Source: Candidatus Eiseniibacteriota bacterium (lineage in GTDB: Bacteria; Eisenbacteria; RBG-16-71-46; CAVPCR01). From it: 64,000 nucleotides of DNA. The notes under the pieces are model-generated. The model ran no database searches. It was not told the origin of the DNA and worked only from the letters and a program-made list of their open reading frames with translations. Below are positions 1-64,000 of the stretch, one piece after another (within the stretch, counting starts at the first letter, position 1; the number at the start of each line of letters is the position of its first letter). The stretch covers positions 32,001-96,000 of the forward strand of contig CAWGMA010000001.1 in NCBI GenBank assembly GCA_963823555.1, written 5' to 3'. The translations under genes were made by a program, and so were the position numbers.

Positions 1-1058
1 CTCCGGGGCTGAATGCGGTGATTCGCGCGGTCGCCCTCAGCGCTCTCGACCGGGGCTGGGAGTGCCTCGGCATTCGCGATGGCTACTCGGGTTTGCTGGA
101 GCCAGAACGTTATCCGGAGGGCGGTCTCGTTCCGCTCTCCAGCGCGTCGGTGCGCGGCATCACCCACCTGGGCGGCACCATTCTCGGCACGACCAATATC
201 GGCAACCCGCTCAAGTTCCCGGTCGAGGGCCCGGATGGTCGGATCAAGGAAATCGATCGGTCTGATGAACTGCTCCAGGCCATTGCCAGGAACCGTATCG
301 ACGCCGTGATCGCCATCGGCGGCGATGGGTCGCTCTCGATCGCCAACGTGCTCTCCCAGAAGGGGCTGCGGGTGGTCGGAGTACCGAAGACCATCGACAA
401 CGACCTCGACGGGACGGTCCTCACCTTCGGCTTCGACACGGCGGTGGCCTTTGCCACCGAGTGCCTCGATCGCCTGCACACAACCGCGGCCTCCCACCGC
501 CGCGTGATCGTGGTCGAGGTCATGGGCCGCTACGCCGGCTGGATCGCGCTCCATGCGGGTGTTGCGGGAACCGCCGACATCATCCTCATCCCGGAGATTC
601 CCTACGACATCCAGGCCGTGGCCGAGAAGGTGCGAGAACGAGATGCCTCGGGGGCACTGTTCTCGATCGTGGTGGTTGCCGAGGGGGCGGTGCCCAGGGG
701 CGGGAAGCGTTCCATCATCGAGAAGCGAGTGGGGTCGGCGGAGCGGCTGGGTGGTGCCGGCGAGTGCGTGGCCCGCGATCTCGCCGCCTTGACCGGCAAG
801 GACACGAGACACGTTGTCCTCGGCCATCTCCTTCGCGGCGGATCGCCAACCTCCCTCGATCGACTGATCTCGCTCCGTTTCGGCGCCGCCGCCGTGCGCT
901 GCCTGGCCGCCGGGGAGTCCGGGGTGATGGTGGCGCTCGATCCCCCGCGGGTGCGCACCGTGCCCCTCGAGAAGGCGACCAGGCGCATGAAGGTCGTCCC
1001 CCTCGACTGCGACACCATGGTCACGGCGCGCGATCTCGGCGTTTGCTTCGGGGATTGA
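1..1058 (+). CDS. pfkA: 6-phosphofructokinase (group III-like), 5'-truncated by window edge
   Basis: The frame is open from the window start (PGLNAVIRAV). Motifs GGTILGT, IGGDGS, VPKTIDND, VEVMGRYAGW and LGHLLRGGSP are present. Confidence 0.95.
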   Translation, partial: PGLNAVIRAVALSALDRGWECLGIRDGYSGLLEPERYPEGGLVPLSSASVRGITHLGGTILGTTNIGNPLKFPVEGPDGRIKEIDRSDELLQAIARNRIDAVIAIGGDGSLSIANVLSQKGLRVVGVPKTIDNDLDGTVLTFGFDTAVAFATECLDRLHTTAASHRRVIVVEVMGRYAGWIALHAGVAGTADIILIPEIPYDIQAVAEKVRERDASGALFSIVVVAEGAVPRGGKRSIIEKRVGSAERLGGAGECVARDLAALTGKDTRHVVLGHLLRGGSPTSLDRLISLRFGAAAVRCLAAGESGVMVALDPPRVRTVPLEKATRRMKVVPLDCDTMVTARDLGVCFGD

Positions 1059-1261
1059 CGTCGGCTCGAAACAGGGCAAGTGGATCGATGTGACGCACGG
1101 TCCGCGAGCCGGCAGAGTCGGATGTTCCGCAGCACGGCTCACCCGGCCCCTCGCGCCCCAGACTCCTGGTCCCAGACTTCCCGGTTGCCGATAACCGCGA
1201 GTGTGGCCTTCGGCTCCTCGCCGGTGGCTTCGTGGGTTCTGGTGCGCGAGGGACACGACTC

Positions 1262-2068
1262 ATGGCTGGACCGCAAGTGGAATCGATCGAACGCCAGCGC
1301 GGCTCCTTGTGGAATCTCGGTCTCGTGCTCGTGGGTGCGCTGTGTGCCGCGCTCGTCGTCATGAGCTGGACGACAGCGGACCAGGCGCTGCGCACCGAGA
1401 TGCTCGAGCGGCGCTGGCCGGCCCTGGTCGGGCTCTCGGGCCTCGTCCTCCTGTTCGTGCTCTACGCCACCAAGAAGCACCGGGAGCTCTGCCGCATGCA
1501 GGCGCGCTGGCAGCAGATGGCGGTGCGTGAGGCCTCGCTGCGCGCCCGGTTGAGCGAGCTGTCCTTTCTCTTCGATACGAGCACGCAGCTCCAGCTCCGG
1601 CTCGACATGCAGAGCATGTTCGACCTGGCATGCCAGCGGCTGCTGTCCTGCTTCGAAGCGCACCAGTCCTCGATCATGATTCACAACGAAGAATCGGGGT
1701 TTCTGGAGGTGAAGGCGGTCTCCGGGGTCGACTCGAGCCTGGTTGCCGGCTCGACCGCCAGGCCCGGTGAGGGCATCGCGGGCAAGGTCTTCACCTCGGG
1801 GGAAGCGCTCCTCCTGACGCCCGCGGTGATGAAGCGCCGGTTCCCCAACGACCAGAAGCCAGGTCGGAGCATCTCGTCGAGCCTCAGTGTGCCGATGCGC
1901 TTCCGTGACATGACGATCGGCGTGGTCAATGTCAGTCGCAACGGCGGCGAGGATTTCACCGAGATGCACGTGCGGATGCTCGAGTCCTTCGCCGAGCATT
2001 GTGCGGCCACCTTCATCAAGACGCGCCACCACCAGGCCGTGCTCGCCGGCGGGCGCCAGGCGGCCTGA
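1262..2068 (+). CDS. Membrane protein with two TM helices, a coiled-coil and a C-terminal GAF domain
   Basis: ATG at 1262 follows GAGGG. Two hydrophobic segments precede GAF motifs (GEGIAGKVFTSGE, SLSVPM, IGVVNVS, FTEMHVRMLESFA). No output domain is present. Confidence 0.8.
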   Translation: MAGPQVESIERQRGSLWNLGLVLVGALCAALVVMSWTTADQALRTEMLERRWPALVGLSGLVLLFVLYATKKHRELCRMQARWQQMAVREASLRARLSELSFLFDTSTQLQLRLDMQSMFDLACQRLLSCFEAHQSSIMIHNEESGFLEVKAVSGVDSSLVAGSTARPGEGIAGKVFTSGEALLLTPAVMKRRFPNDQKPGRSISSSLSVPMRFRDMTIGVVNVSRNGGEDFTEMHVRMLESFAEHCAATFIKTRHHQAVLAGGRQAA

Positions 2069-2072
2069 GGCG

Positions 2073-4460
2073 CTACCGGCGGTCTCCCGGAGCGACCTCG
2101 ATCACGACCGGCGCGGTACGTTCCGCTCCGCTGCGGAGCGCGACCCGGTGACGTCCCGGCGCCAGCGGCCAGCGTAGCTCGCGCCCGCTGCCGATGACCA
2201 TCCCGTCGATTTCCCAGATGGGCGTAGCGTGCGGGTCTCCGCCTCCGGCGCGGAGCGCGATCGTCTGTACCGATCGCGGCAGGTCGGGTGCGAGGAAGAA
2301 CTGCTGGCCATCACGCGGGGACTCGATGCGAAGCGGGCCGCCGGCGCTGGCCGCGACGGCCGCGGTGCCGAGGGCCGCCCGCCGGAGCCAGGGCCCGTAC
2401 TCGGGCGGCAGCGACACCTGGACCTCGCGACCCTGGCGCCGATGCAGCGTGCAGGGCGCAAGCACGTGATCGGCCGGCAACCACTCGCTCAGGATCTCGC
2501 TGCAGCCTGGTCCGGGGGCCGCCCCGGAGAGAGCGCAGATCCGGCGCCGCGCGAGATCGGAAGGCGGGGAGAATACCGACGCCACCGACGCCGGGTCGAG
2601 TTCCCTCGCGATCACGTCGCTTGCCGCGCCAGACGATGGAATACTGCGTTCCTGCTCCCAGTCCCGGATCCCATACCAGGCGGCCCGGAACAGCGGGGCC
2701 GCGGCATGGGCCGCCGAGAGCCGGGGTAGCGGCTCGCCGTCGAGGTTCCCCACCCAGACCCCGACCACGTAGCGCTCGTCGAAGCCCACGGTCCAGGCAT
2801 CGCGGAAGTCCGACGAGGTCCCGGTCTTGGCTGCCACCCGGAACGGGAGCTCGAGCGGGCCGTGGGCGCCGAAGGCCGGCATGCGCGCATCGGGGTCGGA
2901 GAGGATGTCGGTGACCCAGAACGCGGCGCGCTCGGGAAGGATCGCCTCGCCCCGGTCGGCGCGCGCGGCGCGCGCGTCTGCCGGCAGTCCCGGCGCGGGG
3001 ATCGGACGGCCTCGTCGATCCCGCACGTCGGCGATGATCGCCATCGGTAGCGCCCGGCCATGGCGCGGGAAGACGGCATAGGCGCGGCAGAGATCGAGGA
3101 GGGTCACCTCGCCGACCCCGAGCGTGAGCCCGAGGCCGTACGTCGCGGGCGGCGCACCGAGGGTGGTGATCCCGGCGTCATGCAGCAGATCGAGGAGGCG
3201 CGGGCTTCCCACCGCATCGAGCATGCGCACCGCCGATACGTTGTAGGAGGAGGCGAGCGCCTCGCGCAGGCGCGCCGGCCCGTGAAAGGTCTGGCTGAAG
3301 TTGCGGGGCATGTAATCGCCGTCGAGGGCGAGAAAGGCGGTGGGAATGTCGGCGACGAGATCGGCCGGGGTGTGTCCGTCGGCGAAGGCGAGAGCGTAGG
3401 TGAACGGTTTGAGCGCCGATCCGGGCTGGCGGCGGGCGAGCGCCGAGTTCCACTGTCCCCCCTCCGGGCTCCGGTAATCGGGCGAACCGATGAGCGCGAG
3501 CACTGCGCCGCTCCGGTGATCGAGGACGGCGATGGCGCCGTGCGGTGGGGTGGCGAGGCGGTGGGGTGCCAGGTTCTCGGCGAGGACCGCGGTCAGGCGC
3601 GCCGTCAGGTCCCGGTCGATGGTGAGGCGCGCCACTCCGGCCGCGGCCGGCAACGACGGGGCCACCCAGTCGACGGCGTGCGGCGCGGCAAAGGCGCCGG
3701 GACGCGCTGCCAGGCGCAGCGGATCGGCGAGCGATCGTGCGAGCTCGTGATCATCGAGCCAGCCCGAGGCGCGCATGCGCCGGAGCACATGCTGGGCGCG
3801 CGCCCGGGCCCGCGTGGGCGCACGACGCGGATCGAGGTGCGACGGGGCACGCGGCAAGGCGGCGAGGAGCGCGGCCTCGGCGGCGCTGAGCTGCGCCGGC
3901 GTGCGATCGAAGTAGTGGTCGGCGGCGGCCGTGATGCCGAGACAGCCGTTGCCGTAGGGCACGCGGTTCAGATAGGCGGCGAGGATCGCCCGCTTGCCAG
4001 CGGTGAGCTCGAGGCGCAGGGCGAGCTCGAGCTCGCGGAGCTTGCCCCGCCAGGTGCGCGGCCCGGGCTCGAGGATGCCGGCCAGCTGCTGCGTGATGGT
4101 CGAACCTCCGGCCACGATGCGGCCGGCCCTCCAGTTGGCGATGGCGGCGCGAGCGATGCCGACAGGGTCGAAGCCGGGGTGGATGAAGAAGCGCCGATCC
4201 TCGGCCGCCAGGGTGGCGTGAACGACGAGCGGTGGCAGATCCTTGTCGGTAAGAAGCGGCGCCCGAGCGCAATCTCCTGCGCCAGGCGGTGCGGCCAGGC
4301 GGAGGAGCCGGCCCTCGCGATCAACGATGGCCGAGCGCGTGGGAGGATCGTGATCGATCGCCACCAGCGGCGGTATCAGGTGCGGAGCGACCGCGAGCAG
4401 CAGTGCCGCGGCGACGAGGACGGCCGGGACCACGACGGCCCGGCGTGGGCGGCGTGTCAT
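2073..4460 (-). CDS. pbpC: Penicillin-binding protein 1C (transglycosylase/transpeptidase)
   Basis: Transglycosylase motifs AAEDRRF and GGSTITQQLA; transpeptidase motifs GSALKPF (SxxK), SYN and KTGTS. Overlaps the alpha-2-macroglobulin stop (ATGA), the classic pairing. Confidence 0.93.
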   Translation of the reverse strand: MTRRPRRAVVVPAVLVAAALLLAVAPHLIPPLVAIDHDPPTRSAIVDREGRLLRLAAPPGAGDCARAPLLTDKDLPPLVVHATLAAEDRRFFIHPGFDPVGIARAAIANWRAGRIVAGGSTITQQLAGILEPGPRTWRGKLRELELALRLELTAGKRAILAAYLNRVPYGNGCLGITAAADHYFDRTPAQLSAAEAALLAALPRAPSHLDPRRAPTRARARAQHVLRRMRASGWLDDHELARSLADPLRLAARPGAFAAPHAVDWVAPSLPAAAGVARLTIDRDLTARLTAVLAENLAPHRLATPPHGAIAVLDHRSGAVLALIGSPDYRSPEGGQWNSALARRQPGSALKPFTYALAFADGHTPADLVADIPTAFLALDGDYMPRNFSQTFHGPARLREALASSYNVSAVRMLDAVGSPRLLDLLHDAGITTLGAPPATYGLGLTLGVGEVTLLDLCRAYAVFPRHGRALPMAIIADVRDRRGRPIPAPGLPADARAARADRGEAILPERAAFWVTDILSDPDARMPAFGAHGPLELPFRVAAKTGTSSDFRDAWTVGFDERYVVGVWVGNLDGEPLPRLSAAHAAAPLFRAAWYGIRDWEQERSIPSSGAASDVIARELDPASVASVFSPPSDLARRRICALSGAAPGPGCSEILSEWLPADHVLAPCTLHRRQGREVQVSLPPEYGPWLRRAALGTAAVAASAGGPLRIESPRDGQQFFLAPDLPRSVQTIALRAGGGDPHATPIWEIDGMVIGSGRELRWPLAPGRHRVALRSGAERTAPVVIEVAPGDRR

Positions 4461-7400
4461 GGCTCATCCTCCTTGGCGGCCACGACCTCGATGCGGAGCG
4501 GAGCGCTCCGCCCGCGCACCTCGGGGTCATACATGAGCTCGGCTTCGGCCGGCGGCGCGGCGAACTCGCCGGGAGTCGCGGCCCGCGCCAGATACTCGAA
4601 GCGGTAGATCCCCGCCGGCACCACCGGCGCAAAGGCCACGACCCGATCGTCCCGCTGTTCGACATGAAGTACGGGCAAGGCGCCCGCGGTGGCGATCGGG
4701 GACTCGACGTCTTCCCCCTCGTCTCCCTCACCCCACTGCCGGGCAGCGAGCCCGCGTCCCAGCGAGCGGGCGACGGTTTCGAGATCGAGGATCATCGGTT
4801 CGAGTCCGGCCGGGAGCGGGTCCTCGAGCGCGAGGTCGGTCGCGGCGCGCGGCACGACCAGCGTGACTTCGATGCGCACGAGGTCTCCCGTCACCGCCTG
4901 TGCGATCGGTTCCACCGCGGCTGTGGGCGCCATGGAATCGAAGGGGAAGGCAGCGCGGCGAACGATGAGTCCGGCCTCGGCGGCATCGAGGCCCAGAGCC
5001 GGCCGTGCCGACTCGAGGAGGACCATGAGATAGAGGGACGGCCCCGTGCCTTCGCGACCGGATGGAATGATGCGTGCGAGCTCGAGCGGAGAGCTCGCGC
5101 CCGGGGCGAGGCCTTCCATCCCGGCCAGCGGCCACGTCAGGCGAAATGCGGCCTGCGTTCCCGTGCCGCCGAGCTCGCGCTCGAAGAGCGGCCGGGTTCC
5201 GAGCCGGCCGGCGGCGCGGATCGGTGCCGGACCGGGCTCCTCCTCGAGGCGCGCCAGGTCACGGAGCGCCAGCACGGCATGAGCAGTGGCGTGCGTCGAT
5301 CGCCAGTGCCCGCTCCGCCGCTCGGTCGCGAGCCAGCGCGTGAAGGGTTCAACCAGCGGATGGTCGGGCCAGGCCGAGACCAGGACGCGAACAGCCAGCG
5401 CGGTCGCCGACTCGTCGCTCGCGAACGGACCTGCGCCGGTCAGGAAAGCACGGCCGCCGGTCATGCTCACGTCGTTCAGGACCTCGTTCAGGATCTGCCC
5501 CACGCGCGCGTCGAAGCGAGAGGTGAGATTGAGCGCGGCGGCACTGAGGAGCAGGCCCTCCTGGTCCAGGTCGCGGCGGTTGGCATAGAGCCGTTCGAGA
5601 TCCGAGGGGCGCAGGAGACCGCCGAGCGGCGAGCCGGGTACGCGCGCTTCGCGGGCGAGGAGCACGGCGGTCAGGGCATCACCCGTCGCGAAGGGAGGGC
5701 CGCCGTCGGTGGCGCGCATCGGCGGCGGCGTGGGTACCGGGACCGCCTTTCCTCGGCGGCTCTTCTTCGATTGCGGCGGCACGGGCGCGGGTGGGGCCGG
5801 GCGCTTGGCGTCGAAGATCTCCTTCAGATAGCGGCCGAGTTCCTGCAGCCGATCCCGGTCGACCGCCATGCCGGCGTCACGCGCCTCGATGAGGGCGAGG
5901 AGCGTGTAGGCCGAGAGATGAGGATCGGAGCGAAGGGCTTCGGGCCATACCCGGTAGCCGCCATCATAGTGCGAGAGCGCGGCGATCTGGGCCAGCGTGC
6001 GGGTCGCGACGGCGTCACGCCGCTCAGCATCCCAGTCCGGGAGGATGAGGCGCGGCGCGAGCTCGCTGGCCACGGCGAGGGCGATGAGTCGGGATGCATG
6101 CTGTTCGAGGCAGCCATGGGGATAGGCCATGAGATAGGTGAGCGCCGTTTCCATGCCGCCGACGAGAGTCGTGGCTCCCTGAATGGCGAGCGACGAGACG
6201 AGTGGATCGGTGTCGGCGGGGACCACGATCGGCACCGCGGCCATGGAGTCATCACCGGCAATGACTCCGTAGTGGGCGTCGGTGACCATGGTGAGCGGTT
6301 CCTCGACCCGGAACGGGAAGGCGACCGCGTCCTCAGGCAACTCGTCACCCTTCTTGCCGCCCTTCACCGCCCTGGCGCTGAGCCGCACCATCGCCTCACC
6401 TGCTGCGACGGCGCGCACCGAAAAGCCCACCCGGCGGTTCTTCCCGGCCTCGATCGTGACGGTCTGGTCCGTCTTGCCCGATGACGCGAGGGCCGTTCCC
6501 GCGACGCTGAAATCTGCCTTCACTCTCAATTTACTGCTGGTGCGGTTGGTGATGACGGCGCCGGCGGTGAAGGTGTCACCGGCGCGGGCGAGCCGAGGCA
6601 GGAGGGGATCCAGGACCAGCGGGCGGGTCACGGTGAGCGCGGCCTGGCCGTTCCCGACCTGGTCCTTCCTGTCACAGGCGACCGCCATGGCGCGGAACGT
6701 GGTCAGGTTGTCGGGCAGGCGGAAACGGGCTGAGACCTGGCCGTCGGGGCCGGTCAGGAGGTCCGGCATGTAGACCGCGGTCGAGGCGAACAGGCGCCGG
6801 TAGCGCCCGAGATCGCCGCCGCCGCCGCCCGGGGATTCGCCCTTCTCGGTCTCGCCCGGTGTTTCCACCACCTGGAGCGCTTTGGCCGCGTTCATGACGC
6901 CGAGCCCCTGCGTGCGATAGAAGAAGGCGAAGGGATCGGGTGTCTGCGTCCCGAGAAGGCGGAGCACGGCCTCATCGACGAGCATCAGGGCGACCTCGGC
7001 GTCGGCCGGCATTCCATTGGCCCGTGTGACGGCGATCTCGACGGACACCGAGTCGCCGGGCCCGGCCCGGTCCGGTGTCGCGACATGGACCGCCAGGCGG
7101 CGCCGGTCGGGATGGACCGGCAGCAGGGCATAGCCGATCCTGAGCTCGGGGGTCTTCGACCACAAGGTGTCATCCGGCGCGGCGCCGGGTGGGGGCGTGC
7201 TGCCGCGCACGAGGATGACCGACGCGAACACGTTGGGGACCGCGCTCTCGCCCAGTGGAATCTTGAGGGTCGGCGTGGTGGATTGCGCGGTGAACGAGGT
7301 CACCGTCTCGATGCCCTCGCGCTCCACGGTGAGGAGCCCGCGCGCGCTGGGGAAGGGCGACTGGACGAGGATGGTTGCCGTGTCGCCCGGGCTGTAGGCC

Positions 7401-10348
7401 GCACGGTCAGCAACGAGGGTCAGGCGGTTCCCGGTTTCGCGCGACCACGGGACGAATCCTTGGCCGGCCACGTAGATGAAATCGGCGCTCCGGGTCTTCC
7501 GCCCGGCGTGGTCCTCGGCCCAGGCGCGCGCCACATAGGAGCCGGCGTGATCGGGCACGAAGCGAGCCGTGGCCGGCGCGGCGAGGGTCGGCGTCGTCGT
7601 CACCACGGCCGAGTCGATGATCGTTTCCACCAGCTCCGAGTCATAGCCGAGCCGACCCCCGACCATCTGTCGCATGACGGTGTGCCAGCTCCGACTCACC
7701 CACTCGACACGGACCTCGGTCCCCGCCACAGCGGAACCGGCGAGCGACATGGCCACCACGGCCACATCAACCGGCTGCCCGGCGCGGGCGAGGGACGGCG
7801 TGCCGCGGACACCGAGCAGGAGGTCGGCCGGGTACCAGTTGGCGGTGGCATGCGCCGCGATCGCCCGCCCGCCGGGATCGAGCGCCTGCGCCTCGACCTC
7901 GATCGATTGCGGGGTTGTCACCTCGGGAATTGCCAGCTCCGCGGCAAGCTGCGCCTCACCGCGGGAATCGAGCTTGGCGCTCGCGGTGGTGAGGAGCTGC
8001 CAGGAGGTCTCCTCCAGACCCGGATCGGTGAAGGCGTATCCGGCGAGAGTGTCGCCGGTTGCCGCCGGAAGAGCGAAGCTCTGCTCGCGACGAATGGCGA
8101 GGGAGACCGGCGAGTCGGAGAGCGGCGAGTCGAAGAACGTGCGGGCGATCACGCGGGCCGTGAGCGAGTCGCCGCGCACGAGGGTGAGGGGCTTTCCGGC
8201 TGGACTCGGCCCCCGCGGGCCGGAGAGGGCGACATCCACCTTGAACGCGGCCGGGCGGAAGGCCTCGACGCGGAATCCGAGCGAGCCGCGAAGCTCCACG
8301 TCGCCAGCGGCGACTCCGACCGGCTCGATGTTGGCCCAGTAGTAGCCGAGGGCCGCTGCGCCGGAGAGCGCGATGGCCGTCGAGAAGCTGCCGAAAGGGG
8401 AGAGTCCGATGCGTTGATCGAGAACGGTGTCACCATAGGGATTCATGACCTTGAGCATGAGCGAGTCCAGCGGGGCGCGGCCGAGGCCGCCGCGATCGCG
8501 CCCGCGCACGATGCCTTTCACGCGCACGGTCTCCCCCGGGCGGTAGAGCTCCCGATCCGTGAACAGGAAGCTCTCCGCGCGCCGGGGTGCGCTGGCGTAG
8601 TCGCCGGGCAGATTGAATGACCACGGGGAAAGCTCCCAGTCGGTATCGATGCCGAGAATCGTCATGTCGGGCCCGCGGCGCGCGAGGAGGGTCCAGCCCT
8701 CGGCCCGCCGCCATGGGGCGGGGGTGGCGCCGCGTGCGAGACCTTCCCGGTCCGTTCTCCCGCGCCAGACCGTGGCCCCTTCCGTGGTGAAGATCTCAAG
8801 GTCGACGCCGGCCAGCGGCTCGCCGGTGTGGAGCGAAGTGGCCCATACCACGATGTCGCTCGCCGAGACCTTGGCGACGAGCCCGAGATCGGTGATCTGG
8901 ATCAGCGAATAGCGTGCCGGAAGGGTGTCGGGGACACCCGTCGCCGGATGGGCGAGGCGGTCGGGGCTCGAGGCGCGGACGAGGACGAAGCCGCCTGCGT
9001 CGCGCGGCACGAGCTCACCGAGGTCGATCGGGATGCGCCCGCGCTCGTTGCGTGCAGTCTCGAGACGAACCGTACGCTGAACGGGGCGGGTGCCGGCGAA
9101 GGGATCGAACTCGCCCGCCGTCATGGCCCAGGGCCGGCGAGCGATGGCGGCCGCCTGCTCCGGGGTCAGCGTCGCCGTGCGCACGGTCACGTGCTGGACG
9201 TTGACGGTCCGGATGATCGCGCTCCGCCGCTCCGTCCTGGTTTCGAGCACCGCGTTCTCCGGCAATATTTCAAACATGGGCGCGATATCTTGCGTGGTCA
9301 AGGTGAGGGCGGAGGTCATGGGCAGTGTCTGGCCGAACTGATCGATGAGCCCGGCACGAACTTCGACACGGAGTGATTGCCCGGGTGCGAGTCGCGTGCC
9401 GAGATGGACCCGGGTCCGGGGGGCCCGTCCATAGGCCTCGATCGGGCTGTCGGGGATGACGGCCGGCCCGGAGAGGCGGAGATGGGCGGCGAGGGACTCC
9501 GGCTCGACCGGTGTCGTCATCTCGAGAGTGAGCCCGAACTCATCGGCTTCCCCCTTGACCAGGCCGAGCGGGCCGTAGGTGGCGAACTGGGCGGTGTAGG
9601 GTTTCGCGAGCGGCAGCGGACCCTCGTCGGCAAGCGGTGCCGTGGCGATCTGGACCTCGATCTCGGTCCCGGCGGGAAGCGGCTTCCGCGGGCGCAAGAG
9701 GACGATCTCGTCCAGGTCCGTCACGGGGAGCGGTGGCATTCCGGCCAGATCCGTGGAGTCGGGATGGACGCAGGTGGCCGCGATCCACTGGCCGCCCGCG
9801 GTCACGGTGACCGCTTGACACACGCGGCCGAGGTCGACTGGCTGATTGAACGCGAGTGCGATGGGGCCCTCGGGGCCAAGCAGGTGCGATCCTGGAGGAG
9901 GGTGGATGGCGATGACCGCCGGGGGAGGGGTCGAGAAGGTCCATTCGCTCGCTCGGCCGAGCGCTTTGCCTTCGGCATCGGTGACTCCGGCCGGTACCAC
10001 GCCGCGAAAGGTGGTTGCCCGCGGCAAGGGGCGTTCGGGAACGAAGCGGAGAGCGCGGGTGCCCACCCACATGAAGCGCCCGGGAACCGGCGGCTCGATC
10101 TGGACGAGGCCGGCCTCGTCGCCGCGCATCTCCTGGCCCAGCGGCCGCATGGCGTGGCTGAAGAGCACATCGACCGTCGGCACCTCGTTCACCGCTCCGG
10201 TCGGCAGCGTGAATTCGACGCCGAACTGGTTGGGCCGGCCGGCGCCATCGGGGGAATCGGCGCTCTGTCCGGGAATCGAGGCCAGGAGAACCGCGAGGGC
10301 GAGGAGGCCGAGAGCGCCGGGCCAGGCCCGGCTGCCGGGGAATCGCAT
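4457..10348 (-). CDS. Bacterial alpha-2-macroglobulin (~1963 aa)
   Basis: Thioester motif YPHGCLEQ (CLEQ at 6101-6112), FTDRELYRPGETV, LPDNLTTFRAMAVA and C-terminal AELMYDPEVRGRS. Start placed at ATG 10348 (GAGGT RBS, signal peptide follows) rather than 10468. Confidence 0.93.
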   Translation of the reverse strand: MRFPGSRAWPGALGLLALAVLLASIPGQSADSPDGAGRPNQFGVEFTLPTGAVNEVPTVDVLFSHAMRPLGQEMRGDEAGLVQIEPPVPGRFMWVGTRALRFVPERPLPRATTFRGVVPAGVTDAEGKALGRASEWTFSTPPPAVIAIHPPPGSHLLGPEGPIALAFNQPVDLGRVCQAVTVTAGGQWIAATCVHPDSTDLAGMPPLPVTDLDEIVLLRPRKPLPAGTEIEVQIATAPLADEGPLPLAKPYTAQFATYGPLGLVKGEADEFGLTLEMTTPVEPESLAAHLRLSGPAVIPDSPIEAYGRAPRTRVHLGTRLAPGQSLRVEVRAGLIDQFGQTLPMTSALTLTTQDIAPMFEILPENAVLETRTERRSAIIRTVNVQHVTVRTATLTPEQAAAIARRPWAMTAGEFDPFAGTRPVQRTVRLETARNERGRIPIDLGELVPRDAGGFVLVRASSPDRLAHPATGVPDTLPARYSLIQITDLGLVAKVSASDIVVWATSLHTGEPLAGVDLEIFTTEGATVWRGRTDREGLARGATPAPWRRAEGWTLLARRGPDMTILGIDTDWELSPWSFNLPGDYASAPRRAESFLFTDRELYRPGETVRVKGIVRGRDRGGLGRAPLDSLMLKVMNPYGDTVLDQRIGLSPFGSFSTAIALSGAAALGYYWANIEPVGVAAGDVELRGSLGFRVEAFRPAAFKVDVALSGPRGPSPAGKPLTLVRGDSLTARVIARTFFDSPLSDSPVSLAIRREQSFALPAATGDTLAGYAFTDPGLEETSWQLLTTASAKLDSRGEAQLAAELAIPEVTTPQSIEVEAQALDPGGRAIAAHATANWYPADLLLGVRGTPSLARAGQPVDVAVVAMSLAGSAVAGTEVRVEWVSRSWHTVMRQMVGGRLGYDSELVETIIDSAVVTTTPTLAAPATARFVPDHAGSYVARAWAEDHAGRKTRSADFIYVAGQGFVPWSRETGNRLTLVADRAAYSPGDTATILVQSPFPSARGLLTVEREGIETVTSFTAQSTTPTLKIPLGESAVPNVFASVILVRGSTPPPGAAPDDTLWSKTPELRIGYALLPVHPDRRRLAVHVATPDRAGPGDSVSVEIAVTRANGMPADAEVALMLVDEAVLRLLGTQTPDPFAFFYRTQGLGVMNAAKALQVVETPGETEKGESPGGGGGDLGRYRRLFASTAVYMPDLLTGPDGQVSARFRLPDNLTTFRAMAVACDRKDQVGNGQAALTVTRPLVLDPLLPRLARAGDTFTAGAVITNRTSSKLRVKADFSVAGTALASSGKTDQTVTIEAGKNRRVGFSVRAVAAGEAMVRLSARAVKGGKKGDELPEDAVAFPFRVEEPLTMVTDAHYGVIAGDDSMAAVPIVVPADTDPLVSSLAIQGATTLVGGMETALTYLMAYPHGCLEQHASRLIALAVASELAPRLILPDWDAERRDAVATRTLAQIAALSHYDGGYRVWPEALRSDPHLSAYTLLALIEARDAGMAVDRDRLQELGRYLKEIFDAKRPAPPAPVPPQSKKSRRGKAVPVPTPPPMRATDGGPPFATGDALTAVLLAREARVPGSPLGGLLRPSDLERLYANRRDLDQEGLLLSAAALNLTSRFDARVGQILNEVLNDVSMTGGRAFLTGAGPFASDESATALAVRVLVSAWPDHPLVEPFTRWLATERRSGHWRSTHATAHAVLALRDLARLEEEPGPAPIRAAGRLGTRPLFERELGGTGTQAAFRLTWPLAGMEGLAPGASSPLELARIIPSGREGTGPSLYLMVLLESARPALGLDAAEAGLIVRRAAFPFDSMAPTAAVEPIAQAVTGDLVRIEVTLVVPRAATDLALEDPLPAGLEPMILDLETVARSLGRGLAARQWGEGDEGEDVESPIATAGALPVLHVEQRDDRVVAFAPVVPAGIYRFEYLARAATPGEFAAPPAEAELMYDPEVRGRSAPLRIEVVAAKEDEP

Positions 10349-10455
10349 GCATGGACCTCGTCGATCGGGTGGATGCGCTGACCGCGCCCTGCTCGAGCAG
10401 GATGCTCTCAGGGCGGGAACGCTAGCACAGGCGCGGTGGGTGGCGGCAAAGCGAA

Positions 10456-10481
10456 GCGGGGCGGCCAAGAGGCCGCCCCGC
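10456..10481 (-). terminator. Probable intrinsic terminator downstream of the C25 gene
   Basis: Perfect 11-bp stem GCGGGGCGGCC-aaga-GGCCGCCCCGC, followed on the minus strand by TTCGCTTTG. Confidence 0.6.
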
Positions 10482-10507
10482 CGGGAAACACGTCTGGTGT
10501 GTCTGGA

Positions 10508-13500
10508 CTAGCGCACGAGCGTCATCTGACGCACCTGCATGAAGTCGCCGGTCTCGAGCCGCATGAAGTAGATGCCCGAGGCGGCGGCCCTTCCATCCAC
10601 TGTGCGGCCATCCCAGGCCATCTCGTGCGTGCCGGCTTCGACCACTCCGTCCACGAGCGTGCGCACCAGCCGCCCCGAAACGTCGTAGATGCGGAGCGAG
10701 GCCGGTCCGTTCTCGGCAATCCGGAAGCTGATCGTCGTTCGTGGGTTGAACGGATTCGGCCGGCATGGCTCCAGGCCGCTCTGGCGCAGCACCTCCGGGG
10801 AATCGAGAGCCAATGGCGTGTTGTCCTGATTGACCGGCAGGAACTTGATGGCGCGACCGGTGGTCACCGTGGCGGCGCCCAGCGGATAGCGGTTGAAGTA
10901 GGTGTAGAGGAGGCCTTCGGTGTTGGTCTCGTTCTCGATCCCGACCGTGGCGTACCCATCCGTGCCGTCCGTGCTCACCGCCTGGTTGTACTGGAAGATG
11001 ATGATCCCGTCACCGGTATCGGTCGGGTGGTAGGCCGGGTCATACAGGATTGCCTCGAAGGTCTCGATGTGACCGCCGACGAGGTTCCTGAAGCGGCTCC
11101 ACTCGACGATCCAGCGATGATTGACCGCGTCGTACTTCTGGAAGCACTTGGAGGTGCCGGAGAGCTGGTAAAGCTCGTCCCAGAAGACGGCCAGCATCGC
11201 CGCCGGTCCGCCGGCGCCGGGAATCGTCCAGTTGCGGTAGCTCGTCAGATAGGTCTCGCCCATCGAGAGCCAGCCGTTGGAGCAGATCGTCGCCCTGGTG
11301 TAGTCCTGGCCGTAGTACTGGAAGGTGAACGGCATATCGACGATCCGCGACCTGTCCTGCGTGTCGCCGTAGTCGCCGAGCACGACCTCCGTGCCGTCGC
11401 CACCATAGGCCGGATCCAGCTCGACCCAGCTATAGGTGGGGGCCTCCGGATAGCTGGTGTCGGTGTTGTCGAAGGCGTAGTAGCCGTAGGAGTCGGGACC
11501 GACCGGATCGGTGGTGGCCCGCGCACCGACCGTGAGTGCCAGCATCGTGGTGTCGGTGACCCCACCCGAGAACTGGATGATCAACATGAAGTTGGCGAGA
11601 TGGCCGCCGTAGGTGTTCGAGGCCGCGGTGAGCGTGAAGCGATCCCCGGCGTTGTTGCCGTTGCCGCCGGCCGGGATGGCGCCGAAGCTTCCATTCGGGT
11701 CCGTGACCGTGATGAAGCGGGAGAACGGCACCAGGGTGCCGGTCACCGCGTCAGCCGCCATGCCGCCGTCATTGTTGAGGACGAGGCTCATCTCCACGGT
11801 CTCACCCGGATCGAGCCGCCCGTTGCCCGAGTTGTAGAGGGTGATCAATCCTGCCGTGAGATCGGCCGAGACCACCGTGAGGTCGATGAGCGAGTGGAAC
11901 TGGCCCTCGGTTGCGGTCACGTCGAGCCCGAACCGGATCACGTGACCATCGGGACAGCCGGGAGCGACCTCGAAGTCGAAGTCATCGACCGTCCAGGCCG
12001 AGTTGCCAGCGAGGATATTGGGAAAGGTCTCGTTGCCGTCGGTGATCGTGACGTACGGATCGCTCGAGGTGAGCGTCGCGCTGATCGCAGTGGCCGGTGC
12101 GGAGCCCCAGTTGTGCACCTGGGTCTTGAGCCCGATGGCCTCGCCGGGATTCACGACGCCATCGCCGGAGCCCGTTGCGTCATTGATGAGTGATGAGAGA
12201 TAGCCGACATGGACGTTCGAAGCACCGACGGAGATCGTCGCCATGTATGGCTGCACATCGTGCTTGGTCACGGTCAACTGCATGCTGCCGTTTGTTGCCG
12301 TGTTGATCGGCAGCTCGACGCGTCCTTGCGCGTCGGTGTAGCCGACGGCATAGGTCTCCGTGCCCTTGGCCAGGCACACCTGCGCCCCCTCGACGGGAGA
12401 ACCTCCTGATGCCACTTCGATAGCCGCGGCATTGGCGCCGATGGCGATCGTCGCCGGATGCGTCACGGCCAGCGGCTCGGGGAAGGCGGTCCACACGTCC
12501 ACCGCCGGATCGCCCATCAGATTAGGCCAGTAGGCGTAGATCTCCGCCCAGTTCGGCAGCACCGTGTAGTAGTTGAGGAAGTTCTCCATCTTGCCGCGGG
12601 TGAGCGCGGCGCCCATGGTGTTGAGACGATCCTCGATGAGCCCATGCATCGTCCCGAAGAAGAGGCAGTTGTTGTAGCGGGTATGAGTGCCGAGGGTGGC
12701 GAGGCCGATGGCGCCGATGGCGCCCTTGGGCTGATCGACCCCGACCCCCGCTCGCAGGAAGCCCTCGGAGCGCGCGGTCGAGCTGGCGAAGGAACCGGTG
12801 CCACAGGTTATGATGGCGGCGAACGGCATCTTCCAGCCGTTGGTGAGCTGGTAGGTGTTGGCGTTCGACCAGCCGCTCATGCCGACCCACCCGCGGTAGC
12901 CGATGATGGCATCGCCGCGGTTGAACGCGGTCGTCATCTGGCTCACGTAGGGCGATGTGAACACGGTATCGACCGCAGTGAACCCGATTTCCATGAGCCC
13001 GGTCTTCAACCACTGCATGCACTCGATGGTGCTCGGGCCCGAGCTCGCGGGGTCACCCACCCCGCAGGCGCGGGTGAACCAGGTCGGGTCCTGGATGTAG
13101 GGCTGGCTCTCGTAGTTGACGGTCTTGTTGACGATGAGTAGCAGCTCGGTGAGCGAGCTGAAGGAGAGCCGGCCGATGTGGGCATCGCCGAGGATGTCGT
13201 TGCCGGCGAGCGTCGTGTAGGGGTGATCGCCCTCGCCGTTGTAGCCGCTCAGGTTCTCGTACCAGGTCGGTATCGAGTAGGGGGCCTGGGCGTCCCCGGC
13301 GAGGACCACGTACTCGGGAGGCACCGGCCAGTTGTTGAAGGCGTTCTGGATGTAGGCCTTGATCTGCGTGTTCTGCGTTCCGGTTTCGGCCGTCGTGGCA
13401 ACAACGGCCGGGCTCCCCTTGCGCTGCCGCCAGGCGACCAGGTGCGAGAGGCGATTGGTGACCGCGGTGTCGCTGGGGCAGATCACGAGCCACGTGCCCG

Positions 13501-14197
13501 GAGCGACCGTGGCCCCGAGAGCCTCGGCTCCCGGATAGTTGATCACGAGGCTCCGGTAGAGACGATCGAAGCTCGGAGGAATGGTGCTATGCCGGACCGG
13601 GCGCGAATTGGTTGCATTGTCGCCAGTGAACTCGATCGTGACGTCCATCTCGCGGGTCACGGCGAGCGTTGCCGCCGCCGGGTCATAGTGGACCGGCTGG
13701 AAGGTGACGGCGACCACGCGCAGATCGCGCAGGATCATGGGCTCGCTGACGAGGACATCCGCCGCGGTCTCGTAACCGTCGCGCGCATAGGCTGCTGGAT
13801 CGTAGGCGAAGGCGCTGCCGTCACCATCCTGAAGGGGGGCGAGACGGATCCCGGTCCATTGCTCCCGCTCCTTGGAGACGGCGTGGGCCACCACATCCAT
13901 GCCATCGGGCACCGCGACGAGTCGGGTGAAGGTGGGAACGGCCGGCGCGCCGACCTCCCCCTTCAGTCCGCCGCCCTCGAACTGGGCAACGTGGAATTCG
14001 CGACCATCCACCATGACGCTCTCGACTGCGAAGTCGGGCAGCCCGACGGTGAGGATCACGCCGCGGTCGTCGGCCCTCTGAACCTCGAGCACGGGGGAAA
14101 CGGCTTTGGGCTCATGGTTTGCGGCCTGGACGGGGTGGGTGACGAGCAGGGCGGCGAGCAGGCTCAGGGCGAACCCGGCGGATGCGATGCCACGCAT
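10508..14197 (-). CDS. Gingipain-like C25 family protein (propeptide, C25, Ig-like, NIDO-like domain, FlgD-Ig CTD); His-site variant YRGW
   Basis: Signal peptide; propeptide (GAPAVP, RDLRV); YVVLAGD, GDHPY, HIGRLS, GAIGAIG, NLMGDPAV; CTD PNPFNPRTTISF...WDGR...SGIYF. Confidence 0.88.
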   Translation of the reverse strand: MRGIASAGFALSLLAALLVTHPVQAANHEPKAVSPVLEVQRADDRGVILTVGLPDFAVESVMVDGREFHVAQFEGGGLKGEVGAPAVPTFTRLVAVPDGMDVVAHAVSKEREQWTGIRLAPLQDGDGSAFAYDPAAYARDGYETAADVLVSEPMILRDLRVVAVTFQPVHYDPAAATLAVTREMDVTIEFTGDNATNSRPVRHSTIPPSFDRLYRSLVINYPGAEALGATVAPGTWLVICPSDTAVTNRLSHLVAWRQRKGSPAVVATTAETGTQNTQIKAYIQNAFNNWPVPPEYVVLAGDAQAPYSIPTWYENLSGYNGEGDHPYTTLAGNDILGDAHIGRLSFSSLTELLLIVNKTVNYESQPYIQDPTWFTRACGVGDPASSGPSTIECMQWLKTGLMEIGFTAVDTVFTSPYVSQMTTAFNRGDAIIGYRGWVGMSGWSNANTYQLTNGWKMPFAAIITCGTGSFASSTARSEGFLRAGVGVDQPKGAIGAIGLATLGTHTRYNNCLFFGTMHGLIEDRLNTMGAALTRGKMENFLNYYTVLPNWAEIYAYWPNLMGDPAVDVWTAFPEPLAVTHPATIAIGANAAAIEVASGGSPVEGAQVCLAKGTETYAVGYTDAQGRVELPINTATNGSMQLTVTKHDVQPYMATISVGASNVHVGYLSSLINDATGSGDGVVNPGEAIGLKTQVHNWGSAPATAISATLTSSDPYVTITDGNETFPNILAGNSAWTVDDFDFEVAPGCPDGHVIRFGLDVTATEGQFHSLIDLTVVSADLTAGLITLYNSGNGRLDPGETVEMSLVLNNDGGMAADAVTGTLVPFSRFITVTDPNGSFGAIPAGGNGNNAGDRFTLTAASNTYGGHLANFMLIIQFSGGVTDTTMLALTVGARATTDPVGPDSYGYYAFDNTDTSYPEAPTYSWVELDPAYGGDGTEVVLGDYGDTQDRSRIVDMPFTFQYYGQDYTRATICSNGWLSMGETYLTSYRNWTIPGAGGPAAMLAVFWDELYQLSGTSKCFQKYDAVNHRWIVEWSRFRNLVGGHIETFEAILYDPAYHPTDTGDGIIIFQYNQAVSTDGTDGYATVGIENETNTEGLLYTYFNRYPLGAATVTTGRAIKFLPVNQDNTPLALDSPEVLRQSGLEPCRPNPFNPRTTISFRIAENGPASLRIYDVSGRLVRTLVDGVVEAGTHEMAWDGRTVDGRAAASGIYFMRLETGDFMQVRQMTLVR

Positions 14198-14330
14198 GGA
14201 CTTCCTCCGGCGAGGTGGGGGTCGGCTCGTTGGCGGCGCGAAACGTGAAACGGCCGTTGAAGGCCAAGACTATTATGGCGCAACCGGCGGTGCCACGCGT
14301 GGCGAAAGTGGTCTGGAATGGACATTCTTT

Positions 14331-14360
14331 TTGAGACTGGTTCTCAAGTGCAATCTCAAG
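14331..14360. promoter_or_regulatory. Palindromic operator candidate in the divergent promoter region
   Basis: TTGAGA-ctggt-TCTCAA (14331-14347) plus a second TCTCAAG 12 bp downstream, in an AT-richer intergenic stretch. Confidence 0.4.
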
Positions 14361-14613
14361 AGCCCGACTCTGCCTGCAATCGAGGTGGAAGATTTCGCGC
14401 TTTCGCTCGTCGCTGAGGCTGGCATGCATATAGAATGAAATGTGGGCCGTGGGGCCCGGGCCGGAAGCCGGCGCTGCGGTGAGGCCGATCTCGAGCTGTG
14501 GCTGGGCTTTGGATCCGACTCGACTCGAGACCCTGACCTCGGTGCTGGATCCGGCATGTATTTTGAACCGAGCCCAGCAACATTTGAGAGTGCCATCCGC
14601 AGGGGGTTGTGCG

Positions 14614-16269
14614 ATGAGAACCGCTCCGGGCCTCTGGACCCTCGTCCTCGCCGCCGTCGTTGCCGCCATGGTCGTCGTCCCCGCCGGGGCAACGACGCTC
14701 CATGTGCCTGCTCAGTATCCGATCATCCAGGATGCCGTCAACGCCGCCCAGGCCGGGGACACGGTGCTTGTCGCTCCCGGAACGTTCACCCACGTGCGCC
14801 AGCCACCTGGCGCCGACTCTTGCGCCGTCTTCATGAAGTCGGGCGTCACGCTCCGGGGATCGGGTCGCGGCCAGACCATCATCGATCCGCAGTTGCTTGC
14901 TCGCGGCATCTTCTGTCGGAACGTGGTCAACGCCCGGATCGAACGGCTCACCATCAAGCGTGCCTTTGGCCAGATCCACGGGGCAGGCATCTTCTGCGAG
15001 CAATCGTCCTCACCCGTCATCCGCGATGTTGAGGTCACGCTCTGCGAGGATGGTGGGATCATCTGCCTCAACTCGAGTCCTACCATCGAAGGGTGCTTCA
15101 TCACCGACAACATCTCCAAGCAAGGCGGCGGGCTAGCCATCGAGGATAGCTCCTCACCGCAGGTGATCGATTGCTCGATCCTGCGCAATTCCGCCCCCGC
15201 GGGCGGCGGCCTCTTCGTGCGGGCCGCCTCGGCGCCGACGCTGACGCGCTGCCTCATCAAGGACAACACACTCAGCACCGTGAACGGCGCCGGGGGCGGG
15301 GTGGGCATCGTCTCGGCCAGTCTGACCATCTCCGACTCGCAGATCGAGAACAACACGGCGACCGGACCTGGTGGGGGGTTCGCCGTCATCGACAACGCAA
15401 CGCTCAATGCCACCCGGTGCGACATCATGGGCAACGACACGACCGATGATTACGGCCCCGGGGGCGGTATCTACTGCGAGTTCGCTAGCATGACGCTCGA
15501 TCGGTGCCTCATCGTCCGTAACACGGCCCCGGGGGCGGACTCCGACGGCGGGGGGATCATCGCCTTCTTCGCCGTGGACGTCATGATCAATGAGTGCACG
15601 ATCGCGGCCAACGGCACCAGTGCCCAGGCTCTTGGTGGCGGAATCACCTGCATCACCTCGTCGCCGACCATCCAGAGCTCGATCATCGCCTTCAACAATC
15701 CGGGTAAGGCAATGTACTGCACGGACGGCTCCAGCACGCCCGTCGTGTCGTGCTCGGATCTGTTCGGCAATCAGGGCGGGAATCAGATCTGCGGCACGGA
15801 TGCTGGTAATAACTTCTCGCTCGACCCACGCTTCTGCAACCTGGCTCAGAACGACTTCGCCCTTCATGTCGATTCGCCCTGCCTCGACAACCAGCATCCG
15901 AGCGGAGCGCCGTGCGGTCAGATAGGGGCGCGAGCGCTTGGAACCTGCGACGGCATCGGCATCGCCGACGAGGAAGCAGCACCGCGTGGGTTCCTCCTTC
16001 GCCATCATGCCGTTCCCAATCCGTTCAGTACGGCGACGGCGATCACTTTCGAGCTGACGCGGTCCGAGCGCCTTTCGATCGCCATCTTCGATGTCGACGG
16101 GCGGTTGGTGCGGCTGCTCGCCGATGACACGTTCGTTGCCGGGGGGCATGCACTCCGGTGGGACGGCCGGGACGGCAGCGGGCGAGCGGCGGCGAGCGGG
16201 GTCTATTACTACCGGCTTGGAGGCGAGGGCTTGAGAGGACAGACAGGCCGGATGGTTCTTACGCGCTAG
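14614..16269 (+). CDS. Secreted right-handed parallel beta-helix protein with FlgD-Ig CTD
   Basis: Signal peptide, HVPAQYPIIQDAVNAAQAGDTVLVAPGTF, repeated N.A..GGG(I/L) units, N.SLDPRFC, and CTD PNPFSTAT...WDGRD...SGVYY. Confidence 0.85.
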   Translation: MRTAPGLWTLVLAAVVAAMVVVPAGATTLHVPAQYPIIQDAVNAAQAGDTVLVAPGTFTHVRQPPGADSCAVFMKSGVTLRGSGRGQTIIDPQLLARGIFCRNVVNARIERLTIKRAFGQIHGAGIFCEQSSSPVIRDVEVTLCEDGGIICLNSSPTIEGCFITDNISKQGGGLAIEDSSSPQVIDCSILRNSAPAGGGLFVRAASAPTLTRCLIKDNTLSTVNGAGGGVGIVSASLTISDSQIENNTATGPGGGFAVIDNATLNATRCDIMGNDTTDDYGPGGGIYCEFASMTLDRCLIVRNTAPGADSDGGGIIAFFAVDVMINECTIAANGTSAQALGGGITCITSSPTIQSSIIAFNNPGKAMYCTDGSSTPVVSCSDLFGNQGGNQICGTDAGNNFSLDPRFCNLAQNDFALHVDSPCLDNQHPSGAPCGQIGARALGTCDGIGIADEEAAPRGFLLRHHAVPNPFSTATAITFELTRSERLSIAIFDVDGRLVRLLADDTFVAGGHALRWDGRDGSGRAAASGVYYYRLGGEGLRGQTGRMVLTR

Positions 16270-16330
16270 CGGGTCTCCGACCCGCCGGGAAGGCCGCGAC
16301 GAGAATCGCTTTCGAGCGCGGAGGGGTAAC

Positions 16331-19300
16331 ATGCGCAACAGATGGAGCGGGGTCGCGTTCACTCTCGTCGGGGCCGGACTGGCGCTGGTTGCGGGCATCA
16401 CGGTCGGGCCGCCAGCCGCCGCCGCCGATGAGTCCGGCCCCGCGTCGGTGCGGATCCTGGTGGGGAGCGAGGCGACCGCTGGGCGTTTGTCGCTTCACCT
16501 GGACGTTGAGGCGGGGGCGACCATGCCCGCCCTCAAGCTCGTCGCGCTACCCGCGGGCTCGGCTGAGGCCGAGCTCTCGATCGGAGGAGACGCCGCGGGA
16601 CTCACGGTCCGAGCCGGGAGGCCGATGGTGCTCCGCGGGCTCCGCGTGCTGCCGCTTCTCGTCGAGGAACAGGCAGCCTCGGCCGGCAAGGCGGAGGCCC
16701 CGCATTCGCTGGACCTCGAGGTCCGCTACTCAGCGGCGAGCGCCGCCGCGCCATCGCGGGCGCTGGAGTACAGCGCCGGGTTCTTCTCGCCCTTCCTCGA
16801 TCTGCTCCCGGCAACACAGCGTGCGGCGCTCCAGAGCACGAGCGAGGGCGGCTACCTCATCATCACGGCCCCCGAGTTTCAGGCCACCCTCGACCCCCTC
16901 ATCGCCTGGAAGCGGGATGCGGGATTCGCGGTCACGGTCGTCACCACGCTCGAGACCGGGACCCGTAACGACCAGATCCGCGATTGGATTCGCAACTACT
17001 ACGCAGGTGCAGCGGTTCCTCCCCAGTACTTGCTTCTGGTAGGGGATGTCGACCGCCTACCGGGGTTCGACTATCACCAGAGCGTTTCCGATCACTCCTA
17101 CAGCCTCATCGACGGCGATGACTTCCTGCCTGACATTCAGGTCGGTCGCCTCTCGGCTCTCGGCACCCAGGACCTGGCCACCATCGTTGCCAAGATCGTG
17201 AACTACGAGAAGACACCGGACCGAAGTGATCCGGAGTGGTTCTCACGCGCCCTTCTCGTTGCCGGTAACTACAGCTCCTCGACGCCGGTTCCGGTCATGC
17301 GCTGGTGTCGCGACGAGCTCATGGCCCAGAGCTACGCGCAGGTCGATACGGTCTACTACCCGCCGCACTGGGCGACCGGACCGACCCTGATCCGTCCGAT
17401 CATCGACCGCGGCGTCTCGCTGGTCGCCTATCGGGGCTGGGCATACGGCTGGCAGGGCTGGGAACCGCCCAAGTTCACCGTGGAACACATCCCCGCGCTG
17501 GCCAATGGCTGGCGGCTGCCCGTCGTGATGAGCTTCGTCTGTCTGAACGGTGATTTCACCGAGCCCGAGTGCTTCGGTGAGGCCTGGATTCGCTCGGGAA
17601 CCGTCGACGCGCCCAAGGGGGCGGTGGGATTCATCGGCAACAGCGAGCACTGGTCGCACACGCGCTTCAACGATGCCGCGGCGATCGGCGTTTTCACCGC
17701 CTTCGGTGACGGCGAGCGCGCCCTCGGTAACCTGCTGAATGCGGCCAAGTTCGGTATCATGACCCAGTTTCCGGACATCCTCGAGTTCGAGGAGTACGGT
17801 GAGGAGTCGGTCGAGTTCTACTTCCATATCTACAGTCTGCTCGGTGACCCCTCGCTCGAGATCTGGAGCACGGAGCCCGATTCGGCCGTCGTCACGCATG
17901 CGACGGCGATCCCGCGCGGTGCGAACCTCTTCGAGGTGAGTGTGGAGCGTGCCGCGGACGGCACGCCGGTGGCTGGCGCGCGTGTGGGTCTCGTCCAGGA
18001 CGGGATCCTCCTCGGATCGGCCCGGAGCGACGAGAGTGGTGTGGCCAGAGTCTCCGCCGTCTTCGAGCGCGCCGACGTGCCGGTCACGGTCACGGTCAGC
18101 GGTGCCGGGCTCTTGCCGGTCACGGCCAGCGTTCCGGTGGTCGAGGGGGGCCCGTACCTCGCGCTTGCGGGCATCGCCATTCGCGACGACGGTACGGGCG
18201 GCAGCCAGGGCAACGCCGACGGCGAAGTGAACCCGGGAGAGACGATCGCGCTCGAAGCCACGCTCGAGAATCGCGGAGCGACGGCAGCGCCAGCGGGCAC
18301 CGCCACCCTGACTGTCTTGGCGGGGGCGGAGGTCACGACCGGTACAGCGAGCTTCCCGGCGATCGCGAGCGGCGCGAGTGTCGCGACCGCGCCATTCATC
18401 GTCACCGTCGCCGCCGATGCCGAGGACGGACTCAGTCCTGGCTTCCGGCTCAACGCGTTCTCCGGAGCCGATTCCTCGGTGTCCGGTCTCTCGCTGGTGA
18501 TCAAGGCGCCGGCCCTGCGTCATACCGGCCACACGATCGGCGGTGACGGGGTGGCTTCGCCGGGGGACACGGTCGCAGTTCTCGTCACCGTTCAGAACGA
18601 CGGAGCGCTTGCCGCTTCCGTGTCCACGGGGACCCTGCGCGCGCTCGATCCGGCCGTCGCCACGGTCGAGGATTCAACGGCCTCTTTCCCCGCGCTGGCT
18701 TCCGGGGCCGCGGGCGAGTCGCTCGTGCCGTTCTCCATCATCCCCGCGTCCGATGCGCCCAGGGGCCAGACGGCCAGCTTCGTCCTCGAGCTCAGGACCG
18801 CTGAGGGTTACACGAGCCGGACGACTTTCGGGGTGCGCCTCGGCCCGGTCGATCATCGTGCCCCGCTCGGACCCGATGCCTACGGTTACCATGCGGTCGA
18901 CAATACGGATACCGATTATCCGAACGTGACGCCGGTCTACGAGTGGGTACCCTGCTCGCCGGTTTACGGCGGGTCCGGAACCAGACTCGATCTCGGCGAC
19001 AACACCTCGGTTGTCGTCGGGTTGCCCTTCGATTTCACCTTCTATGGTCGGACCTATCGACGTCTCCTCGTCTCCGACAACGGCTGGGCGGCGTTCGACA
19101 CCACGGCGACCTACGACTATTACAACTGGAGCATGCCCAATCCCTACAACAACGGCGCCATGATCGCACCCTTCTGGGACAACCTCGATCCCGAGAAGGC
19201 TCACGACGGCGTTCGAGTGGGAGACGGGATCTATGTCTTCCACGATACGGCGAGGCACCGTTATGTGATCGAGTGGAGCCGGCTCGGCAACTTCTTCTCG

Positions 19301-20149
19301 CAGCATCCCAATCACGAGGACTACGACGACCTGCAGACCTTCGAGTTGATCCTCTTCGATCCCGCGGCCTATCCGACACCGACCGGCGATGGTCTCATCC
19401 GGTTCCAGTACAAGCAGGTCTTCAACAACGATGACACGCGCATGTACTCGACGGTGGGCATCGAGAACGAGGACGAGGATGTGGGGCTCGAGTACTCCTA
19501 CACCAACCTCTACCCGGATACCGCAGCCCCGCTGTCGGCCGGACTGGCGATCGACTTCACGACCGCAGCGCCGCTCTACTCGCCGTTCCGCCTCGCCGCG
19601 TTCAGCGCCCAAGCAGCGGGCGGTGGTGTCGCGCTCTCCTGGCAGCCCGTGGACGAACGGCCCCGATCCGGCTATCGCGTCTACCGGTCCGGAGACGAGG
19701 GGGCCCGGAGGCTCCTCCCGGATGCGGTGCTCGGGGGCGATGCGCGCGGGTTCTTGGACTCGACCGCCGATCCGGATTCGGCAGCCACCTACTGGATCGG
19801 GTCGCTCGATCCTGTCGGCCATGAAAGTCTGCTCGGGCCCTTCGCCTACCCCGGCCGGGGAGCGGCACCCCGAGCTCTCGAGTTCGCCGTTTCCGGACAG
19901 AACCCATTTGCTGCGATGGCCCGTCTCACCCTGGCCTTGCCTGGGCGTGAGCAGGCGAGCGTCCGCATTTACTCGGTCACGGGTCGCCTGGTGCGCACGC
20001 TGGACGCCGGGTTCCTCGAGGCGGGAATCTGGACTCTCGAATGGAATGGTCGAGATGAGTCTGGTCGCGAGCTCCCGAGCGGCGTCTATGTCGCCCGACT
20101 CGAGGCAGGCCTGGAAGAGCGCGAGGCCAAGCTCGTGCTCATTCGCTGA
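16331..20149 (+). CDS. Gingipain-like C25 family protein (paralog of 10508-14197) with FlgD-Ig CTD; His-site variant YRGW
   Basis: YLIIT, YLLLVGD, SDHSY, QVGRLS, FVCLNGDF, CFGEAW, GAVGFIG, LLGDPSL; NIDO-like segment; CTD QNPF...WNGRD...SGVY. Confidence 0.88.
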   Translation: MRNRWSGVAFTLVGAGLALVAGITVGPPAAAADESGPASVRILVGSEATAGRLSLHLDVEAGATMPALKLVALPAGSAEAELSIGGDAAGLTVRAGRPMVLRGLRVLPLLVEEQAASAGKAEAPHSLDLEVRYSAASAAAPSRALEYSAGFFSPFLDLLPATQRAALQSTSEGGYLIITAPEFQATLDPLIAWKRDAGFAVTVVTTLETGTRNDQIRDWIRNYYAGAAVPPQYLLLVGDVDRLPGFDYHQSVSDHSYSLIDGDDFLPDIQVGRLSALGTQDLATIVAKIVNYEKTPDRSDPEWFSRALLVAGNYSSSTPVPVMRWCRDELMAQSYAQVDTVYYPPHWATGPTLIRPIIDRGVSLVAYRGWAYGWQGWEPPKFTVEHIPALANGWRLPVVMSFVCLNGDFTEPECFGEAWIRSGTVDAPKGAVGFIGNSEHWSHTRFNDAAAIGVFTAFGDGERALGNLLNAAKFGIMTQFPDILEFEEYGEESVEFYFHIYSLLGDPSLEIWSTEPDSAVVTHATAIPRGANLFEVSVERAADGTPVAGARVGLVQDGILLGSARSDESGVARVSAVFERADVPVTVTVSGAGLLPVTASVPVVEGGPYLALAGIAIRDDGTGGSQGNADGEVNPGETIALEATLENRGATAAPAGTATLTVLAGAEVTTGTASFPAIASGASVATAPFIVTVAADAEDGLSPGFRLNAFSGADSSVSGLSLVIKAPALRHTGHTIGGDGVASPGDTVAVLVTVQNDGALAASVSTGTLRALDPAVATVEDSTASFPALASGAAGESLVPFSIIPASDAPRGQTASFVLELRTAEGYTSRTTFGVRLGPVDHRAPLGPDAYGYHAVDNTDTDYPNVTPVYEWVPCSPVYGGSGTRLDLGDNTSVVVGLPFDFTFYGRTYRRLLVSDNGWAAFDTTATYDYYNWSMPNPYNNGAMIAPFWDNLDPEKAHDGVRVGDGIYVFHDTARHRYVIEWSRLGNFFSQHPNHEDYDDLQTFELILFDPAAYPTPTGDGLIRFQYKQVFNNDDTRMYSTVGIENEDEDVGLEYSYTNLYPDTAAPLSAGLAIDFTTAAPLYSPFRLAAFSAQAAGGGVALSWQPVDERPRSGYRVYRSGDEGARRLLPDAVLGGDARGFLDSTADPDSAATYWIGSLDPVGHESLLGPFAYPGRGAAPRALEFAVSGQNPFAAMARLTLALPGREQASVRIYSVTGRLVRTLDAGFLEAGIWTLEWNGRDESGRELPSGVYVARLEAGLEEREAKLVLIR

Positions 20150-20238
20150 CGGCAGCGTCGTACGGCAGGAAAGAAGCAAGACTGGTGCGGAGCGCAGTGA
20201 GTCAAACGAGCAGGCGAGGACCGGGCCGAAGGCTTGAG

Positions 20239-21447
20239 ATGGTCCGACTCGGTTCGGTCCTGGTCCTGATCCTATTCGCGGCGGCCCATCTCCTGCCCGC
20301 ACCGGCGGGTGCGGAGGATGCTCCCGGATCGAAGGCGGCGCAGCAAACGACGAGAAGAAGCAAGAGCACCAAGAAGAAGAGCTCCAAGAAGAAGAGTTCC
20401 AAGAAGAAGGCTCCGCCTCCAGTGGATTTCAGCGGCGCCTTCGCCTTCGAGTTCATCTACGACGACAACGTCATCCACTATTCGGACGAGGATCTGGAGG
20501 AGTTCGCCACGCAGCCCAACGAGGGCAAATTCTCGATCACCTCGGCCGACGACTGGATCCTGAGGCCGCGTCTCGACATCGTGATGACGACATTCCGTCT
20601 CACAGGGAAGCCGCTCTCCACCCGGTTCCGGTATTCCTATTGGTACTACACTACGAACGACGTCAAGAACAACCAGTCGCTCCAGTTGCGGTTCAATCAC
20701 CCCGGGTTCGACAGCAAGGACAGCTTCGAGTTCACGATCTACTACTCCCCGCTGTCCTATATCCGCAACTTCCGCGATCGGCCCCCCTACGCACCTGCTT
20801 CGCAGCCGACTGAGTACACCGATTTCTCGTATACGTCGAACTCGTTCACGATCGGCTACTTCCGGCGGTGGACGCGATCGATCGATGCCGCCGTCGACCT
20901 CCGGCGTTCGATTCGCTATTACAACCAGGCATTCATGGAGAACGACAACTGGGAGTGGAACATCGGCACCAATGTCCTCTACCGCCTGACGAGTATCTAC
21001 CGCATTCGCGGTGAGTACGACTACAGCCATGTCGTGGCGCGCGGAGCGGACGAGGTGGGTGAGACGCGCGAGCTCTCCGATGATGGTGATCCCTCCTATG
21101 ACCGTGATTCCTATCGACTCTCGTTCGAGTATCGCCCGCGACGGAACCGCTACAAGCTGGACGGGATCACGCTGAGCGGGCAGTACCAGGCGTACTACTT
21201 CACGAGCCAGAAGACGGTCGACGAGGATCCGACGCACGTGGGGCGAAAGGACCAGGTCTATCGCCTCGGGATCGAGGCGGATACGGATCCGCTCATCGGC
21301 AAGGTCGCCTTCTACGCGGGCTATCTCTACAGCCAACGAACCTCCACGAGTCCGTCCGGTGTGGTGGTGGGTGATGATATCGGCGAGGAGAAGGACTACA
21401 CCGACAACCGCTCCTACTTCGGGGCGACTTACCCCCTGCCCTTCTGA
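20239..21447 (+). CDS. Probable outer-membrane beta-barrel protein with Lys/Ser-rich N-terminal extension
   Basis: Signal peptide ending AGA|EDA, Tyr-rich alternating strands, N-terminal YDDNV motif, C-terminal YFGATYPLPF. Confidence 0.7.
   Translation: MVRLGSVLVLILFAAAHLLPAPAGAEDAPGSKAAQQTTRRSKSTKKKSSKKKSSKKKAPPPVDFSGAFAFEFIYDDNVIHYSDEDLEEFATQPNEGKFSITSADDWILRPRLDIVMTTFRLTGKPLSTRFRYSYWYYTTNDVKNNQSLQLRFNHPGFDSKDSFEFTIYYSPLSYIRNFRDRPPYAPASQPTEYTDFSYTSNSFTIGYFRRWTRSIDAAVDLRRSIRYYNQAFMENDNWEWNIGTNVLYRLTSIYRIRGEYDYSHVVARGADEVGETRELSDDGDPSYDRDSYRLSFEYRPRRNRYKLDGITLSGQYQAYYFTSQKTVDEDPTHVGRKDQVYRLGIEADTDPLIGKVAFYAGYLYSQRTSTSPSGVVVGDDIGEEKDYTDNRSYFGATYPLPF
20356..20409 (+). repeat. 15-bp in-frame tandem repeat encoding (KKKSS)n
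   Basis: AGAAGCAAGAGCACC / AAGAAGAAGAGCTCC / AAGAAGAAGAGTTCC / AAGAAGAAG, translating to RSKSTKKKSSKKKSSKKK. Confidence 0.85.
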
Positions 21448-21551
21448 ATGGCCAGGAAGAGCGGGAGAGAAGCATGAGGAATTCGAGTATGAGATCGGGC
21501 AGGCGCGAGGTGGGGATCGGGCATCTTGTCGGCGGATGGGAGGCGGGAGCT

Positions 21552-23987
21552 ATGCTCCCCAAGGTGGCGCTTTGCCTGGCTGTTCTTGCCGGCTGCGGTG
21601 CCCAGGATCTCTACGAGCCGCCGACGGCGCCCTACATGATCGCCGGGCGTCTCAGTCTGCCCAGCCGCGTCGAGGACGTGAGCGTGCTCGGCGACTATGC
21701 CTATCTCGCCACCGGGCAGACCGGCCTCGTGATCGTGGACATATCCAGTCCGTCCACTCCCACCACGCTCAGGATACTCGACACGGTCAAGTACGCGGAG
21801 TCAATCAAGGTGGCGAGCACGCCGGCTGCCGACGGCGTGACCGACATCGCCTTCGTGGTCGAGGGCACGGAGGGTATCACCACTTACGACGTGACCGAGC
21901 CGGTCACCGCCTTCTCCTTCCAGCAGGGGACGACCGCCGTCGACGGCAACGGGCTCTTCGTCGAACTGCCTGATGAGCCCGGGGAGCCCTATGTCGTCTA
22001 TCTCGCCGAGAACTGGAAGGGACTCCGCATCTTCGAGTCCGATCCGACGACCCCGGGACTCCTGCGCTACAACGGTGTCTTCGCCGACACGCGCGGCTTC
22101 GCCAAGGCAGTGACCGTGAAGGACGGCTTCGCCTACGTCGCCGATGACGAACTGGGGCTCGCCGTCCTCGATGTCCGCACGCGCATCCTGGGGTCCGTCG
22201 TGATCGTCTCTGCTGCGGATACCCCCGGGAACGCCCTGGGAGTGGACATGGAGGGGGATCACGTCGTGGTCGCCGACGGAGACAACGGCCTCGTGATCAT
22301 GGAGGTGCATCTCGAAGGAGATCCCCCGGTACCGGTGCCCAGCCCGGTGGGGCACATCGCGCTCCCGGGCCGGTGCCGGTCGGTCCAGGTCCACGACGGC
22401 ACCGCGTTCGTGGCCGCCCAGGACGGTGGGGTGCATTTCGTCGATGTCACAACACCGTCCGCGCCCCGGCTCATCGGCACCGTGATCTCGAGCTACGCCA
22501 CCGGCGTTGCGGTCAGCAAGTCGGGAACGGTCGCGGTGAGCGATCGCGATGAGGGGCTTCTCGTTCTGACCGGGGGGCCGGCGCTTTCCGACAGGACCCC
22601 ACCGGCTGCGGTCGGCGACCTCTCGGCCCAGGCGGCGAGCGCTACGAGCGCCAGCCTGAGCTGGCGGGCGCCCGGCGACGACGGGCTTTCCGGGCAGGCC
22701 AGCCGCTATGACGTCCGCCTGGCCACGGTGCCCATCGACACCATGTCGGTCTGGGATCAGGCGACCCCGCTCGAGGGGGTGCCGGCACCGGGTCCCCGCG
22801 GGATCACCGAGGATCTGGTCGTGAACGGACTCACCCCCGGGGCCGAGGTCTTCTTCTGCATTCGGACCGCGGACGTGGCTGGAAACTGGTCCGATCTCTC
22901 CAACACCGCGTCGGTCCGGACTCCGCTCGGCAATGTGCCGCCGACCTTGTGCTGCAGCGTGGTCACGCCCGTGACCGGAACGACGGATTCGACCTTTGTC
23001 TTCGAGGTGACCTATCAGGATGGCGATGGGGATGCGCCCACCGAGGCGCTCGTCGTCGTCAGCGGGACGCCCCATGCCATGGCCCTCGCGAGCGGCGCCT
23101 ATGATACCGGGGCTCGCTTCCGGTACGCGGGATCCCTGCCATCAGGTGAGCAGGAGCACTACTTCTCGTTCTCGGATGGGGTGAATCCGACGGTCGAGAC
23201 TCCGGCGGCGCCGGGACCCTATGTCGCCTATGTCGCCTTCACGATGGGTAGCCCGCCCGAGGAGCCCGGCCGCGACGTGGACGAAACGGCGCACCCGGTC
23301 GCACTCTTGCGTTCGGTGACCCTCTCCGATCATGAGGTCACGCAGGCCGAGTACGAGGGAATCATGGGCGCCAATCCCTCGCGCATCGTCGGCGCCGACC
23401 TGCCCGTGCACAACGTGACCTGGGCCGATGCCGTTCTGTACTGCAACCAGCGCTCGATCGATGAAGGGCTGACCCCCGCCTATGTCATCGCCGGCGAGAA
23501 TGTGACCTGGAACCAGGAGGCCGACGGATACCGCTTGCCGACCGAGGCCGAGTGGGAGGGCTACTGCCGGGCCGGATCGGGGGCTGCGCTCGCCAATGGA
23601 CCGCTCGGCGAGGAGGCATGCGGGCTCGACAGCGGGCTCGATGCCATGGGCTGGTACTGCGCCAACGCCGGCGCGGGGCCGCACGCGGTCAAGACCAGGC
23701 AACCCAACGCCTGGGGTCTCTACGACATGCACGGCAATGTCTGGGAGTGGTGCTGGGATCGCTACACCGAAGATCTCGGCGGCGCCATCCAGGTTGATCC
23801 CACGGGGCCGACCTCGGGGCTGGCGCGCGTGATCCGGGGCGGTTCCTGGTACTACTTCGCTCGCGATTGTCGCTCCGCGGCTCGCGCTCCCTACTGGCCC
23901 AACTCAGCGGATGACACGATCGGGTTCCGCGTCGCGCGAAACGGTGCCCCGGGAGCGGCCGGGCGGGGAGGGCGTCCATGGCAGTAA
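21552..23987 (+). CDS. Lipoprotein with LVIVD repeats, an Fn3-like domain and a C-terminal FGE-sulfatase (SUMF1/CLec-fold) domain
   Basis: Lipobox VLAG|C; repeats YAYLATGQTGLVIVDIS and FAYVADDELGLAVLDV; LSWRAPGDDG; YRLPTEAEWE, NAWGLYDMHGNVWEWCWD, RGGSW, IGFRVAR. Confidence 0.85.
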   Translation: MLPKVALCLAVLAGCGAQDLYEPPTAPYMIAGRLSLPSRVEDVSVLGDYAYLATGQTGLVIVDISSPSTPTTLRILDTVKYAESIKVASTPAADGVTDIAFVVEGTEGITTYDVTEPVTAFSFQQGTTAVDGNGLFVELPDEPGEPYVVYLAENWKGLRIFESDPTTPGLLRYNGVFADTRGFAKAVTVKDGFAYVADDELGLAVLDVRTRILGSVVIVSAADTPGNALGVDMEGDHVVVADGDNGLVIMEVHLEGDPPVPVPSPVGHIALPGRCRSVQVHDGTAFVAAQDGGVHFVDVTTPSAPRLIGTVISSYATGVAVSKSGTVAVSDRDEGLLVLTGGPALSDRTPPAAVGDLSAQAASATSASLSWRAPGDDGLSGQASRYDVRLATVPIDTMSVWDQATPLEGVPAPGPRGITEDLVVNGLTPGAEVFFCIRTADVAGNWSDLSNTASVRTPLGNVPPTLCCSVVTPVTGTTDSTFVFEVTYQDGDGDAPTEALVVVSGTPHAMALASGAYDTGARFRYAGSLPSGEQEHYFSFSDGVNPTVETPAAPGPYVAYVAFTMGSPPEEPGRDVDETAHPVALLRSVTLSDHEVTQAEYEGIMGANPSRIVGADLPVHNVTWADAVLYCNQRSIDEGLTPAYVIAGENVTWNQEADGYRLPTEAEWEGYCRAGSGAALANGPLGEEACGLDSGLDAMGWYCANAGAGPHAVKTRQPNAWGLYDMHGNVWEWCWDRYTEDLGGAIQVDPTGPTSGLARVIRGGSWYYFARDCRSAARAPYWPNSADDTIGFRVARNGAPGAAGRGGRPWQ

Positions 23988-25144
23988 GCGTGAGCGAGAG
24001 GGTGGTCGTGAGCGATTCGCCCAGGCCCGAGACGCCGAGGCGCCCCGGCGGCAAGCAGCGCCTCGATTACATCGACCAGTTCCGCGGCCTGGTCGGCGTG
24101 CTCATGCTGCTCGGTCACAGCTCGTACTACTTCAATGCGATCTGGCGTGGCCTCGATCCGCTGGACCCCGTGTTCGGGAGCATGCCCCAGTTCATCCTGC
24201 GCTATGTGGGCTATCTGTGCGCCCCCGGGTTTCTCATGATGAACGGGGCCATGGTCTGGTACTCGTACACCCGCCGCCGCGCAGGGGGGGAGAGCGAGTG
24301 GTCCACGAAGTGGCATCTGCTCCAGCGCGGGCTGTTCCTCGTGCTGGTGCAGATGACCTGGGTGAACTCCTCGTGGGGAGGGTTTGCGGGCTGGCACCTC
24401 TGGCACCTCGGTATCATCGCGGCCATCGGGCTCGCCATGTGCTTCCTGACCCTGATCGTCGACTGGAGCCTGAAGGTGCGTCTGGCCGTGGCGCTCGCTG
24501 TCTTCGCCATCCATCCGCTGCTGCTGCGGATCCCCTACGACACGAGCCATACCTGGGCCACGGTCTTGATGCAGACCTTCATCGACTCCGGCGAGTTCAA
24601 CAAGTACCCTGTCATCCCCTGGTTCGGGCTGGCGGTCATGGGATCGGTGATGGCCACCGGCTGGATCGAGATCTGGCGGACGACGCGGGCGCGGGTCACG
24701 GCGAGCCTCTTGATCGCTGTCGCGGCCCTCGGCCTCGCCACGCTGGTGCGTCTGGGCCGCGGCTACGGCACCTTGAACGATTTCCAGTCGCTCACGCACT
24801 TCTCGTTCCTGCTCGATCAGAAGTATCCGCCGAGCCTGTATCATCAGCTCTGGTTCTTCGGCGCGGTGTGCGGGTGGATGGCGGTGATCCAGTGGCTCGG
24901 TCATCAGGTGCCGCGCGCAACGGCATGGCTCGGCGTTGTCGGTCGCGTGCCGCTCTTCTACTACTGCGTGCACATCGGGATCCTGGGCATCTTCTCGAAG
25001 CGGCTCGGGATCTACTATCGTGAAGGCGGGGTGACCGAGACCTTGATCGGGTTCGGGATCATGCTGGTCGTGATGATGCCGCTGGCGCGCTGGTTCGGGG
25101 GGGTGAAGAGGAGGAGCAAGAACCCCATCATTCAGATGATCTAG
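23978..25144 (+). CDS. DUF1624/HGSNAT-like polytopic membrane protein (putative acyltransferase)
   Basis: RLDYIDQFRGLVGVLMLLGH, CAPGF, QRGLFL, YPVIPWFG, KYPPSL, GRVPLFYY and many TM segments. Confidence 0.8.
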   Translation: MAVSVSERVVVSDSPRPETPRRPGGKQRLDYIDQFRGLVGVLMLLGHSSYYFNAIWRGLDPLDPVFGSMPQFILRYVGYLCAPGFLMMNGAMVWYSYTRRRAGGESEWSTKWHLLQRGLFLVLVQMTWVNSSWGGFAGWHLWHLGIIAAIGLAMCFLTLIVDWSLKVRLAVALAVFAIHPLLLRIPYDTSHTWATVLMQTFIDSGEFNKYPVIPWFGLAVMGSVMATGWIEIWRTTRARVTASLLIAVAALGLATLVRLGRGYGTLNDFQSLTHFSFLLDQKYPPSLYHQLWFFGAVCGWMAVIQWLGHQVPRATAWLGVVGRVPLFYYCVHIGILGIFSKRLGIYYREGGVTETLIGFGIMLVVMMPLARWFGGVKRRSKNPIIQMI

Positions 25145-25724
25145 CCTCGTGCTGGTCTTCACTGCTCGCCGCGGACCGATCGGCCCGGCGCGCCGCCTTC
25201 CTTGCGGCCTTCTCCATCTCGGCCTCCGCCTCGGTGCGCAGGCGGAAGTTCTTCTCGGCGATGAGTTCGCGGAAGAGATAGACGCGGAAGGTATAGTCAC
25301 CTGGGTCGCGACGGCTCGGCCGGATGGAGATCGAGCTTTTCAGCATGGTGTCTTCATCGCTCGGATCGAAGGCGATTTGCTTCTGATAGAAGACGTTGCC
25401 GTCAGCAGTGGACCAGACGAGATGGAACTTGAGCAAGCGCTGGCCGAGAGCGTAGGGGTTCTCGAGATCGACGAAGGCGTGGACCCTGGCGCCCTTGGCG
25501 AGCGTGAAGACCCGGCCGGTGCCGAGGCGCTTTCCGGTCTTCTTGCTCACGTCACGGCAGAGCGTGATCGAGGCCGTGATGCCATCCGGCTTCTTGGCCG
25601 GGTAGCTGAGGGTCGAGTCGGGCTCCACGACGGGCACCTCGGATCGGCTGGAGCAGCCCGATGCAAGTGCTAGAGTCAAGATGGCGAGATAGAGGGTGGC
25701 TGGCGCGCGCCGGGCGCTCCGCAT
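25128..25724 (-). CDS. Basic lipoprotein (~198 aa), possibly DUF2914/Ig-like
   Basis: ATG 25724 follows GAGGAG; lipobox LASG|C; C-terminal PGDYTFRVYL. This is the real 3' part of track ORF 25128..26510. Confidence 0.7.
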   Translation of the reverse strand: MRSARRAPATLYLAILTLALASGCSSRSEVPVVEPDSTLSYPAKKPDGITASITLCRDVSKKTGKRLGTGRVFTLAKGARVHAFVDLENPYALGQRLLKFHLVWSTADGNVFYQKQIAFDPSDEDTMLKSSISIRPSRRDPGDYTFRVYLFRELIAEKNFRLRTEAEAEMEKAARKAARRADRSAASSEDQHEARSSE

Positions 25725-25812
25725 CGTGGTCTCCTCCCTGGTGCGCTCCCGGTCGGCCCCCGTTCGGGGTCGACGCGGATGCCATTCTAGCTCATCGCCG
25801 CGGAGTAGGGAT

Positions 25813-26991
25813 ATGTTCGTCGCCCTAGCGCTCATTGCCGTCGTCCTCCTCCTGTGGTCGGTGGAGGCCGTTCGCCTGCGGCGCGGGCTCAGGGCGGTTC
25901 CCATCCGTATCCACGTCAACGGCAGTCGCGGCAAGTCGTCGGTGACGCGGCTGATCGCCGCCGGGCTCCGCGAAGCTGGGCTGCGAGTCCTGGCCAAGAC
26001 CACCGGCAGCCGAGCCCGGCTCATCCTGCCCGACGGGAGCGAGGAACCGGTGGTGCGGCTCGGGACGCCCAATATCGGCGAGCAGGCCGGCATCATCCAG
26101 CGGGCTCGCCGGGAGAGCGCCCAGGTCCTGGTCATGGAATGCATGGCCGTCCGGCCCGACCTCCAGCGCATCAGCGAGAAATCGATCATGCACTCGACGA
26201 TCGGTGTCATCACCAACGCCCGTGCGGACCACCTCGACGTCATGGGACCCACGGTCGCTGATGCCGCCCATGCTCTGGCCTCGACCATGCCCCGACGCGG
26301 CCGTGTCGTGGTCGGGGAGACGCTTTGCATGGACGTGTTCGCCGATGAGGCCCGGCGGCGCGAGTCGGAGTTCATTGTTGCCAAGGCGGCGGACGTACCG
26401 GCCGATGTCATGGCCGGCTTCTCCCATGTCGAGCATGCGGAAAACGTGGCCACCGCGCTGGCCGTGACCCGGATCCTCGGCGTGGCGGACGAGGTAGCGA
26501 TCCGAGGCATGCATCACGTGGCCCCCGATCCGGGAGCCTGTACGCTGTCCCACCTCGAGCATCGCGGGCTCGCCATCGAGTTCGCCAATATCTTCGCGGC
26601 CAACGACCTCGAGTCGACGATTGCGGTGTGGAAGCGGCTCGGCTTCGACCAGCGGAGCCCGGAAACGACCGTCGCCCTCTTGAATCTGCGCGGCGATCGC
26701 CTGGCTCGGTCGCTGGAATTCGCCGCGGCGGTGGAGACCCACCTGCGTGCCGATTACTATCTCCTGGTGGGGGATTTTCCGGACCGCGTCCGGCGGCGTT
26801 TCGAGGAGCAAGTGCCGGCCGACCGTCTGATCCCGCTCGGACGAGCCCACCCTGGGGCGATCTTCGACCGCATTGCCGAGGTCGGGGGGCCCGGAGTGCG
26901 GGTCGGTGGGATCGGCAACATCGGCGGACTGGGTCACGACATCCTGTCCTTCGTCGCCGCCGGGAACGGCGGCGAGAGGGGGAGTTCATGA
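25813..26991 (+). CDS. pgsB: Poly-gamma-glutamate synthase PgsB/CapB (Mur ligase family)
   Basis: N-terminal TM, then IRIHVNGSRGKSSVTRLIAAGL, AKTTGS, NIGEQ, MECMAVRP, ITNARADHLDVMG, PDPGA and FAANDLES. Confidence 0.93.
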   Translation: MFVALALIAVVLLLWSVEAVRLRRGLRAVPIRIHVNGSRGKSSVTRLIAAGLREAGLRVLAKTTGSRARLILPDGSEEPVVRLGTPNIGEQAGIIQRARRESAQVLVMECMAVRPDLQRISEKSIMHSTIGVITNARADHLDVMGPTVADAAHALASTMPRRGRVVVGETLCMDVFADEARRRESEFIVAKAADVPADVMAGFSHVEHAENVATALAVTRILGVADEVAIRGMHHVAPDPGACTLSHLEHRGLAIEFANIFAANDLESTIAVWKRLGFDQRSPETTVALLNLRGDRLARSLEFAAAVETHLRADYYLLVGDFPDRVRRRFEEQVPADRLIPLGRAHPGAIFDRIAEVGGPGVRVGGIGNIGGLGHDILSFVAAGNGGERGSS

Positions 26992-27004
26992 GGAGAGGGC
27001 TCTC

Positions 27005-27469
27005 ATGCTGATCGCCGAGGCCATCGGGCTCGGGCTCGTCGTGAGCTTGCTGTTCACGGAGGCCGTGGGTTTCGCCGCTGGCGGGTTCGTGGTGCCCGGC
27101 TACATCGCGCTCTATCTCGACCGGCCGCTCATGTTGCTCGGCACCGTGGTGGCCGCCGGAGCCACCTATCTCACGGCGCGGCTGGCCGGACGCTATCTCA
27201 TCATCTACGGGCGGCGTAGTCTGGTGCTGGCCGTGCTCATCGGCTTCGTCTTCGGCGCACTCATCGAGCGACTGCCGCGCCTCGACTTCACCTTCGAGAG
27301 CGGAACGCTCGCGGCCATCGGGTACATCATTCCGGGCCTCATCGCCTACTGGATGATCCGGCAGGGCGTGGTGCGCACGCTGGCCTCGATGGTGGTCGCG
27401 GCGGTGCTCGTGCGCTTCGCCCTGATCCTCCTGCACGGGGGTGCTGTCCTTGAAACGCCTGTTCTCTAG
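27005..27469 (+). CDS. pgsC: Poly-gamma-glutamate biosynthesis protein PgsC/CapC
   Basis: IGLGLVVSLLFTE..G..AGGFVVPGYIAL, IYGRR and IGYIIPGLIA..M.RQG; strong RBS; directly follows pgsB. Confidence 0.93.
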   Translation: MLIAEAIGLGLVVSLLFTEAVGFAAGGFVVPGYIALYLDRPLMLLGTVVAAGATYLTARLAGRYLIIYGRRSLVLAVLIGFVFGALIERLPRLDFTFESGTLAAIGYIIPGLIAYWMIRQGVVRTLASMVVAAVLVRFALILLHGGAVLETPVL

Positions 27470-29525
27470 CCACTTGCCGTGGGCGAAGCGGGCCGACCTG
27501 CTGCTCGTCCTGCTCGCCGTGCTGGGGCTCGTGCTCACCAACGTGAGCGAGGTCACGCAGCGACTCGAGGCCAAGCCCGATCTGGCGCGGAAGATGGCAG
27601 CAGCGACCAGCACCGTGCGCTGTTTCGAGGCCATCCGCCAGTACCGCCTGGGTGGTAACGCCAGCTTCGACCGCGAAAACGATCCCGAAGGAAGCGGTCT
27701 CATCGGTCAGGAGTTCACGCTCATCACCACCGATCGAGGCGTGCTCGAGGCGAAGCTGACATCAGTGAATCCGAACTTCGCCGCCTTGTTCGTCCGCTAC
27801 CTGCAGGAACTGGATCTCAAGCCCGGCGACCCGGTGGCCATCGCCATGACCGGATCCTTCCCGGCATTGAACATCGCGGCTCTGGTCGCAGCCGAAGAGC
27901 TTGGTCTGCGTCCGCTGCCCATCACCTCGGTGGGCGCGAGCATGTGGGGAGCCAACGATCCCTCCTTCACCTGGCTCGACATGGAGAGCCTCCTGATCGA
28001 GCGCGGGCTGATCCATACGCGCTCGATCGCCGCCTCGCTGGGCGGTTCCAACGACCGCGGTCGCGGCTTGAGCCCGATGGGACGCACGCTGCTCCACGAC
28101 GCGATCATGCGTAATGGGGTGGCGGTCATCTCCGAGCCGACCCTCGAGGAATCGGTCGAGCGGCGCGTGGCGGTGTTCGACAGCGCGGCGGGCACGGCCG
28201 GCGTCAAGGCCTACATCAACATCGGTGGTGGCTCGGCCTCGATCGGCAACCAGCTGAATGGGACTCTCATCCGGGCTGGAGTGAATCACCGGCTCAAGCG
28301 GTACAACTGGACGCGTCGCGGGGTATTGCACGAGTTTGCGCGGCGCGGAGTCCCGATCGTTCATGTCCTGGGCGTCGAGCAGATCGCCCATGCCAATGGC
28401 TTTCCGGTGGCTCCAGAGCTGGTGCCGGCGGTGGGTGAGGGCAAGATCTACCACGAGGAGGTCTATGATCTCCGCATCGTGGTGCCGGCCTTCCTCACCT
28501 TCCTCGTTCTGTGTCTGGGTGTTCTCTACACCCGCCATCACGCCGCACGACAGGCTGCGCTCGCCACCTTGCCGCCCGGGGTTCCAGTCGCCGGCGAGGC
28601 GGAGCCAGGGGAGCAGAAGACCGCCTCGGCGCGGGCCCGTGTTGCGCTCTCGATGCTCATCCTCTTCCTGGCGATGGCCCCGGGTGCCGATGCGGCATCG
28701 AGCCGCCTCAGAGCCACGAGCTCGGCCGGGAAGATCAGCATTCGCCTCGACGGCAAGCAGGCGAGCTACGATCTGGCCACCGCCGAGCGGCCGTTCGAGG
28801 TCAAGGTGACGGGCCCGGCCAAGATCCGGGTGGTCAGTCGGCTGATCCTGCCCCCTCCGCCGCGGGCGGCCAAGACCACGTACAAGCTGCGGATCGAAGC
28901 CGGCGAGGTCGTTCTGCGCACCCTGTCGGCCAAGGCCGGAGTGAGCCAGAGTGCGCGGACGGCGGACGGCAGGGCGGTGGGAACGCTTCAGCGCAAGGAG
29001 ATCCAGATTCCCGGCGGGTCGCACACCGTGCGCATCGTTCCCGCTGATGGCAGCAGTCAGGTGGCGATTCGTGTCTTCCTTGGATCCGGCAAGCCGAAGG
29101 TCAAATGGACTCCGTTCGCGCCCGAGAGCTACGTGAAAGCCGTGCGGCTCCAGGGCCAGGATTCGGAGGTGACCTACTATCGTTTCAGCCAGGATCAGCC
29201 CGTCGGCCTCACCATCGCCGGTCCGACCACGCTGCGGGTGATCACGCGCATCGACTTCGGTCAGGCGCGAGGCTACTCCCAGGCCTACGCCATCAAGGTG
29301 AACCTCGATTCGAAGCCGCTGAAGACGTTTTCCTTGAAGGCCACGGCCAGCCACACCGCGACCTACCCCGAACTTCCGCTGGTCACTCCGGGAGTCGGGC
29401 GCGATCTGAGTTTCGAGGTACCCAAGGGCCGGCATACGATCACGATCGAGCTGGATGCGGCAACGACCAAGACGGCTGCGCTCCGCATCCTGATTCCGCG
29501 CGATACGGTGACCAACCAACGCTGA
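27441..29525 (+). CDS. pgsW: Poly-gamma-glutamate system protein PgsW fused to a secreted tandem-domain module
   Basis: DPEGSGLIGQEFTLITTDRGVLEAKLTSVNPNFAA, MTGSFPALNIA, SVGASMWGANDP, ASLGG and YINIGGG. After the C-terminal TM there is an extra ~300 aa. Start is GTG 27441 or TTG 27450. Confidence 0.85.
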   Translation: MLSLKRLFSSHLPWAKRADLLLVLLAVLGLVLTNVSEVTQRLEAKPDLARKMAAATSTVRCFEAIRQYRLGGNASFDRENDPEGSGLIGQEFTLITTDRGVLEAKLTSVNPNFAALFVRYLQELDLKPGDPVAIAMTGSFPALNIAALVAAEELGLRPLPITSVGASMWGANDPSFTWLDMESLLIERGLIHTRSIAASLGGSNDRGRGLSPMGRTLLHDAIMRNGVAVISEPTLEESVERRVAVFDSAAGTAGVKAYINIGGGSASIGNQLNGTLIRAGVNHRLKRYNWTRRGVLHEFARRGVPIVHVLGVEQIAHANGFPVAPELVPAVGEGKIYHEEVYDLRIVVPAFLTFLVLCLGVLYTRHHAARQAALATLPPGVPVAGEAEPGEQKTASARARVALSMLILFLAMAPGADAASSRLRATSSAGKISIRLDGKQASYDLATAERPFEVKVTGPAKIRVVSRLILPPPPRAAKTTYKLRIEAGEVVLRTLSAKAGVSQSARTADGRAVGTLQRKEIQIPGGSHTVRIVPADGSSQVAIRVFLGSGKPKVKWTPFAPESYVKAVRLQGQDSEVTYYRFSQDQPVGLTIAGPTTLRVITRIDFGQARGYSQAYAIKVNLDSKPLKTFSLKATASHTATYPELPLVTPGVGRDLSFEVPKGRHTITIELDAATTKTAALRILIPRDTVTNQR

Positions 29526-29559
29526 CGGCGCTCCTCGGGCTCGCGCCGTCCGACCGGAG

Positions 29560-30120
29560 GTGCGATTGACCACAAGCAGCCGCTTCCTGAGAGCAACTGC
29601 GGCTCTCCTGACGGTGCTGATCGCCGGTTTCACCGCGCCGCTCGCTGCGGCCCCCGCTGGCGGCGACCCGGCACCGCCCTTCCGGTTGCCGGCTCTCACC
29701 AGCGGTCATGTCCTGGGCTCGGATTCACTCCTGGCGGCGGGGCGTCCCACCTGTCTCATCCTGTGGAACACGGCCTGTTCCGATTGCCTTGCCGATGTCC
29801 TGGCCGCCGCCGAGCGGCTGGCCGCGTGCGATTCGCTGGCCATCATCGGGATCGTGAGCGGAGAAGAGCGAGTGGGCGATGCACGCCGCTTCATGCGTGA
29901 CACCGACCTCCGCTTCCTGAACCTCTGGGATGCGACGGGCGCCGTCGGTCGTGCCTACGGCATCGGCGAGGAGAGTTTCAGCGCCTACCTCATCGCGGCC
30001 GACCGCCGTATCCTCCTCGGTCAGGTCGGTCATCCTCCCGACCGCGCTGAGTTCTTCTCTCGGATGTGCGCTCTGGCCCATGAGCCAGACGGGGGAGGGA
30101 GTGATGAGCTCGAGCCATGA
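29560..30120 (+). CDS. Exported TlpA/redoxin-family thiol-disulfide oxidoreductase
   Basis: Signal peptide, GDPAPPFRL, WNTACSDC (CxxC) and WDATGAVGRAYGI. Confidence 0.75.
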   Translation: MRLTTSSRFLRATAALLTVLIAGFTAPLAAAPAGGDPAPPFRLPALTSGHVLGSDSLLAAGRPTCLILWNTACSDCLADVLAAAERLAACDSLAIIGIVSGEERVGDARRFMRDTDLRFLNLWDATGAVGRAYGIGEESFSAYLIAADRRILLGQVGHPPDRAEFFSRMCALAHEPDGGGSDELEP

Positions 30121-31615
30121 CGCCGATGGACCTCGACGTCCCTGCCTTCCCGGAGCCGGGATCCTTGCGACGATCCTGCTTGCCGGAAGCCTCATGCCTG
30201 ATGTCGGGCACGGTGCCAGCCTGCTCGAAGGCCGGGTCGAGCTCACGGGTGATGTCCGTCTGCGCTGGCTACAATCGGACGTGGATGGCGGTGTCATCAC
30301 GGGGCTCTACGGGGAGCCTCTTCGCCAGCAAACCTCCTTCCTTCACCGCTTCACCCTCGCGGTGGAAGGTCGACTCACCGACCGGCTGATGGCGGGTGGC
30401 CTCATTAGGATCAGCAACGAGCCCGATCGCGTGCTGGCCCTCGGTCCCGATTACTTCTCATCTTCCTTCGGCAGCGCGTTCATCGCCGCGCAATGGCCGG
30501 CCTTCGAGGCCCGAGGCGGCTACTATCCGGTGCATACGACCCCGCTTGGATTGATGCGCTGGGACCGGGAGGACCTGGGCCTCGGTGGATCGCAACGGGG
30601 CTGCAGCGTGTGCGGAGGCGCTTCGGCCGGCGTGCTCCTCGAGAGCCTCGAGGAAATCGACGACGATCTGACCTTCGAGGGCGCGCGGGTGGGGGGAACC
30701 GTCGATCGCTTCGATCTCGACTGGATGGTCCTCTACGCCCGGCCCCAGGCGGCTACGCTCGACGAGGTGCCAGGGATCGGCGTCTTCGACGAGGAGACGT
30801 TCCGCTATCACCAGGACCTCATCACGGGTCGCCTGATCTTCTCCCGTCTTCATGCGCCCACGCTCGGTTTCCGTCGCTTGGGGCTCGCTGTCTATCACGT
30901 TCGCGATGATCCGGCGAATCCGCCCTGCCCGACCCTGCCCGAGAGCCCGACCTGTTTCGCTCACGAGCAGTCCGCCTTCGGTGTCGACATTCGCCTGCCC
31001 CTCGGCCGGCGCCTGCTCGCCGAAGGCGAGTGGTTGCGCACCGCCGCACGCGAGGATGCACGCGGCGATTCGCTCCCGGTAGCCTGGGAGAACGGCTTCC
31101 GCTTGACCGGGGAGCTCGTGATCCTGCCCGAGCGGCTCCGTCTCAACTCGGCCTATCTCTGGCTTGGCGAGCGTTTCGACTCCCCATACAGCGCGCTCAC
31201 CTATCGTCCCAACCGGACCGGTCAGCGTCACCGCCTGACCGCGACGCTGACGGCGGTCGATCTCGAAGCGTTCGTACGCCTCACGCGTCCCGTGGCTCCG
31301 GAATGGGTGGTGGCCAACCGCGCTCGCCTCCATAGCGAACGGCTGTTGAGCGGCCAAGGATCCTTCATCTGGCGCGAGCGCTGGCGCGCCATCGCCGGGA
31401 TCCAGGTGGAGAGACGTGAACTCGATGTTCTCGCCGGATGGGAGGGCGATTACCGGGATGGTGACCGACGCATCGTGCTGGCCGAGATCCACTACATGAT
31501 GGATGTCCTGGACCTCTACTTCAGCCAGCAGTGGATCCACGAGGAAGAGCCGCGCGCAGCGGCCGACACGAGCACGGCCACAGTCGTTGCGCTCGGAGCC
31601 CGCGCCCGATTCTGA
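30104..31615 (+). CDS. Probable outer-membrane beta-barrel protein containing a CxxC loop
   Basis: Signal-like N-terminus, alternating strands, C-terminal ALGARARF, internal GCSVCGG. Overlaps the redoxin stop. Confidence 0.65.
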   Translation: MSSSHDADGPRRPCLPGAGILATILLAGSLMPDVGHGASLLEGRVELTGDVRLRWLQSDVDGGVITGLYGEPLRQQTSFLHRFTLAVEGRLTDRLMAGGLIRISNEPDRVLALGPDYFSSSFGSAFIAAQWPAFEARGGYYPVHTTPLGLMRWDREDLGLGGSQRGCSVCGGASAGVLLESLEEIDDDLTFEGARVGGTVDRFDLDWMVLYARPQAATLDEVPGIGVFDEETFRYHQDLITGRLIFSRLHAPTLGFRRLGLAVYHVRDDPANPPCPTLPESPTCFAHEQSAFGVDIRLPLGRRLLAEGEWLRTAAREDARGDSLPVAWENGFRLTGELVILPERLRLNSAYLWLGERFDSPYSALTYRPNRTGQRHRLTATLTAVDLEAFVRLTRPVAPEWVVANRARLHSERLLSGQGSFIWRERWRAIAGIQVERRELDVLAGWEGDYRDGDRRIVLAEIHYMMDVLDLYFSQQWIHEEEPRAAADTSTATVVALGARARF

Positions 31616-31673
31616 GCGCGGATCGACACCGCTGCGGCCTCGGTCCGGGACGCGCCCGATTCGCGGTCGGGCG

Positions 31674-32459
31674 CTAGCGGAAGCGCTCCTTGACGGCACC
31701 CCAGGTGGTCGGTTCCACCGGGGCCGGGGTCTCCTGATAGGCGCCGATATGGGTTCCCGGCGGATCGCCGGCGGTGAGGCATGGACTACCGGGAGCGAGA
31801 TGAAAGTCGCAGGTCTCGGACGTGGTTCGTGGGTCGACGAAGCGCGGATCGGCGATCATGCAGTGATGCTCCGGGAGCGGCTCGTATTCCAGGGGTGGGG
31901 TGGAGCAACCGCACCACAGCGCATAGTGGCCCCCCTCACCCGGCGGCAGTCCCAAGCCGTTCTGGAATGCGGCGCCGTGATGCATGAGCGGTGTGTAGAC
32001 ATCATGGAGGACGGCGCCCCACTCGCTGTTATTCATGAAGATGCAGTTGATGATATCCGTCGCGTTGCGGTTGATCTCGTCCATGTAGAGGCCCCAGAGG
32101 TTGCCGTAGAAGACGCAGTTCCTCACGTGGCCCTCGCTGCCCGCGGCATAGACCAGCGCGGCGGTCGACCGGAGCGGCGGTCCATTCATCAGCACGCAGC
32201 CATCGATGTCGAGCCGAGTGCGGAAATCGAGTACTCGGATCGCCTCGCCGGCGAGGTCGAGGATGGCGCCGTGGCCGCGGATCGCGTTCGTCCCCGTGGT
32301 CAGGTAGAGGCCGCCCGTGTAGACGGCGAGGCTGTCCAGGTGGAGGATGCGGTCGTAGCCGCTGCCCGGCCCGGCCTCGCTGGCCCAGACCGCGGCGAGA
32401 TCCTCGCCTCGCACGGGCGTGGCCACGACGATGAGAAGGACAAGCAACGTCATGCGCAT
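31674..32459 (-). CDS. Small secreted beta-helix-like protein with C-terminal TTWG..K motif
   Basis: Signal peptide, VRNCVFYGN and IINCIFMNN repeats, IADPRFVD...DFHLAPGSPCL.AG...IGAY, ending PVEPTTWGAVKERFR. Confidence 0.75.
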   Translation of the reverse strand: MRMTLLVLLIVVATPVRGEDLAAVWASEAGPGSGYDRILHLDSLAVYTGGLYLTTGTNAIRGHGAILDLAGEAIRVLDFRTRLDIDGCVLMNGPPLRSTAALVYAAGSEGHVRNCVFYGNLWGLYMDEINRNATDIINCIFMNNSEWGAVLHDVYTPLMHHGAAFQNGLGLPPGEGGHYALWCGCSTPPLEYEPLPEHHCMIADPRFVDPRTTSETCDFHLAPGSPCLTAGDPPGTHIGAYQETPAPVEPTTWGAVKERFR

Positions 32460-32491
32460 GGCTTGGTCTCCCTGCCGTGCCGGCGCAGCGC

Positions 32492-34000
32492 TCAATCGAG
32501 CCGCACGAGCTTGCCCCTGATCGGCGGCTCGTGGCGCCCTCCAGCACGGCCGAGTTCGATCGCGTAGAAGTACACTCCGGGGGCGGCCGGCCCACCGCCG
32601 GTGGCGCGGCCATCCCAGACGATTTCACCACGGCCGTCCAGACGCGCCACGACGCGTCCGGCGGCGTCCATGATCCGGACCGCTCCCGGCCCCGGCCCGA
32701 TCGCGAAGGCCACGCTTCCCGCGAACGGATTGGGGCCGACGTCGAGGTGCACGGGGGCCGGCTCGGGGGTCGCCACGGCCACCGGCGGCTCCAGCTGGGC
32801 CAGCTCGGCGACCGCCGCCAGCGCGCCCCGGGCCATCTCGGTCGCATAGTCGACATCGAGCGTCACGAGAAGGTCGGCGATCGTGTGGTAGTTGTAGTTC
32901 CAGTCCGGCGCCTGGCGCATCTGGGCATCGATGTCGAAGACCGCTGGATAGCCATGCACGGCGAACCAGTAGTGGTCGCTGGCATACAGCGGATCGGACT
33001 GCACGATCAGGTGGAGGACGCAGCTGGTATAGGTCTGTACGCAATCGCCCACGTGCTGGGCGAGCGGCTGGGAAACGGTCGCGTCCGTATACCAATTAGC
33101 ATCCCATTCCGGATAGCTGGGATGGACGAAGGCGATCATGTCGAGATTGACAACTCCGCGCAAATCCTCGTTGTGCGGCATGACTCGCTGCTCAACATAG
33201 AACTTGCTGCCGACGAGCCCCAGTTCCTCGGCCCCGAAAGCGATGAAGCGGATGGTCGCCTGGCAAGAATAAGGCGCGAGGACACGGGCGCATTCGAGGA
33301 CCGCCGCGGTGCCGCTGGCGTTGTCATCGGCTCCCGGTGCATTGGCCAGCGGTTGTCCGGAGATGGAATCGTAGTGCCCGCAGAGGATGTAGATCTCATC
33401 CGGCCGCGTCGTCCCACGCTTCTCCGCAATGACGTTGAAGCTGGTGCCATCCCCGGCCGGGAAGGGATCCAGCTCGACGGGGAGTCCGAGCTCGGCAAAG
33501 CGGCCGGCAAGATACTCGGCGGCGGCCAGAGCGCTGTCGCTCTGGGCATGGCGCGTCACGAAGTCCTGGAGGCGCTGGATGGTGGCCTCCATCTCGGCTG
33601 CCGACATGGCGGCGACGAGGCCGGCCACCAGCGGATCCGCTGTGTGCTCCGGGGGCGGAGCAGCCAGGACCGGTGCCGGAGCGGTGCGAGAGACCATCGC
33701 CGGGTGGGGTGGCTCACGGGCGCCGTCCTCGAGCCGGACGAGGTCGAAGCCGCGAGCGGCAAGCGACTCCGCGGATCTCGATCCGGCGACGATGACGGCG
33801 CCGGGGGTCACGGTGACGATGCGCACGCCCGAGGGCAGGGGAGCCAGTTCCCCGGGCTCGGCGAAGATGAGATAGGTGGGCTCGCCATCCGGGGCCGGAT
33901 GAGCTGTCGCCAGCGCGACGAGGCCGGCGCAGAGGATGGCGGCCAGGCTCGCCGGGAGCGCGAGGCGGGGGGGGGCCCTTCCGGGGAGGCTCTGCTTCAT
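32492..34000 (-). CDS. M28 family zinc aminopeptidase with FlgD-Ig CTD
   Basis: CGHYDS, GADDNASG, AEELGL, NLDMIA, SDHYWF and NYHT motifs; CTD PNPF...WDGR...GVYF. Confidence 0.92.
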   Translation of the reverse strand: MKQSLPGRAPPRLALPASLAAILCAGLVALATAHPAPDGEPTYLIFAEPGELAPLPSGVRIVTVTPGAVIVAGSRSAESLAARGFDLVRLEDGAREPPHPAMVSRTAPAPVLAAPPPEHTADPLVAGLVAAMSAAEMEATIQRLQDFVTRHAQSDSALAAAEYLAGRFAELGLPVELDPFPAGDGTSFNVIAEKRGTTRPDEIYILCGHYDSISGQPLANAPGADDNASGTAAVLECARVLAPYSCQATIRFIAFGAEELGLVGSKFYVEQRVMPHNEDLRGVVNLDMIAFVHPSYPEWDANWYTDATVSQPLAQHVGDCVQTYTSCVLHLIVQSDPLYASDHYWFAVHGYPAVFDIDAQMRQAPDWNYNYHTIADLLVTLDVDYATEMARGALAAVAELAQLEPPVAVATPEPAPVHLDVGPNPFAGSVAFAIGPGPGAVRIMDAAGRVVARLDGRGEIVWDGRATGGGPAAPGVYFYAIELGRAGGRHEPPIRGKLVRLD

Positions 34001-34071
34001 GATGGATGCCCTCGAGTGGCAACCAGCCGGCCTGCCGGCGTTGGCGAGATCCAGAAGATCCGGACGCTTGC

Positions 34072-34521
34072 CTAGGAGAAGGCCACGCCGAGCTCGCGAG
34101 CCACCGTCTCCTGCACGAGCACGGTCTCGCGATGCTCGTGGTCGCGCAACCGGGCCAGGAGAGCGATCAGGCTATCGCGCACGTCCTCGACCAGATTCTC
34201 CTCACGCTGGCTCAGCGCACGATCAAGGATAGCACGCATTTCGGCCAGGATCTCCAGGTGCTCGCGGCGGAAGATGGCGAGGGCTGGAATCAGCTCGCGG
34301 CGATCGGCGGCGAGGATCCGCAGGAAGCTATTTTCCTCGGCCTCGTAGTGGTGCTCCAGGGCACCGTGCAGACGGTAGATCTCGCCCCGCAGGGTCGCGA
34401 TCTCGGTTCTTGGCGTGGACCGAGCCTCCGCGGCGCCGATCAGTTTCTCGACCCGCTCGATGCTTCGCAGAAGCTCCCGGTGCTCCTCGAGCACCGATCG
34501 CCAATCGAGGTGCTCCGACAC
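34072..34521 (-). CDS. Hemerythrin/HHE cation-binding domain protein
   Basis: GTG start after GGAGGAGG; helical protein with EEHREL, HHYEAEE, REHLEI and DHEHRE ligand spacing. Confidence 0.7.
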   Translation of the reverse strand: MSEHLDWRSVLEEHRELLRSIERVEKLIGAAEARSTPRTEIATLRGEIYRLHGALEHHYEAEENSFLRILAADRRELIPALAIFRREHLEILAEMRAILDRALSQREENLVEDVRDSLIALLARLRDHEHRETVLVQETVARELGVAFS

Positions 34522-34560
34522 GGTCCACCTCCTCCCAGCATCCAGGCGCCCCGGGACCGT

Positions 34561-34580
34561 TGTTGAGGATAATTTCAACA
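34561..34580. promoter_or_regulatory. Palindrome upstream of the hemerythrin-like gene
   Basis: TGTTGA-ggataatt-TCAACA, 40-60 bp upstream of the GTG start in an AT-rich patch. Confidence 0.45.
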
Positions 34581-34888
34581 GCTATCTCCATGTAATTCTG
34601 CAAGATGCATGCCGCAGGCGCGGCGAGCAGTCCGGGTGCCAGATATGGGGTTAGACCAGCGAGGGTGTCGATCACGCTGACAGTCTGTCCCTCCTGCGGC
34701 CGGATGCGGTTCCGAGTGGCAGTGCGGTGATCTGGGGAGTCTCCACCGATCTGGAGGTCAGGATCCGGGCCGCTACCTTCGCCAGTTCAGCCCCGGCCCC
34801 GCACCCGCCGGAGTTGCGGCATAATGGTCCCTCGCGACCAAAACCACCCTCGCGGCAGACTCCTGAACTCCCAACCAACGAGCACCGC

Positions 34889-35656
34889 ATGATCTCGAGT
34901 CCGACCACGCACAAGGGCACCCACCCCGATCGCATCCCCTGCTTGATCTGTGGCCGACCTGGTTCCGAACTCCTGTGCTGTATCCAGGCTCCCCGACTCA
35001 TCCGGCTCGAGTCCGAGGGCCGCGTTCAGAGCTATGGGCCCGGACAGGTGATCTTCCATGCCGCAACGCCGCCGCTGGCCCTCTACTGCCTGTGTGAGGG
35101 ACAGGTCAAGATCTTCACGACGGCGATCAATGGTGTCGTCCAGATCCTCCGCTTGCGGGGTCCAGGTGATCTCCTGGGCTATCGCGCCCTGCTCGCAGGC
35201 GAGCCCTATGCGGCCACCGCTCAGGCGATCACCGAGGTCAAAGTAGTCACGATCAAGGCTGAGCACGTGCATGCCGTGATTCGAAAATCACCCGGCGTGG
35301 CGTCCTGCTTCCTGCGTTTGCTGGCTCGCGATCTGCGCGTGTCAGAGGAGAATCTGGTCGCGTGTACACAGCTTCCGGTCCGCCGCCGTACCGCGCGCTT
35401 TCTCCTCTCTCTCCTCGGCAGCGCGCTGCATCCCCGAAAGGCCGGCGGCACGGTCTCGTTGAAGCTCCCGATCTCCCGGATCGAGATGGCGCAGGTACTG
35501 AGTACGACGCCGGAGACGTTGTCTCGCGCGTTGCGGTCGCTCGCGGAAAAGGGCGTCATCTCGGTCCAAGGGAATCAGCTCGTCGTGCGAAGCGTTTCCG
35601 GCCTGGTCGCGGCGGCCGGCCCCGACTACCACCGGCGCTTGAGCAGGAAGCACTAG
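34889..35656 (+). CDS. Crp/Fnr family transcriptional regulator with N-terminal Cys cluster
   Basis: CLIC..LLCC; cNMP-binding fold (GQVKI, PGDLLGYRALL); HTH ISRIEMAQVLSTTPETLSRAL. Start is uncertain. Confidence 0.9.
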   Translation: MISSPTTHKGTHPDRIPCLICGRPGSELLCCIQAPRLIRLESEGRVQSYGPGQVIFHAATPPLALYCLCEGQVKIFTTAINGVVQILRLRGPGDLLGYRALLAGEPYAATAQAITEVKVVTIKAEHVHAVIRKSPGVASCFLRLLARDLRVSEENLVACTQLPVRRRTARFLLSLLGSALHPRKAGGTVSLKLPISRIEMAQVLSTTPETLSRALRSLAEKGVISVQGNQLVVRSVSGLVAAAGPDYHRRLSRKH

Positions 35657-35748
35657 AACGCTCTCCTGCGGATTCGTCGAGTCATCCCTTCGCCGCTTCC
35701 CCGGGGCGGGCCCATCGGGGTCGGGTGCGGCCAGGCTTGGACTGGATC

Positions 35749-35762
35749 TTGATATAGATCAA
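35749..35762. promoter_or_regulatory. FNR-type binding site upstream of the multicopper oxidase
   Basis: Perfect TTGAT-atag-ATCAA (extends to CTTGAT...ATCAAG); candidate -10 TATAAA at 35807-35812; ATG at 35880. Confidence 0.8.
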
Positions 35763-35879
35763 GTAGCAGGATGACATCGGGCATGGCGCGGAAGCCGGTG
35801 GTCCCTTATAAACAGCATCCCCGCGATTGAACTCCCGCTGGCCGATCTCCCTCCTGGCCGCGGTTCTTAGGAGGATCCC

Positions 35880-37937
35880 ATGACCCGCAAGCATTCGTGC
35901 GCCCTGGCTGTCCTGGCCGCGGCGATCCTGGCCCATCTCACCCTGGGGAGCACCGGGGCCACGGCCCAGCTCCTTCTCGATCCCCTCACCCAGCCCAAGT
36001 TCGTGAACCCACTCCCGGCCCCCGGGGTGATCGACGCCACGCAGGGCGGGACGTTCGAGGTCACGATGTCGCAGTTCGAGCAGTGGCTCGGTCTCGTCGA
36101 TCCGGTGACCGGCGCCTCCATGATGACGACGGTGTGGGGATACGATGGGAGCTACCCGGGACCCACTTTCGAGGTTCGCTCTGATGTTCCTGTCGACGTG
36201 CGGTGGGTCAACGGGCTCGTTGACGGCAACGGGGCACCGCGGCCGCACCTCCTGCCCGTGGACACGAGCCTGCACTGGGCGCATCCCAGCGGCTGGCCCG
36301 CCAGCGGCGTGCCCACGGTCACGCATCTCCACGGCGGCCACACCGAGTCGGCGAGCGACGGCCTACCCGATGCCTGGTTCACGCCGGGTTTCGATCAGCG
36401 CGGCTCGGGCTGGGTCAAGGAGACCTATCACTACGACAACGATCAGGAAGCGGCGACCATCTGGTATCACGATCACGCGCTCGGCATCACGCGCCTGAAC
36501 GTGTACGCGGGCCTCGCCGGCTTCTACCTGATCCGGGACGACTGGGAGCTCTCGCTGAACCTCCCGAGCGGCGCCTACGAGGTGCCGATCGTGATCCAGG
36601 ATCGCATGTTCACGGCTGACGGCGAACTCTACTACCCCTCGACGCCCGAGGAGCCCGGAGCCCCCGATCCGAGCGTGCTGCCTGAGTTCTTCGGCGACGT
36701 GGTCCTTGTCAACGGCATGGCGTGGCCGTACCTGGACGTCGAGCCGCGGAAGTACCGCCTTCGCTTCCTGAACGGGTCCGATTCCCGTTTCTACTCCATG
36801 TGGATCGCTGGCGGGCCGATGCTGACGCAGATCGGCACCGACAACGGGCTCCTGTATCAGCCGGTGCCCGTCGACAAGCTCACCCTCGGACCGGGCGAGC
36901 GGGCGGACGTCGTCGTCGACTTCTCCAACTGGGCTGGCCGCACGTTCACTCTCCGCAACAACGCCAAGTCTCCCTATCCGGGTGGAGAAACGGTCGATCC
37001 GCGCACTGCCGGCCAGCTCATGCAGTTCCGTGTGAGCCCGACCCCGGTCGAGGATCCGAGCTCGCTGCCGGCGATCCTGCGCGAGGAGCCGATCGAGCCG
37101 CTGGGTCCAGCGGTACGCACGCGGAAGCTCCTTCTCTTCGAGGGCACGGACGCGTACGGACGCTTGCAGCCTCTCCTCGGGATCGTCGATCCCGACCGCC
37201 CCGATCTGGACGGCACGCTTCTCTGGGACGAGGAGATCACCGAGAACCCGATGGTCGACGACATCGAGATCTGGGAAGTCTACAACGCCACCATGGATGC
37301 GCATCCCATTCACCTTCATCTGGTCGCCTTCCAGATCCTGGGCCGGCAGAAGTACACGGGCACCATTGCCGCAAAGCAGAACATGCAGGGCACGGTGGGA
37401 GGCGTGCTCTCAGACATCCGCCTGCGCGGAAACGAGAAGCCGCCGGCTGCGAACGAGCGCGGATGGAAGGACACCGCCCAGATGCTCCCCGGTGAGGTGA
37501 CGCGGGTCATCGCCAAGTTCGATCGCGAGGGCCTCTACGTCTGGCACTGCCACATCCTCTCGCACGAGGATCACGAGATGATGCGGCCGTACTACGTGGG
37601 TGCGATGCCGAGTGAACTGCAGACCGCGGTGGACGATACGCCGGCTGGTACGCAGCCGCCGGTGGTGGCGCTCGAGGCGAACCGTCCCAATCCATTCAAT
37701 CCGCATACCGAGATCGGTTTCCTGGTCCCCCGGCGGGGACGGGCCGAGGTGACGGTCTACGACACCGCCGGGCGTGTCGTGCGCAAGCTCGCCGACCGTG
37801 AGTTCGAAGCGGGGCGGCATGCGCTGGTATGGGATGGTCGCGACGCCGGCGGTTCACCCGTGGCGAGCGGCGTCTACATCTACGAGCTCCGGAGCGGAGA
37901 CCTGGTGAAATCGGGCAAGATGACGCTCGCCCGCTAG
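35880..37937 (+). CDS. CotA/bilirubin-oxidase-like multicopper oxidase with FlgD-Ig CTD
   Basis: All four Cu motifs (THLHGG, WYHDH, HPIHLH, WHCHILSHEDHEM); signal peptide; CTD PNPFNP...WDGRD...SGVY. Confidence 0.95.
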   Translation: MTRKHSCALAVLAAAILAHLTLGSTGATAQLLLDPLTQPKFVNPLPAPGVIDATQGGTFEVTMSQFEQWLGLVDPVTGASMMTTVWGYDGSYPGPTFEVRSDVPVDVRWVNGLVDGNGAPRPHLLPVDTSLHWAHPSGWPASGVPTVTHLHGGHTESASDGLPDAWFTPGFDQRGSGWVKETYHYDNDQEAATIWYHDHALGITRLNVYAGLAGFYLIRDDWELSLNLPSGAYEVPIVIQDRMFTADGELYYPSTPEEPGAPDPSVLPEFFGDVVLVNGMAWPYLDVEPRKYRLRFLNGSDSRFYSMWIAGGPMLTQIGTDNGLLYQPVPVDKLTLGPGERADVVVDFSNWAGRTFTLRNNAKSPYPGGETVDPRTAGQLMQFRVSPTPVEDPSSLPAILREEPIEPLGPAVRTRKLLLFEGTDAYGRLQPLLGIVDPDRPDLDGTLLWDEEITENPMVDDIEIWEVYNATMDAHPIHLHLVAFQILGRQKYTGTIAAKQNMQGTVGGVLSDIRLRGNEKPPAANERGWKDTAQMLPGEVTRVIAKFDREGLYVWHCHILSHEDHEMMRPYYVGAMPSELQTAVDDTPAGTQPPVVALEANRPNPFNPHTEIGFLVPRRGRAEVTVYDTAGRVVRKLADREFEAGRHALVWDGRDAGGSPVASGVYIYELRSGDLVKSGKMTLAR

Positions 37938-37955
37938 GCGCGGCGGAGTCCAGCA

Positions 37956-38003
37956 ACCGCGGTCGCACCCTGCGCTCGATCCGACGCCGGGTGCGGCCGC
38001 GGT
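37956..38003. terminator. Hairpin between convergent genes
   Basis: ACCGCGGTCGCACCC ... GGGTGCGGCCGCGGT (15-bp stem with one G-U pair); no clear U tract. Confidence 0.4.
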
Positions 38004-38014
38004 CCCATTTCGTG

Positions 38015-39142
38015 CTAGCGGTACTTGAGTCCGGTGCCGGTGTTGAAGATGACCGTGCGCGTGCCGGAGCCGATCCATCCGTCGCGGCGCAGGTTCTGGA
38101 AGGCGGCCCAGGCCGCGCCCGCTTCGGGGCAGATGTCGAGACCCGTGGCCGCGGCCAGCGCGCGCGTGGCGGCGGGGATATCGTTCTCGGCGATGGCCAC
38201 TGCGGTGCCGTTCGTGTCGCGGAGCGCTCTGAGACAGATGAATCCCGCGATGGGCGAGGGCACGCGCAGGCCGTAGACCAGGGTCTCGGGGGTGGGCCAT
38301 GGCTCGGTGCGCTCGGCGCCGGCGAGGAAGGCGCGGACGATGGGCGCGCAGCCGGCGGTCTGTGCTGAGACCAGCCGCGGCCAGGGCCGCCCGATCCAGC
38401 CGAGTGCGGTCATCTCGCCGCATGCCTTCCACATGCCGACGAGCCCGGTGCCGCCGCCGGTCGGATAGACGATGACGTCGGGCAGCGTCCCATCCATCTG
38501 CTCGAAGAGCTCGTAGGCCATCGTCTTCTTGCCTTCGACGCGATAGGGCTCCTTGAGCGTGGAGACATCGAACGCATCCTCCGGCCCGCGATCACGCAGG
38601 AAGCGCCCGCAGTCGGCGATCGTTCCCGGGATCAGGTGCACGTCCGCTCCATAGAACCGGGACTCATCGATGAAGATCCGCGGGGTATCGGCGGGCATGG
38701 CGACCGCGACCGGCAGCCCGGCTGCCGCCCCATAGGCCGCGAGTGCCCCGGCGGCGTTGCCGGCGGAGGGTGCCTTGAGGCTCCGGGCGCCGAGAGCCCT
38801 GGCCATCGATACGGCAACGCTCATGCCACGGGCCTTGAACGAGCCGGTCGGATTCCGCGACTCATCCTTGATCCAGATCGTGTCGTCGATCTGGACGAGC
38901 GGCGTGAATCCCTCGACCAGGCTCACGGCGGCGGCGGGGGCGATGGGCAGCACCTCGTGGTAGCGCCAGAGGGAGGGCGGCCGTCCGGCGAGATCGGACG
39001 GCGCGAAGCCCGTGGAGTCGAGCCGGTAGTCGGCTCGCAGCGGGAGTCCGCACTCGTTGCAGACCGTGTTGAGCCGGTGCGGATCGTGCTCGACGCCGCA
39101 ATCGAAGCAGGTGAGGATCTGGAGTGCGGAGTTGATGGACAC
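38015..39142 (-). CDS. thrC: Threonine synthase-like PLP enzyme
   Basis: CxxC...CxxC N-terminus, SLWRY, EGFTPL, NPTGSFKARG (PLP Lys), SAGNA, EGKKTM, YPTGGGTG and FNTGTGLKY. GTG start at 39142. Confidence 0.88.
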   Translation of the reverse strand: MSINSALQILTCFDCGVEHDPHRLNTVCNECGLPLRADYRLDSTGFAPSDLAGRPPSLWRYHEVLPIAPAAAVSLVEGFTPLVQIDDTIWIKDESRNPTGSFKARGMSVAVSMARALGARSLKAPSAGNAAGALAAYGAAAGLPVAVAMPADTPRIFIDESRFYGADVHLIPGTIADCGRFLRDRGPEDAFDVSTLKEPYRVEGKKTMAYELFEQMDGTLPDVIVYPTGGGTGLVGMWKACGEMTALGWIGRPWPRLVSAQTAGCAPIVRAFLAGAERTEPWPTPETLVYGLRVPSPIAGFICLRALRDTNGTAVAIAENDIPAATRALAAATGLDICPEAGAAWAAFQNLRRDGWIGSGTRTVIFNTGTGLKYR

Positions 39143-39334
39143 GGGTGCCCCTCGCTGGATCGGCCCGGTGAGTGGAGCAGCATAGCAGGGCGCCGCTTTC
39201 GGTGCCATCGCTCCGGATCGGGCGCGGATCCGGGCCGGCTCATGTAGAATCCGCATCGCAGCGCGGGCCCGGACCGTTCGCTGATCGTGCCGCGGCCCGT
39301 GACATCGACCGGCGCCGAGAGAGGGATATTCCGC

Positions 39335-40225
39335 ATGAGCGAGCGCGACACTGTTTTCGATCCAGATGCGCAGAAAATGACGTCGGCGCCGCGGCCGCCG
39401 GCCGGAACCTATCTTCGTCCCGATCTGTTCAACGGCCAGAGCGCGCTGGTCACGGGTGGTGGAACCGGACTGGGGCTCGAGATCTCCCGGGCGCTGGCAT
39501 CGCTCGGGGCGCGGGTGGCGATCGCGAGTCGAGATCCCGCGCATCATGAGCCGTTTCTGGCGGCGGCGGCCGCCGCCGGCTGGACCGCCCGCGCCGACGT
39601 GCTCGATGTCCGCGATGCCCGCCAGGTGCGCCGGGTCGTGGAGGCGATCGCGGCGGATTGGAACGGGCTCGATCTCCTGATCAACAATGCCGCCGGCAAT
39701 TTCGTGCGGCCCGCGCTGCGCTTGCCGCCGCGGGCCTGGCAGTCCGTGATCGATATCGCTCTCTCCGGGGTCTTCTACTGCTCCCAGGCTGCCGCTCGGG
39801 TCATGGGTGCGGGGGGGCGCGGTGGGGCGATCCTCAACGTGGTCGCGCCGTATGCGTGGAGCGGGTGTCCGGGGGTCGTGCACTCGGCGGCCGCCAAGGC
39901 CGGCGTTCTCGCCCTCACGTACACGCTGGCCGTGGAGTGGGCGCCGCTCGGGATCCGGGTCAACGCGGTGGCCCCGGGTCCCTTCGGTAGCCAGGGCGCC
40001 GAGAGTCGGCTGTGGCCGAGCGCCGAGATGGAGGAGCGGGTCCGGGCGCAGATCCCCGCCGGACGCTTCGGCGAGGCCCGGGAAGTGGCGGACGCGGCGC
40101 TCTATCTGCTCTCGCCCGCTGCAGAGTATGTCACCGGATCCTGCCTCACCGTCGACGGCGGGTGGTGGTTGGGGAAGGGGCTGTTCGGAGCGGGGGAGGT
40201 GACCAAGGTCGAGCGCCGCCGATAG
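39335..40225 (+). CDS. SDR oxidoreductase, 2,4-dienoyl-CoA reductase-like
   Basis: VTGGGTGLG, INNAAGNF, HSAAAKAG (His in place of the Tyr of YxxxK, typical of this subgroup), VNAVAPG and VDGG. Confidence 0.9.
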   Translation: MSERDTVFDPDAQKMTSAPRPPAGTYLRPDLFNGQSALVTGGGTGLGLEISRALASLGARVAIASRDPAHHEPFLAAAAAAGWTARADVLDVRDARQVRRVVEAIAADWNGLDLLINNAAGNFVRPALRLPPRAWQSVIDIALSGVFYCSQAAARVMGAGGRGGAILNVVAPYAWSGCPGVVHSAAAKAGVLALTYTLAVEWAPLGIRVNAVAPGPFGSQGAESRLWPSAEMEERVRAQIPAGRFGEAREVADAALYLLSPAAEYVTGSCLTVDGGWWLGKGLFGAGEVTKVERRR

Positions 40226-40265
40226 CTGTGTATAGACGCAGATTGTTGTCAAGGACTGGAAAGGA

Positions 40266-41033
40266 TCAGCCGGCGAGGGTGCGTCCGCCGAGGAGGATCA
40301 CCACCACCGCGAAGGCGATCACGCTCGCCAGCTCCTCGAGACCGATGGTCCTCAGCGCCCGCTCCGCCCGGTGATCGCGGACCAGTCGCAGGAAGCCGAT
40401 AGCCAGGATGGGAAGGAGGGCCGCCACCAGCCGGGGATCGAGGCCCAGGGCGACGATCGCGATTCCCCACAGCCCGAACGCGAACGCGGTGGCTGCGAGC
40501 GGCAAGGCAGGGGAGACGGCGCGTGCGGCCCGCCCGGCGATATGGGTCCGTACCAGAGCGAGCCGGACACCGAAGAAGCCGATGTAGAGTAGATAGAGGG
40601 CCACAGCCGGGCGCTCGGCCACGCCGCCGGCGAGGAGAAGCGTGGGCAGGGAGAGGCCGAGAAGGCCCATCCCGAGCACCTCGCGCGACGCTGGACGGCC
40701 GAGCAGCTTGAACGGCGGGAGCAGGCGGGCCAGCGCGAGAACGCCGCCGGCGGCGACGGGGAAGACGAGATCGGGGAGTGCCAGGTGTCCAAGAGAGAGG
40801 GCCAGGAGCGCGAAACCGGCCAGGCCATAACCGGCGATCCAGAAGGGGAGCGTCCGGCGCACCTGCCGGGTCACGCTTCCCGGTTCGAGGCAACCCAGCG
40901 CCAGGAAGGCGAAGAGGATCGCGCCGGCGAGCGGCAGGCGGGTGGGCGTGGCCGGAGCGAGCGCGAACCCGGGCCCCAGGGCGGCGCCGAGGAGGCCCCA
41001 GGCCCCATGGAAACGCGGCAGCGGGATCGTCAT
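40266..41033 (-). CDS. YwiC-like membrane protein
   Basis: N-terminal PRFHGAWGLL, multiple TM segments and C-terminal RTIGLEE. Start could be 41045. Confidence 0.65.
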   Translation of the reverse strand: MTIPLPRFHGAWGLLGAALGPGFALAPATPTRLPLAGAILFAFLALGCLEPGSVTRQVRRTLPFWIAGYGLAGFALLALSLGHLALPDLVFPVAAGGVLALARLLPPFKLLGRPASREVLGMGLLGLSLPTLLLAGGVAERPAVALYLLYIGFFGVRLALVRTHIAGRAARAVSPALPLAATAFAFGLWGIAIVALGLDPRLVAALLPILAIGFLRLVRDHRAERALRTIGLEELASVIAFAVVVILLGGRTLAG

Positions 41034-41116
41034 GACGGGCGCCATTGTCGCAGAGGGAGAGGCTCCTCGCACGCGGCTTCCCGGGCAGCGCGCGCGCCGG
41101 GACCGGGAGGCGGGCC

Positions 41117-42232
41117 ATGAATCGGCATACCATTCCCGTCGGCCGCATCCTCGGCATCCCGATCACACTCGACATCTCGTGGTTCCTCGTCTTCGTGCTC
41201 TTCACCTGGATGCTTGCGGGGAGCTACTTCCCCGAGGAGTTTCCGGGATGGCCGGCGGCGCAGTACTGGGTGGTGGCGGCGGTGACCGCTCTTCTCCTCT
41301 ATGTCTGTGTTGTTCTTCACGAGCTGGGGCATTCCGTCGTGGCGATGCATTTCCGCACCCGGGTCAGGAGCATCAACCTCTTCGTGTTCGGGGGTGTGGC
41401 TCAGCTCGAAGGTGAACCACCGAGCGCGCACGCAGAGTTCTGGATTGCGATCGCCGGACCGATCGTGAGCTTCGCCCTGGCCCTCGTGTTCCTTGCCGCC
41501 GAGCGCAACCTGGCCCCGGTTCCAGCCCTCTTCGCCGCGGCGAAGTACCTCGCCCTGATCAACGGCTCGCTCGCCGTCTTCAACCTGATTCCGGGATTCC
41601 CGCTCGACGGCGGTCGCGTCTTTCGCGCCATCGTCTGGGCGGTGCGGAAGGATTTTCAGCAAGCAACGCTGGTCGCGGCCGGTGTCGGCCGTTTCATTGC
41701 CTTTCTCTTCATTCTTGGCGGCGTGTTCCTCATGTTCAGCGGGAACCTGGGCGGCGGCTTGTGGATCGCCTTCATCGGCTGGTTTCTCGACTCGGCTGCC
41801 GTCATGCAGGTGCACCATGTCCTGGTTCGCGGGCTTCTGGCCGGGCATCGTGTCGCCGATGCTCTGAGTCGAGACTATGTCTACGTCCCGGATGATCTGG
41901 TTCTCCAGGAACTCATCGACAACCACATCCTGGGTGGACGCCGCGCCTTCATCGTCAAGCGCGGCGATGACATCGTCGGGTTGCTGACCCTGCACCACAT
42001 GCAGCGCGTGGCGCGCGAGGCATGGCCCGGGACAACCGTAGGCGCCGTCATGATTCCCATCGCCGAGGTCAAGTCGGTGGAGCCGGAATCGGGGCTGGAT
42101 GAGGCCCTCGAGCTCATGGATCGGTCAGGTGTGAACCAGCTTCCGGTGATGACTCGCGGCCGCATGGTGGGCATGCTGAGCCGCGAGGATCTGATCAGCT
42201 TCCTGCGGCATCTGAAGACCCGAGCCCGTTGA
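41117..42232 (+). CDS. Site-2 (M50) metalloprotease with tandem CBS domains
   Basis: LHELGH, IAIAGP and FNLIPGFPLDGGR motifs; two C-terminal CBS repeats. Confidence 0.95.
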   Translation: MNRHTIPVGRILGIPITLDISWFLVFVLFTWMLAGSYFPEEFPGWPAAQYWVVAAVTALLLYVCVVLHELGHSVVAMHFRTRVRSINLFVFGGVAQLEGEPPSAHAEFWIAIAGPIVSFALALVFLAAERNLAPVPALFAAAKYLALINGSLAVFNLIPGFPLDGGRVFRAIVWAVRKDFQQATLVAAGVGRFIAFLFILGGVFLMFSGNLGGGLWIAFIGWFLDSAAVMQVHHVLVRGLLAGHRVADALSRDYVYVPDDLVLQELIDNHILGGRRAFIVKRGDDIVGLLTLHHMQRVAREAWPGTTVGAVMIPIAEVKSVEPESGLDEALELMDRSGVNQLPVMTRGRMVGMLSREDLISFLRHLKTRAR

Positions 42233-42304
42233 CCGGAGCCGCGGGATTCCAGCTCGCTTGCCCGCCTGCCGGGGCGTGGGCCGCCCGCGGTGTGCTGGAT
42301 GCTC

Positions 42305-43111
42305 CTAGTGACGGCGGGCGGCCAGGGCGGCCGCGAAGGCACTGGAGGTCGCGCACTCGAGCTGGGCGTCGGCCTCGGCTCCCAGTGCCTCGGCCAGGCT
42401 CCGGAATCCGCTCTCCCGCACCAGGTGCCGGGCCAGGCGAGCCGCAGGCCGCGGTGTGGCGGCCAGGCGGCCGGCCAGTTCCCGTGCGGTGGCGACGAGA
42501 TCCTCGGGAGCGACAACGCGATTGAGGAGCCCGGCATCGAACGCCGATTGGGCGTCGAGCGCTTCCCCGAGGAGGATCATCTCCAGGGCGCGCCCGGTGC
42601 CGATGAGGCGTGGCAGGTGGTAGGTCCCGCCCCCGTCGGGGACGAGGCCCATGTTGACGAAGGCCGAGGCGATCTTCACCCGGTTCGTGGCCACGCGGAG
42701 ATCGCAAGCCAGGGCCAGATCGAGACCGGCTCCGGTGGCGAATCCGTTCATGACAGCGAGCGTCGGTGCTGCAAAGTCGCTCAGCCGGCGAATCACTCGC
42801 TGGAAGAGCGGGAGCAGGGTGAGGAAGCGGAGCCTCCGGGATTGGGCATCTCCCGCATCGAGGGTGCCGAGATCGGCACCGAAGCAGAAGGCCCGACCCG
42901 CACCGGCGATGACGAGCGTCTTCACGCGCTCCACCCGGGCTTCCGGCTCCAGCCGCGCAATGGCCTGGTCGAGAGTGGTGAGAAGCGCTTCATCGAGTGC
43001 ATTGAGCGCCCGGGGCCGATTCAGCGTGAGCCAGACGATCTCACCGTCGCGCGTCTCGAGGAGCACCTCTTCCGCCTGCACCTTGCCGCCTGTCGATTCT
43101 TTCACCGCCAT
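42305..43111 (-). CDS. Enoyl-CoA hydratase/isomerase (crotonase), PaaG-like subgroup
   Basis: LNRPRALNAL, AFCFGADL, GAGLDLALACDLR and GLVPDGGG. The canonical catalytic Glu pair is absent. Confidence 0.88.
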   Translation of the reverse strand: MAVKESTGGKVQAEEVLLETRDGEIVWLTLNRPRALNALDEALLTTLDQAIARLEPEARVERVKTLVIAGAGRAFCFGADLGTLDAGDAQSRRLRFLTLLPLFQRVIRRLSDFAAPTLAVMNGFATGAGLDLALACDLRVATNRVKIASAFVNMGLVPDGGGTYHLPRLIGTGRALEMILLGEALDAQSAFDAGLLNRVVAPEDLVATARELAGRLAATPRPAARLARHLVRESGFRSLAEALGAEADAQLECATSSAFAAALAARRH

Positions 43112-43112
43112 C

Positions 43113-43526
43113 TCAGATCCTCTGGTGATCAAGACGCCCCAATCGGTTCTCGATCTCGAGCGCACCGCCGAACAGGAACTCGATGCCGATCAGGTGGCCG
43201 GCACCGTCGAAGTCGAGGATGGCATCCCAGGGCAACACGCTCGCCGGTTCCTCGAGTGCCCAGCGGAAGGTCAACACGTTGCGCCGTTCATCGTGCTCCG
43301 TCGTGATCTCGGGAGCGTTCTTGCGCACGTGGGTGAGAGCCGGTACCAGATCGATGACCGTTCCATCGGGCATCGGCTCGATGATCTCGAAGCCGATCCA
43401 TTGATGCTCTACATCGAAAAGCATGCGCATCGGTACTTCGGGCAGCGAGCGCTCGGCCACGCCCGGATTGACCGTCGTGAAGTAGATGTAGAGGTCCTTG
43501 CCCTCTGGGCTGTACGTCACCACCAT
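43113..43526 (-). CDS. Small protein with two DUF2283-like repeats
   Basis: GAGGAG RBS; MVVTYSPEGKDLYIYF...FDVEHQWIGFEII and a second copy ...LDFDGAGHLIGIEFL. This is the real 3' part of track ORF 43113..44975. Confidence 0.65.
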   Translation of the reverse strand: MVVTYSPEGKDLYIYFTTVNPGVAERSLPEVPMRMLFDVEHQWIGFEIIEPMPDGTVIDLVPALTHVRKNAPEITTEHDERRNVLTFRWALEEPASVLPWDAILDFDGAGHLIGIEFLFGGALEIENRLGRLDHQRI

Positions 43527-43742
43527 CGGCCGCTCCTCGGCCTCCCCCGCGAGGCCTGGCCCCTGGTCCGCTTCTCTGGTCAAATGTGCTCGAGCAAGAG
43601 CAAGGTAGCGGGTTCTCGGCGCCCTGAGAACCGGAAAGATGCCGGGCATGAGCTGAGAGTCCTCATGACATCGGGGGCCTTGATGCGTGGTAGGATACGA
43701 GCCGACGCCCCCCCGAGCTCCACGTAACCACGGCCATCCATC

Positions 43743-46640
43743 ATGATTCGAGCGTTCAGTTCCGCCCGCATTCTCGTCATGCCGGTTCTCTTGACCGCCG
43801 GGATCCTGCTGCCCGCCGCCCCCGCCGGGAGCGATCAGGCGACCGGTCGCACGGCGATCGCCGAGGCCCGGATGGAGATCCGCCACGGTCGGGAGAGCGC
43901 CGCGCTTCGTCTCCTTGCTCCGCTCTTCGGTGATCCCGTGGTCGGTGGCGAGGCGGGCGGTGCGGCCCTCTGGGCCATGCGCCAGGCCGGTCAGTGGAAT
44001 GAGCTCCGGGCCCTCGCGGCGTCGGTTCCGCCCGATGCGGATCCGCGGCTCGTGGGGAGGGCCGCCGAGTCGCTGGCAGACCTGGGTGATGATGCAATGG
44101 CCGAGTCGCTGCTGGAACAGGCCCTGGCCATTCACAAGGAAGCCAGTCCCCCGTATCAGGTTCCGCTCCACGTCGCCCGCGGTTACATCGCCGAAGGTCG
44201 CGGTGAGCGCGCCCGGGCCCGAGCCGCGTACGCCCTGGCGCCTGCCGGCGCTCCCGACTCCCTGCCGGACACGTTCTCTTCGCCGCTCGGCGCGGCCCGG
44301 GTTCTGGCGCCCGCCGATTCCGCAGCACCCGGCCCCAAGCTGGATCTCGATGCCGCACAAAGGGCCGATGCGATCGTGCTCGCCGGTCGTGCTGCCCGGG
44401 GGCGCGGCGAGTTTCAGGAGGCCAAGAATCTCTTCGAGCGAGCGCGAGAGATCGATCCGGGCCATGAAGAGGCACCTCTGGTGCTGGCCGCCCTTCTTCT
44501 GGAGAAGCACGAGACGCAGCTGGCGCGCACGGCCTTGCGCTCGACTCTTGGGGCCAACCCCCGGAACGCCGATGCCGGCCTCTTGCTCGCGCGCACGCAT
44601 CTTGCCGATGGGCGCTATCGAGAAGTCGAGGCTACCAGCCAGAAGGTGCTCGCCATCGACGCCCATCACCCGGGAGCGCTCGAGCTCCTGGCCATGCTCG
44701 ACCTGGCTGATGGGGACCTGGATGCCGCCGAGGAGCGCATCAGCGCCGCCCTGGCCGTGGTTCCCGAGAGGCGCTCCATGCTCGCGCTCCGGGCCGGGCT
44801 TCGTGTCCAGAGCGGAGAACGGGCCCGTGGCGAGCGTGAGATCGAGACCATCCTGGCCGCGGCACCGAGCTATGCCGATGCCTACTACATCGTCGGCGGT
44901 TGTCTCGATCGGTTGCGACGCTACCGCGAGGCGGCGGAGTTCTACGAACGAGCGCTGGTCATCGATCCCGAGCATGCTGCTGCCGCCAATGCGCTCGGTC
45001 TGTCGGCGATGCGTGATGGTCGCGAGGAGGACGCGGCCAGGTGGCTCGATCGCGGATTCGCCCTCGATTCATTCAACATCCGCACCTACAACATGCGGCT
45101 CCTGCTGAAGAAGCTCGAAACCTATCACCGGTTCGAAACCCCGCATTTCATCCTGAAGCTCGATGAGCAGGACCTCGCGCTGGCGCCGCTCCTCGGCTCG
45201 TACATGGAGGAAGTCCATGCCGACCTCTGCGCCCGCTTCGGTTTCCAGCCCGAGCGCAAGACGACGATCGAGATCTTCTCCGAACCCGATCTCCTGTCCG
45301 CGCGCCTGATCGGCCTGCCGGGTATCGAGGGCATTCCCGGCGCTTGCTTCGGACCGGTCATCGCCATGGACTCGCCGCGATTGTGGAACGGGAAGATCAA
45401 CTGGCGAACCGTGGCGCGCCACGAGTTCGGCCACGTGCTCGCGCTCACCGAAACCGAGAAGCAGGTCCCTTTCTGGTTCACGGAGGGGCTCTCCGTTGTG
45501 CTCGAAGGTTACCCGCCCTCGATCGCCGGCGACCGTGTCGCTCGCTGGGCCCTGCTCGAGGATGAGCTCATTCCCTTCACCGAGCTCAATCACGGCTTCA
45601 CCAGGCCGAAGACCCCGCTGCATCGCACGCTCGCCTACTATCAGTCGTCGTTCGCGGTGCGGCGCCTCATCGACCGCTACGGCTTCGATGCCGTACTCGG
45701 TCTCCTCGATGAGTATGCCGCCGGGAGCACCAACGCCGAGGCCATCGCCAACCGCTTCCACATCACCGAGGCCGAATGGGCGGCTGATGTCGACCAGGCG
45801 ATCCGAGCCCATGTCATGACGCTACCGGTGTGGGCGCTCGGATCCGGTGAACGACTCACCGAGCGCGTGCACGAGGCGGAAGCCAGACCAGGGGATCTCG
45901 ACGCTCGCACGCGCATGGCCGAGGAGTGGTTCCAGTCGGGGGAGCTCGAGACCGCGGTCAGCGAGGCGCTTGCCGTGCTCGAAGCCGACTCGACCCAGAC
46001 CGAGGCCCGGCTCCTCCTCGGTCATGCCCTCATGCTCGAGGGCGATTTTGCCGGCGCTGCCCAGCATCTCGGGCGTCTACTCGATCGCCACCCGGTGAAC
46101 TACCTCGTCGTTCGCGACCTCGGCATCATCTATGCCGAGCTGGGCGAGGATGAGGCCGCGATCGCATACCTCACGGAAGCGATCCGCGCCTATCCCGTGG
46201 ATCCCGAGCCCTATCGGAAGCTCGCCGCCGTCCATGAGCGGGCCGGGGAGTTCAAGAAGGCGGTACATGTCCTGGCCGAGCTGGCGGCGGTGGAGGAGGC
46301 TCCGAGCGATGACCTCGCGGCCCTGGCTGCGCTCTGCCGGGAGCAGGGGCTCCGGGACGAGGAAGCGGCGGCACTCGAGCAGAACCTCGCCGTGCGCCCG
46401 TTCGATCGGGATACGGTGAGCCGGCTCGCGAACCTCTATCGCGAGACGGGGGACGCCGCGCTCGCCGTACGCACCTACGAGGTGCTGTGCCTCCTCGATC
46501 CGGACAGCGTGGAGGCGCACACCGTCCTGGTCGAGCTCGCCCTGGCTCACGGACCACAGGAAACCGCCCGGCGCTATGCCGGGCGGCTCCAGGAGCTCGA
46601 TCCAGCGAACGACCTGGCCCGGCGCGTCCTCACCCAGTGA
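43743..46640 (+). CDS. Secreted TPR-repeat protein with central peptidase MA-like (gluzincin) domain
   Basis: Signal peptide, TPR repeats on both sides, ARHEFGHV and PFWFTEGLS, LAYYQS. Confidence 0.85.
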   Translation: MIRAFSSARILVMPVLLTAGILLPAAPAGSDQATGRTAIAEARMEIRHGRESAALRLLAPLFGDPVVGGEAGGAALWAMRQAGQWNELRALAASVPPDADPRLVGRAAESLADLGDDAMAESLLEQALAIHKEASPPYQVPLHVARGYIAEGRGERARARAAYALAPAGAPDSLPDTFSSPLGAARVLAPADSAAPGPKLDLDAAQRADAIVLAGRAARGRGEFQEAKNLFERAREIDPGHEEAPLVLAALLLEKHETQLARTALRSTLGANPRNADAGLLLARTHLADGRYREVEATSQKVLAIDAHHPGALELLAMLDLADGDLDAAEERISAALAVVPERRSMLALRAGLRVQSGERARGEREIETILAAAPSYADAYYIVGGCLDRLRRYREAAEFYERALVIDPEHAAAANALGLSAMRDGREEDAARWLDRGFALDSFNIRTYNMRLLLKKLETYHRFETPHFILKLDEQDLALAPLLGSYMEEVHADLCARFGFQPERKTTIEIFSEPDLLSARLIGLPGIEGIPGACFGPVIAMDSPRLWNGKINWRTVARHEFGHVLALTETEKQVPFWFTEGLSVVLEGYPPSIAGDRVARWALLEDELIPFTELNHGFTRPKTPLHRTLAYYQSSFAVRRLIDRYGFDAVLGLLDEYAAGSTNAEAIANRFHITEAEWAADVDQAIRAHVMTLPVWALGSGERLTERVHEAEARPGDLDARTRMAEEWFQSGELETAVSEALAVLEADSTQTEARLLLGHALMLEGDFAGAAQHLGRLLDRHPVNYLVVRDLGIIYAELGEDEAAIAYLTEAIRAYPVDPEPYRKLAAVHERAGEFKKAVHVLAELAAVEEAPSDDLAALAALCREQGLRDEEAAALEQNLAVRPFDRDTVSRLANLYRETGDAALAVRTYEVLCLLDPDSVEAHTVLVELALAHGPQETARRYAGRLQELDPANDLARRVLTQ

Positions 46641-46670
46641 GAGACGGGGCGCGCCGCGAGTTCAATCGGA

Positions 46671-47522
46671 CTACGGCTCCTTGAGTTGGGCGGCCAGGAA
46701 CGCCTGCACTTCCTTCCAGGCCGCGCCGGCGTTCTTCTGGTCGTAGTTGCCGCTCGACGGGTTGGCGAAGGCGTGATCGGCGTCGTAGCGCAGGATCTGA
46801 TGCGAAACTCCAGCCAAGGTGAGGGCGGCGTCGAAATCGTTGACCGTGGCCGCGGGAATGCTCTCGTCGCGATTGCCGAAGATGCCCAGAACATCCGCCT
46901 TGATCAGCTTGACCTGATCGGCCTCGGTCACCAGGCGCCCATAGTAGATCACGGCGGCATCCAGCTGTGACGCATGGAGCGCCAGTTGCAGGGACATGCC
47001 GCCACCGAAGCACCAGCCGATGGATGCCATGCGCTCGGCCTGGACGCGCGGATCGGTGGTCAGGAAGTAGAGCGCGCCCAGCATGATGTCGAGGGCCTGC
47101 TTGTCATCCACCGCGCGCATATAGGCCATCGCCGAGTCGGCGGTGGCGGCCACCTTGCCGCCGTAGAGATCCACGGCCAGCGCTGCGTAGCCTTCGGCGG
47201 CCAGGCGATCGGTCCAGTGCTTGATGTGGTCGTTGAGTCCCCACCACTCGTGGATGACGATGATGCCGGGAAGCGGAGCCTTGGCCTGCGGCGGGAGGCT
47301 CAGGTAGGCGTGACCGCCGGCGAGATCGATCATCTCACCCTTGGCTGCCGGCGCCTTCTCGGTCGTGAGGCTGTGCAATGCCTTGAACTCCTCCTCGGAG
47401 ACCGAGCCGGTGAGGCCGCCGTATCCGACGTGTTCCGTCTGGGCCTCGCTGGCGGGAGGCCACGATCCGATGGCGCCCAGGGTGAGCGCGGCAAGCAAAC
47501 CATACCGGAACATAGCGTGCAT
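46671..47522 (-). CDS. Exported dienelactone hydrolase family protein
   Basis: GGAGGT RBS, signal peptide, IHEWWGLN, nucleophile motif GWCFGGG, IYYG and DHAFAN. Confidence 0.92.
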   Translation of the reverse strand: MHAMFRYGLLAALTLGAIGSWPPASEAQTEHVGYGGLTGSVSEEEFKALHSLTTEKAPAAKGEMIDLAGGHAYLSLPPQAKAPLPGIIVIHEWWGLNDHIKHWTDRLAAEGYAALAVDLYGGKVAATADSAMAYMRAVDDKQALDIMLGALYFLTTDPRVQAERMASIGWCFGGGMSLQLALHASQLDAAVIYYGRLVTEADQVKLIKADVLGIFGNRDESIPAATVNDFDAALTLAGVSHQILRYDADHAFANPSSGNYDQKNAGAAWKEVQAFLAAQLKEP

Positions 47523-47791
47523 CTCATTTACCTCCGGTCGATCAAGGGCGCCTGGCGGCGGCTCCTCGGCGGGACTCAGGTGGATCCAAGCTGACTGAGA
47601 TCGCATGGTATCACGGGCCGAGGGAGTTCGGGGTCGCGACGGGGCGGACCGCATGCTAGCCTCATTGGCGGCCGCGTCCAGGACGCAAGGACGGCGCCGC
47701 CCTGGAACGCCGGTCTCCCCGGCGTCTCGTTCCCGGATCCGTTCCCGACCTCAACCTTCACTCCGCCCCGTTTGTGGGCTTCGAGGCTGTC

Positions 47792-48976
47792 ATGACCAGC
47801 GAAGCCAATTCGCACTCGCCCATACCGCCTTCCCTGGTGCCCGGCCTCGCCGGCGTTCCTTGCGCCGAGTCGGCGATCAGCTTCATCGACGGCGAGCACG
47901 GGATTCTCGAGTACCGTGGGATCCCGATCCAGGAGCTGGCCGAGAACTCGACCTTCGAGGAGACGACCTATCTCCTCCTCTTTGGGAAGCTACCGACATC
48001 CGCCGAGCTCGAGAAGTTCACCCACGACCTCGTCTACCACCGGCGGATCAAGTTCCGTATCGTCGATCTTCTCAAGTGCCTCCCCGAAACCGGTCACCCC
48101 ATGGATGCGTTGCAGGCGGCGGTCGCAGCCCTCGGCATGTTCTATCCAGCCAAGAACGTGAGCGATCCCGAAGTGGCCTACATGTCGGCCGTACGCCTCA
48201 TCGCCAAGCTGCCGACCATCGTGGCGGCATTCCATCGCATTCGCCACGGTGACGATCCCATCCCGGCGCGGCGAGACATTCCGCATGCCGCCAATTTCCT
48301 CTTCATGCTGTCGGGCCAGGAGCCTGAGCCGCATATGGCGCGGATCATGGATGTCGCCCTGATCCTGCATGCCGATCACACGATGAATGCGTCGACCTTC
48401 TCCGCTCGCGTCGTGGGGTCGACCCTGGCCGATCCCTTCAGTGTCGTCTCGTCGGCGATCGGCTCCTTGACGGGTCCCTTGCACGGCGGTGCCAACGAGC
48501 GAGTCCTCGACTTCCTGCGTGAGATCGCCACCCCCGACCGCGTGGCTCCCACCATCGACGCCGCGCTGGCGCGCAAGGAGAAGATCATGGGGCTCGGCCA
48601 CCGCATCTACCACGTCAAGGATCCGCGCGCGGTGATGCTGCAGAAGCTCGCCGAGGGGCTCTTCACCCGCACCGGAAGGGAGCCGCTCTATGATCTGGCG
48701 GTGGAAGTGGAGCGAGTGGCTGCGGACCGGCTCGGGCCGCGCGGGATCTTCCCCAACGTCGATTTCTACTCGGGTGCCGTCTACGCGAAGATGGGGATCC
48801 CCCAGGATCTCTTCACACCGATCTTCGCCATCGGCCGTGTCTCCGGCTGGCTCGCCCACTGGCTCGAGATGCTGAAGAACAACCGCATCTACCGTCCCGG
48901 TCAGATCTATGTCGGCGAGCACGGCCGGTCCTGGGTGCCGATCGCCGAGCGCGTCGGAGACGCCGCGGACCGCTAG
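47792..48976 (+). CDS. gltA: Citrate synthase (short type)
   Basis: GILEYRG, HPMDAL, LHADHTMNASTF, GPLHGGANE, MGLGHRIY, DPRA and PNVDFYSG. Confidence 0.95.
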   Translation: MTSEANSHSPIPPSLVPGLAGVPCAESAISFIDGEHGILEYRGIPIQELAENSTFEETTYLLLFGKLPTSAELEKFTHDLVYHRRIKFRIVDLLKCLPETGHPMDALQAAVAALGMFYPAKNVSDPEVAYMSAVRLIAKLPTIVAAFHRIRHGDDPIPARRDIPHAANFLFMLSGQEPEPHMARIMDVALILHADHTMNASTFSARVVGSTLADPFSVVSSAIGSLTGPLHGGANERVLDFLREIATPDRVAPTIDAALARKEKIMGLGHRIYHVKDPRAVMLQKLAEGLFTRTGREPLYDLAVEVERVAADRLGPRGIFPNVDFYSGAVYAKMGIPQDLFTPIFAIGRVSGWLAHWLEMLKNNRIYRPGQIYVGEHGRSWVPIAERVGDAADR

Positions 48977-49066
48977 ACTTCAGGGCTCGATGCTCCGCGG
49001 AACCCGGGATCGGGTTCCGCTCGGGCCGCCGAGGAGCGCCACCGCGACCAGAGCGAGGCGCAGCAG

Positions 49067-49100
49067 AAGAGCCCCCACCGCGAACGCGCCGGGGGCTCTT
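49067..49100. terminator. Hairpin/possible bidirectional terminator between citrate synthase and the C25 gene
   Basis: AAGAGCCCCC...GGGGGCTCTT 10-bp stem, with T-rich flanks on both strands. Confidence 0.6.
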
Positions 49101-49145
49101 GTCTCTTGCGTGCGTCGTGACAGCGATCGCGTGCCGACGCTCGAA

Positions 49146-52100
49146 TCAACGTAGCATCGTCAATTTCTGCGTCGCGGTGAAGTCCCCGATCTGGATGCGG
49201 GCGAAGTAGACGCCCGAGGCCTGCACCGCCCCGCTCCCGCCGCGACCGTCCCAGGCCACGGTCTGCTGCCCGGTTTCCACCAATCCGTCCACCAGCCGGC
49301 GCAGGAGCCGGCCGTTGACATCATAGATGTCGAGCGTGACCTGTCGCGCTCCTCCCGCCTCGCCGGGGACGTCGAAGGCAAGCGTCGTCGCCGGGTTGAA
49401 TGGATTCGGACGCGCCGGATGGAACGCGGCTGTGGCGACCAGAGGCGCCGCCGCCGGCTCCTCGATCCCGATCTGCTGAGTGGGGGTGGTGAAACGACCC
49501 GTATTGCGGGTGTCGTGGCGGAAGAACGGCCACGGCAGAAGACTCGGGTTGAACGCCCCCGGCACCTCCCAGACATAGACCGTGGCATCGTAGCCCGCGA
49601 CCGCCACCTCGAGCAGCCCGTCGCGGTCGACATCCCAGAGGGCCGGCGTGCCGCGGACCTCGCCGTTGATCTGGATGGGGAAGCCGTTGGTCAGCGTCCC
49701 GTCATGATTGTAGCCGTGGAGTTTCCCCTTCTCGTCACCGAAGAGGATCTCCAGGCGACCGTCGCCGTCGATGTCGCCCACGGATGGAGTCGACTGCGTG
49801 GTCTGTGACGCCTGATCCGGCGTGTAGGCCACGGGGAAGCCGGGAAGCGGCGAGCCCGAGCGATTCCAGGCGCGGAGCATGCCGTCGGTGTCCGCGAAGA
49901 CCACGTCGAGATAGGTGTCGGCGTCGATATCAGCGACGACCGGGGATGGGAGGCGGGCGTCGGGCGTGTACGCCGGGGCGAACTGCGGCCAGCCCGCGCG
50001 CACCGATCCGTCGCGGCTCAGGACGTAGACTCTCCCGCCGTCGCGCTCGGCGGAGAAGATCACCTCGTCCGTGCCGTTGCGATCGATGTCCGCCACCGCG
50101 ATCGACGAACTGACCTGCGATGGATTCTGAGCGCTGCCGCTCAGGAAGGGCCAGCCGAGGACTCCGGTGCCGTCGATGTTGAAGGCATAGACGGCTCCTG
50201 TGTTCCCCGTCGAGTAGTTGGCGGAACAGAGGATCTCGAGCTGGGGATCCTGATCGAGCTGGGCGACGGCGGCGCTGCCATAGCAGAAGGAGATCCCGGT
50301 GACCTGGGCGAGGACGCCGTTGGTCGCCGGATTGTTGTCCCCGTTGGCGACTTCCTGCCCGGTGTGGTGCCAGGCGAAGAGCCGACCCCCACCGGCGGCC
50401 CAGACCACGATCTCGAGATCGCCGTCGCCGTCGAGGTCCGCCATCAAGGGCGATCCCCAGTTGAGATCGTCCATGACCCACTTCGGCCAGCCAGGAAGCG
50501 GTACGCCGCGGAAGTCCCACAGGAAGAGGCTGTCCGCCGTGAAGCCGACGTTGGCGACTTCCTGGAAGCCGTTGCCGTTCACGTCTCCCACGGCTGGCGC
50601 AGCCGCGAAGCCCGCGGTGATGCTCCGTTTGCCGAGGAGCGAGAAGGGCCCGTTGGTGCGCGGATCCTCATCACCGTCGGTGACCTCGGTGCCGTCCCCG
50701 TGCCAGGCGTACTGCATGTCGGACCCCACCAACATCTCGATATGCTGGCCCTGATCGATGTCGGCAACAGTGATCGAGGATGAAGTCTGCTGAGTGACTT
50801 CCTGGGGCCAGCCGCTCGCGATGGCAGGGTTGGTCGTGCCGGAGAAGACAGGGGAGGGCACCGACTCGTTGTACGAGGAGTCCCGGGCCACGATCTTGTA
50901 GTAGAAGCGAGTGAGGCCGGGCAGGTTCAGGTCCTCGAATGCCGACGTTCCATCCACGGTGAAGTTGTTGATGCGGTTGAATGGGCCGCCCGCGGCATCG
51001 GCTCGATAGATGTCATAGCCCCTCACGTCCGTCGCCGGCGAACGCTTCCAGGTGAGGCGGATCGCCGAGGGCGAGCCAAAGGCATTGAAGCTATCGGCGG
51101 CGGCCGGGGCGAGTACATCGAGGTACTGGAGCGGGGCCTGGCCCAGGGCGTCCGCGAGTCGCAGTTCGAGAAGCACGGTGGTTGGATCGGCCTGTCCGCT
51201 CAGCGTGAACGCGAACCGATCTCCCTCTGTCTCCTGGCCTGCGCCCAGCGTCCCGAAGCTCGATGTCCCGTCCGTCACCGTGACCTCGGGGTGCGGTTGA
51301 CGGTCCGAGACGCGCAGCGCCCGGAGCGTACCGGTCACACCCACGGCACGGTCCTGACCCGTGTTCCTGAGTGTCACGCGGTAGTAGATCTCTTCTCCGG
51401 CCTCGATGACTCCGTTGCCGTTGCCGCGCGGCGCGGCGTCGTCCGCGACGTGCTTGTAGTGCTCGAGGTATGGGCGGCGGATCGGCAGTACGAGAGCGTC
51501 GGTCCATGTGCCCTGGCCCCCGCTCGCCGCCAGGGTGAACACCGGCTGATAGGCCACCGGGGCATTGACCGCGATCGAAACCAGGAAGGCCGCTGTACCC
51601 TGGGAGCTGCCTCCCGGAGAGATCGTTCCGTAGTTGACCGTGGGTTGCAGGATGGTGATGGCGTTCTCTGGATCGTTGTCGGCCAGCGTGCCCACCAATC
51701 CCGTCACCTGGGCGCCGCCCGAATTGCGCAGCGTCACCCTGAGCTCGATGGTCTCGCCGGCATCGGCCTGGCCGTCACCGTCGCCGATGCTCTGGCCGAT
51801 GTTGTCATCATCGACCACAAAGGACGCCACGTGCACGTAGGGTCCGCTGCCCGCCGCCACGCCGATCTGGCCGCTGTAGGCCTTGTAGTAGCTCTTGTGA
51901 ACCGTGAGCTCCATGAACCCCTGAGTCTGGGCCTCGATGGGGAGCTGCGCCAGGCCGCTGGCTGCCGTCACGCCCCGGACATAGGTCTCGGTTCCCTTGA
52001 GCAAGGTCACCGTCGCCCCGGCCACCGGACTGCCCTGGGCCGTCACCGTGACCGCCAGCGGCGATCCGCCGATGGCGACCGACGACGCGTGCGCTACCTG

Positions 52101-54017
52101 CATGGGGACCACCGCATTGGTGTAGAGATCCACCTCCGGATCTCCGAGCAGCGTCGTCGCCATCAGGTTCCAGCGGTTGGGGCCGTCGAAATCCGATCCC
52201 GGGATGAGAGAGGCGCGCGCCATGTCGGTGGCGGGGCCCAGTGAACGGGCGGAATCCTGCCACACGGTCTCGAACCAGGCGGTCTGGTAGGTGCGAGAGG
52301 CGGTGACGAAAGCCAGGCGGGAGGTCCCGATGTAGGCGATCGACCCCCCGTTCGCGTTCTTCACCCAGCGCTCGCCGATCGAATTGAAATCGATCGAGGC
52401 GGAGCTGCAGTTGATGGCGAACACCACCGAGTTCTTCGGTGCGTTGATGAGCCCATCGGAGTCGGCATTATTGAGCGTTCCGGAACCCACCGACATGGTG
52501 TTGCGATAGCCGTGGCCGACGTGGTGCACGATGCCGAACCCGGCGTTGATCGAGTCGATGGCGGCCTCTTTCGTGAGCTCGATGGATCCGGGGTAGCTCG
52601 CCGACTCCTCGTAGAGACGCACCTTACGGATCCAGGACGGCACCAGCGCCAGCGCTTCCTGGGCGATGTCGGCACCATGGGTGGTGGGGAAGAGCCGCTC
52701 GGCGAGAGTCAGGATCGACGCGGGATAGCGCGCGAGCATGGGTGCGTTCTGCTCGTACAGAAGCGTCTTGTCGACAAACGTGGCTGCCTGGCTCACGGTG
52801 GACACGGGAGCCCGGCCGATATTCACCTCGTTGTAGAAGTCCACCTCGTCGCTCGAACCGCCCGGTTCGACCCCCTCGCCGAACAAGGCGTCTCCATCGG
52901 CGTTCCAGTTGCCGTCGAGACAGCCGTAGTAGATGTCCGAGGGGATGAACTCCCCACCATAGAAGATGGTGTAACCGTAGCGGGGCGGCACGATGTCGGT
53001 GTCGCCACCGAGGAGCACGTAGCGCGTCCCCCAGTTCTGATACGCATCACGGATGAAGAACCGGACCCGCTCCGCCCGGTCCACCCCGTTCGGGTACGTC
53101 TGGTCGATCCACTCGACCGTCCTGACCGCCGCCTGCACCCCCTTCAGCGTCTTCCAGCCCGCCAGCCGCTGGAACTCCCCCGCGAGCGCCGCCGACGTCA
53201 CCACCACGTACTCCACCGCGCTGCCGTCCGTCGTCGGCCGGAACGTCGGCTGGTACGGCCCCGGACCCGCCGGACCGCTCCCCGCATCGCCCCCACCCTC
53301 GGTCGCCGCCGCCGGGGTGAACCCGCGGATCCACTTCGATGCGTCCGCCTCGAACTTCGACTCGATCGCCGCCGACACCCGCCGCCGCTCGACCGCCTCC
53401 GGCATCCCTGCCGGCCGCCCCGGCTCGAGGACGAGCTCGACCTCGACCACGCTCGCCCGCTCGAGCTGACCCGTCCCCGGCGACCACCTGACCGGCGACA
53501 CCAGCACTCCCGCCAGCTGGTGACCGCGGAGCGTCCCCTCGCTCCCGAGCCGGGCCCACTCCCCAGGCACCGGCCCCGCGCTCCCGTACACCTCCGCGTC
53601 CGCCACCGCCGCCTTCTCTTCGTCGCTCACGCGCACGTCCGGCGCCACCGGTCGCACCCGCACCACTCCCAGCTCCGCCACCCCCTGGGCCCGGCTCTTG
53701 ACCCCCACCACCCGCATCCCCGATGGCACCTCGATCCACACCGGCACGAGCGGTAGATCCGGCGACCCGGTCGGAGACGCCGCCGCTCCCGGGTAGCGCA
53801 CCACCACCGTGCCGTCCGCCTGTTCCTCCAGCCGGAGATCGCCTGCCTCGAAGCGCACCTCCTCGCGGACCACGGTGGAATGAGGAGCGCCGCTCGCCTC
53901 ACGGGCGTCGATCGACCCCATGCTGGTTGCGGCAAGGGCGATGAGGAGAGTGGTGAGAAGAAGATTGGGGCGAGTGCGAAGTCCAGGTGCGAACAGGGCA
54001 CCGGAAGCACAACTCAT
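49146..54017 (-). CDS. Gingipain-like C25 protease with intact His-Cys dyad, Fn3, FG-GAP/VCBS repeats and FlgD-Ig CTD
   Basis: YVLLGGD, PSDIYY, NIGRAPV, HHVGHG (His at 52512-52514), AINCSS (Cys at 52407-52409), LLGDPE, DxDGDGxLEI repeats and a PNPFNP CTD. GGAGG RBS before ATG 54017. Confidence 0.92.
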   Translation of the reverse strand: MSCASGALFAPGLRTRPNLLLTTLLIALAATSMGSIDAREASGAPHSTVVREEVRFEAGDLRLEEQADGTVVVRYPGAAASPTGSPDLPLVPVWIEVPSGMRVVGVKSRAQGVAELGVVRVRPVAPDVRVSDEEKAAVADAEVYGSAGPVPGEWARLGSEGTLRGHQLAGVLVSPVRWSPGTGQLERASVVEVELVLEPGRPAGMPEAVERRRVSAAIESKFEADASKWIRGFTPAAATEGGGDAGSGPAGPGPYQPTFRPTTDGSAVEYVVVTSAALAGEFQRLAGWKTLKGVQAAVRTVEWIDQTYPNGVDRAERVRFFIRDAYQNWGTRYVLLGGDTDIVPPRYGYTIFYGGEFIPSDIYYGCLDGNWNADGDALFGEGVEPGGSSDEVDFYNEVNIGRAPVSTVSQAATFVDKTLLYEQNAPMLARYPASILTLAERLFPTTHGADIAQEALALVPSWIRKVRLYEESASYPGSIELTKEAAIDSINAGFGIVHHVGHGYRNTMSVGSGTLNNADSDGLINAPKNSVVFAINCSSASIDFNSIGERWVKNANGGSIAYIGTSRLAFVTASRTYQTAWFETVWQDSARSLGPATDMARASLIPGSDFDGPNRWNLMATTLLGDPEVDLYTNAVVPMQVAHASSVAIGGSPLAVTVTAQGSPVAGATVTLLKGTETYVRGVTAASGLAQLPIEAQTQGFMELTVHKSYYKAYSGQIGVAAGSGPYVHVASFVVDDDNIGQSIGDGDGQADAGETIELRVTLRNSGGAQVTGLVGTLADNDPENAITILQPTVNYGTISPGGSSQGTAAFLVSIAVNAPVAYQPVFTLAASGGQGTWTDALVLPIRRPYLEHYKHVADDAAPRGNGNGVIEAGEEIYYRVTLRNTGQDRAVGVTGTLRALRVSDRQPHPEVTVTDGTSSFGTLGAGQETEGDRFAFTLSGQADPTTVLLELRLADALGQAPLQYLDVLAPAAADSFNAFGSPSAIRLTWKRSPATDVRGYDIYRADAAGGPFNRINNFTVDGTSAFEDLNLPGLTRFYYKIVARDSSYNESVPSPVFSGTTNPAIASGWPQEVTQQTSSSITVADIDQGQHIEMLVGSDMQYAWHGDGTEVTDGDEDPRTNGPFSLLGKRSITAGFAAAPAVGDVNGNGFQEVANVGFTADSLFLWDFRGVPLPGWPKWVMDDLNWGSPLMADLDGDGDLEIVVWAAGGGRLFAWHHTGQEVANGDNNPATNGVLAQVTGISFCYGSAAVAQLDQDPQLEILCSANYSTGNTGAVYAFNIDGTGVLGWPFLSGSAQNPSQVSSSIAVADIDRNGTDEVIFSAERDGGRVYVLSRDGSVRAGWPQFAPAYTPDARLPSPVVADIDADTYLDVVFADTDGMLRAWNRSGSPLPGFPVAYTPDQASQTTQSTPSVGDIDGDGRLEILFGDEKGKLHGYNHDGTLTNGFPIQINGEVRGTPALWDVDRDGLLEVAVAGYDATVYVWEVPGAFNPSLLPWPFFRHDTRNTGRFTTPTQQIGIEEPAAAPLVATAAFHPARPNPFNPATTLAFDVPGEAGGARQVTLDIYDVNGRLLRRLVDGLVETGQQTVAWDGRGGSGAVQASGVYFARIQIGDFTATQKLTMLR

Positions 54018-54312
54018 CGGGAATCCTCCGGGGTAGGGGAAGCTGGTTGTCACCTAATGTCAACTCGTCCGCGGCGTTATCACAGCTAGACGCTGTGCCG
54101 GTGGGACGCTCGGGGGCAAGATTCTGGGTATGGGCGACCCAGGAACGCCCGCCAGCAGATGGGCGGGCGGGCGTTCGACCGCGTGGCAGGCGCCCAATAG
54201 TGTACCAGAAGGAGGGCGGCCGGGGGTCAAGGGAAACCCAGGCCGCCGAGCCCGGGTTCCTGCTCGGCGCGGCGCCGGGCGCGGCGGCGGCCCATGGAGG
54301 GATGGAGCCAGT

Positions 54313-55863
54313 TCAGGGGACGATGGCGACCGAGCGGCGGGAATGCCCCTCGCCACCGTCGAGATCGACATAGTAGACGCCGGCGCTCAGACCGCTGGTA
54401 TCGATCCGGCTGAAGTGGACCCCGGCGGCCCCGGACAGGGGTCCGCTCGTCCGCACCACCTGCCCACGCGCATTGGTCAGGCGCGCGGTCGCAGATCCGG
54501 GCCTCGTGATCCGGTAGCGGATCACGACCGCCTCTCCCCGCTTGATCGGGTTGTGGAGCACGGCCATCATTCCATTCCCGCGGCCGTCGCCGGCCAGGGG
54601 ATCGAGAACCACGTCCGCCGGGTCCGGCATGGCATCCCAGACCGCCACCAGGTCGGGGAATGGGCCCACCAGACCGGGAGTGTGGTCCGTCGTGATCACG
54701 CAGTCGATGCCGAGCGTCCGGCAATCCGCCATGAGCTGATCGAAGTCGGGAGCCTGGGGTGCATCCGGGGACAGTGGCGTGTGCTGGTGGAAGAAGACCC
54801 GGATCGGGATCAGATCGCCGAGGACGTCTGCTGCGTACTGGTTGGCAAAGGTGCCCGGTCCGGTCGGCAGGATGGGAGAGGTGAAGAAGACCTGCTTCGA
54901 GCGGCAGGACCACGTGTTCCAGTCGCCGATGAGCGAGTCGCCGTAGGCGAACCAGAAAAGGAAGCGCTCGCCTCCCGGCAGCGCCGACAGCGGGAAGGAG
55001 GCAACGGCGGTGTTCTCCCAGGTCGCAATCGGCGTGATCTCGCCCAAGGGACCTCCTGGAGTTCCTGCCCAGAGTTGCACGTGCCGGGTGGGACTGGTGA
55101 GCGTCAGCGAGGCGGCGATCGAATCGAACTCGGCACTCACGAAGCGTGAATAGCCCACCGTGCCCAGGGTGCGCCGTGCGCGCACGGCAGCGAAGACTTC
55201 CGCCATGGCTTCCGTGGCTGGCAGCTCGTGCCAGTCCGGGCGCACGAAGACCACGGTGCACGGAGCGCCGCAGCCGAAGTAGAAGACAGTGGGGGAGAGG
55301 TGGAAGTCGACCTCGAGAAGGAACGCCGGGATCTGCTCGGTGGCGACGGTCGTGCTGTAGACCTGCCCCATCTGGATCGACAGCTGACGCCGCCAGTTCG
55401 AGTCCCCGTTGTAAGTGGGGGAGACGCCCACGTTGAGGAGGGCGATGGCATCGGGATACCAGGTGTCCTGAGTGGCGTGGATGATGCCGAGGAGATCCGT
55501 GATCTGGCGTTCAGGGGGGTACACTGGATCGCGCCAGTTGGGATGGGCGAACCACCACAGCGGATCGCTCCCTTGACGATCCAGGTTCATGATGTCAGCG
55601 GCCCGCTGCTGGTAGGGCGGGATCGGTTGACCCTGCCAGGCGTAGGTCGCGAGCGGCGCTCTGACTCCAGCCACGCCCAGGTGCACCCAGTCGGTGGTGT
55701 ACTCGAGGCCGGTGACGAGGAGAACGCGGGAGTTGTCACCCGGTTCGGGATCGGCGCCGGCGTTGCCCGTCGTGAGACCGAGCAGCGAGATCCCGATGAT
55801 GCCGGAGCAGAGGAAGGCGGCCGAACAGCGGTGCCGGGGTCCGGAGGGGAGACCCAATTTCAC
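54313..55863 (-). CDS. Secreted PHP-fold (CehA/McbA-like) metallohydrolase, apparently circularly permuted, with a T9SS-like CTD
   Basis: Motif order is TGLEYT..VH, FAHP, EVDFH, AAVRARR, TSPI, then FHQHTPLSPD...GIDCVITTDH. C-terminus HNP...GQVVR...SAGVYY. Start is uncertain (GTG 55863). Confidence 0.7.
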   Translation of the reverse strand: MKLGLPSGPRHRCSAAFLCSGIIGISLLGLTTGNAGADPEPGDNSRVLLVTGLEYTTDWVHLGVAGVRAPLATYAWQGQPIPPYQQRAADIMNLDRQGSDPLWWFAHPNWRDPVYPPERQITDLLGIIHATQDTWYPDAIALLNVGVSPTYNGDSNWRRQLSIQMGQVYSTTVATEQIPAFLLEVDFHLSPTVFYFGCGAPCTVVFVRPDWHELPATEAMAEVFAAVRARRTLGTVGYSRFVSAEFDSIAASLTLTSPTRHVQLWAGTPGGPLGEITPIATWENTAVASFPLSALPGGERFLFWFAYGDSLIGDWNTWSCRSKQVFFTSPILPTGPGTFANQYAADVLGDLIPIRVFFHQHTPLSPDAPQAPDFDQLMADCRTLGIDCVITTDHTPGLVGPFPDLVAVWDAMPDPADVVLDPLAGDGRGNGMMAVLHNPIKRGEAVVIRYRITRPGSATARLTNARGQVVRTSGPLSGAAGVHFSRIDTSGLSAGVYYVDLDGGEGHSRRSVAIVP

Positions 55864-56021
55864 AAACCTCAATGAGCGCTCGACGCGCTCATTCAGGGAA
55901 TGCCGGCAAGAGGGACCGGCGAACGTTCGGGACGTAACCCGCATCCATTGTAGCACCGGCGATGGCCTCCCGGGGCAACGGTGAAATCGGGTTGCACTCG
56001 CACCACCAGGTGAGCTTCGCT

Positions 56022-57005
56022 ATGCTCCGCACGATGAGCGTGTCCAAGAGCTTCCGTCATCCCCGCCGGAATCGGCAGCGTCTGGCCTGGGCTCTTCCGG
56101 GGCTCGTCCTGGCCAGCCTGTGGCTTCAGATCCCGGCCGCCGCCCAGGTCCCGGCCGACTCCCTCCTTCTCGCTCCCGGGCCGGTCGACAGCCTGGGCCG
56201 ACCGCTCGAGATCTGGCGCGTGCCGGCCCTTGCCGTCGAGGACACCTTCGGGGTGCGGGTCCGGTACGCGCTCCGCACCGTGGAGGTCCAGGGCAAGCGG
56301 CTCACACTCAGGGATATCCTCGAGCGAGCACGCGAGGGCGAGCGCCGCCGCCGCGAGGCGATCGAGGACGTGAGCTACACGGAGCAGGTGCGTGTCGTTC
56401 TCGCCGGGAGTCGCACCGATAAGGACAGGCGGCGCATCTTCGAAGAGCGGAGTCGCACCTACTTCAAGCCTCCCGACCGATCGCTTCGGGTCGAGCTCGC
56501 TGAACGCGAGTACGGCGATCAAGACGAGCGCGAAGACCTGAAAGTCAAGGCCCAGGTCTCGATCAGTGTCGATGACGCTCTGGACTTCGCTCAGGGTCCG
56601 TTCTATCTCGAGGACATCGACTCGTATCGCTACGAGATCCACGATCGAAAGCTGTTCCCCGATCGCGTGCTCTACGCGGTGACATTCACTCCGCGCTCGG
56701 ATTTCGATCCCTTGCCTGAGGGTACGTTCTGGATCGACACCGCGGACTTCGTCATCGTGCACGAGGAAATGGCTTTTGCCCGCAACCCGCTGCCGCTGAT
56801 CCTCAAGTCGATCGATGAGATCGTGCGCGAGCGGCGTCTCGTCGATGATCACTGGGTGGTCACGCGGCTCCAGGTGAAGGCGGAGGTGCTCTCGGCGCTC
56901 GTCTTCGGCTTCAAGAAGGTGGAGGTGGAGGCCCTGTTCAGCGATTTCGCCTTCGATCAGGGTCTCGAGGACTCCCTCTTCGAAGGTCGAGGGAGCGCGC
57001 GGTGA
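56022..57005 (+). CDS. Exported protein resembling the N-terminal part of DUF5686-type proteins
   Basis: Signal peptide, LRTVEVQG, PFYLEDIDSYRYEI, YAVTFTPR and EGTFWIDTADFVIV. Coupled to the next gene (GTGA overlap). Confidence 0.6.
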   Translation: MLRTMSVSKSFRHPRRNRQRLAWALPGLVLASLWLQIPAAAQVPADSLLLAPGPVDSLGRPLEIWRVPALAVEDTFGVRVRYALRTVEVQGKRLTLRDILERAREGERRRREAIEDVSYTEQVRVVLAGSRTDKDRRRIFEERSRTYFKPPDRSLRVELAEREYGDQDEREDLKVKAQVSISVDDALDFAQGPFYLEDIDSYRYEIHDRKLFPDRVLYAVTFTPRSDFDPLPEGTFWIDTADFVIVHEEMAFARNPLPLILKSIDEIVRERRLVDDHWVVTRLQVKAEVLSALVFGFKKVEVEALFSDFAFDQGLEDSLFEGRGSAR

Positions 57006-58411
57006 GACGCCGCATCGCGGTCGTCCTCATGATCGGCGCCATCGCCGGGCTGGTGCCACTCCACCGGGTCCGCGCCGATCTGGGAGATGAGGTCGAGGCC
57101 CCCATCCCCGCCGAGCAATCCTTCGAGAGCTTTCTCGACAGCCTGCAGACGCGGGACGCGACCGTGTCACGGCAAGGCGTGCGTGAGGAATGGCCGGCCG
57201 CCGATAGTCTGGCCGCTCTCGTGATCGAGCGTGGGCCCGCCGTTGCCGATTCGCTCTCTCAGTTCCCGCCGCCCAAGCGGTTCCAGTTCGACGGCGGGCC
57301 CAGTCTCATCACCTACAACCGCGTCGAGGGCTTTCGTCTCGGTGCCCGCCTCGAACTCAAGGGGGATCGGTTCTCGCTCACGGGCGCTGCGGGCTACGCC
57401 TTCTCCGCGGAGAGGTGGCGCCACCGCGAAGAATGGCGCTTCAATACAGAAAGTGCCGGGAGCTTCTTCGCCCACTATCGCGATCTCGTCGAGCCCTACG
57501 GTCTGCGGTTGCCCGAGGCGGCGAACAGCGTCTACGCGTTCTTTGCCGGTGCCGACGACATGGACTACCTGAGGCGGGAGGGATTCGGTTTCGGGTGGCG
57601 CGTGGGCGCGCAGCGGCGCTCCCTGGAGGCGGAGTTCGCAGTTCACGACGAATCGAGCGAACCCGCCCGCACGGACTGGAATCTGTTCTCCCGCGATCGC
57701 GGGCCGCGTCCGAATCCTGCCATCGACGAGGGGACGGCGCGCCGGATCATGATCACGGCTCGCTCGGCCCACGAGGTGCCCAGCCTCCGCGGGGCCGCCA
57801 TCGATCTCGACCTCGGCGTCGAGATCGCCGGCTATGGGCTCGGCGGTGACTTCGACTATGACCGCTACCAGCTCGAGATCGAGACCGACTTCCATGCGCT
57901 GGCCCGGGACGACGCCCGGCTGCGGCTTCTGGCCGGCGGCGCGCGCAACGGACTGCCCGTGCAGTCGCGCTTCTATCTGGGTGGTCCGGCGGCGCTCCGC
58001 GCCTATGGCGTGAATGAATTCTCCGGAGACCGCTTGCTCCATGCCTCGCTCGATTACCTGGTCGGCACCGATCCGATGGCGCGTCTCGGTCTCCGCCGGA
58101 TCCAGATCCAGTTCGTGCCCTTCGCGGAGATCGGAGCCGCCTGGTTCGATGACGACGGGCGCGGTCTGTTCTCGGAGCCGAGATCATCTGACTGGCGGAG
58201 CGATGCCGGCATCGGCTTCCAGCGCAACGTGTTCTTCGGCGCCACCCTCCGCTTCGATCTCGCCTACCGCCTCGACCGCGGCTCGGATCGCCTGACGACG
58301 CGCTTCGCCTTCAAGGCCCCGCTCTTCGATCGTCTGGCCGGCGAGGAGATGGAAGGTGGACGGCGGCGGGAGGAGAGACGGGAACGGCGCCGGGGCTCGG
58401 GGGACGACTAG
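57002..58411 (+). CDS. Outer-membrane beta-barrel, DUF5686/Omp85-like
   Basis: YNRVEGFRLG, FYLGGPAALRAY..NEFSGD (Omp85 loop-6-like) and DAGIGF...LRFDLAY. Confidence 0.7.
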   Translation: MRRRIAVVLMIGAIAGLVPLHRVRADLGDEVEAPIPAEQSFESFLDSLQTRDATVSRQGVREEWPAADSLAALVIERGPAVADSLSQFPPPKRFQFDGGPSLITYNRVEGFRLGARLELKGDRFSLTGAAGYAFSAERWRHREEWRFNTESAGSFFAHYRDLVEPYGLRLPEAANSVYAFFAGADDMDYLRREGFGFGWRVGAQRRSLEAEFAVHDESSEPARTDWNLFSRDRGPRPNPAIDEGTARRIMITARSAHEVPSLRGAAIDLDLGVEIAGYGLGGDFDYDRYQLEIETDFHALARDDARLRLLAGGARNGLPVQSRFYLGGPAALRAYGVNEFSGDRLLHASLDYLVGTDPMARLGLRRIQIQFVPFAEIGAAWFDDDGRGLFSEPRSSDWRSDAGIGFQRNVFFGATLRFDLAYRLDRGSDRLTTRFAFKAPLFDRLAGEEMEGGRRREERRERRRGSGDD

Positions 58412-60345
58412 CCGTTGCCCTTCACCGGCGAGGTCGCCGCGACCTGCGCCGCATCCGGGGCCGGCGCGCCGGAGCGAGTCGACTTGAGCTCCGAAACCGA
58501 GAGCTTGCGCAGCATCGAGCGCTTCTTCTGCTGATGGAGTTGCATGCGATGCAGCACGTTGTTGAGGAAGCGAGCAGCCTCGACGACATGCTGGCCCTTG
58601 TTGAGCATCACGCACTCGGCCCGTCCGCTCATGGCGGCGTCGGTCACCTCGGCGCGTGAAGGCGTGCCCTTCTGTGCCAGGTTCTCGAGCACCTGGGTCG
58701 CCCAGATGACCGGGACGTGCGCCGCCTCGCACAGCCAGAGGATTTCCTCCTGGACCTCGGCCAGGCGGTCGAAGCCCACCTCGACCGCAAGATCCCCGCG
58801 TGCCACCATGACTCCGATGGGTGGCGACTTGAGCCCCACCAGCAACAGACGCGGCAGGAGCTCGAACGCGCTCCGGTTCTCGATCTTGAGCATGACGCCG
58901 AGGTGAGCTCCGCCCCGCCGTGCCAGCTCGTCCTGAAGAAGCACGAGATCCTCCGGCGTGCGGACGAAGGACAGACCCACCATATCCGCATGCTTGACGG
59001 CCACATCGAGGTTGGCAAGGTCACGGCTCGTGAGCGGCGGGAGGCGGAGCCGGGAGTCCGGCAGATTGATGCCGCGGTCGGAGCGCAGCTGTGATCCCTT
59101 GCGGCGTGCCTGCTGGATCTCGACTCTCACTTCCTTCGCGCCCGCGCTGCGGATGACTCCGCTGATCCGGCCGTCGTCGAAGAAGATGCGCTCCCCGGTC
59201 TTCAAGTCGGGAAAGACCTCGGCCAGCGTGCAGGGGATGCGGGCCGGGATGGTCGTGCCGTCCGCCTGCGCGAGCGCCGGGCGGGCCGGCTCATCGGCGC
59301 TGGTGAGGATGACGGTATCCCCGGGGCAGATCCGGATCGGTTCCTCGACGAAGGGGAGGTTGCCGACCCGGCCCCATGCCACGGTCGTCCCCTCACGCTG
59401 CAGCTCGAGTGCGGTGCCCTCGAGCACGTAGGCACCGTGCTCCGCCTCCCCCCAGAGACCAGGGATGGCCTGGCTGTCGCTCGTCCCGGTGATGGTGAAG
59501 CCGCGCTCCTTGCCCCGGCAGTCGATGAAAGCCACGAAATCGCCTGGGCGTGCCCTGGCTACCAGCTCGGCGTCGATGGGAATCGCGGCGTCTGCCTCGG
59601 GAGGGGTGGCCGGGGACTCACCGCTCGAGTCGAGCCAGACCCGTGCCGGGGCCGCCATCCCGCCGCCTACGTTGCGCCGGGGCTTGATGCGGACCACATG
59701 TCGCCCCCCGGCGATGGTGCCGGTACGGAGCCTTGGGCCGGCGAGATCCATGAGCACACGGCAACTCCGTCCCTCTTCCTGCTCGGCGCGGCGCAGATGG
59801 GCGATCATGCGCATCCAGTCCGGGGCGTCGTCGTGGGCGCAGTTGATGCGCATGACGTCCATGCCGGCGGCGAGAAGCCCGCGCACGATCTCGTAGCGGT
59901 CGGCAGCCTCGCTTGGCATGGTGACCATGATGCGCACGTCGCGTCCCTTGGGTGGGGGACCCAGCAAGCGCGCGGCATGATCGGCGAGGAGCGCCGGCCC
60001 GGTGGTGAAATCGACCGGCGGGATGTCCCCCGGCGGTCGCGTCATCTCGAGCCCCGCCAGGCGGTGGAGGGCTTCCAGCACCGAATCGAGGCCGGCGAGG
60101 GTATGAGCCTCGGTCCGTCCCAGCGATGAGAGGCCCAGGGAGACGAGATCACGCTGCAGATCCCGGAGCTCGTTCTGGCGCAAGCCGAGGTAGTGGAGGA
60201 GATTGCGTGCACTCGGACGATAATCGGGGGCGACCTGGTCGACCTCGGCGGTGAATGAACGCTCGACGGCGAGGCACTCGTCCCGGATCTCGGTCAGGGC
60301 TCGGATCAGCGGGTTCAGATGAGGCGGGGTGAAGAGTGTCGTCAT
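58408..60345 (-). CDS. pyk: Pyruvate kinase, atypical long-N-terminus type lacking the C-terminal allosteric domain
   Basis: IMVTMP, MRINCAHD, MDLAGP, RGINLP, LSFVR, LKIEN, MVARGDLAVE, WATQVLE, PSRAEVTD and AECVMLNKG. Confidence 0.92.
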   Translation of the reverse strand: MTTLFTPPHLNPLIRALTEIRDECLAVERSFTAEVDQVAPDYRPSARNLLHYLGLRQNELRDLQRDLVSLGLSSLGRTEAHTLAGLDSVLEALHRLAGLEMTRPPGDIPPVDFTTGPALLADHAARLLGPPPKGRDVRIMVTMPSEAADRYEIVRGLLAAGMDVMRINCAHDDAPDWMRMIAHLRRAEQEEGRSCRVLMDLAGPRLRTGTIAGGRHVVRIKPRRNVGGGMAAPARVWLDSSGESPATPPEADAAIPIDAELVARARPGDFVAFIDCRGKERGFTITGTSDSQAIPGLWGEAEHGAYVLEGTALELQREGTTVAWGRVGNLPFVEEPIRICPGDTVILTSADEPARPALAQADGTTIPARIPCTLAEVFPDLKTGERIFFDDGRISGVIRSAGAKEVRVEIQQARRKGSQLRSDRGINLPDSRLRLPPLTSRDLANLDVAVKHADMVGLSFVRTPEDLVLLQDELARRGGAHLGVMLKIENRSAFELLPRLLLVGLKSPPIGVMVARGDLAVEVGFDRLAEVQEEILWLCEAAHVPVIWATQVLENLAQKGTPSRAEVTDAAMSGRAECVMLNKGQHVVEAARFLNNVLHRMQLHQQKKRSMLRKLSVSELKSTRSGAPAPDAAQVAATSPVKGNG

Positions 60346-60615
60346 ATCGGTCCGCGCGGGCAGTACCGCGACCGGGGCGAAGGTCGCTCCTGCCTCGACG
60401 CGATAGATGATCCCTCCATTGAGGATAGAGCCATAGCTCGCGGCGGGCAACCGGGGGACGGGCCGGTTCGGGGCAGCCCGGACGGGTTCCGAAGTGAGCC
60501 GACCAGGCCAGGTCGAAAGGTGATAAACTCATGTGAGATAGTGCGGCGATCCGGCCTCCGGTGGCCTGGCCCTGGCGGGGATCGCCCGCCTGCCATTGAC
60601 CCGAGGAGGCCAACG

Positions 60616-63612
60616 ATGCTCGTCACTGCGCCAGCCCCTCGCGCGGGCGCTGGAAAGCCCGCGCTGCTCCACCGCCTTGCTCTGCTCCTCTCCCTGGCCG
60701 CATGCCTCGTCCTCAACTTGACGGGCACTGCCCTTGCCGGTCAGATCGACCCGGATTACGAGCGCTACCTGTCGACGCTGGATGACCAGGCCATGGTCTC
60801 GGTCATCATCTACCTCGCCGACCAGGCGCCCCTCGCCGCCATCGATGCTCAGCTCCGTGCCGATCAGGCGACCCTCGTCGCACGCCACGAGCTCGTCGTG
60901 ACCACGCTTCAGGATGTGGCTGCCCAGACCCAGCCCGGACTCCTCGCCGATCTCGCGGCGCGGCAAGCGACGGGCAAGGTCGTGGGCTTCACGCCCTACT
61001 GGATCGCCAACCTGGTCGTGGCCCAGATGACCGTCGAGGCCGTGCGCGAGGTGGCGGCGCGGCCCGAGGTGGGTACGATCTACGCCAACTTCACCGTGTC
61101 CTTGATCGAGCCGGTGGGCGGGACGCCGGTGGCGCCGCCTCTTGGCGAGGAGCCCCAGCAGCTCGTGAACGCGGCCACCCCCGGCCTGCAGGCCATCAAT
61201 GCGCACCGGGTCTGGTACGAGCTCGGGATCACCGGCGCCGGCCGGCTCATCTGCGGCCTCGACACCGGGGTCATGGGGAGCCACGTGGCGCTGGGCTCGC
61301 GCTGGCGCGGGACCCATGTGCCGTGGCAGCACGCCTGGCTCGATGTCATCGGTACCAGCACCCAGTTCCCGACCGATACCCACGGCCACGGCACGCACAC
61401 CATGGGCACCATGACGGGCCTCGGTGTCGCCACCGGGGATACGGTCGGCGTGGCCTTCGGCGCCGAGTGGATCGCCTGCAACGCGATCAATCAGGGCGTG
61501 AGCTCCGAGTTCGACAACGACGTCATCACCGCCTTCCAGTGGATCGCCGATCCGGATGGCGACCCGCAGACGGTGGATGATGTGCCGGACGTGGTGCAGA
61601 ACTCGTGGCGCATCAACGAGAGCTTCCCCGGCGGCTATCAGGATTGCGATCCGCGCTGGTGGGCGGTCATGGACGGCTGCGAGGCGGCCGGCTGTGCCGT
61701 CGTCTTCTCGGCCGGGAACGAGGGACCGAGCGCGGGTACGATCGGTTCACCGCCTGACCGCATCACGACCCCGACCAATGCCTATGCGATCGGCGCGGTG
61801 AGCGCGCAGGCCGGGCAGCCCTTCCCGTTCACGATCGCCAGCTTCTCGAGCCGCGGCCCCTCGGGATGCCCGGGCACGGCCCAGGAGAAGATCAAGCCCG
61901 AGGTGTCAGCGCCAGGCGTCGAGGTCTACTCGACCACGAACAACGGCGGCTACCAGTCCTCGGGCTGGAGCGGCACCTCGATGGCCGGCCCCCATGTCTC
62001 GGGCATCTTCGCTCTCCTCCGTGAGGCCAACCCCAACCTCGACGTGACCACGATGAAGCAGCTCATCATGGACACGGCGCGGGATCTGGGCACCGCCGGC
62101 GAGGACAACACCTACGGCTGGGGCATCCCCGACGCCTACGCGGCGGTGAGCACCGTGCTCCAGGGCGTGGGCGAGATCTCGGGGGTCGTGACCCATGCCA
62201 CCCTTGGCATGCCCATCGCCGGCGCCACGGTCACCGTCGTCGGTGCCAACCGCACCTACACGACGAATGCCAGCGGGGAGTACCGCGGGTTCGCTCCGGC
62301 CGGCACCTACGACATCACGGCGAGTCATCCGGCCTTCGTGACCGGCACCCAGGCCGGTGTCGAGCTCGTGGTCGGGACGCCGACCACGGTCGACTTCGCA
62401 CTCACCGCGGCTCCCGATGGCGTGCCGCCCGATGTCAGCGGCACCACCTGCTTCTACGCCACGGATGATGTCGTCGGGCCTTACCCGATCGAGGCCACGG
62501 TCACCGACAATCTCGGCTTCATCGCCGGGGTGAGCCTTTTCTACCGCACGGCGCAGACCTGGATCGAGGTGCCGATGCCGCTCGTCGGTCCCAACCTCTA
62601 CCGGGCGGCGATCCCCGGCCAGCCGCTCGGGACCACGGTCGACTACTACGTCGAGGCCCGGGATGCGGCGCTCAATCCGGGTACGGATCCGCCGGGCGCG
62701 CCGAACACGACCTACAGCTTCGTCGTGGCCAATGCCAACCAGGTCTTCGCCGACGATGCGGAGCTGAACCTGGGCTGGACGCTCGGCCTCCCCACCGACA
62801 CCGCCACCACCGGGCGCTGGGTGCGCGAGGATCCGGTGCAGACGGTGAGCTCGACCAACCCGCAGCTCATCTACCAGCCGGAGGACGATCACACGCCCGC
62901 TCCCGGAGTCATCTGCTTCGTGACCGGGAACGGCGTACCGGGTGGAGCCCCGGGAGATCAGGACGTGGACGGCGGTTGCACGACCCTCGTTTCGCCCATC
63001 TTCGATGTCTCAGGCGCCCACGAGGCGATCGTCCGCTACTGGCGCTACTACACCAACGAGACCACGCTCGATGACATCTTCCAGGTCGACATCTCCTCGG
63101 ATGGCGGCGCCACCTGGCAGCCGCTCGAGCGCGTCGGCCCGGGGAGCGCGCATCCATGGCGCGAGTTCGAGAAGCAGCTGCGCTGCCTGGTCGACCTGAC
63201 GAGCCAGATGCAGCTCCGCTTCATCGCCTGCGACCAGGGCGGTGGATCGCTGACCGAGGCGTTGATCGATGACGTGTTCATCGGGCGCATCGATCTCGGC
63301 TCGACGGCGGTGAGCCCGGTGGACGCTCCCACCGGCCAGTTCCGGCTGGCGGCGGCCAAGCCGAACCCGTTCAACCCGGCGACCTTCGTCACCTACGAGA
63401 TCGCCACCCGGGATCATGTCGGGTTGCGCATCTATGACGTGAAGGGACGTCTGGTGCGCACGCTCGTCGACGGCATCGTCGATCCGGGCGTGTACACGGC
63501 GCTCTTCGACGGACGGGATGCCGGTGGGCGTGACCTCGCCAGCGGGACCTACTTCCTCCGTCTCGAGTCGAACGGAAACCGGGAGACGCAGAAGATAGCG
63601 CTCGTTCGCTAG
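60616..63612 (+). CDS. S8 subtilase (bacillopeptidase F-like) with carboxypeptidase-regulatory-like and beta-sandwich domains and FlgD-Ig CTD
   Basis: GAGGAGG RBS; triad motifs GLDTGV, HGHGTHTMGT and SGTSMAGPH; SAGNEG; CTD PNPFNP...FDGRD...SGTYF. Confidence 0.95.
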   Translation: MLVTAPAPRAGAGKPALLHRLALLLSLAACLVLNLTGTALAGQIDPDYERYLSTLDDQAMVSVIIYLADQAPLAAIDAQLRADQATLVARHELVVTTLQDVAAQTQPGLLADLAARQATGKVVGFTPYWIANLVVAQMTVEAVREVAARPEVGTIYANFTVSLIEPVGGTPVAPPLGEEPQQLVNAATPGLQAINAHRVWYELGITGAGRLICGLDTGVMGSHVALGSRWRGTHVPWQHAWLDVIGTSTQFPTDTHGHGTHTMGTMTGLGVATGDTVGVAFGAEWIACNAINQGVSSEFDNDVITAFQWIADPDGDPQTVDDVPDVVQNSWRINESFPGGYQDCDPRWWAVMDGCEAAGCAVVFSAGNEGPSAGTIGSPPDRITTPTNAYAIGAVSAQAGQPFPFTIASFSSRGPSGCPGTAQEKIKPEVSAPGVEVYSTTNNGGYQSSGWSGTSMAGPHVSGIFALLREANPNLDVTTMKQLIMDTARDLGTAGEDNTYGWGIPDAYAAVSTVLQGVGEISGVVTHATLGMPIAGATVTVVGANRTYTTNASGEYRGFAPAGTYDITASHPAFVTGTQAGVELVVGTPTTVDFALTAAPDGVPPDVSGTTCFYATDDVVGPYPIEATVTDNLGFIAGVSLFYRTAQTWIEVPMPLVGPNLYRAAIPGQPLGTTVDYYVEARDAALNPGTDPPGAPNTTYSFVVANANQVFADDAELNLGWTLGLPTDTATTGRWVREDPVQTVSSTNPQLIYQPEDDHTPAPGVICFVTGNGVPGGAPGDQDVDGGCTTLVSPIFDVSGAHEAIVRYWRYYTNETTLDDIFQVDISSDGGATWQPLERVGPGSAHPWREFEKQLRCLVDLTSQMQLRFIACDQGGGSLTEALIDDVFIGRIDLGSTAVSPVDAPTGQFRLAAAKPNPFNPATFVTYEIATRDHVGLRIYDVKGRLVRTLVDGIVDPGVYTALFDGRDAGGRDLASGTYFLRLESNGNRETQKIALVR

Positions 63613-63641
63613 AATCTACGAGATCGGCCAGTGGTCAGCGC

Positions 63642-63672
63642 GGGGCCCGGCGGAGTGGATCCGCCGGGCCCC
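63642..63672 (+). terminator. GC-rich hairpin after the S8 gene
   Basis: GGGGCCCGGCGGA-gtgga-TCCGCCGGGCCCC 13-bp perfect stem; weak U tract. Confidence 0.55.
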
Positions 63673-63881
63673 TGTCGCCTCTCCGGACACCGCCTGGCGC
63701 TCGCCCCCGCGACGCGGGCTCCCCGGCCGGGGTCCGAGTCTGTGCTAGGCTTTGGTTCGTACGCCCAGGCGATCCTCATCCTCCCCCCCTGCCCTGGCCG
63801 CCGATTCAAGCGGAGAAACATGATCGTACGTGGTGTGACCGCTCTTGGAACGAGCTGCCATGAGGCGGCTCCGGAGATCGG

Positions 63882-64000
63882 ATGATGTCGCGCCGGGGTT
63901 GGATCCTCGCCGGTGCCCTGCTCCTGATCGGGGCGCTCGCCGTCATTCGTGTCACGGTCCTCAGCAGTGGCCCGACCGGACCGGCGACTCGCTCGCCTGG
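63882..64000 (+). CDS. Start of an exported or membrane protein, 3'-truncated by window edge
   Basis: GGAG RBS, then MMSRRGWILAGALLLIGALAVIRV..., open to the window end. Confidence 0.55.
   Translation, partial: MMSRRGWILAGALLLIGALAVIRVTVLSSGPTGPATRSP

Follow-up and report, generated by a model that had tools for sequence, protein, structure and literature searches.

In Bacillus, poly-γ-glutamate (PGA) is anchored to the peptidoglycan by CapD and released by PgdS, according to the accessible part of PMC3815933. This model leaves the passage of PGA across an outer membrane, and its retention there, unexplained, and the accessible part of a capsule-detection model (PMC5542703) lists no outer-membrane component for PGA. 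A cassette of CapB, CapC and PgsF has been described in Cloacimonadota (bioRxiv 10.1101/2025.11.11.687785, accessible text); we infer that PgsF is the TIGR04332 protein, and hence that the same three-gene Gram-negative core is involved. In the accessible text of that account there is no mention of components for export, of periplasmic ones or of C25 proteins; candidates for all of these are present in the locus described here. Our literature search, for which most subscription papers were beyond reach, found no published account of the present cassette or of its C25 clade.

The window analyzed here is a 64,000-nucleotide stretch of contig CAWGMA010000001.1 from a Candidatus Eiseniibacteriota bacterium, and all positions refer to it. 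Its pgs core lies on the plus strand and consists of pgsB, encoding the PGA synthase amide ligase (25813–26991; TIGR04012, 382.7 bits against an equivalog cut-off of 222.7), the adjacent pgsC (27005–27469; TIGR04011, 118.3 bits against 96.45) and pgsW (27441–29525; TIGR04332, 316.5 bits against 100, over residues 21–327), all three being above the curated cut-offs. In the PgsW part of the last ORF (27441–28544), hydrophobic segments at the N- and C-terminal ends flank the conserved domain; a sequence search of the PDB with the PgsW profile returned nothing significant. The polymer of the cassette is very probably PGA, judging from these family assignments, and PgsB, PgsC and PgsW would build it at the inner membrane. 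As in the Bacillus PgsBCA(E)/CapBCADE systems, PgsB and PgsC score above the curated cut-offs and a processing enzyme is linked to the synthase genes. Unlike in those systems, PgsW replaces PgsA/E, no γ-glutamyltransferase (GGT) was found in the genome, and a periplasmic module, an outer-membrane barrel, lipoproteins, an acyltransferase and C25 proteins are added.

The initial annotation, in which envelope genes around pgsBCW formed a pathway for PGA synthesis, escort, export and surface attachment or modification, was largely confirmed as to its observations. Every ORF that it named was located, as was the 88 bp gap between the start of the divergent lipoprotein gene (25724) and that of pgsB (25813), and the boundaries of the cassette are now 10508–29525. 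The leftward extension consists of a second C25 gene (10508–14197, minus strand) and, between the two C25 genes, a gene for a right-handed β-helix protein with a T9SS-type tail (14614–16269, plus strand; Pfam). Orthologues of the β-helix gene with scores above 260 bits were found in 16 of 80 loci, and the gene recurs in metagenome loci. The linkage of the flanking genes to the pgs core is kept across several phyla, where pgsB, pgsC and pgsW are followed by PgsX (79/80 loci) and the barrel (32/37 full loci); the C25 protein, the propeller lipoprotein, the acyltransferase and the small lipoprotein are also linked to the core. Genes for α-2-macroglobulin and PBP1C were not among the recurring neighbours and were rejected as members. 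We surveyed 172 genomes of the Eisenbacteria phylum, 22 of one Bacteroidales family and 201 of a third phylum, with Cloacimonadota and Fusobacteriota outside the sample. The cassette is common in two little-studied phyla, pgsW being present in 59 of the 172 and 82 of the 201 genomes, which are kin rather than independent samples. In some Eisenbacteria the cassette is broken into separate pieces.

The 694-residue PgsW of the window is a fusion, the last ~300 residues of which (28626–29525, plus strand) form a separate gene with a signal peptide in most relatives. This part, here called PgsX, comprises an internal signal-peptide-like segment followed by two CBM35/36-like jelly rolls, and is predicted to be all-β. 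A PgsX lies within 600 bp and on the same strand in 59 of 60 pgsW loci of the 172-genome set, and PgsW–PgsX fusions were found in 11 of 80 loci. Contigs from three sequencing runs covered the region in short pieces only, one of which, of 602 bases, spans 28018–28619 without a gap. Such a length does not decide whether the fusion is genuine, and we accept it on the independent fused homologues. The net charge is positive in 74 of 78 PgsX homologues, and that of the window PgsX stands at the 99.7th percentile among the 1554 proteins of 200–450 residues in its own genome. A Pfam scan of the 78 sequences gave scattered weak matches only, and the ESM Atlas matches were confined to unnamed clusters. 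The suggestion that several neighbours are conspicuously basic, as expected for handling a polyanion, holds for the C-terminal module of PgsW and, to a limited degree, for the small lipoprotein, which stands at the 93rd percentile. As a general character of the neighbours it was rejected, the median net charge of the barrel family being 0 (n=66).

The product of 20239–21447 (plus strand) is a predicted outer-membrane β-barrel and a candidate exit channel. Its structure model has 14 strands (pLDDT 88.6), and the best fold matches are CymA (Z 24.4) and OmpG (Z 20.3), compared with Z 13.6–13.9 for PgaA, BcsC and PelB. The lumen side has a slight basic bias only (18.3 vs 15.3), and an N-terminal tail with at least eight Lys/Arg residues occurs in 12 of 45 barrels. 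A Pfam scan of 66 family members gave scattered weak matches, with BBP2_2 in 5, and a PDB sequence search with the barrel profile found nothing significant. The barrel is a single-copy gene in its own genome, and within the 172-genome set 55 of the 59 genomes with pgsW, against 5 of the 113 others, have a barrel that scores at least 150 bits. PgsX-like domains are fused to its N-terminus in 7 of 80 loci. Two paralogues without a neighbouring pgsW lie beside a GT2 synthase and a β-helix protein, which is another polymer context, and three adjoin cytochrome oxidase genes. The arrangement of a synthase, a periplasmic guide and a synthase-linked outer-membrane barrel is shared with the cellulose (BcsA/B/C), PNAG (PgaA), Pel (PelB) and alginate (AlgK/E) systems, and the CBM-like jelly rolls of PgsX weakly match BcsB (Z 7.7–8.0). 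The polymer here, however, would be a polyamide rather than a polysaccharide, and the barrel is nearer to CymA and OmpG. Known synthase-dependent exporters have barrels of 16–18 strands. No TPR family that might correspond to a periplasmic scaffold was found among the recurring neighbours. On linkage, fusions and the basic, CBM-like character of PgsX, we regard it as likely that the basic periplasmic PgsX and the 14-stranded barrel guide the chain through the outer membrane.

Three further genes lie between the barrel and pgsB. The lipoprotein encoded by 21552–23987 (plus strand; lipobox LAGC) carries an LVIVD propeller, an Fn3 domain and an FGE-fold domain, as previously annotated and now supported by Pfam and locus comparison; its Bacteroidota homologues consist of the propeller alone. 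The small lipoprotein (25128–25724, minus strand; lipobox ASGC) has no Pfam family, is restricted within the phylum to pgsW genomes, and matches mostly unnamed ESM Atlas clusters, with DUF8428 and DUF3859 as leads. A scaffolding role of both lipoproteins for the barrel is a tentative proposal. The single-copy gene at 23978–25144 (plus strand) encodes a candidate multi-pass membrane acyltransferase, its HGSNAT-like nature being borne out by PF07786 (39.4 bits against 22). Its Asp-x2-Arg-Gly motif and His47 are invariant in 23 homologues, and a PDB sequence search with its profile gave nothing significant. In the 172-genome set, strong and weak acyltransferase matches were separated post hoc at a score gap (best E <1e-150 vs >1e-46). 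It might acylate the free amino end of the chain or its carrier to provide a membrane tether, although we consider this rather doubtful. Neither the acyltransferase nor the small lipoprotein was detected in the loci of the third phylum.

The C25 protein encoded by 16331–20149 (plus strand) has, as annotated, a C25 domain (about residues 170–515; PF01364, 185.9 bits) and a FlgD-type tail. It shares with the gingipains RgpB and Kgp and with PorU (family C25, clan CD) the fold family, the propeptide, the position of the catalytic Cys and the T9SS-type tail, and differs from the gingipains in its active site. Where gingipain has Y-T-G-H, it has Y367-R368-G369-W370, while Cys404, aligned to RgpB Cys244, is kept and His443 is conserved. 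Such proteins, here called YRG-C25, form one clade (SH-aLRT 98). Across their cores the position of RgpB His211 is occupied by W, E or Y, so that the canonical catalytic His is gone; Thr209 is replaced by Arg; and the profile position aligned to the S1 residue Asp163 is mostly P, Q, T or C. A new, near-invariant His-Thr motif appears in the loop near Gln282–Trp284. Among 158 distinct cores (159 rows, less one chance row), the Cys is present in all and the new His in 149. The second window protein, encoded by 10508–14197, is a divergent subtype of this clade by Pfam, motifs and tree, and its gene takes the same divergent position in related loci; it consists of a propeptide, the C25 domain, Ig domains and a T9SS-type tail. 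SprA, PorV and PorU were found in the genome, and the window C25 protein has the FlgD/Por tail matches that characterize T9SS cargo, so the YRG-C25 proteins are predicted to be secreted by this route. They are multicopy, with several per genome, tandem arrays distant from the locus and variable C-terminal domains, which is not what one would expect if one enzyme did the anchoring.

The clade follows pgsW closely. In the Eisenbacteria-phylum set all 29 YRG-C25 carriers have pgsW and none of the 113 pgsW-negative genomes has YRG-C25, the strong and weak matches having been separated post hoc at a score gap (best E <1e-59 vs >1e-29). Among the weak matches, those read for their motif, in genomes G046, G047 and G062 and in one G015 paralogue, all have the canonical Gly-His. 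In the Bacteroidales family, each of whose 22 genomes carries 4–22 C25 genes, YRG-C25 is present in 12 of 12 genomes with pgsW and 0 of 10 without. In the third phylum, with a cut-off of 1e-34 fixed beforehand, co-occurrence was 78/82, and three genomes had YRG-C25 with neither pgsB nor PgsX found. With the window-type C25 as bait, pgs core genes appeared in 24 of 27 informative metagenome loci. Strong YRG-C25 is missing from 30 of the 59 pgsW genomes of the Eisenbacteria phylum, indicating that the polymer can be made and exported without it.

The absence of capA and capD, first noted for the window, holds among the 42 window ORFs scanned and extends to the genome, in which neither a canonical CapA nor CapD/GGT was found (0 PF01019 matches at 92.5% completeness). 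The sole CapA-family match (PF09587) lies 2 Mb from the cassette and is divided between two reading frames; the homologues of this match are CTD-bearing secreted proteins rather than canonical CapA. Members of the GGT/CapD family occur in five inspected pgsW cassettes that lack the PgsX–barrel pair and in none of 118 loci with PgsX. In the favoured reading, the two C25 proteins with their altered active site, which are predicted to be secreted, would take over the role of CapD by processing the polymer on the cell surface. That YRG-C25 proteins bind or act on PGA outside the cell seems likely from motifs and distribution. Arg residues bind the acidic P1 residue in caspases, as far as the accessible text of PMC4357240 describes, which suggests an acidic substrate for YRG-C25. 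An enzyme that cleaves or transfers γ-glutamyl groups, with the Cys as nucleophile, the Arg for the carboxylate and the new His as base, is conceivable at somewhat less than even odds, the loss of the canonical His leaving activity uncertain; a non-catalytic or self-acylating binder appears clearly less probable.

Taken as a whole, synthesis of PGA, its export by PgsX and the barrel, and its surface processing by YRG-C25 in place of CapD is a reading that we consider fairly probable. PGA might instead be exported as proposed, with YRG-C25 proteins that only bind it, either inactive or limited to a single turnover, as surface-fixed T9SS cargo that holds the polymer or uses it as a scaffold to display variable domains. 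The catalytic His is lacking from every true YRG core, and arrays of 3–7 paralogues with PKD, MAM, GEVED or CarboxypepD_reg domains occur only in pgsW genomes, as this would predict; however, the invariant Cys, the near-invariant His-Thr motif and the kept propeptide are those expected of a regulated enzyme, and YRG-C25 is absent where a GGT sits in the cassette. We judge such a role unlikely. Less probable still is that the C25 proteins depolymerize PGA for its release or recycling, the barrel re-importing the fragments and the polymer being a loose slime or store rather than an anchored capsule. The top structural match of the barrel, CymA, is a cyclodextrin uptake channel, and cassettes of the third phylum gain M14 carboxypeptidases with a CTD, but the barrel trails pgsW–pgsX even in loci without YRG-C25 (Nitrospirota loci, families f9 and f10), has PgsX-like fusions, and no alternative exit route recurs in the loci.

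Another possibility would be that the polymer stays periplasmic or attached to the envelope there, the linked genes sharing regulation or an envelope role without an export path. Export rests on inference, the barrel family also occurs in non-PGA contexts, and the cassette is split in several Eisenbacteria; yet the split pieces remain confined to pgsW genomes, and the dependence of proteins with T9SS-type tails on pgsW suggests that the polymer is extracellular. We consider this explanation improbable. As for the initial annotation, its assignment of the C25 protein at 16331 as a PorU-like sortase, with the redoxin and a second barrel in the pathway, is very improbable. It has in its favour the family match and weak scores for NF033707 (50.6 bits) and NF052324 (30.8 bits), but these are far under the cut-offs of 420 and 450, the catalytic His is absent, and the true PorU is a different gene beside porV (NF033707, 475.5 bits). 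The redoxin keeps its Pfam identity, but both it and the second barrel (30104–31615, a barrel by the label of that annotation) occur in only 1 of 80 related loci, from the same genus, and were rejected as members. With these parts removed, the proposed pathway survives because the linkage is conserved across phyla and CapD/GGT was not found in the genome.

To conclude, the cassette supplies candidates for each step of PGA export and retention in bacteria with an outer membrane, and the question is now testable. Many C25 genes in these genomes are annotated as gingipain-like and protein-degrading, and a large share may serve the polymer instead. More speculatively, and with some doubt, the T9SS-secreted YRG clade could be a γ-glutamyl transpeptidase that couples surface proteins to PGA exported via a dedicated 14-stranded channel, giving a protein-linked coat in at least three phyla and a convergent counterpart of the anthrax-type CapD. 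If true, the relocation of the catalytic His and the specificity for glutamyl groups in a clan CD enzyme would represent chemistry new to this family, and such an enzyme might find use in cutting or ligating PGA.

The genome that carries the window (4.62 Mb, 92.5% complete) contains a single copy of pgsW, and its pgsB, pgsC and pgsW genes all pass the curated model cut-offs in profile searches; the ORF descriptions of the initial annotation agree with the ORFs found here. That annotation had allowed that canonical capA or capD genes elsewhere might account for export and anchoring of poly-gamma-glutamate (PGA). Across this whole assembly PF01019 (the CapD/GGT family) has no match, and the sole CapA-family match, a CapA-domain gene with a T9SS-type tail, lies 2 Mb from the window and is broken across two frames (G000:C1:2050087-2053000; loci L001 and L002), by either assembly error or decay. 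Its homologues are proteins of about 1000 aa that combine PKD and PGA_cap with a sorting tail; intact CapA-domain homologues are found close to the cassette in some Ignavibacteria and in G007, G016 and G049. The cassette is thus not a system of the CapBCADE type. The three-gene core is already known (TIGR04332; bioRxiv 10.1101/2025.11.11.687785; PMC8542988), and the PGA model of CapsuleFinder was built on the Bacillus operon (PMC5542703). Our literature searches found no description of the additional components discussed below, the PgsX–barrel pair and the YRG-C25 clade, although some of the gene order may appear in the supplement of PMC13082233.

The C-terminal 300 residues of the 694-aa PgsW, named PgsX here, form a separate signal-peptide gene in most relatives. 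Among 172 genomes of the window's phylum, pgsW is present in 59, PgsX in 60 and both in 58, the two PgsX-only genomes giving weak, single-domain matches; PgsX lies within 600 bp of pgsW in 59 of the 60 pgsW loci. The barrel (20239-21447) scores at least 150 bits in 55/59 pgsW genomes, as against 5/113 genomes without pgsW; in 39 of the 60 loci it shares a contig with pgsW at a distance of no more than 2.5 kb, and in 47 of no more than 15 kb. For a view across phyla, the species collection supplied at least 569 pgsW loci, from which we took the 80 best, a set biased to close relatives that spans, by record titles, Eisenbacteria, Krumholzibacteria, Bacteroidales, Ignavibacteria, Latescibacterota, KSB1, Neomarinimicrobiota, Fermentibacteria and Nitrospirota. 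Within these 80 loci, and within the 37 with full flanks, the counts are 79 and 37 for PgsX, 63 and 32 for the barrel, 54 and 28 for the LVIVD lipoprotein, 52 and 26 for C25, 45 and 25 for the acyltransferase, and 24 and 14 for the small lipoprotein. The proposed membership of these genes is therefore upheld, while the redoxin and the second barrel, also counted in by the initial annotation, drop out (one locus each in both sets). The commonest order is C25-pgsB-C-W-X-barrel-LVIVD-acyltransferase-(lipoprotein). PgsW and PgsX are fused in 11/80 loci, and every fusion retains a hydrophobic segment that ends like a signal-peptidase site; PgsX-like domains are joined to the barrel in 7/80 (E 3e-6 to 8e-3). 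PgsX is single-domain and half-length in Nitrospirota and one genome of a third phylum, that of the Neomarinimicrobiota record (L052:11072-11608, L053, L199:10704-11189).

The redoxin gene (29560-30120, + strand) overlaps the second-barrel gene (30104-31615, +), a Cys-rich ORF with no Pfam family and a terminal Phe; the two look like a two-gene unit of their own, retained as a pair within the same genus only. The alpha-2-macroglobulin and PBP1C pair (2073-10468, − strand), considered as cassette members, is not a recurring neighbour; it lies directly past the divergent C25 gene, a protease trap beside C25 genes.

The predicted barrel (66 sequences, pLDDT 88.6) has 14 strands and is structurally closest to CymA (Z 24.4, rmsd 3.3, 290 aligned) and OmpG (Z 20.3), compared with Z 13.6-13.9 for PgaA, BcsC and PelB. 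Its lumen side, with positions assigned by alternation, is only slightly basic. The PgsX model (78 sequences, pLDDT 91.9) comprises two CBM35/36-like jelly rolls (Z about 10, rmsd <3 per domain), and 74 of the 78 homologues carry net positive charge. The barrel family is not exclusive to PGA, because among six strong paralogues away from pgsW, all in genomes of family f10, two have a beta-helix gene and a GT2 synthase gene as neighbours and three adjoin cytochrome oxidase genes, the last being on a short contig. At L124:7387-12202 and L125:7538-12335, a barrel paralogue shares an operon with a GT2 synthase and a double beta-helix protein, a candidate new polysaccharide export unit; at L120, L121 and L123, in genomes without pgsW, a paralogue lies immediately upstream of a cytochrome c/cytochrome oxidase cluster.

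With 21 PF01364 matches in the genome, the adjacency of C25 to pgs genes alone means little. The C25 gene at 16331-20149 was considered as PorU and rejected: the true PorU is a separate gene adjoining porV (475.5 bits, cut-off 420), and sprA is also present. Tyr-Arg-Gly occurs only in the two cassette genes (16331-20149 and 10508-14197) and a third copy broken into three pieces away from the cassette (G000:C2:369616-371290, −), other C25 proteins of the genome having Gly-His or similar. The active-site region of this YRG-C25 type aligns with RgpB without gaps. Taking residue roles from PMC4357240, in which the catalytic His is printed as His221 (211 by counting along the chain), His211 is replaced by Trp, Glu or Tyr and Thr209 by Arg, Cys244 is retained, Asp163 is absent, and the loop near Gln282-Trp284 bears a new His-Thr motif. 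The Cys is kept in all 159 distinct cores with Arg at the Thr209 position (one a chance row), and the new His in 149, being shifted by two in several exceptions. A quick tree using 47 of 75 rows, with narrow canonical sampling, places 32 YRG rows and 15 canonical rows on opposite sides of a branch (SH-aLRT 98); FastTree was run on all 75. The C25 proteins of the cassette do not qualify as gingipains or as PorU. The third C25 of the window (49146-54053, −) is of the canonical Gly-His type with FG-GAP repeats and has close paralogues arrayed in tandem at C1:490000-519000. T9SS-type tails also occur on an M28 peptidase, a multicopper oxidase and an S8 protease (32492-34000, 35880-37937, 60319-63612); by a rough pattern, about 90 proteins of the genome carry the motif, and sprA, porV and porU are present in the phylum.

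Of the 172 genomes, 29 give strong YRG-C25 matches, and every one of these has pgsW; the pgs-type acyltransferase is found in exactly these 29, and the small lipoprotein in these and one further pgsW genome. In family f15, the 5/11 genomes with pgsW are the five with YRG-C25, acyltransferase and small lipoprotein. In a Bacteroidales family whose 22 genomes each have 4-22 C25 genes, pgsW and strong YRG-C25 share the same 12 genomes, with none in the other 10. In the third phylum (201 genomes), which was absent from the search profile, pgsW and YRG-C25 each occur in 82 genomes and together in 78; of the four C25-only assemblies, one carries PgsX as well as a pgsB gene at the edge of a contig, and neither gene was found in the other three. 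With the window-type C25 as bait, metagenomes yielded 39 loci, some near-duplicates; of the 27 with at least 4 kb downstream, near-duplicates included, 24 have pgs core genes and 26 any cassette gene. The absence of a strong YRG-C25 from 30 of 59 pgsW genomes of the window's phylum, together with multicopy tandem arrays and variable C-terminal domains, speaks against a simple picture of PGA dependence. So do the third-phylum loci, in which neither the acyltransferase nor the small lipoprotein was detected and the cassettes have an additional M14 peptidase and another CTD protein; at L190, L192, L193, L198 and L199 these are a ~1020-aa CTD protein with no catalytic Pfam family and an M14 carboxypeptidase with a CTD, alongside a YRG-C25 subtype with a shifted His motif.

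Three of the four pgsW-only genomes of the third phylum were read, and all have a different, GGT-bearing cassette without PgsX or barrel; the same holds for G067 and for the second locus of G174. This second pgsBCW type (L119, L141, L195, L196, L197) has one or two GGT/CapD-family genes with DUF6305, AstE-like peptidases, a DctM transporter or a racemase, and lacks PgsX and the 14-strand barrel; the two types coexist in one Bacteroidales genome. From 177 loci, many of them duplicates, GGT is found in none of the 118 with PgsX. That YRG-C25 stands in for GGT from one cassette type to the other suggests that its role is CapD-like. In five Eisenbacteria loci (L038, L039, L043, L044, L046; e.g. 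L023:6155-7708), a CTD-type protein upstream of pgsB has a weak AAT (Ntn-hydrolase) match and is a candidate for another gamma-glutamyl enzyme.

In Bacillus, PgsB/C polymerise glutamate using ATP, CapD anchors the chain and PgdS releases it (PMC3815933). Caspases bind acidic substrate through Arg residues (PMC4357240); by analogy, YRG-C25, which has lost the S1 Asp and acquired an Arg, may have an acidic substrate. These proteins may cut, transfer or only bind the polymer; conservation of the Cys, of the new His and of the propeptide leads us to favour an enzyme. The acyltransferase and the lipoproteins can be given only conjectural roles. Judged from its genes, the cassette would work like synthase-dependent export: PgsB/C/W would make the PGA chain, the basic PgsX, which in this genome is tethered to PgsW, would guide it, the chain would leave through the barrel, and YRG-C25 proteins, predicted to be secreted by the T9SS, would then act on it outside the cell.
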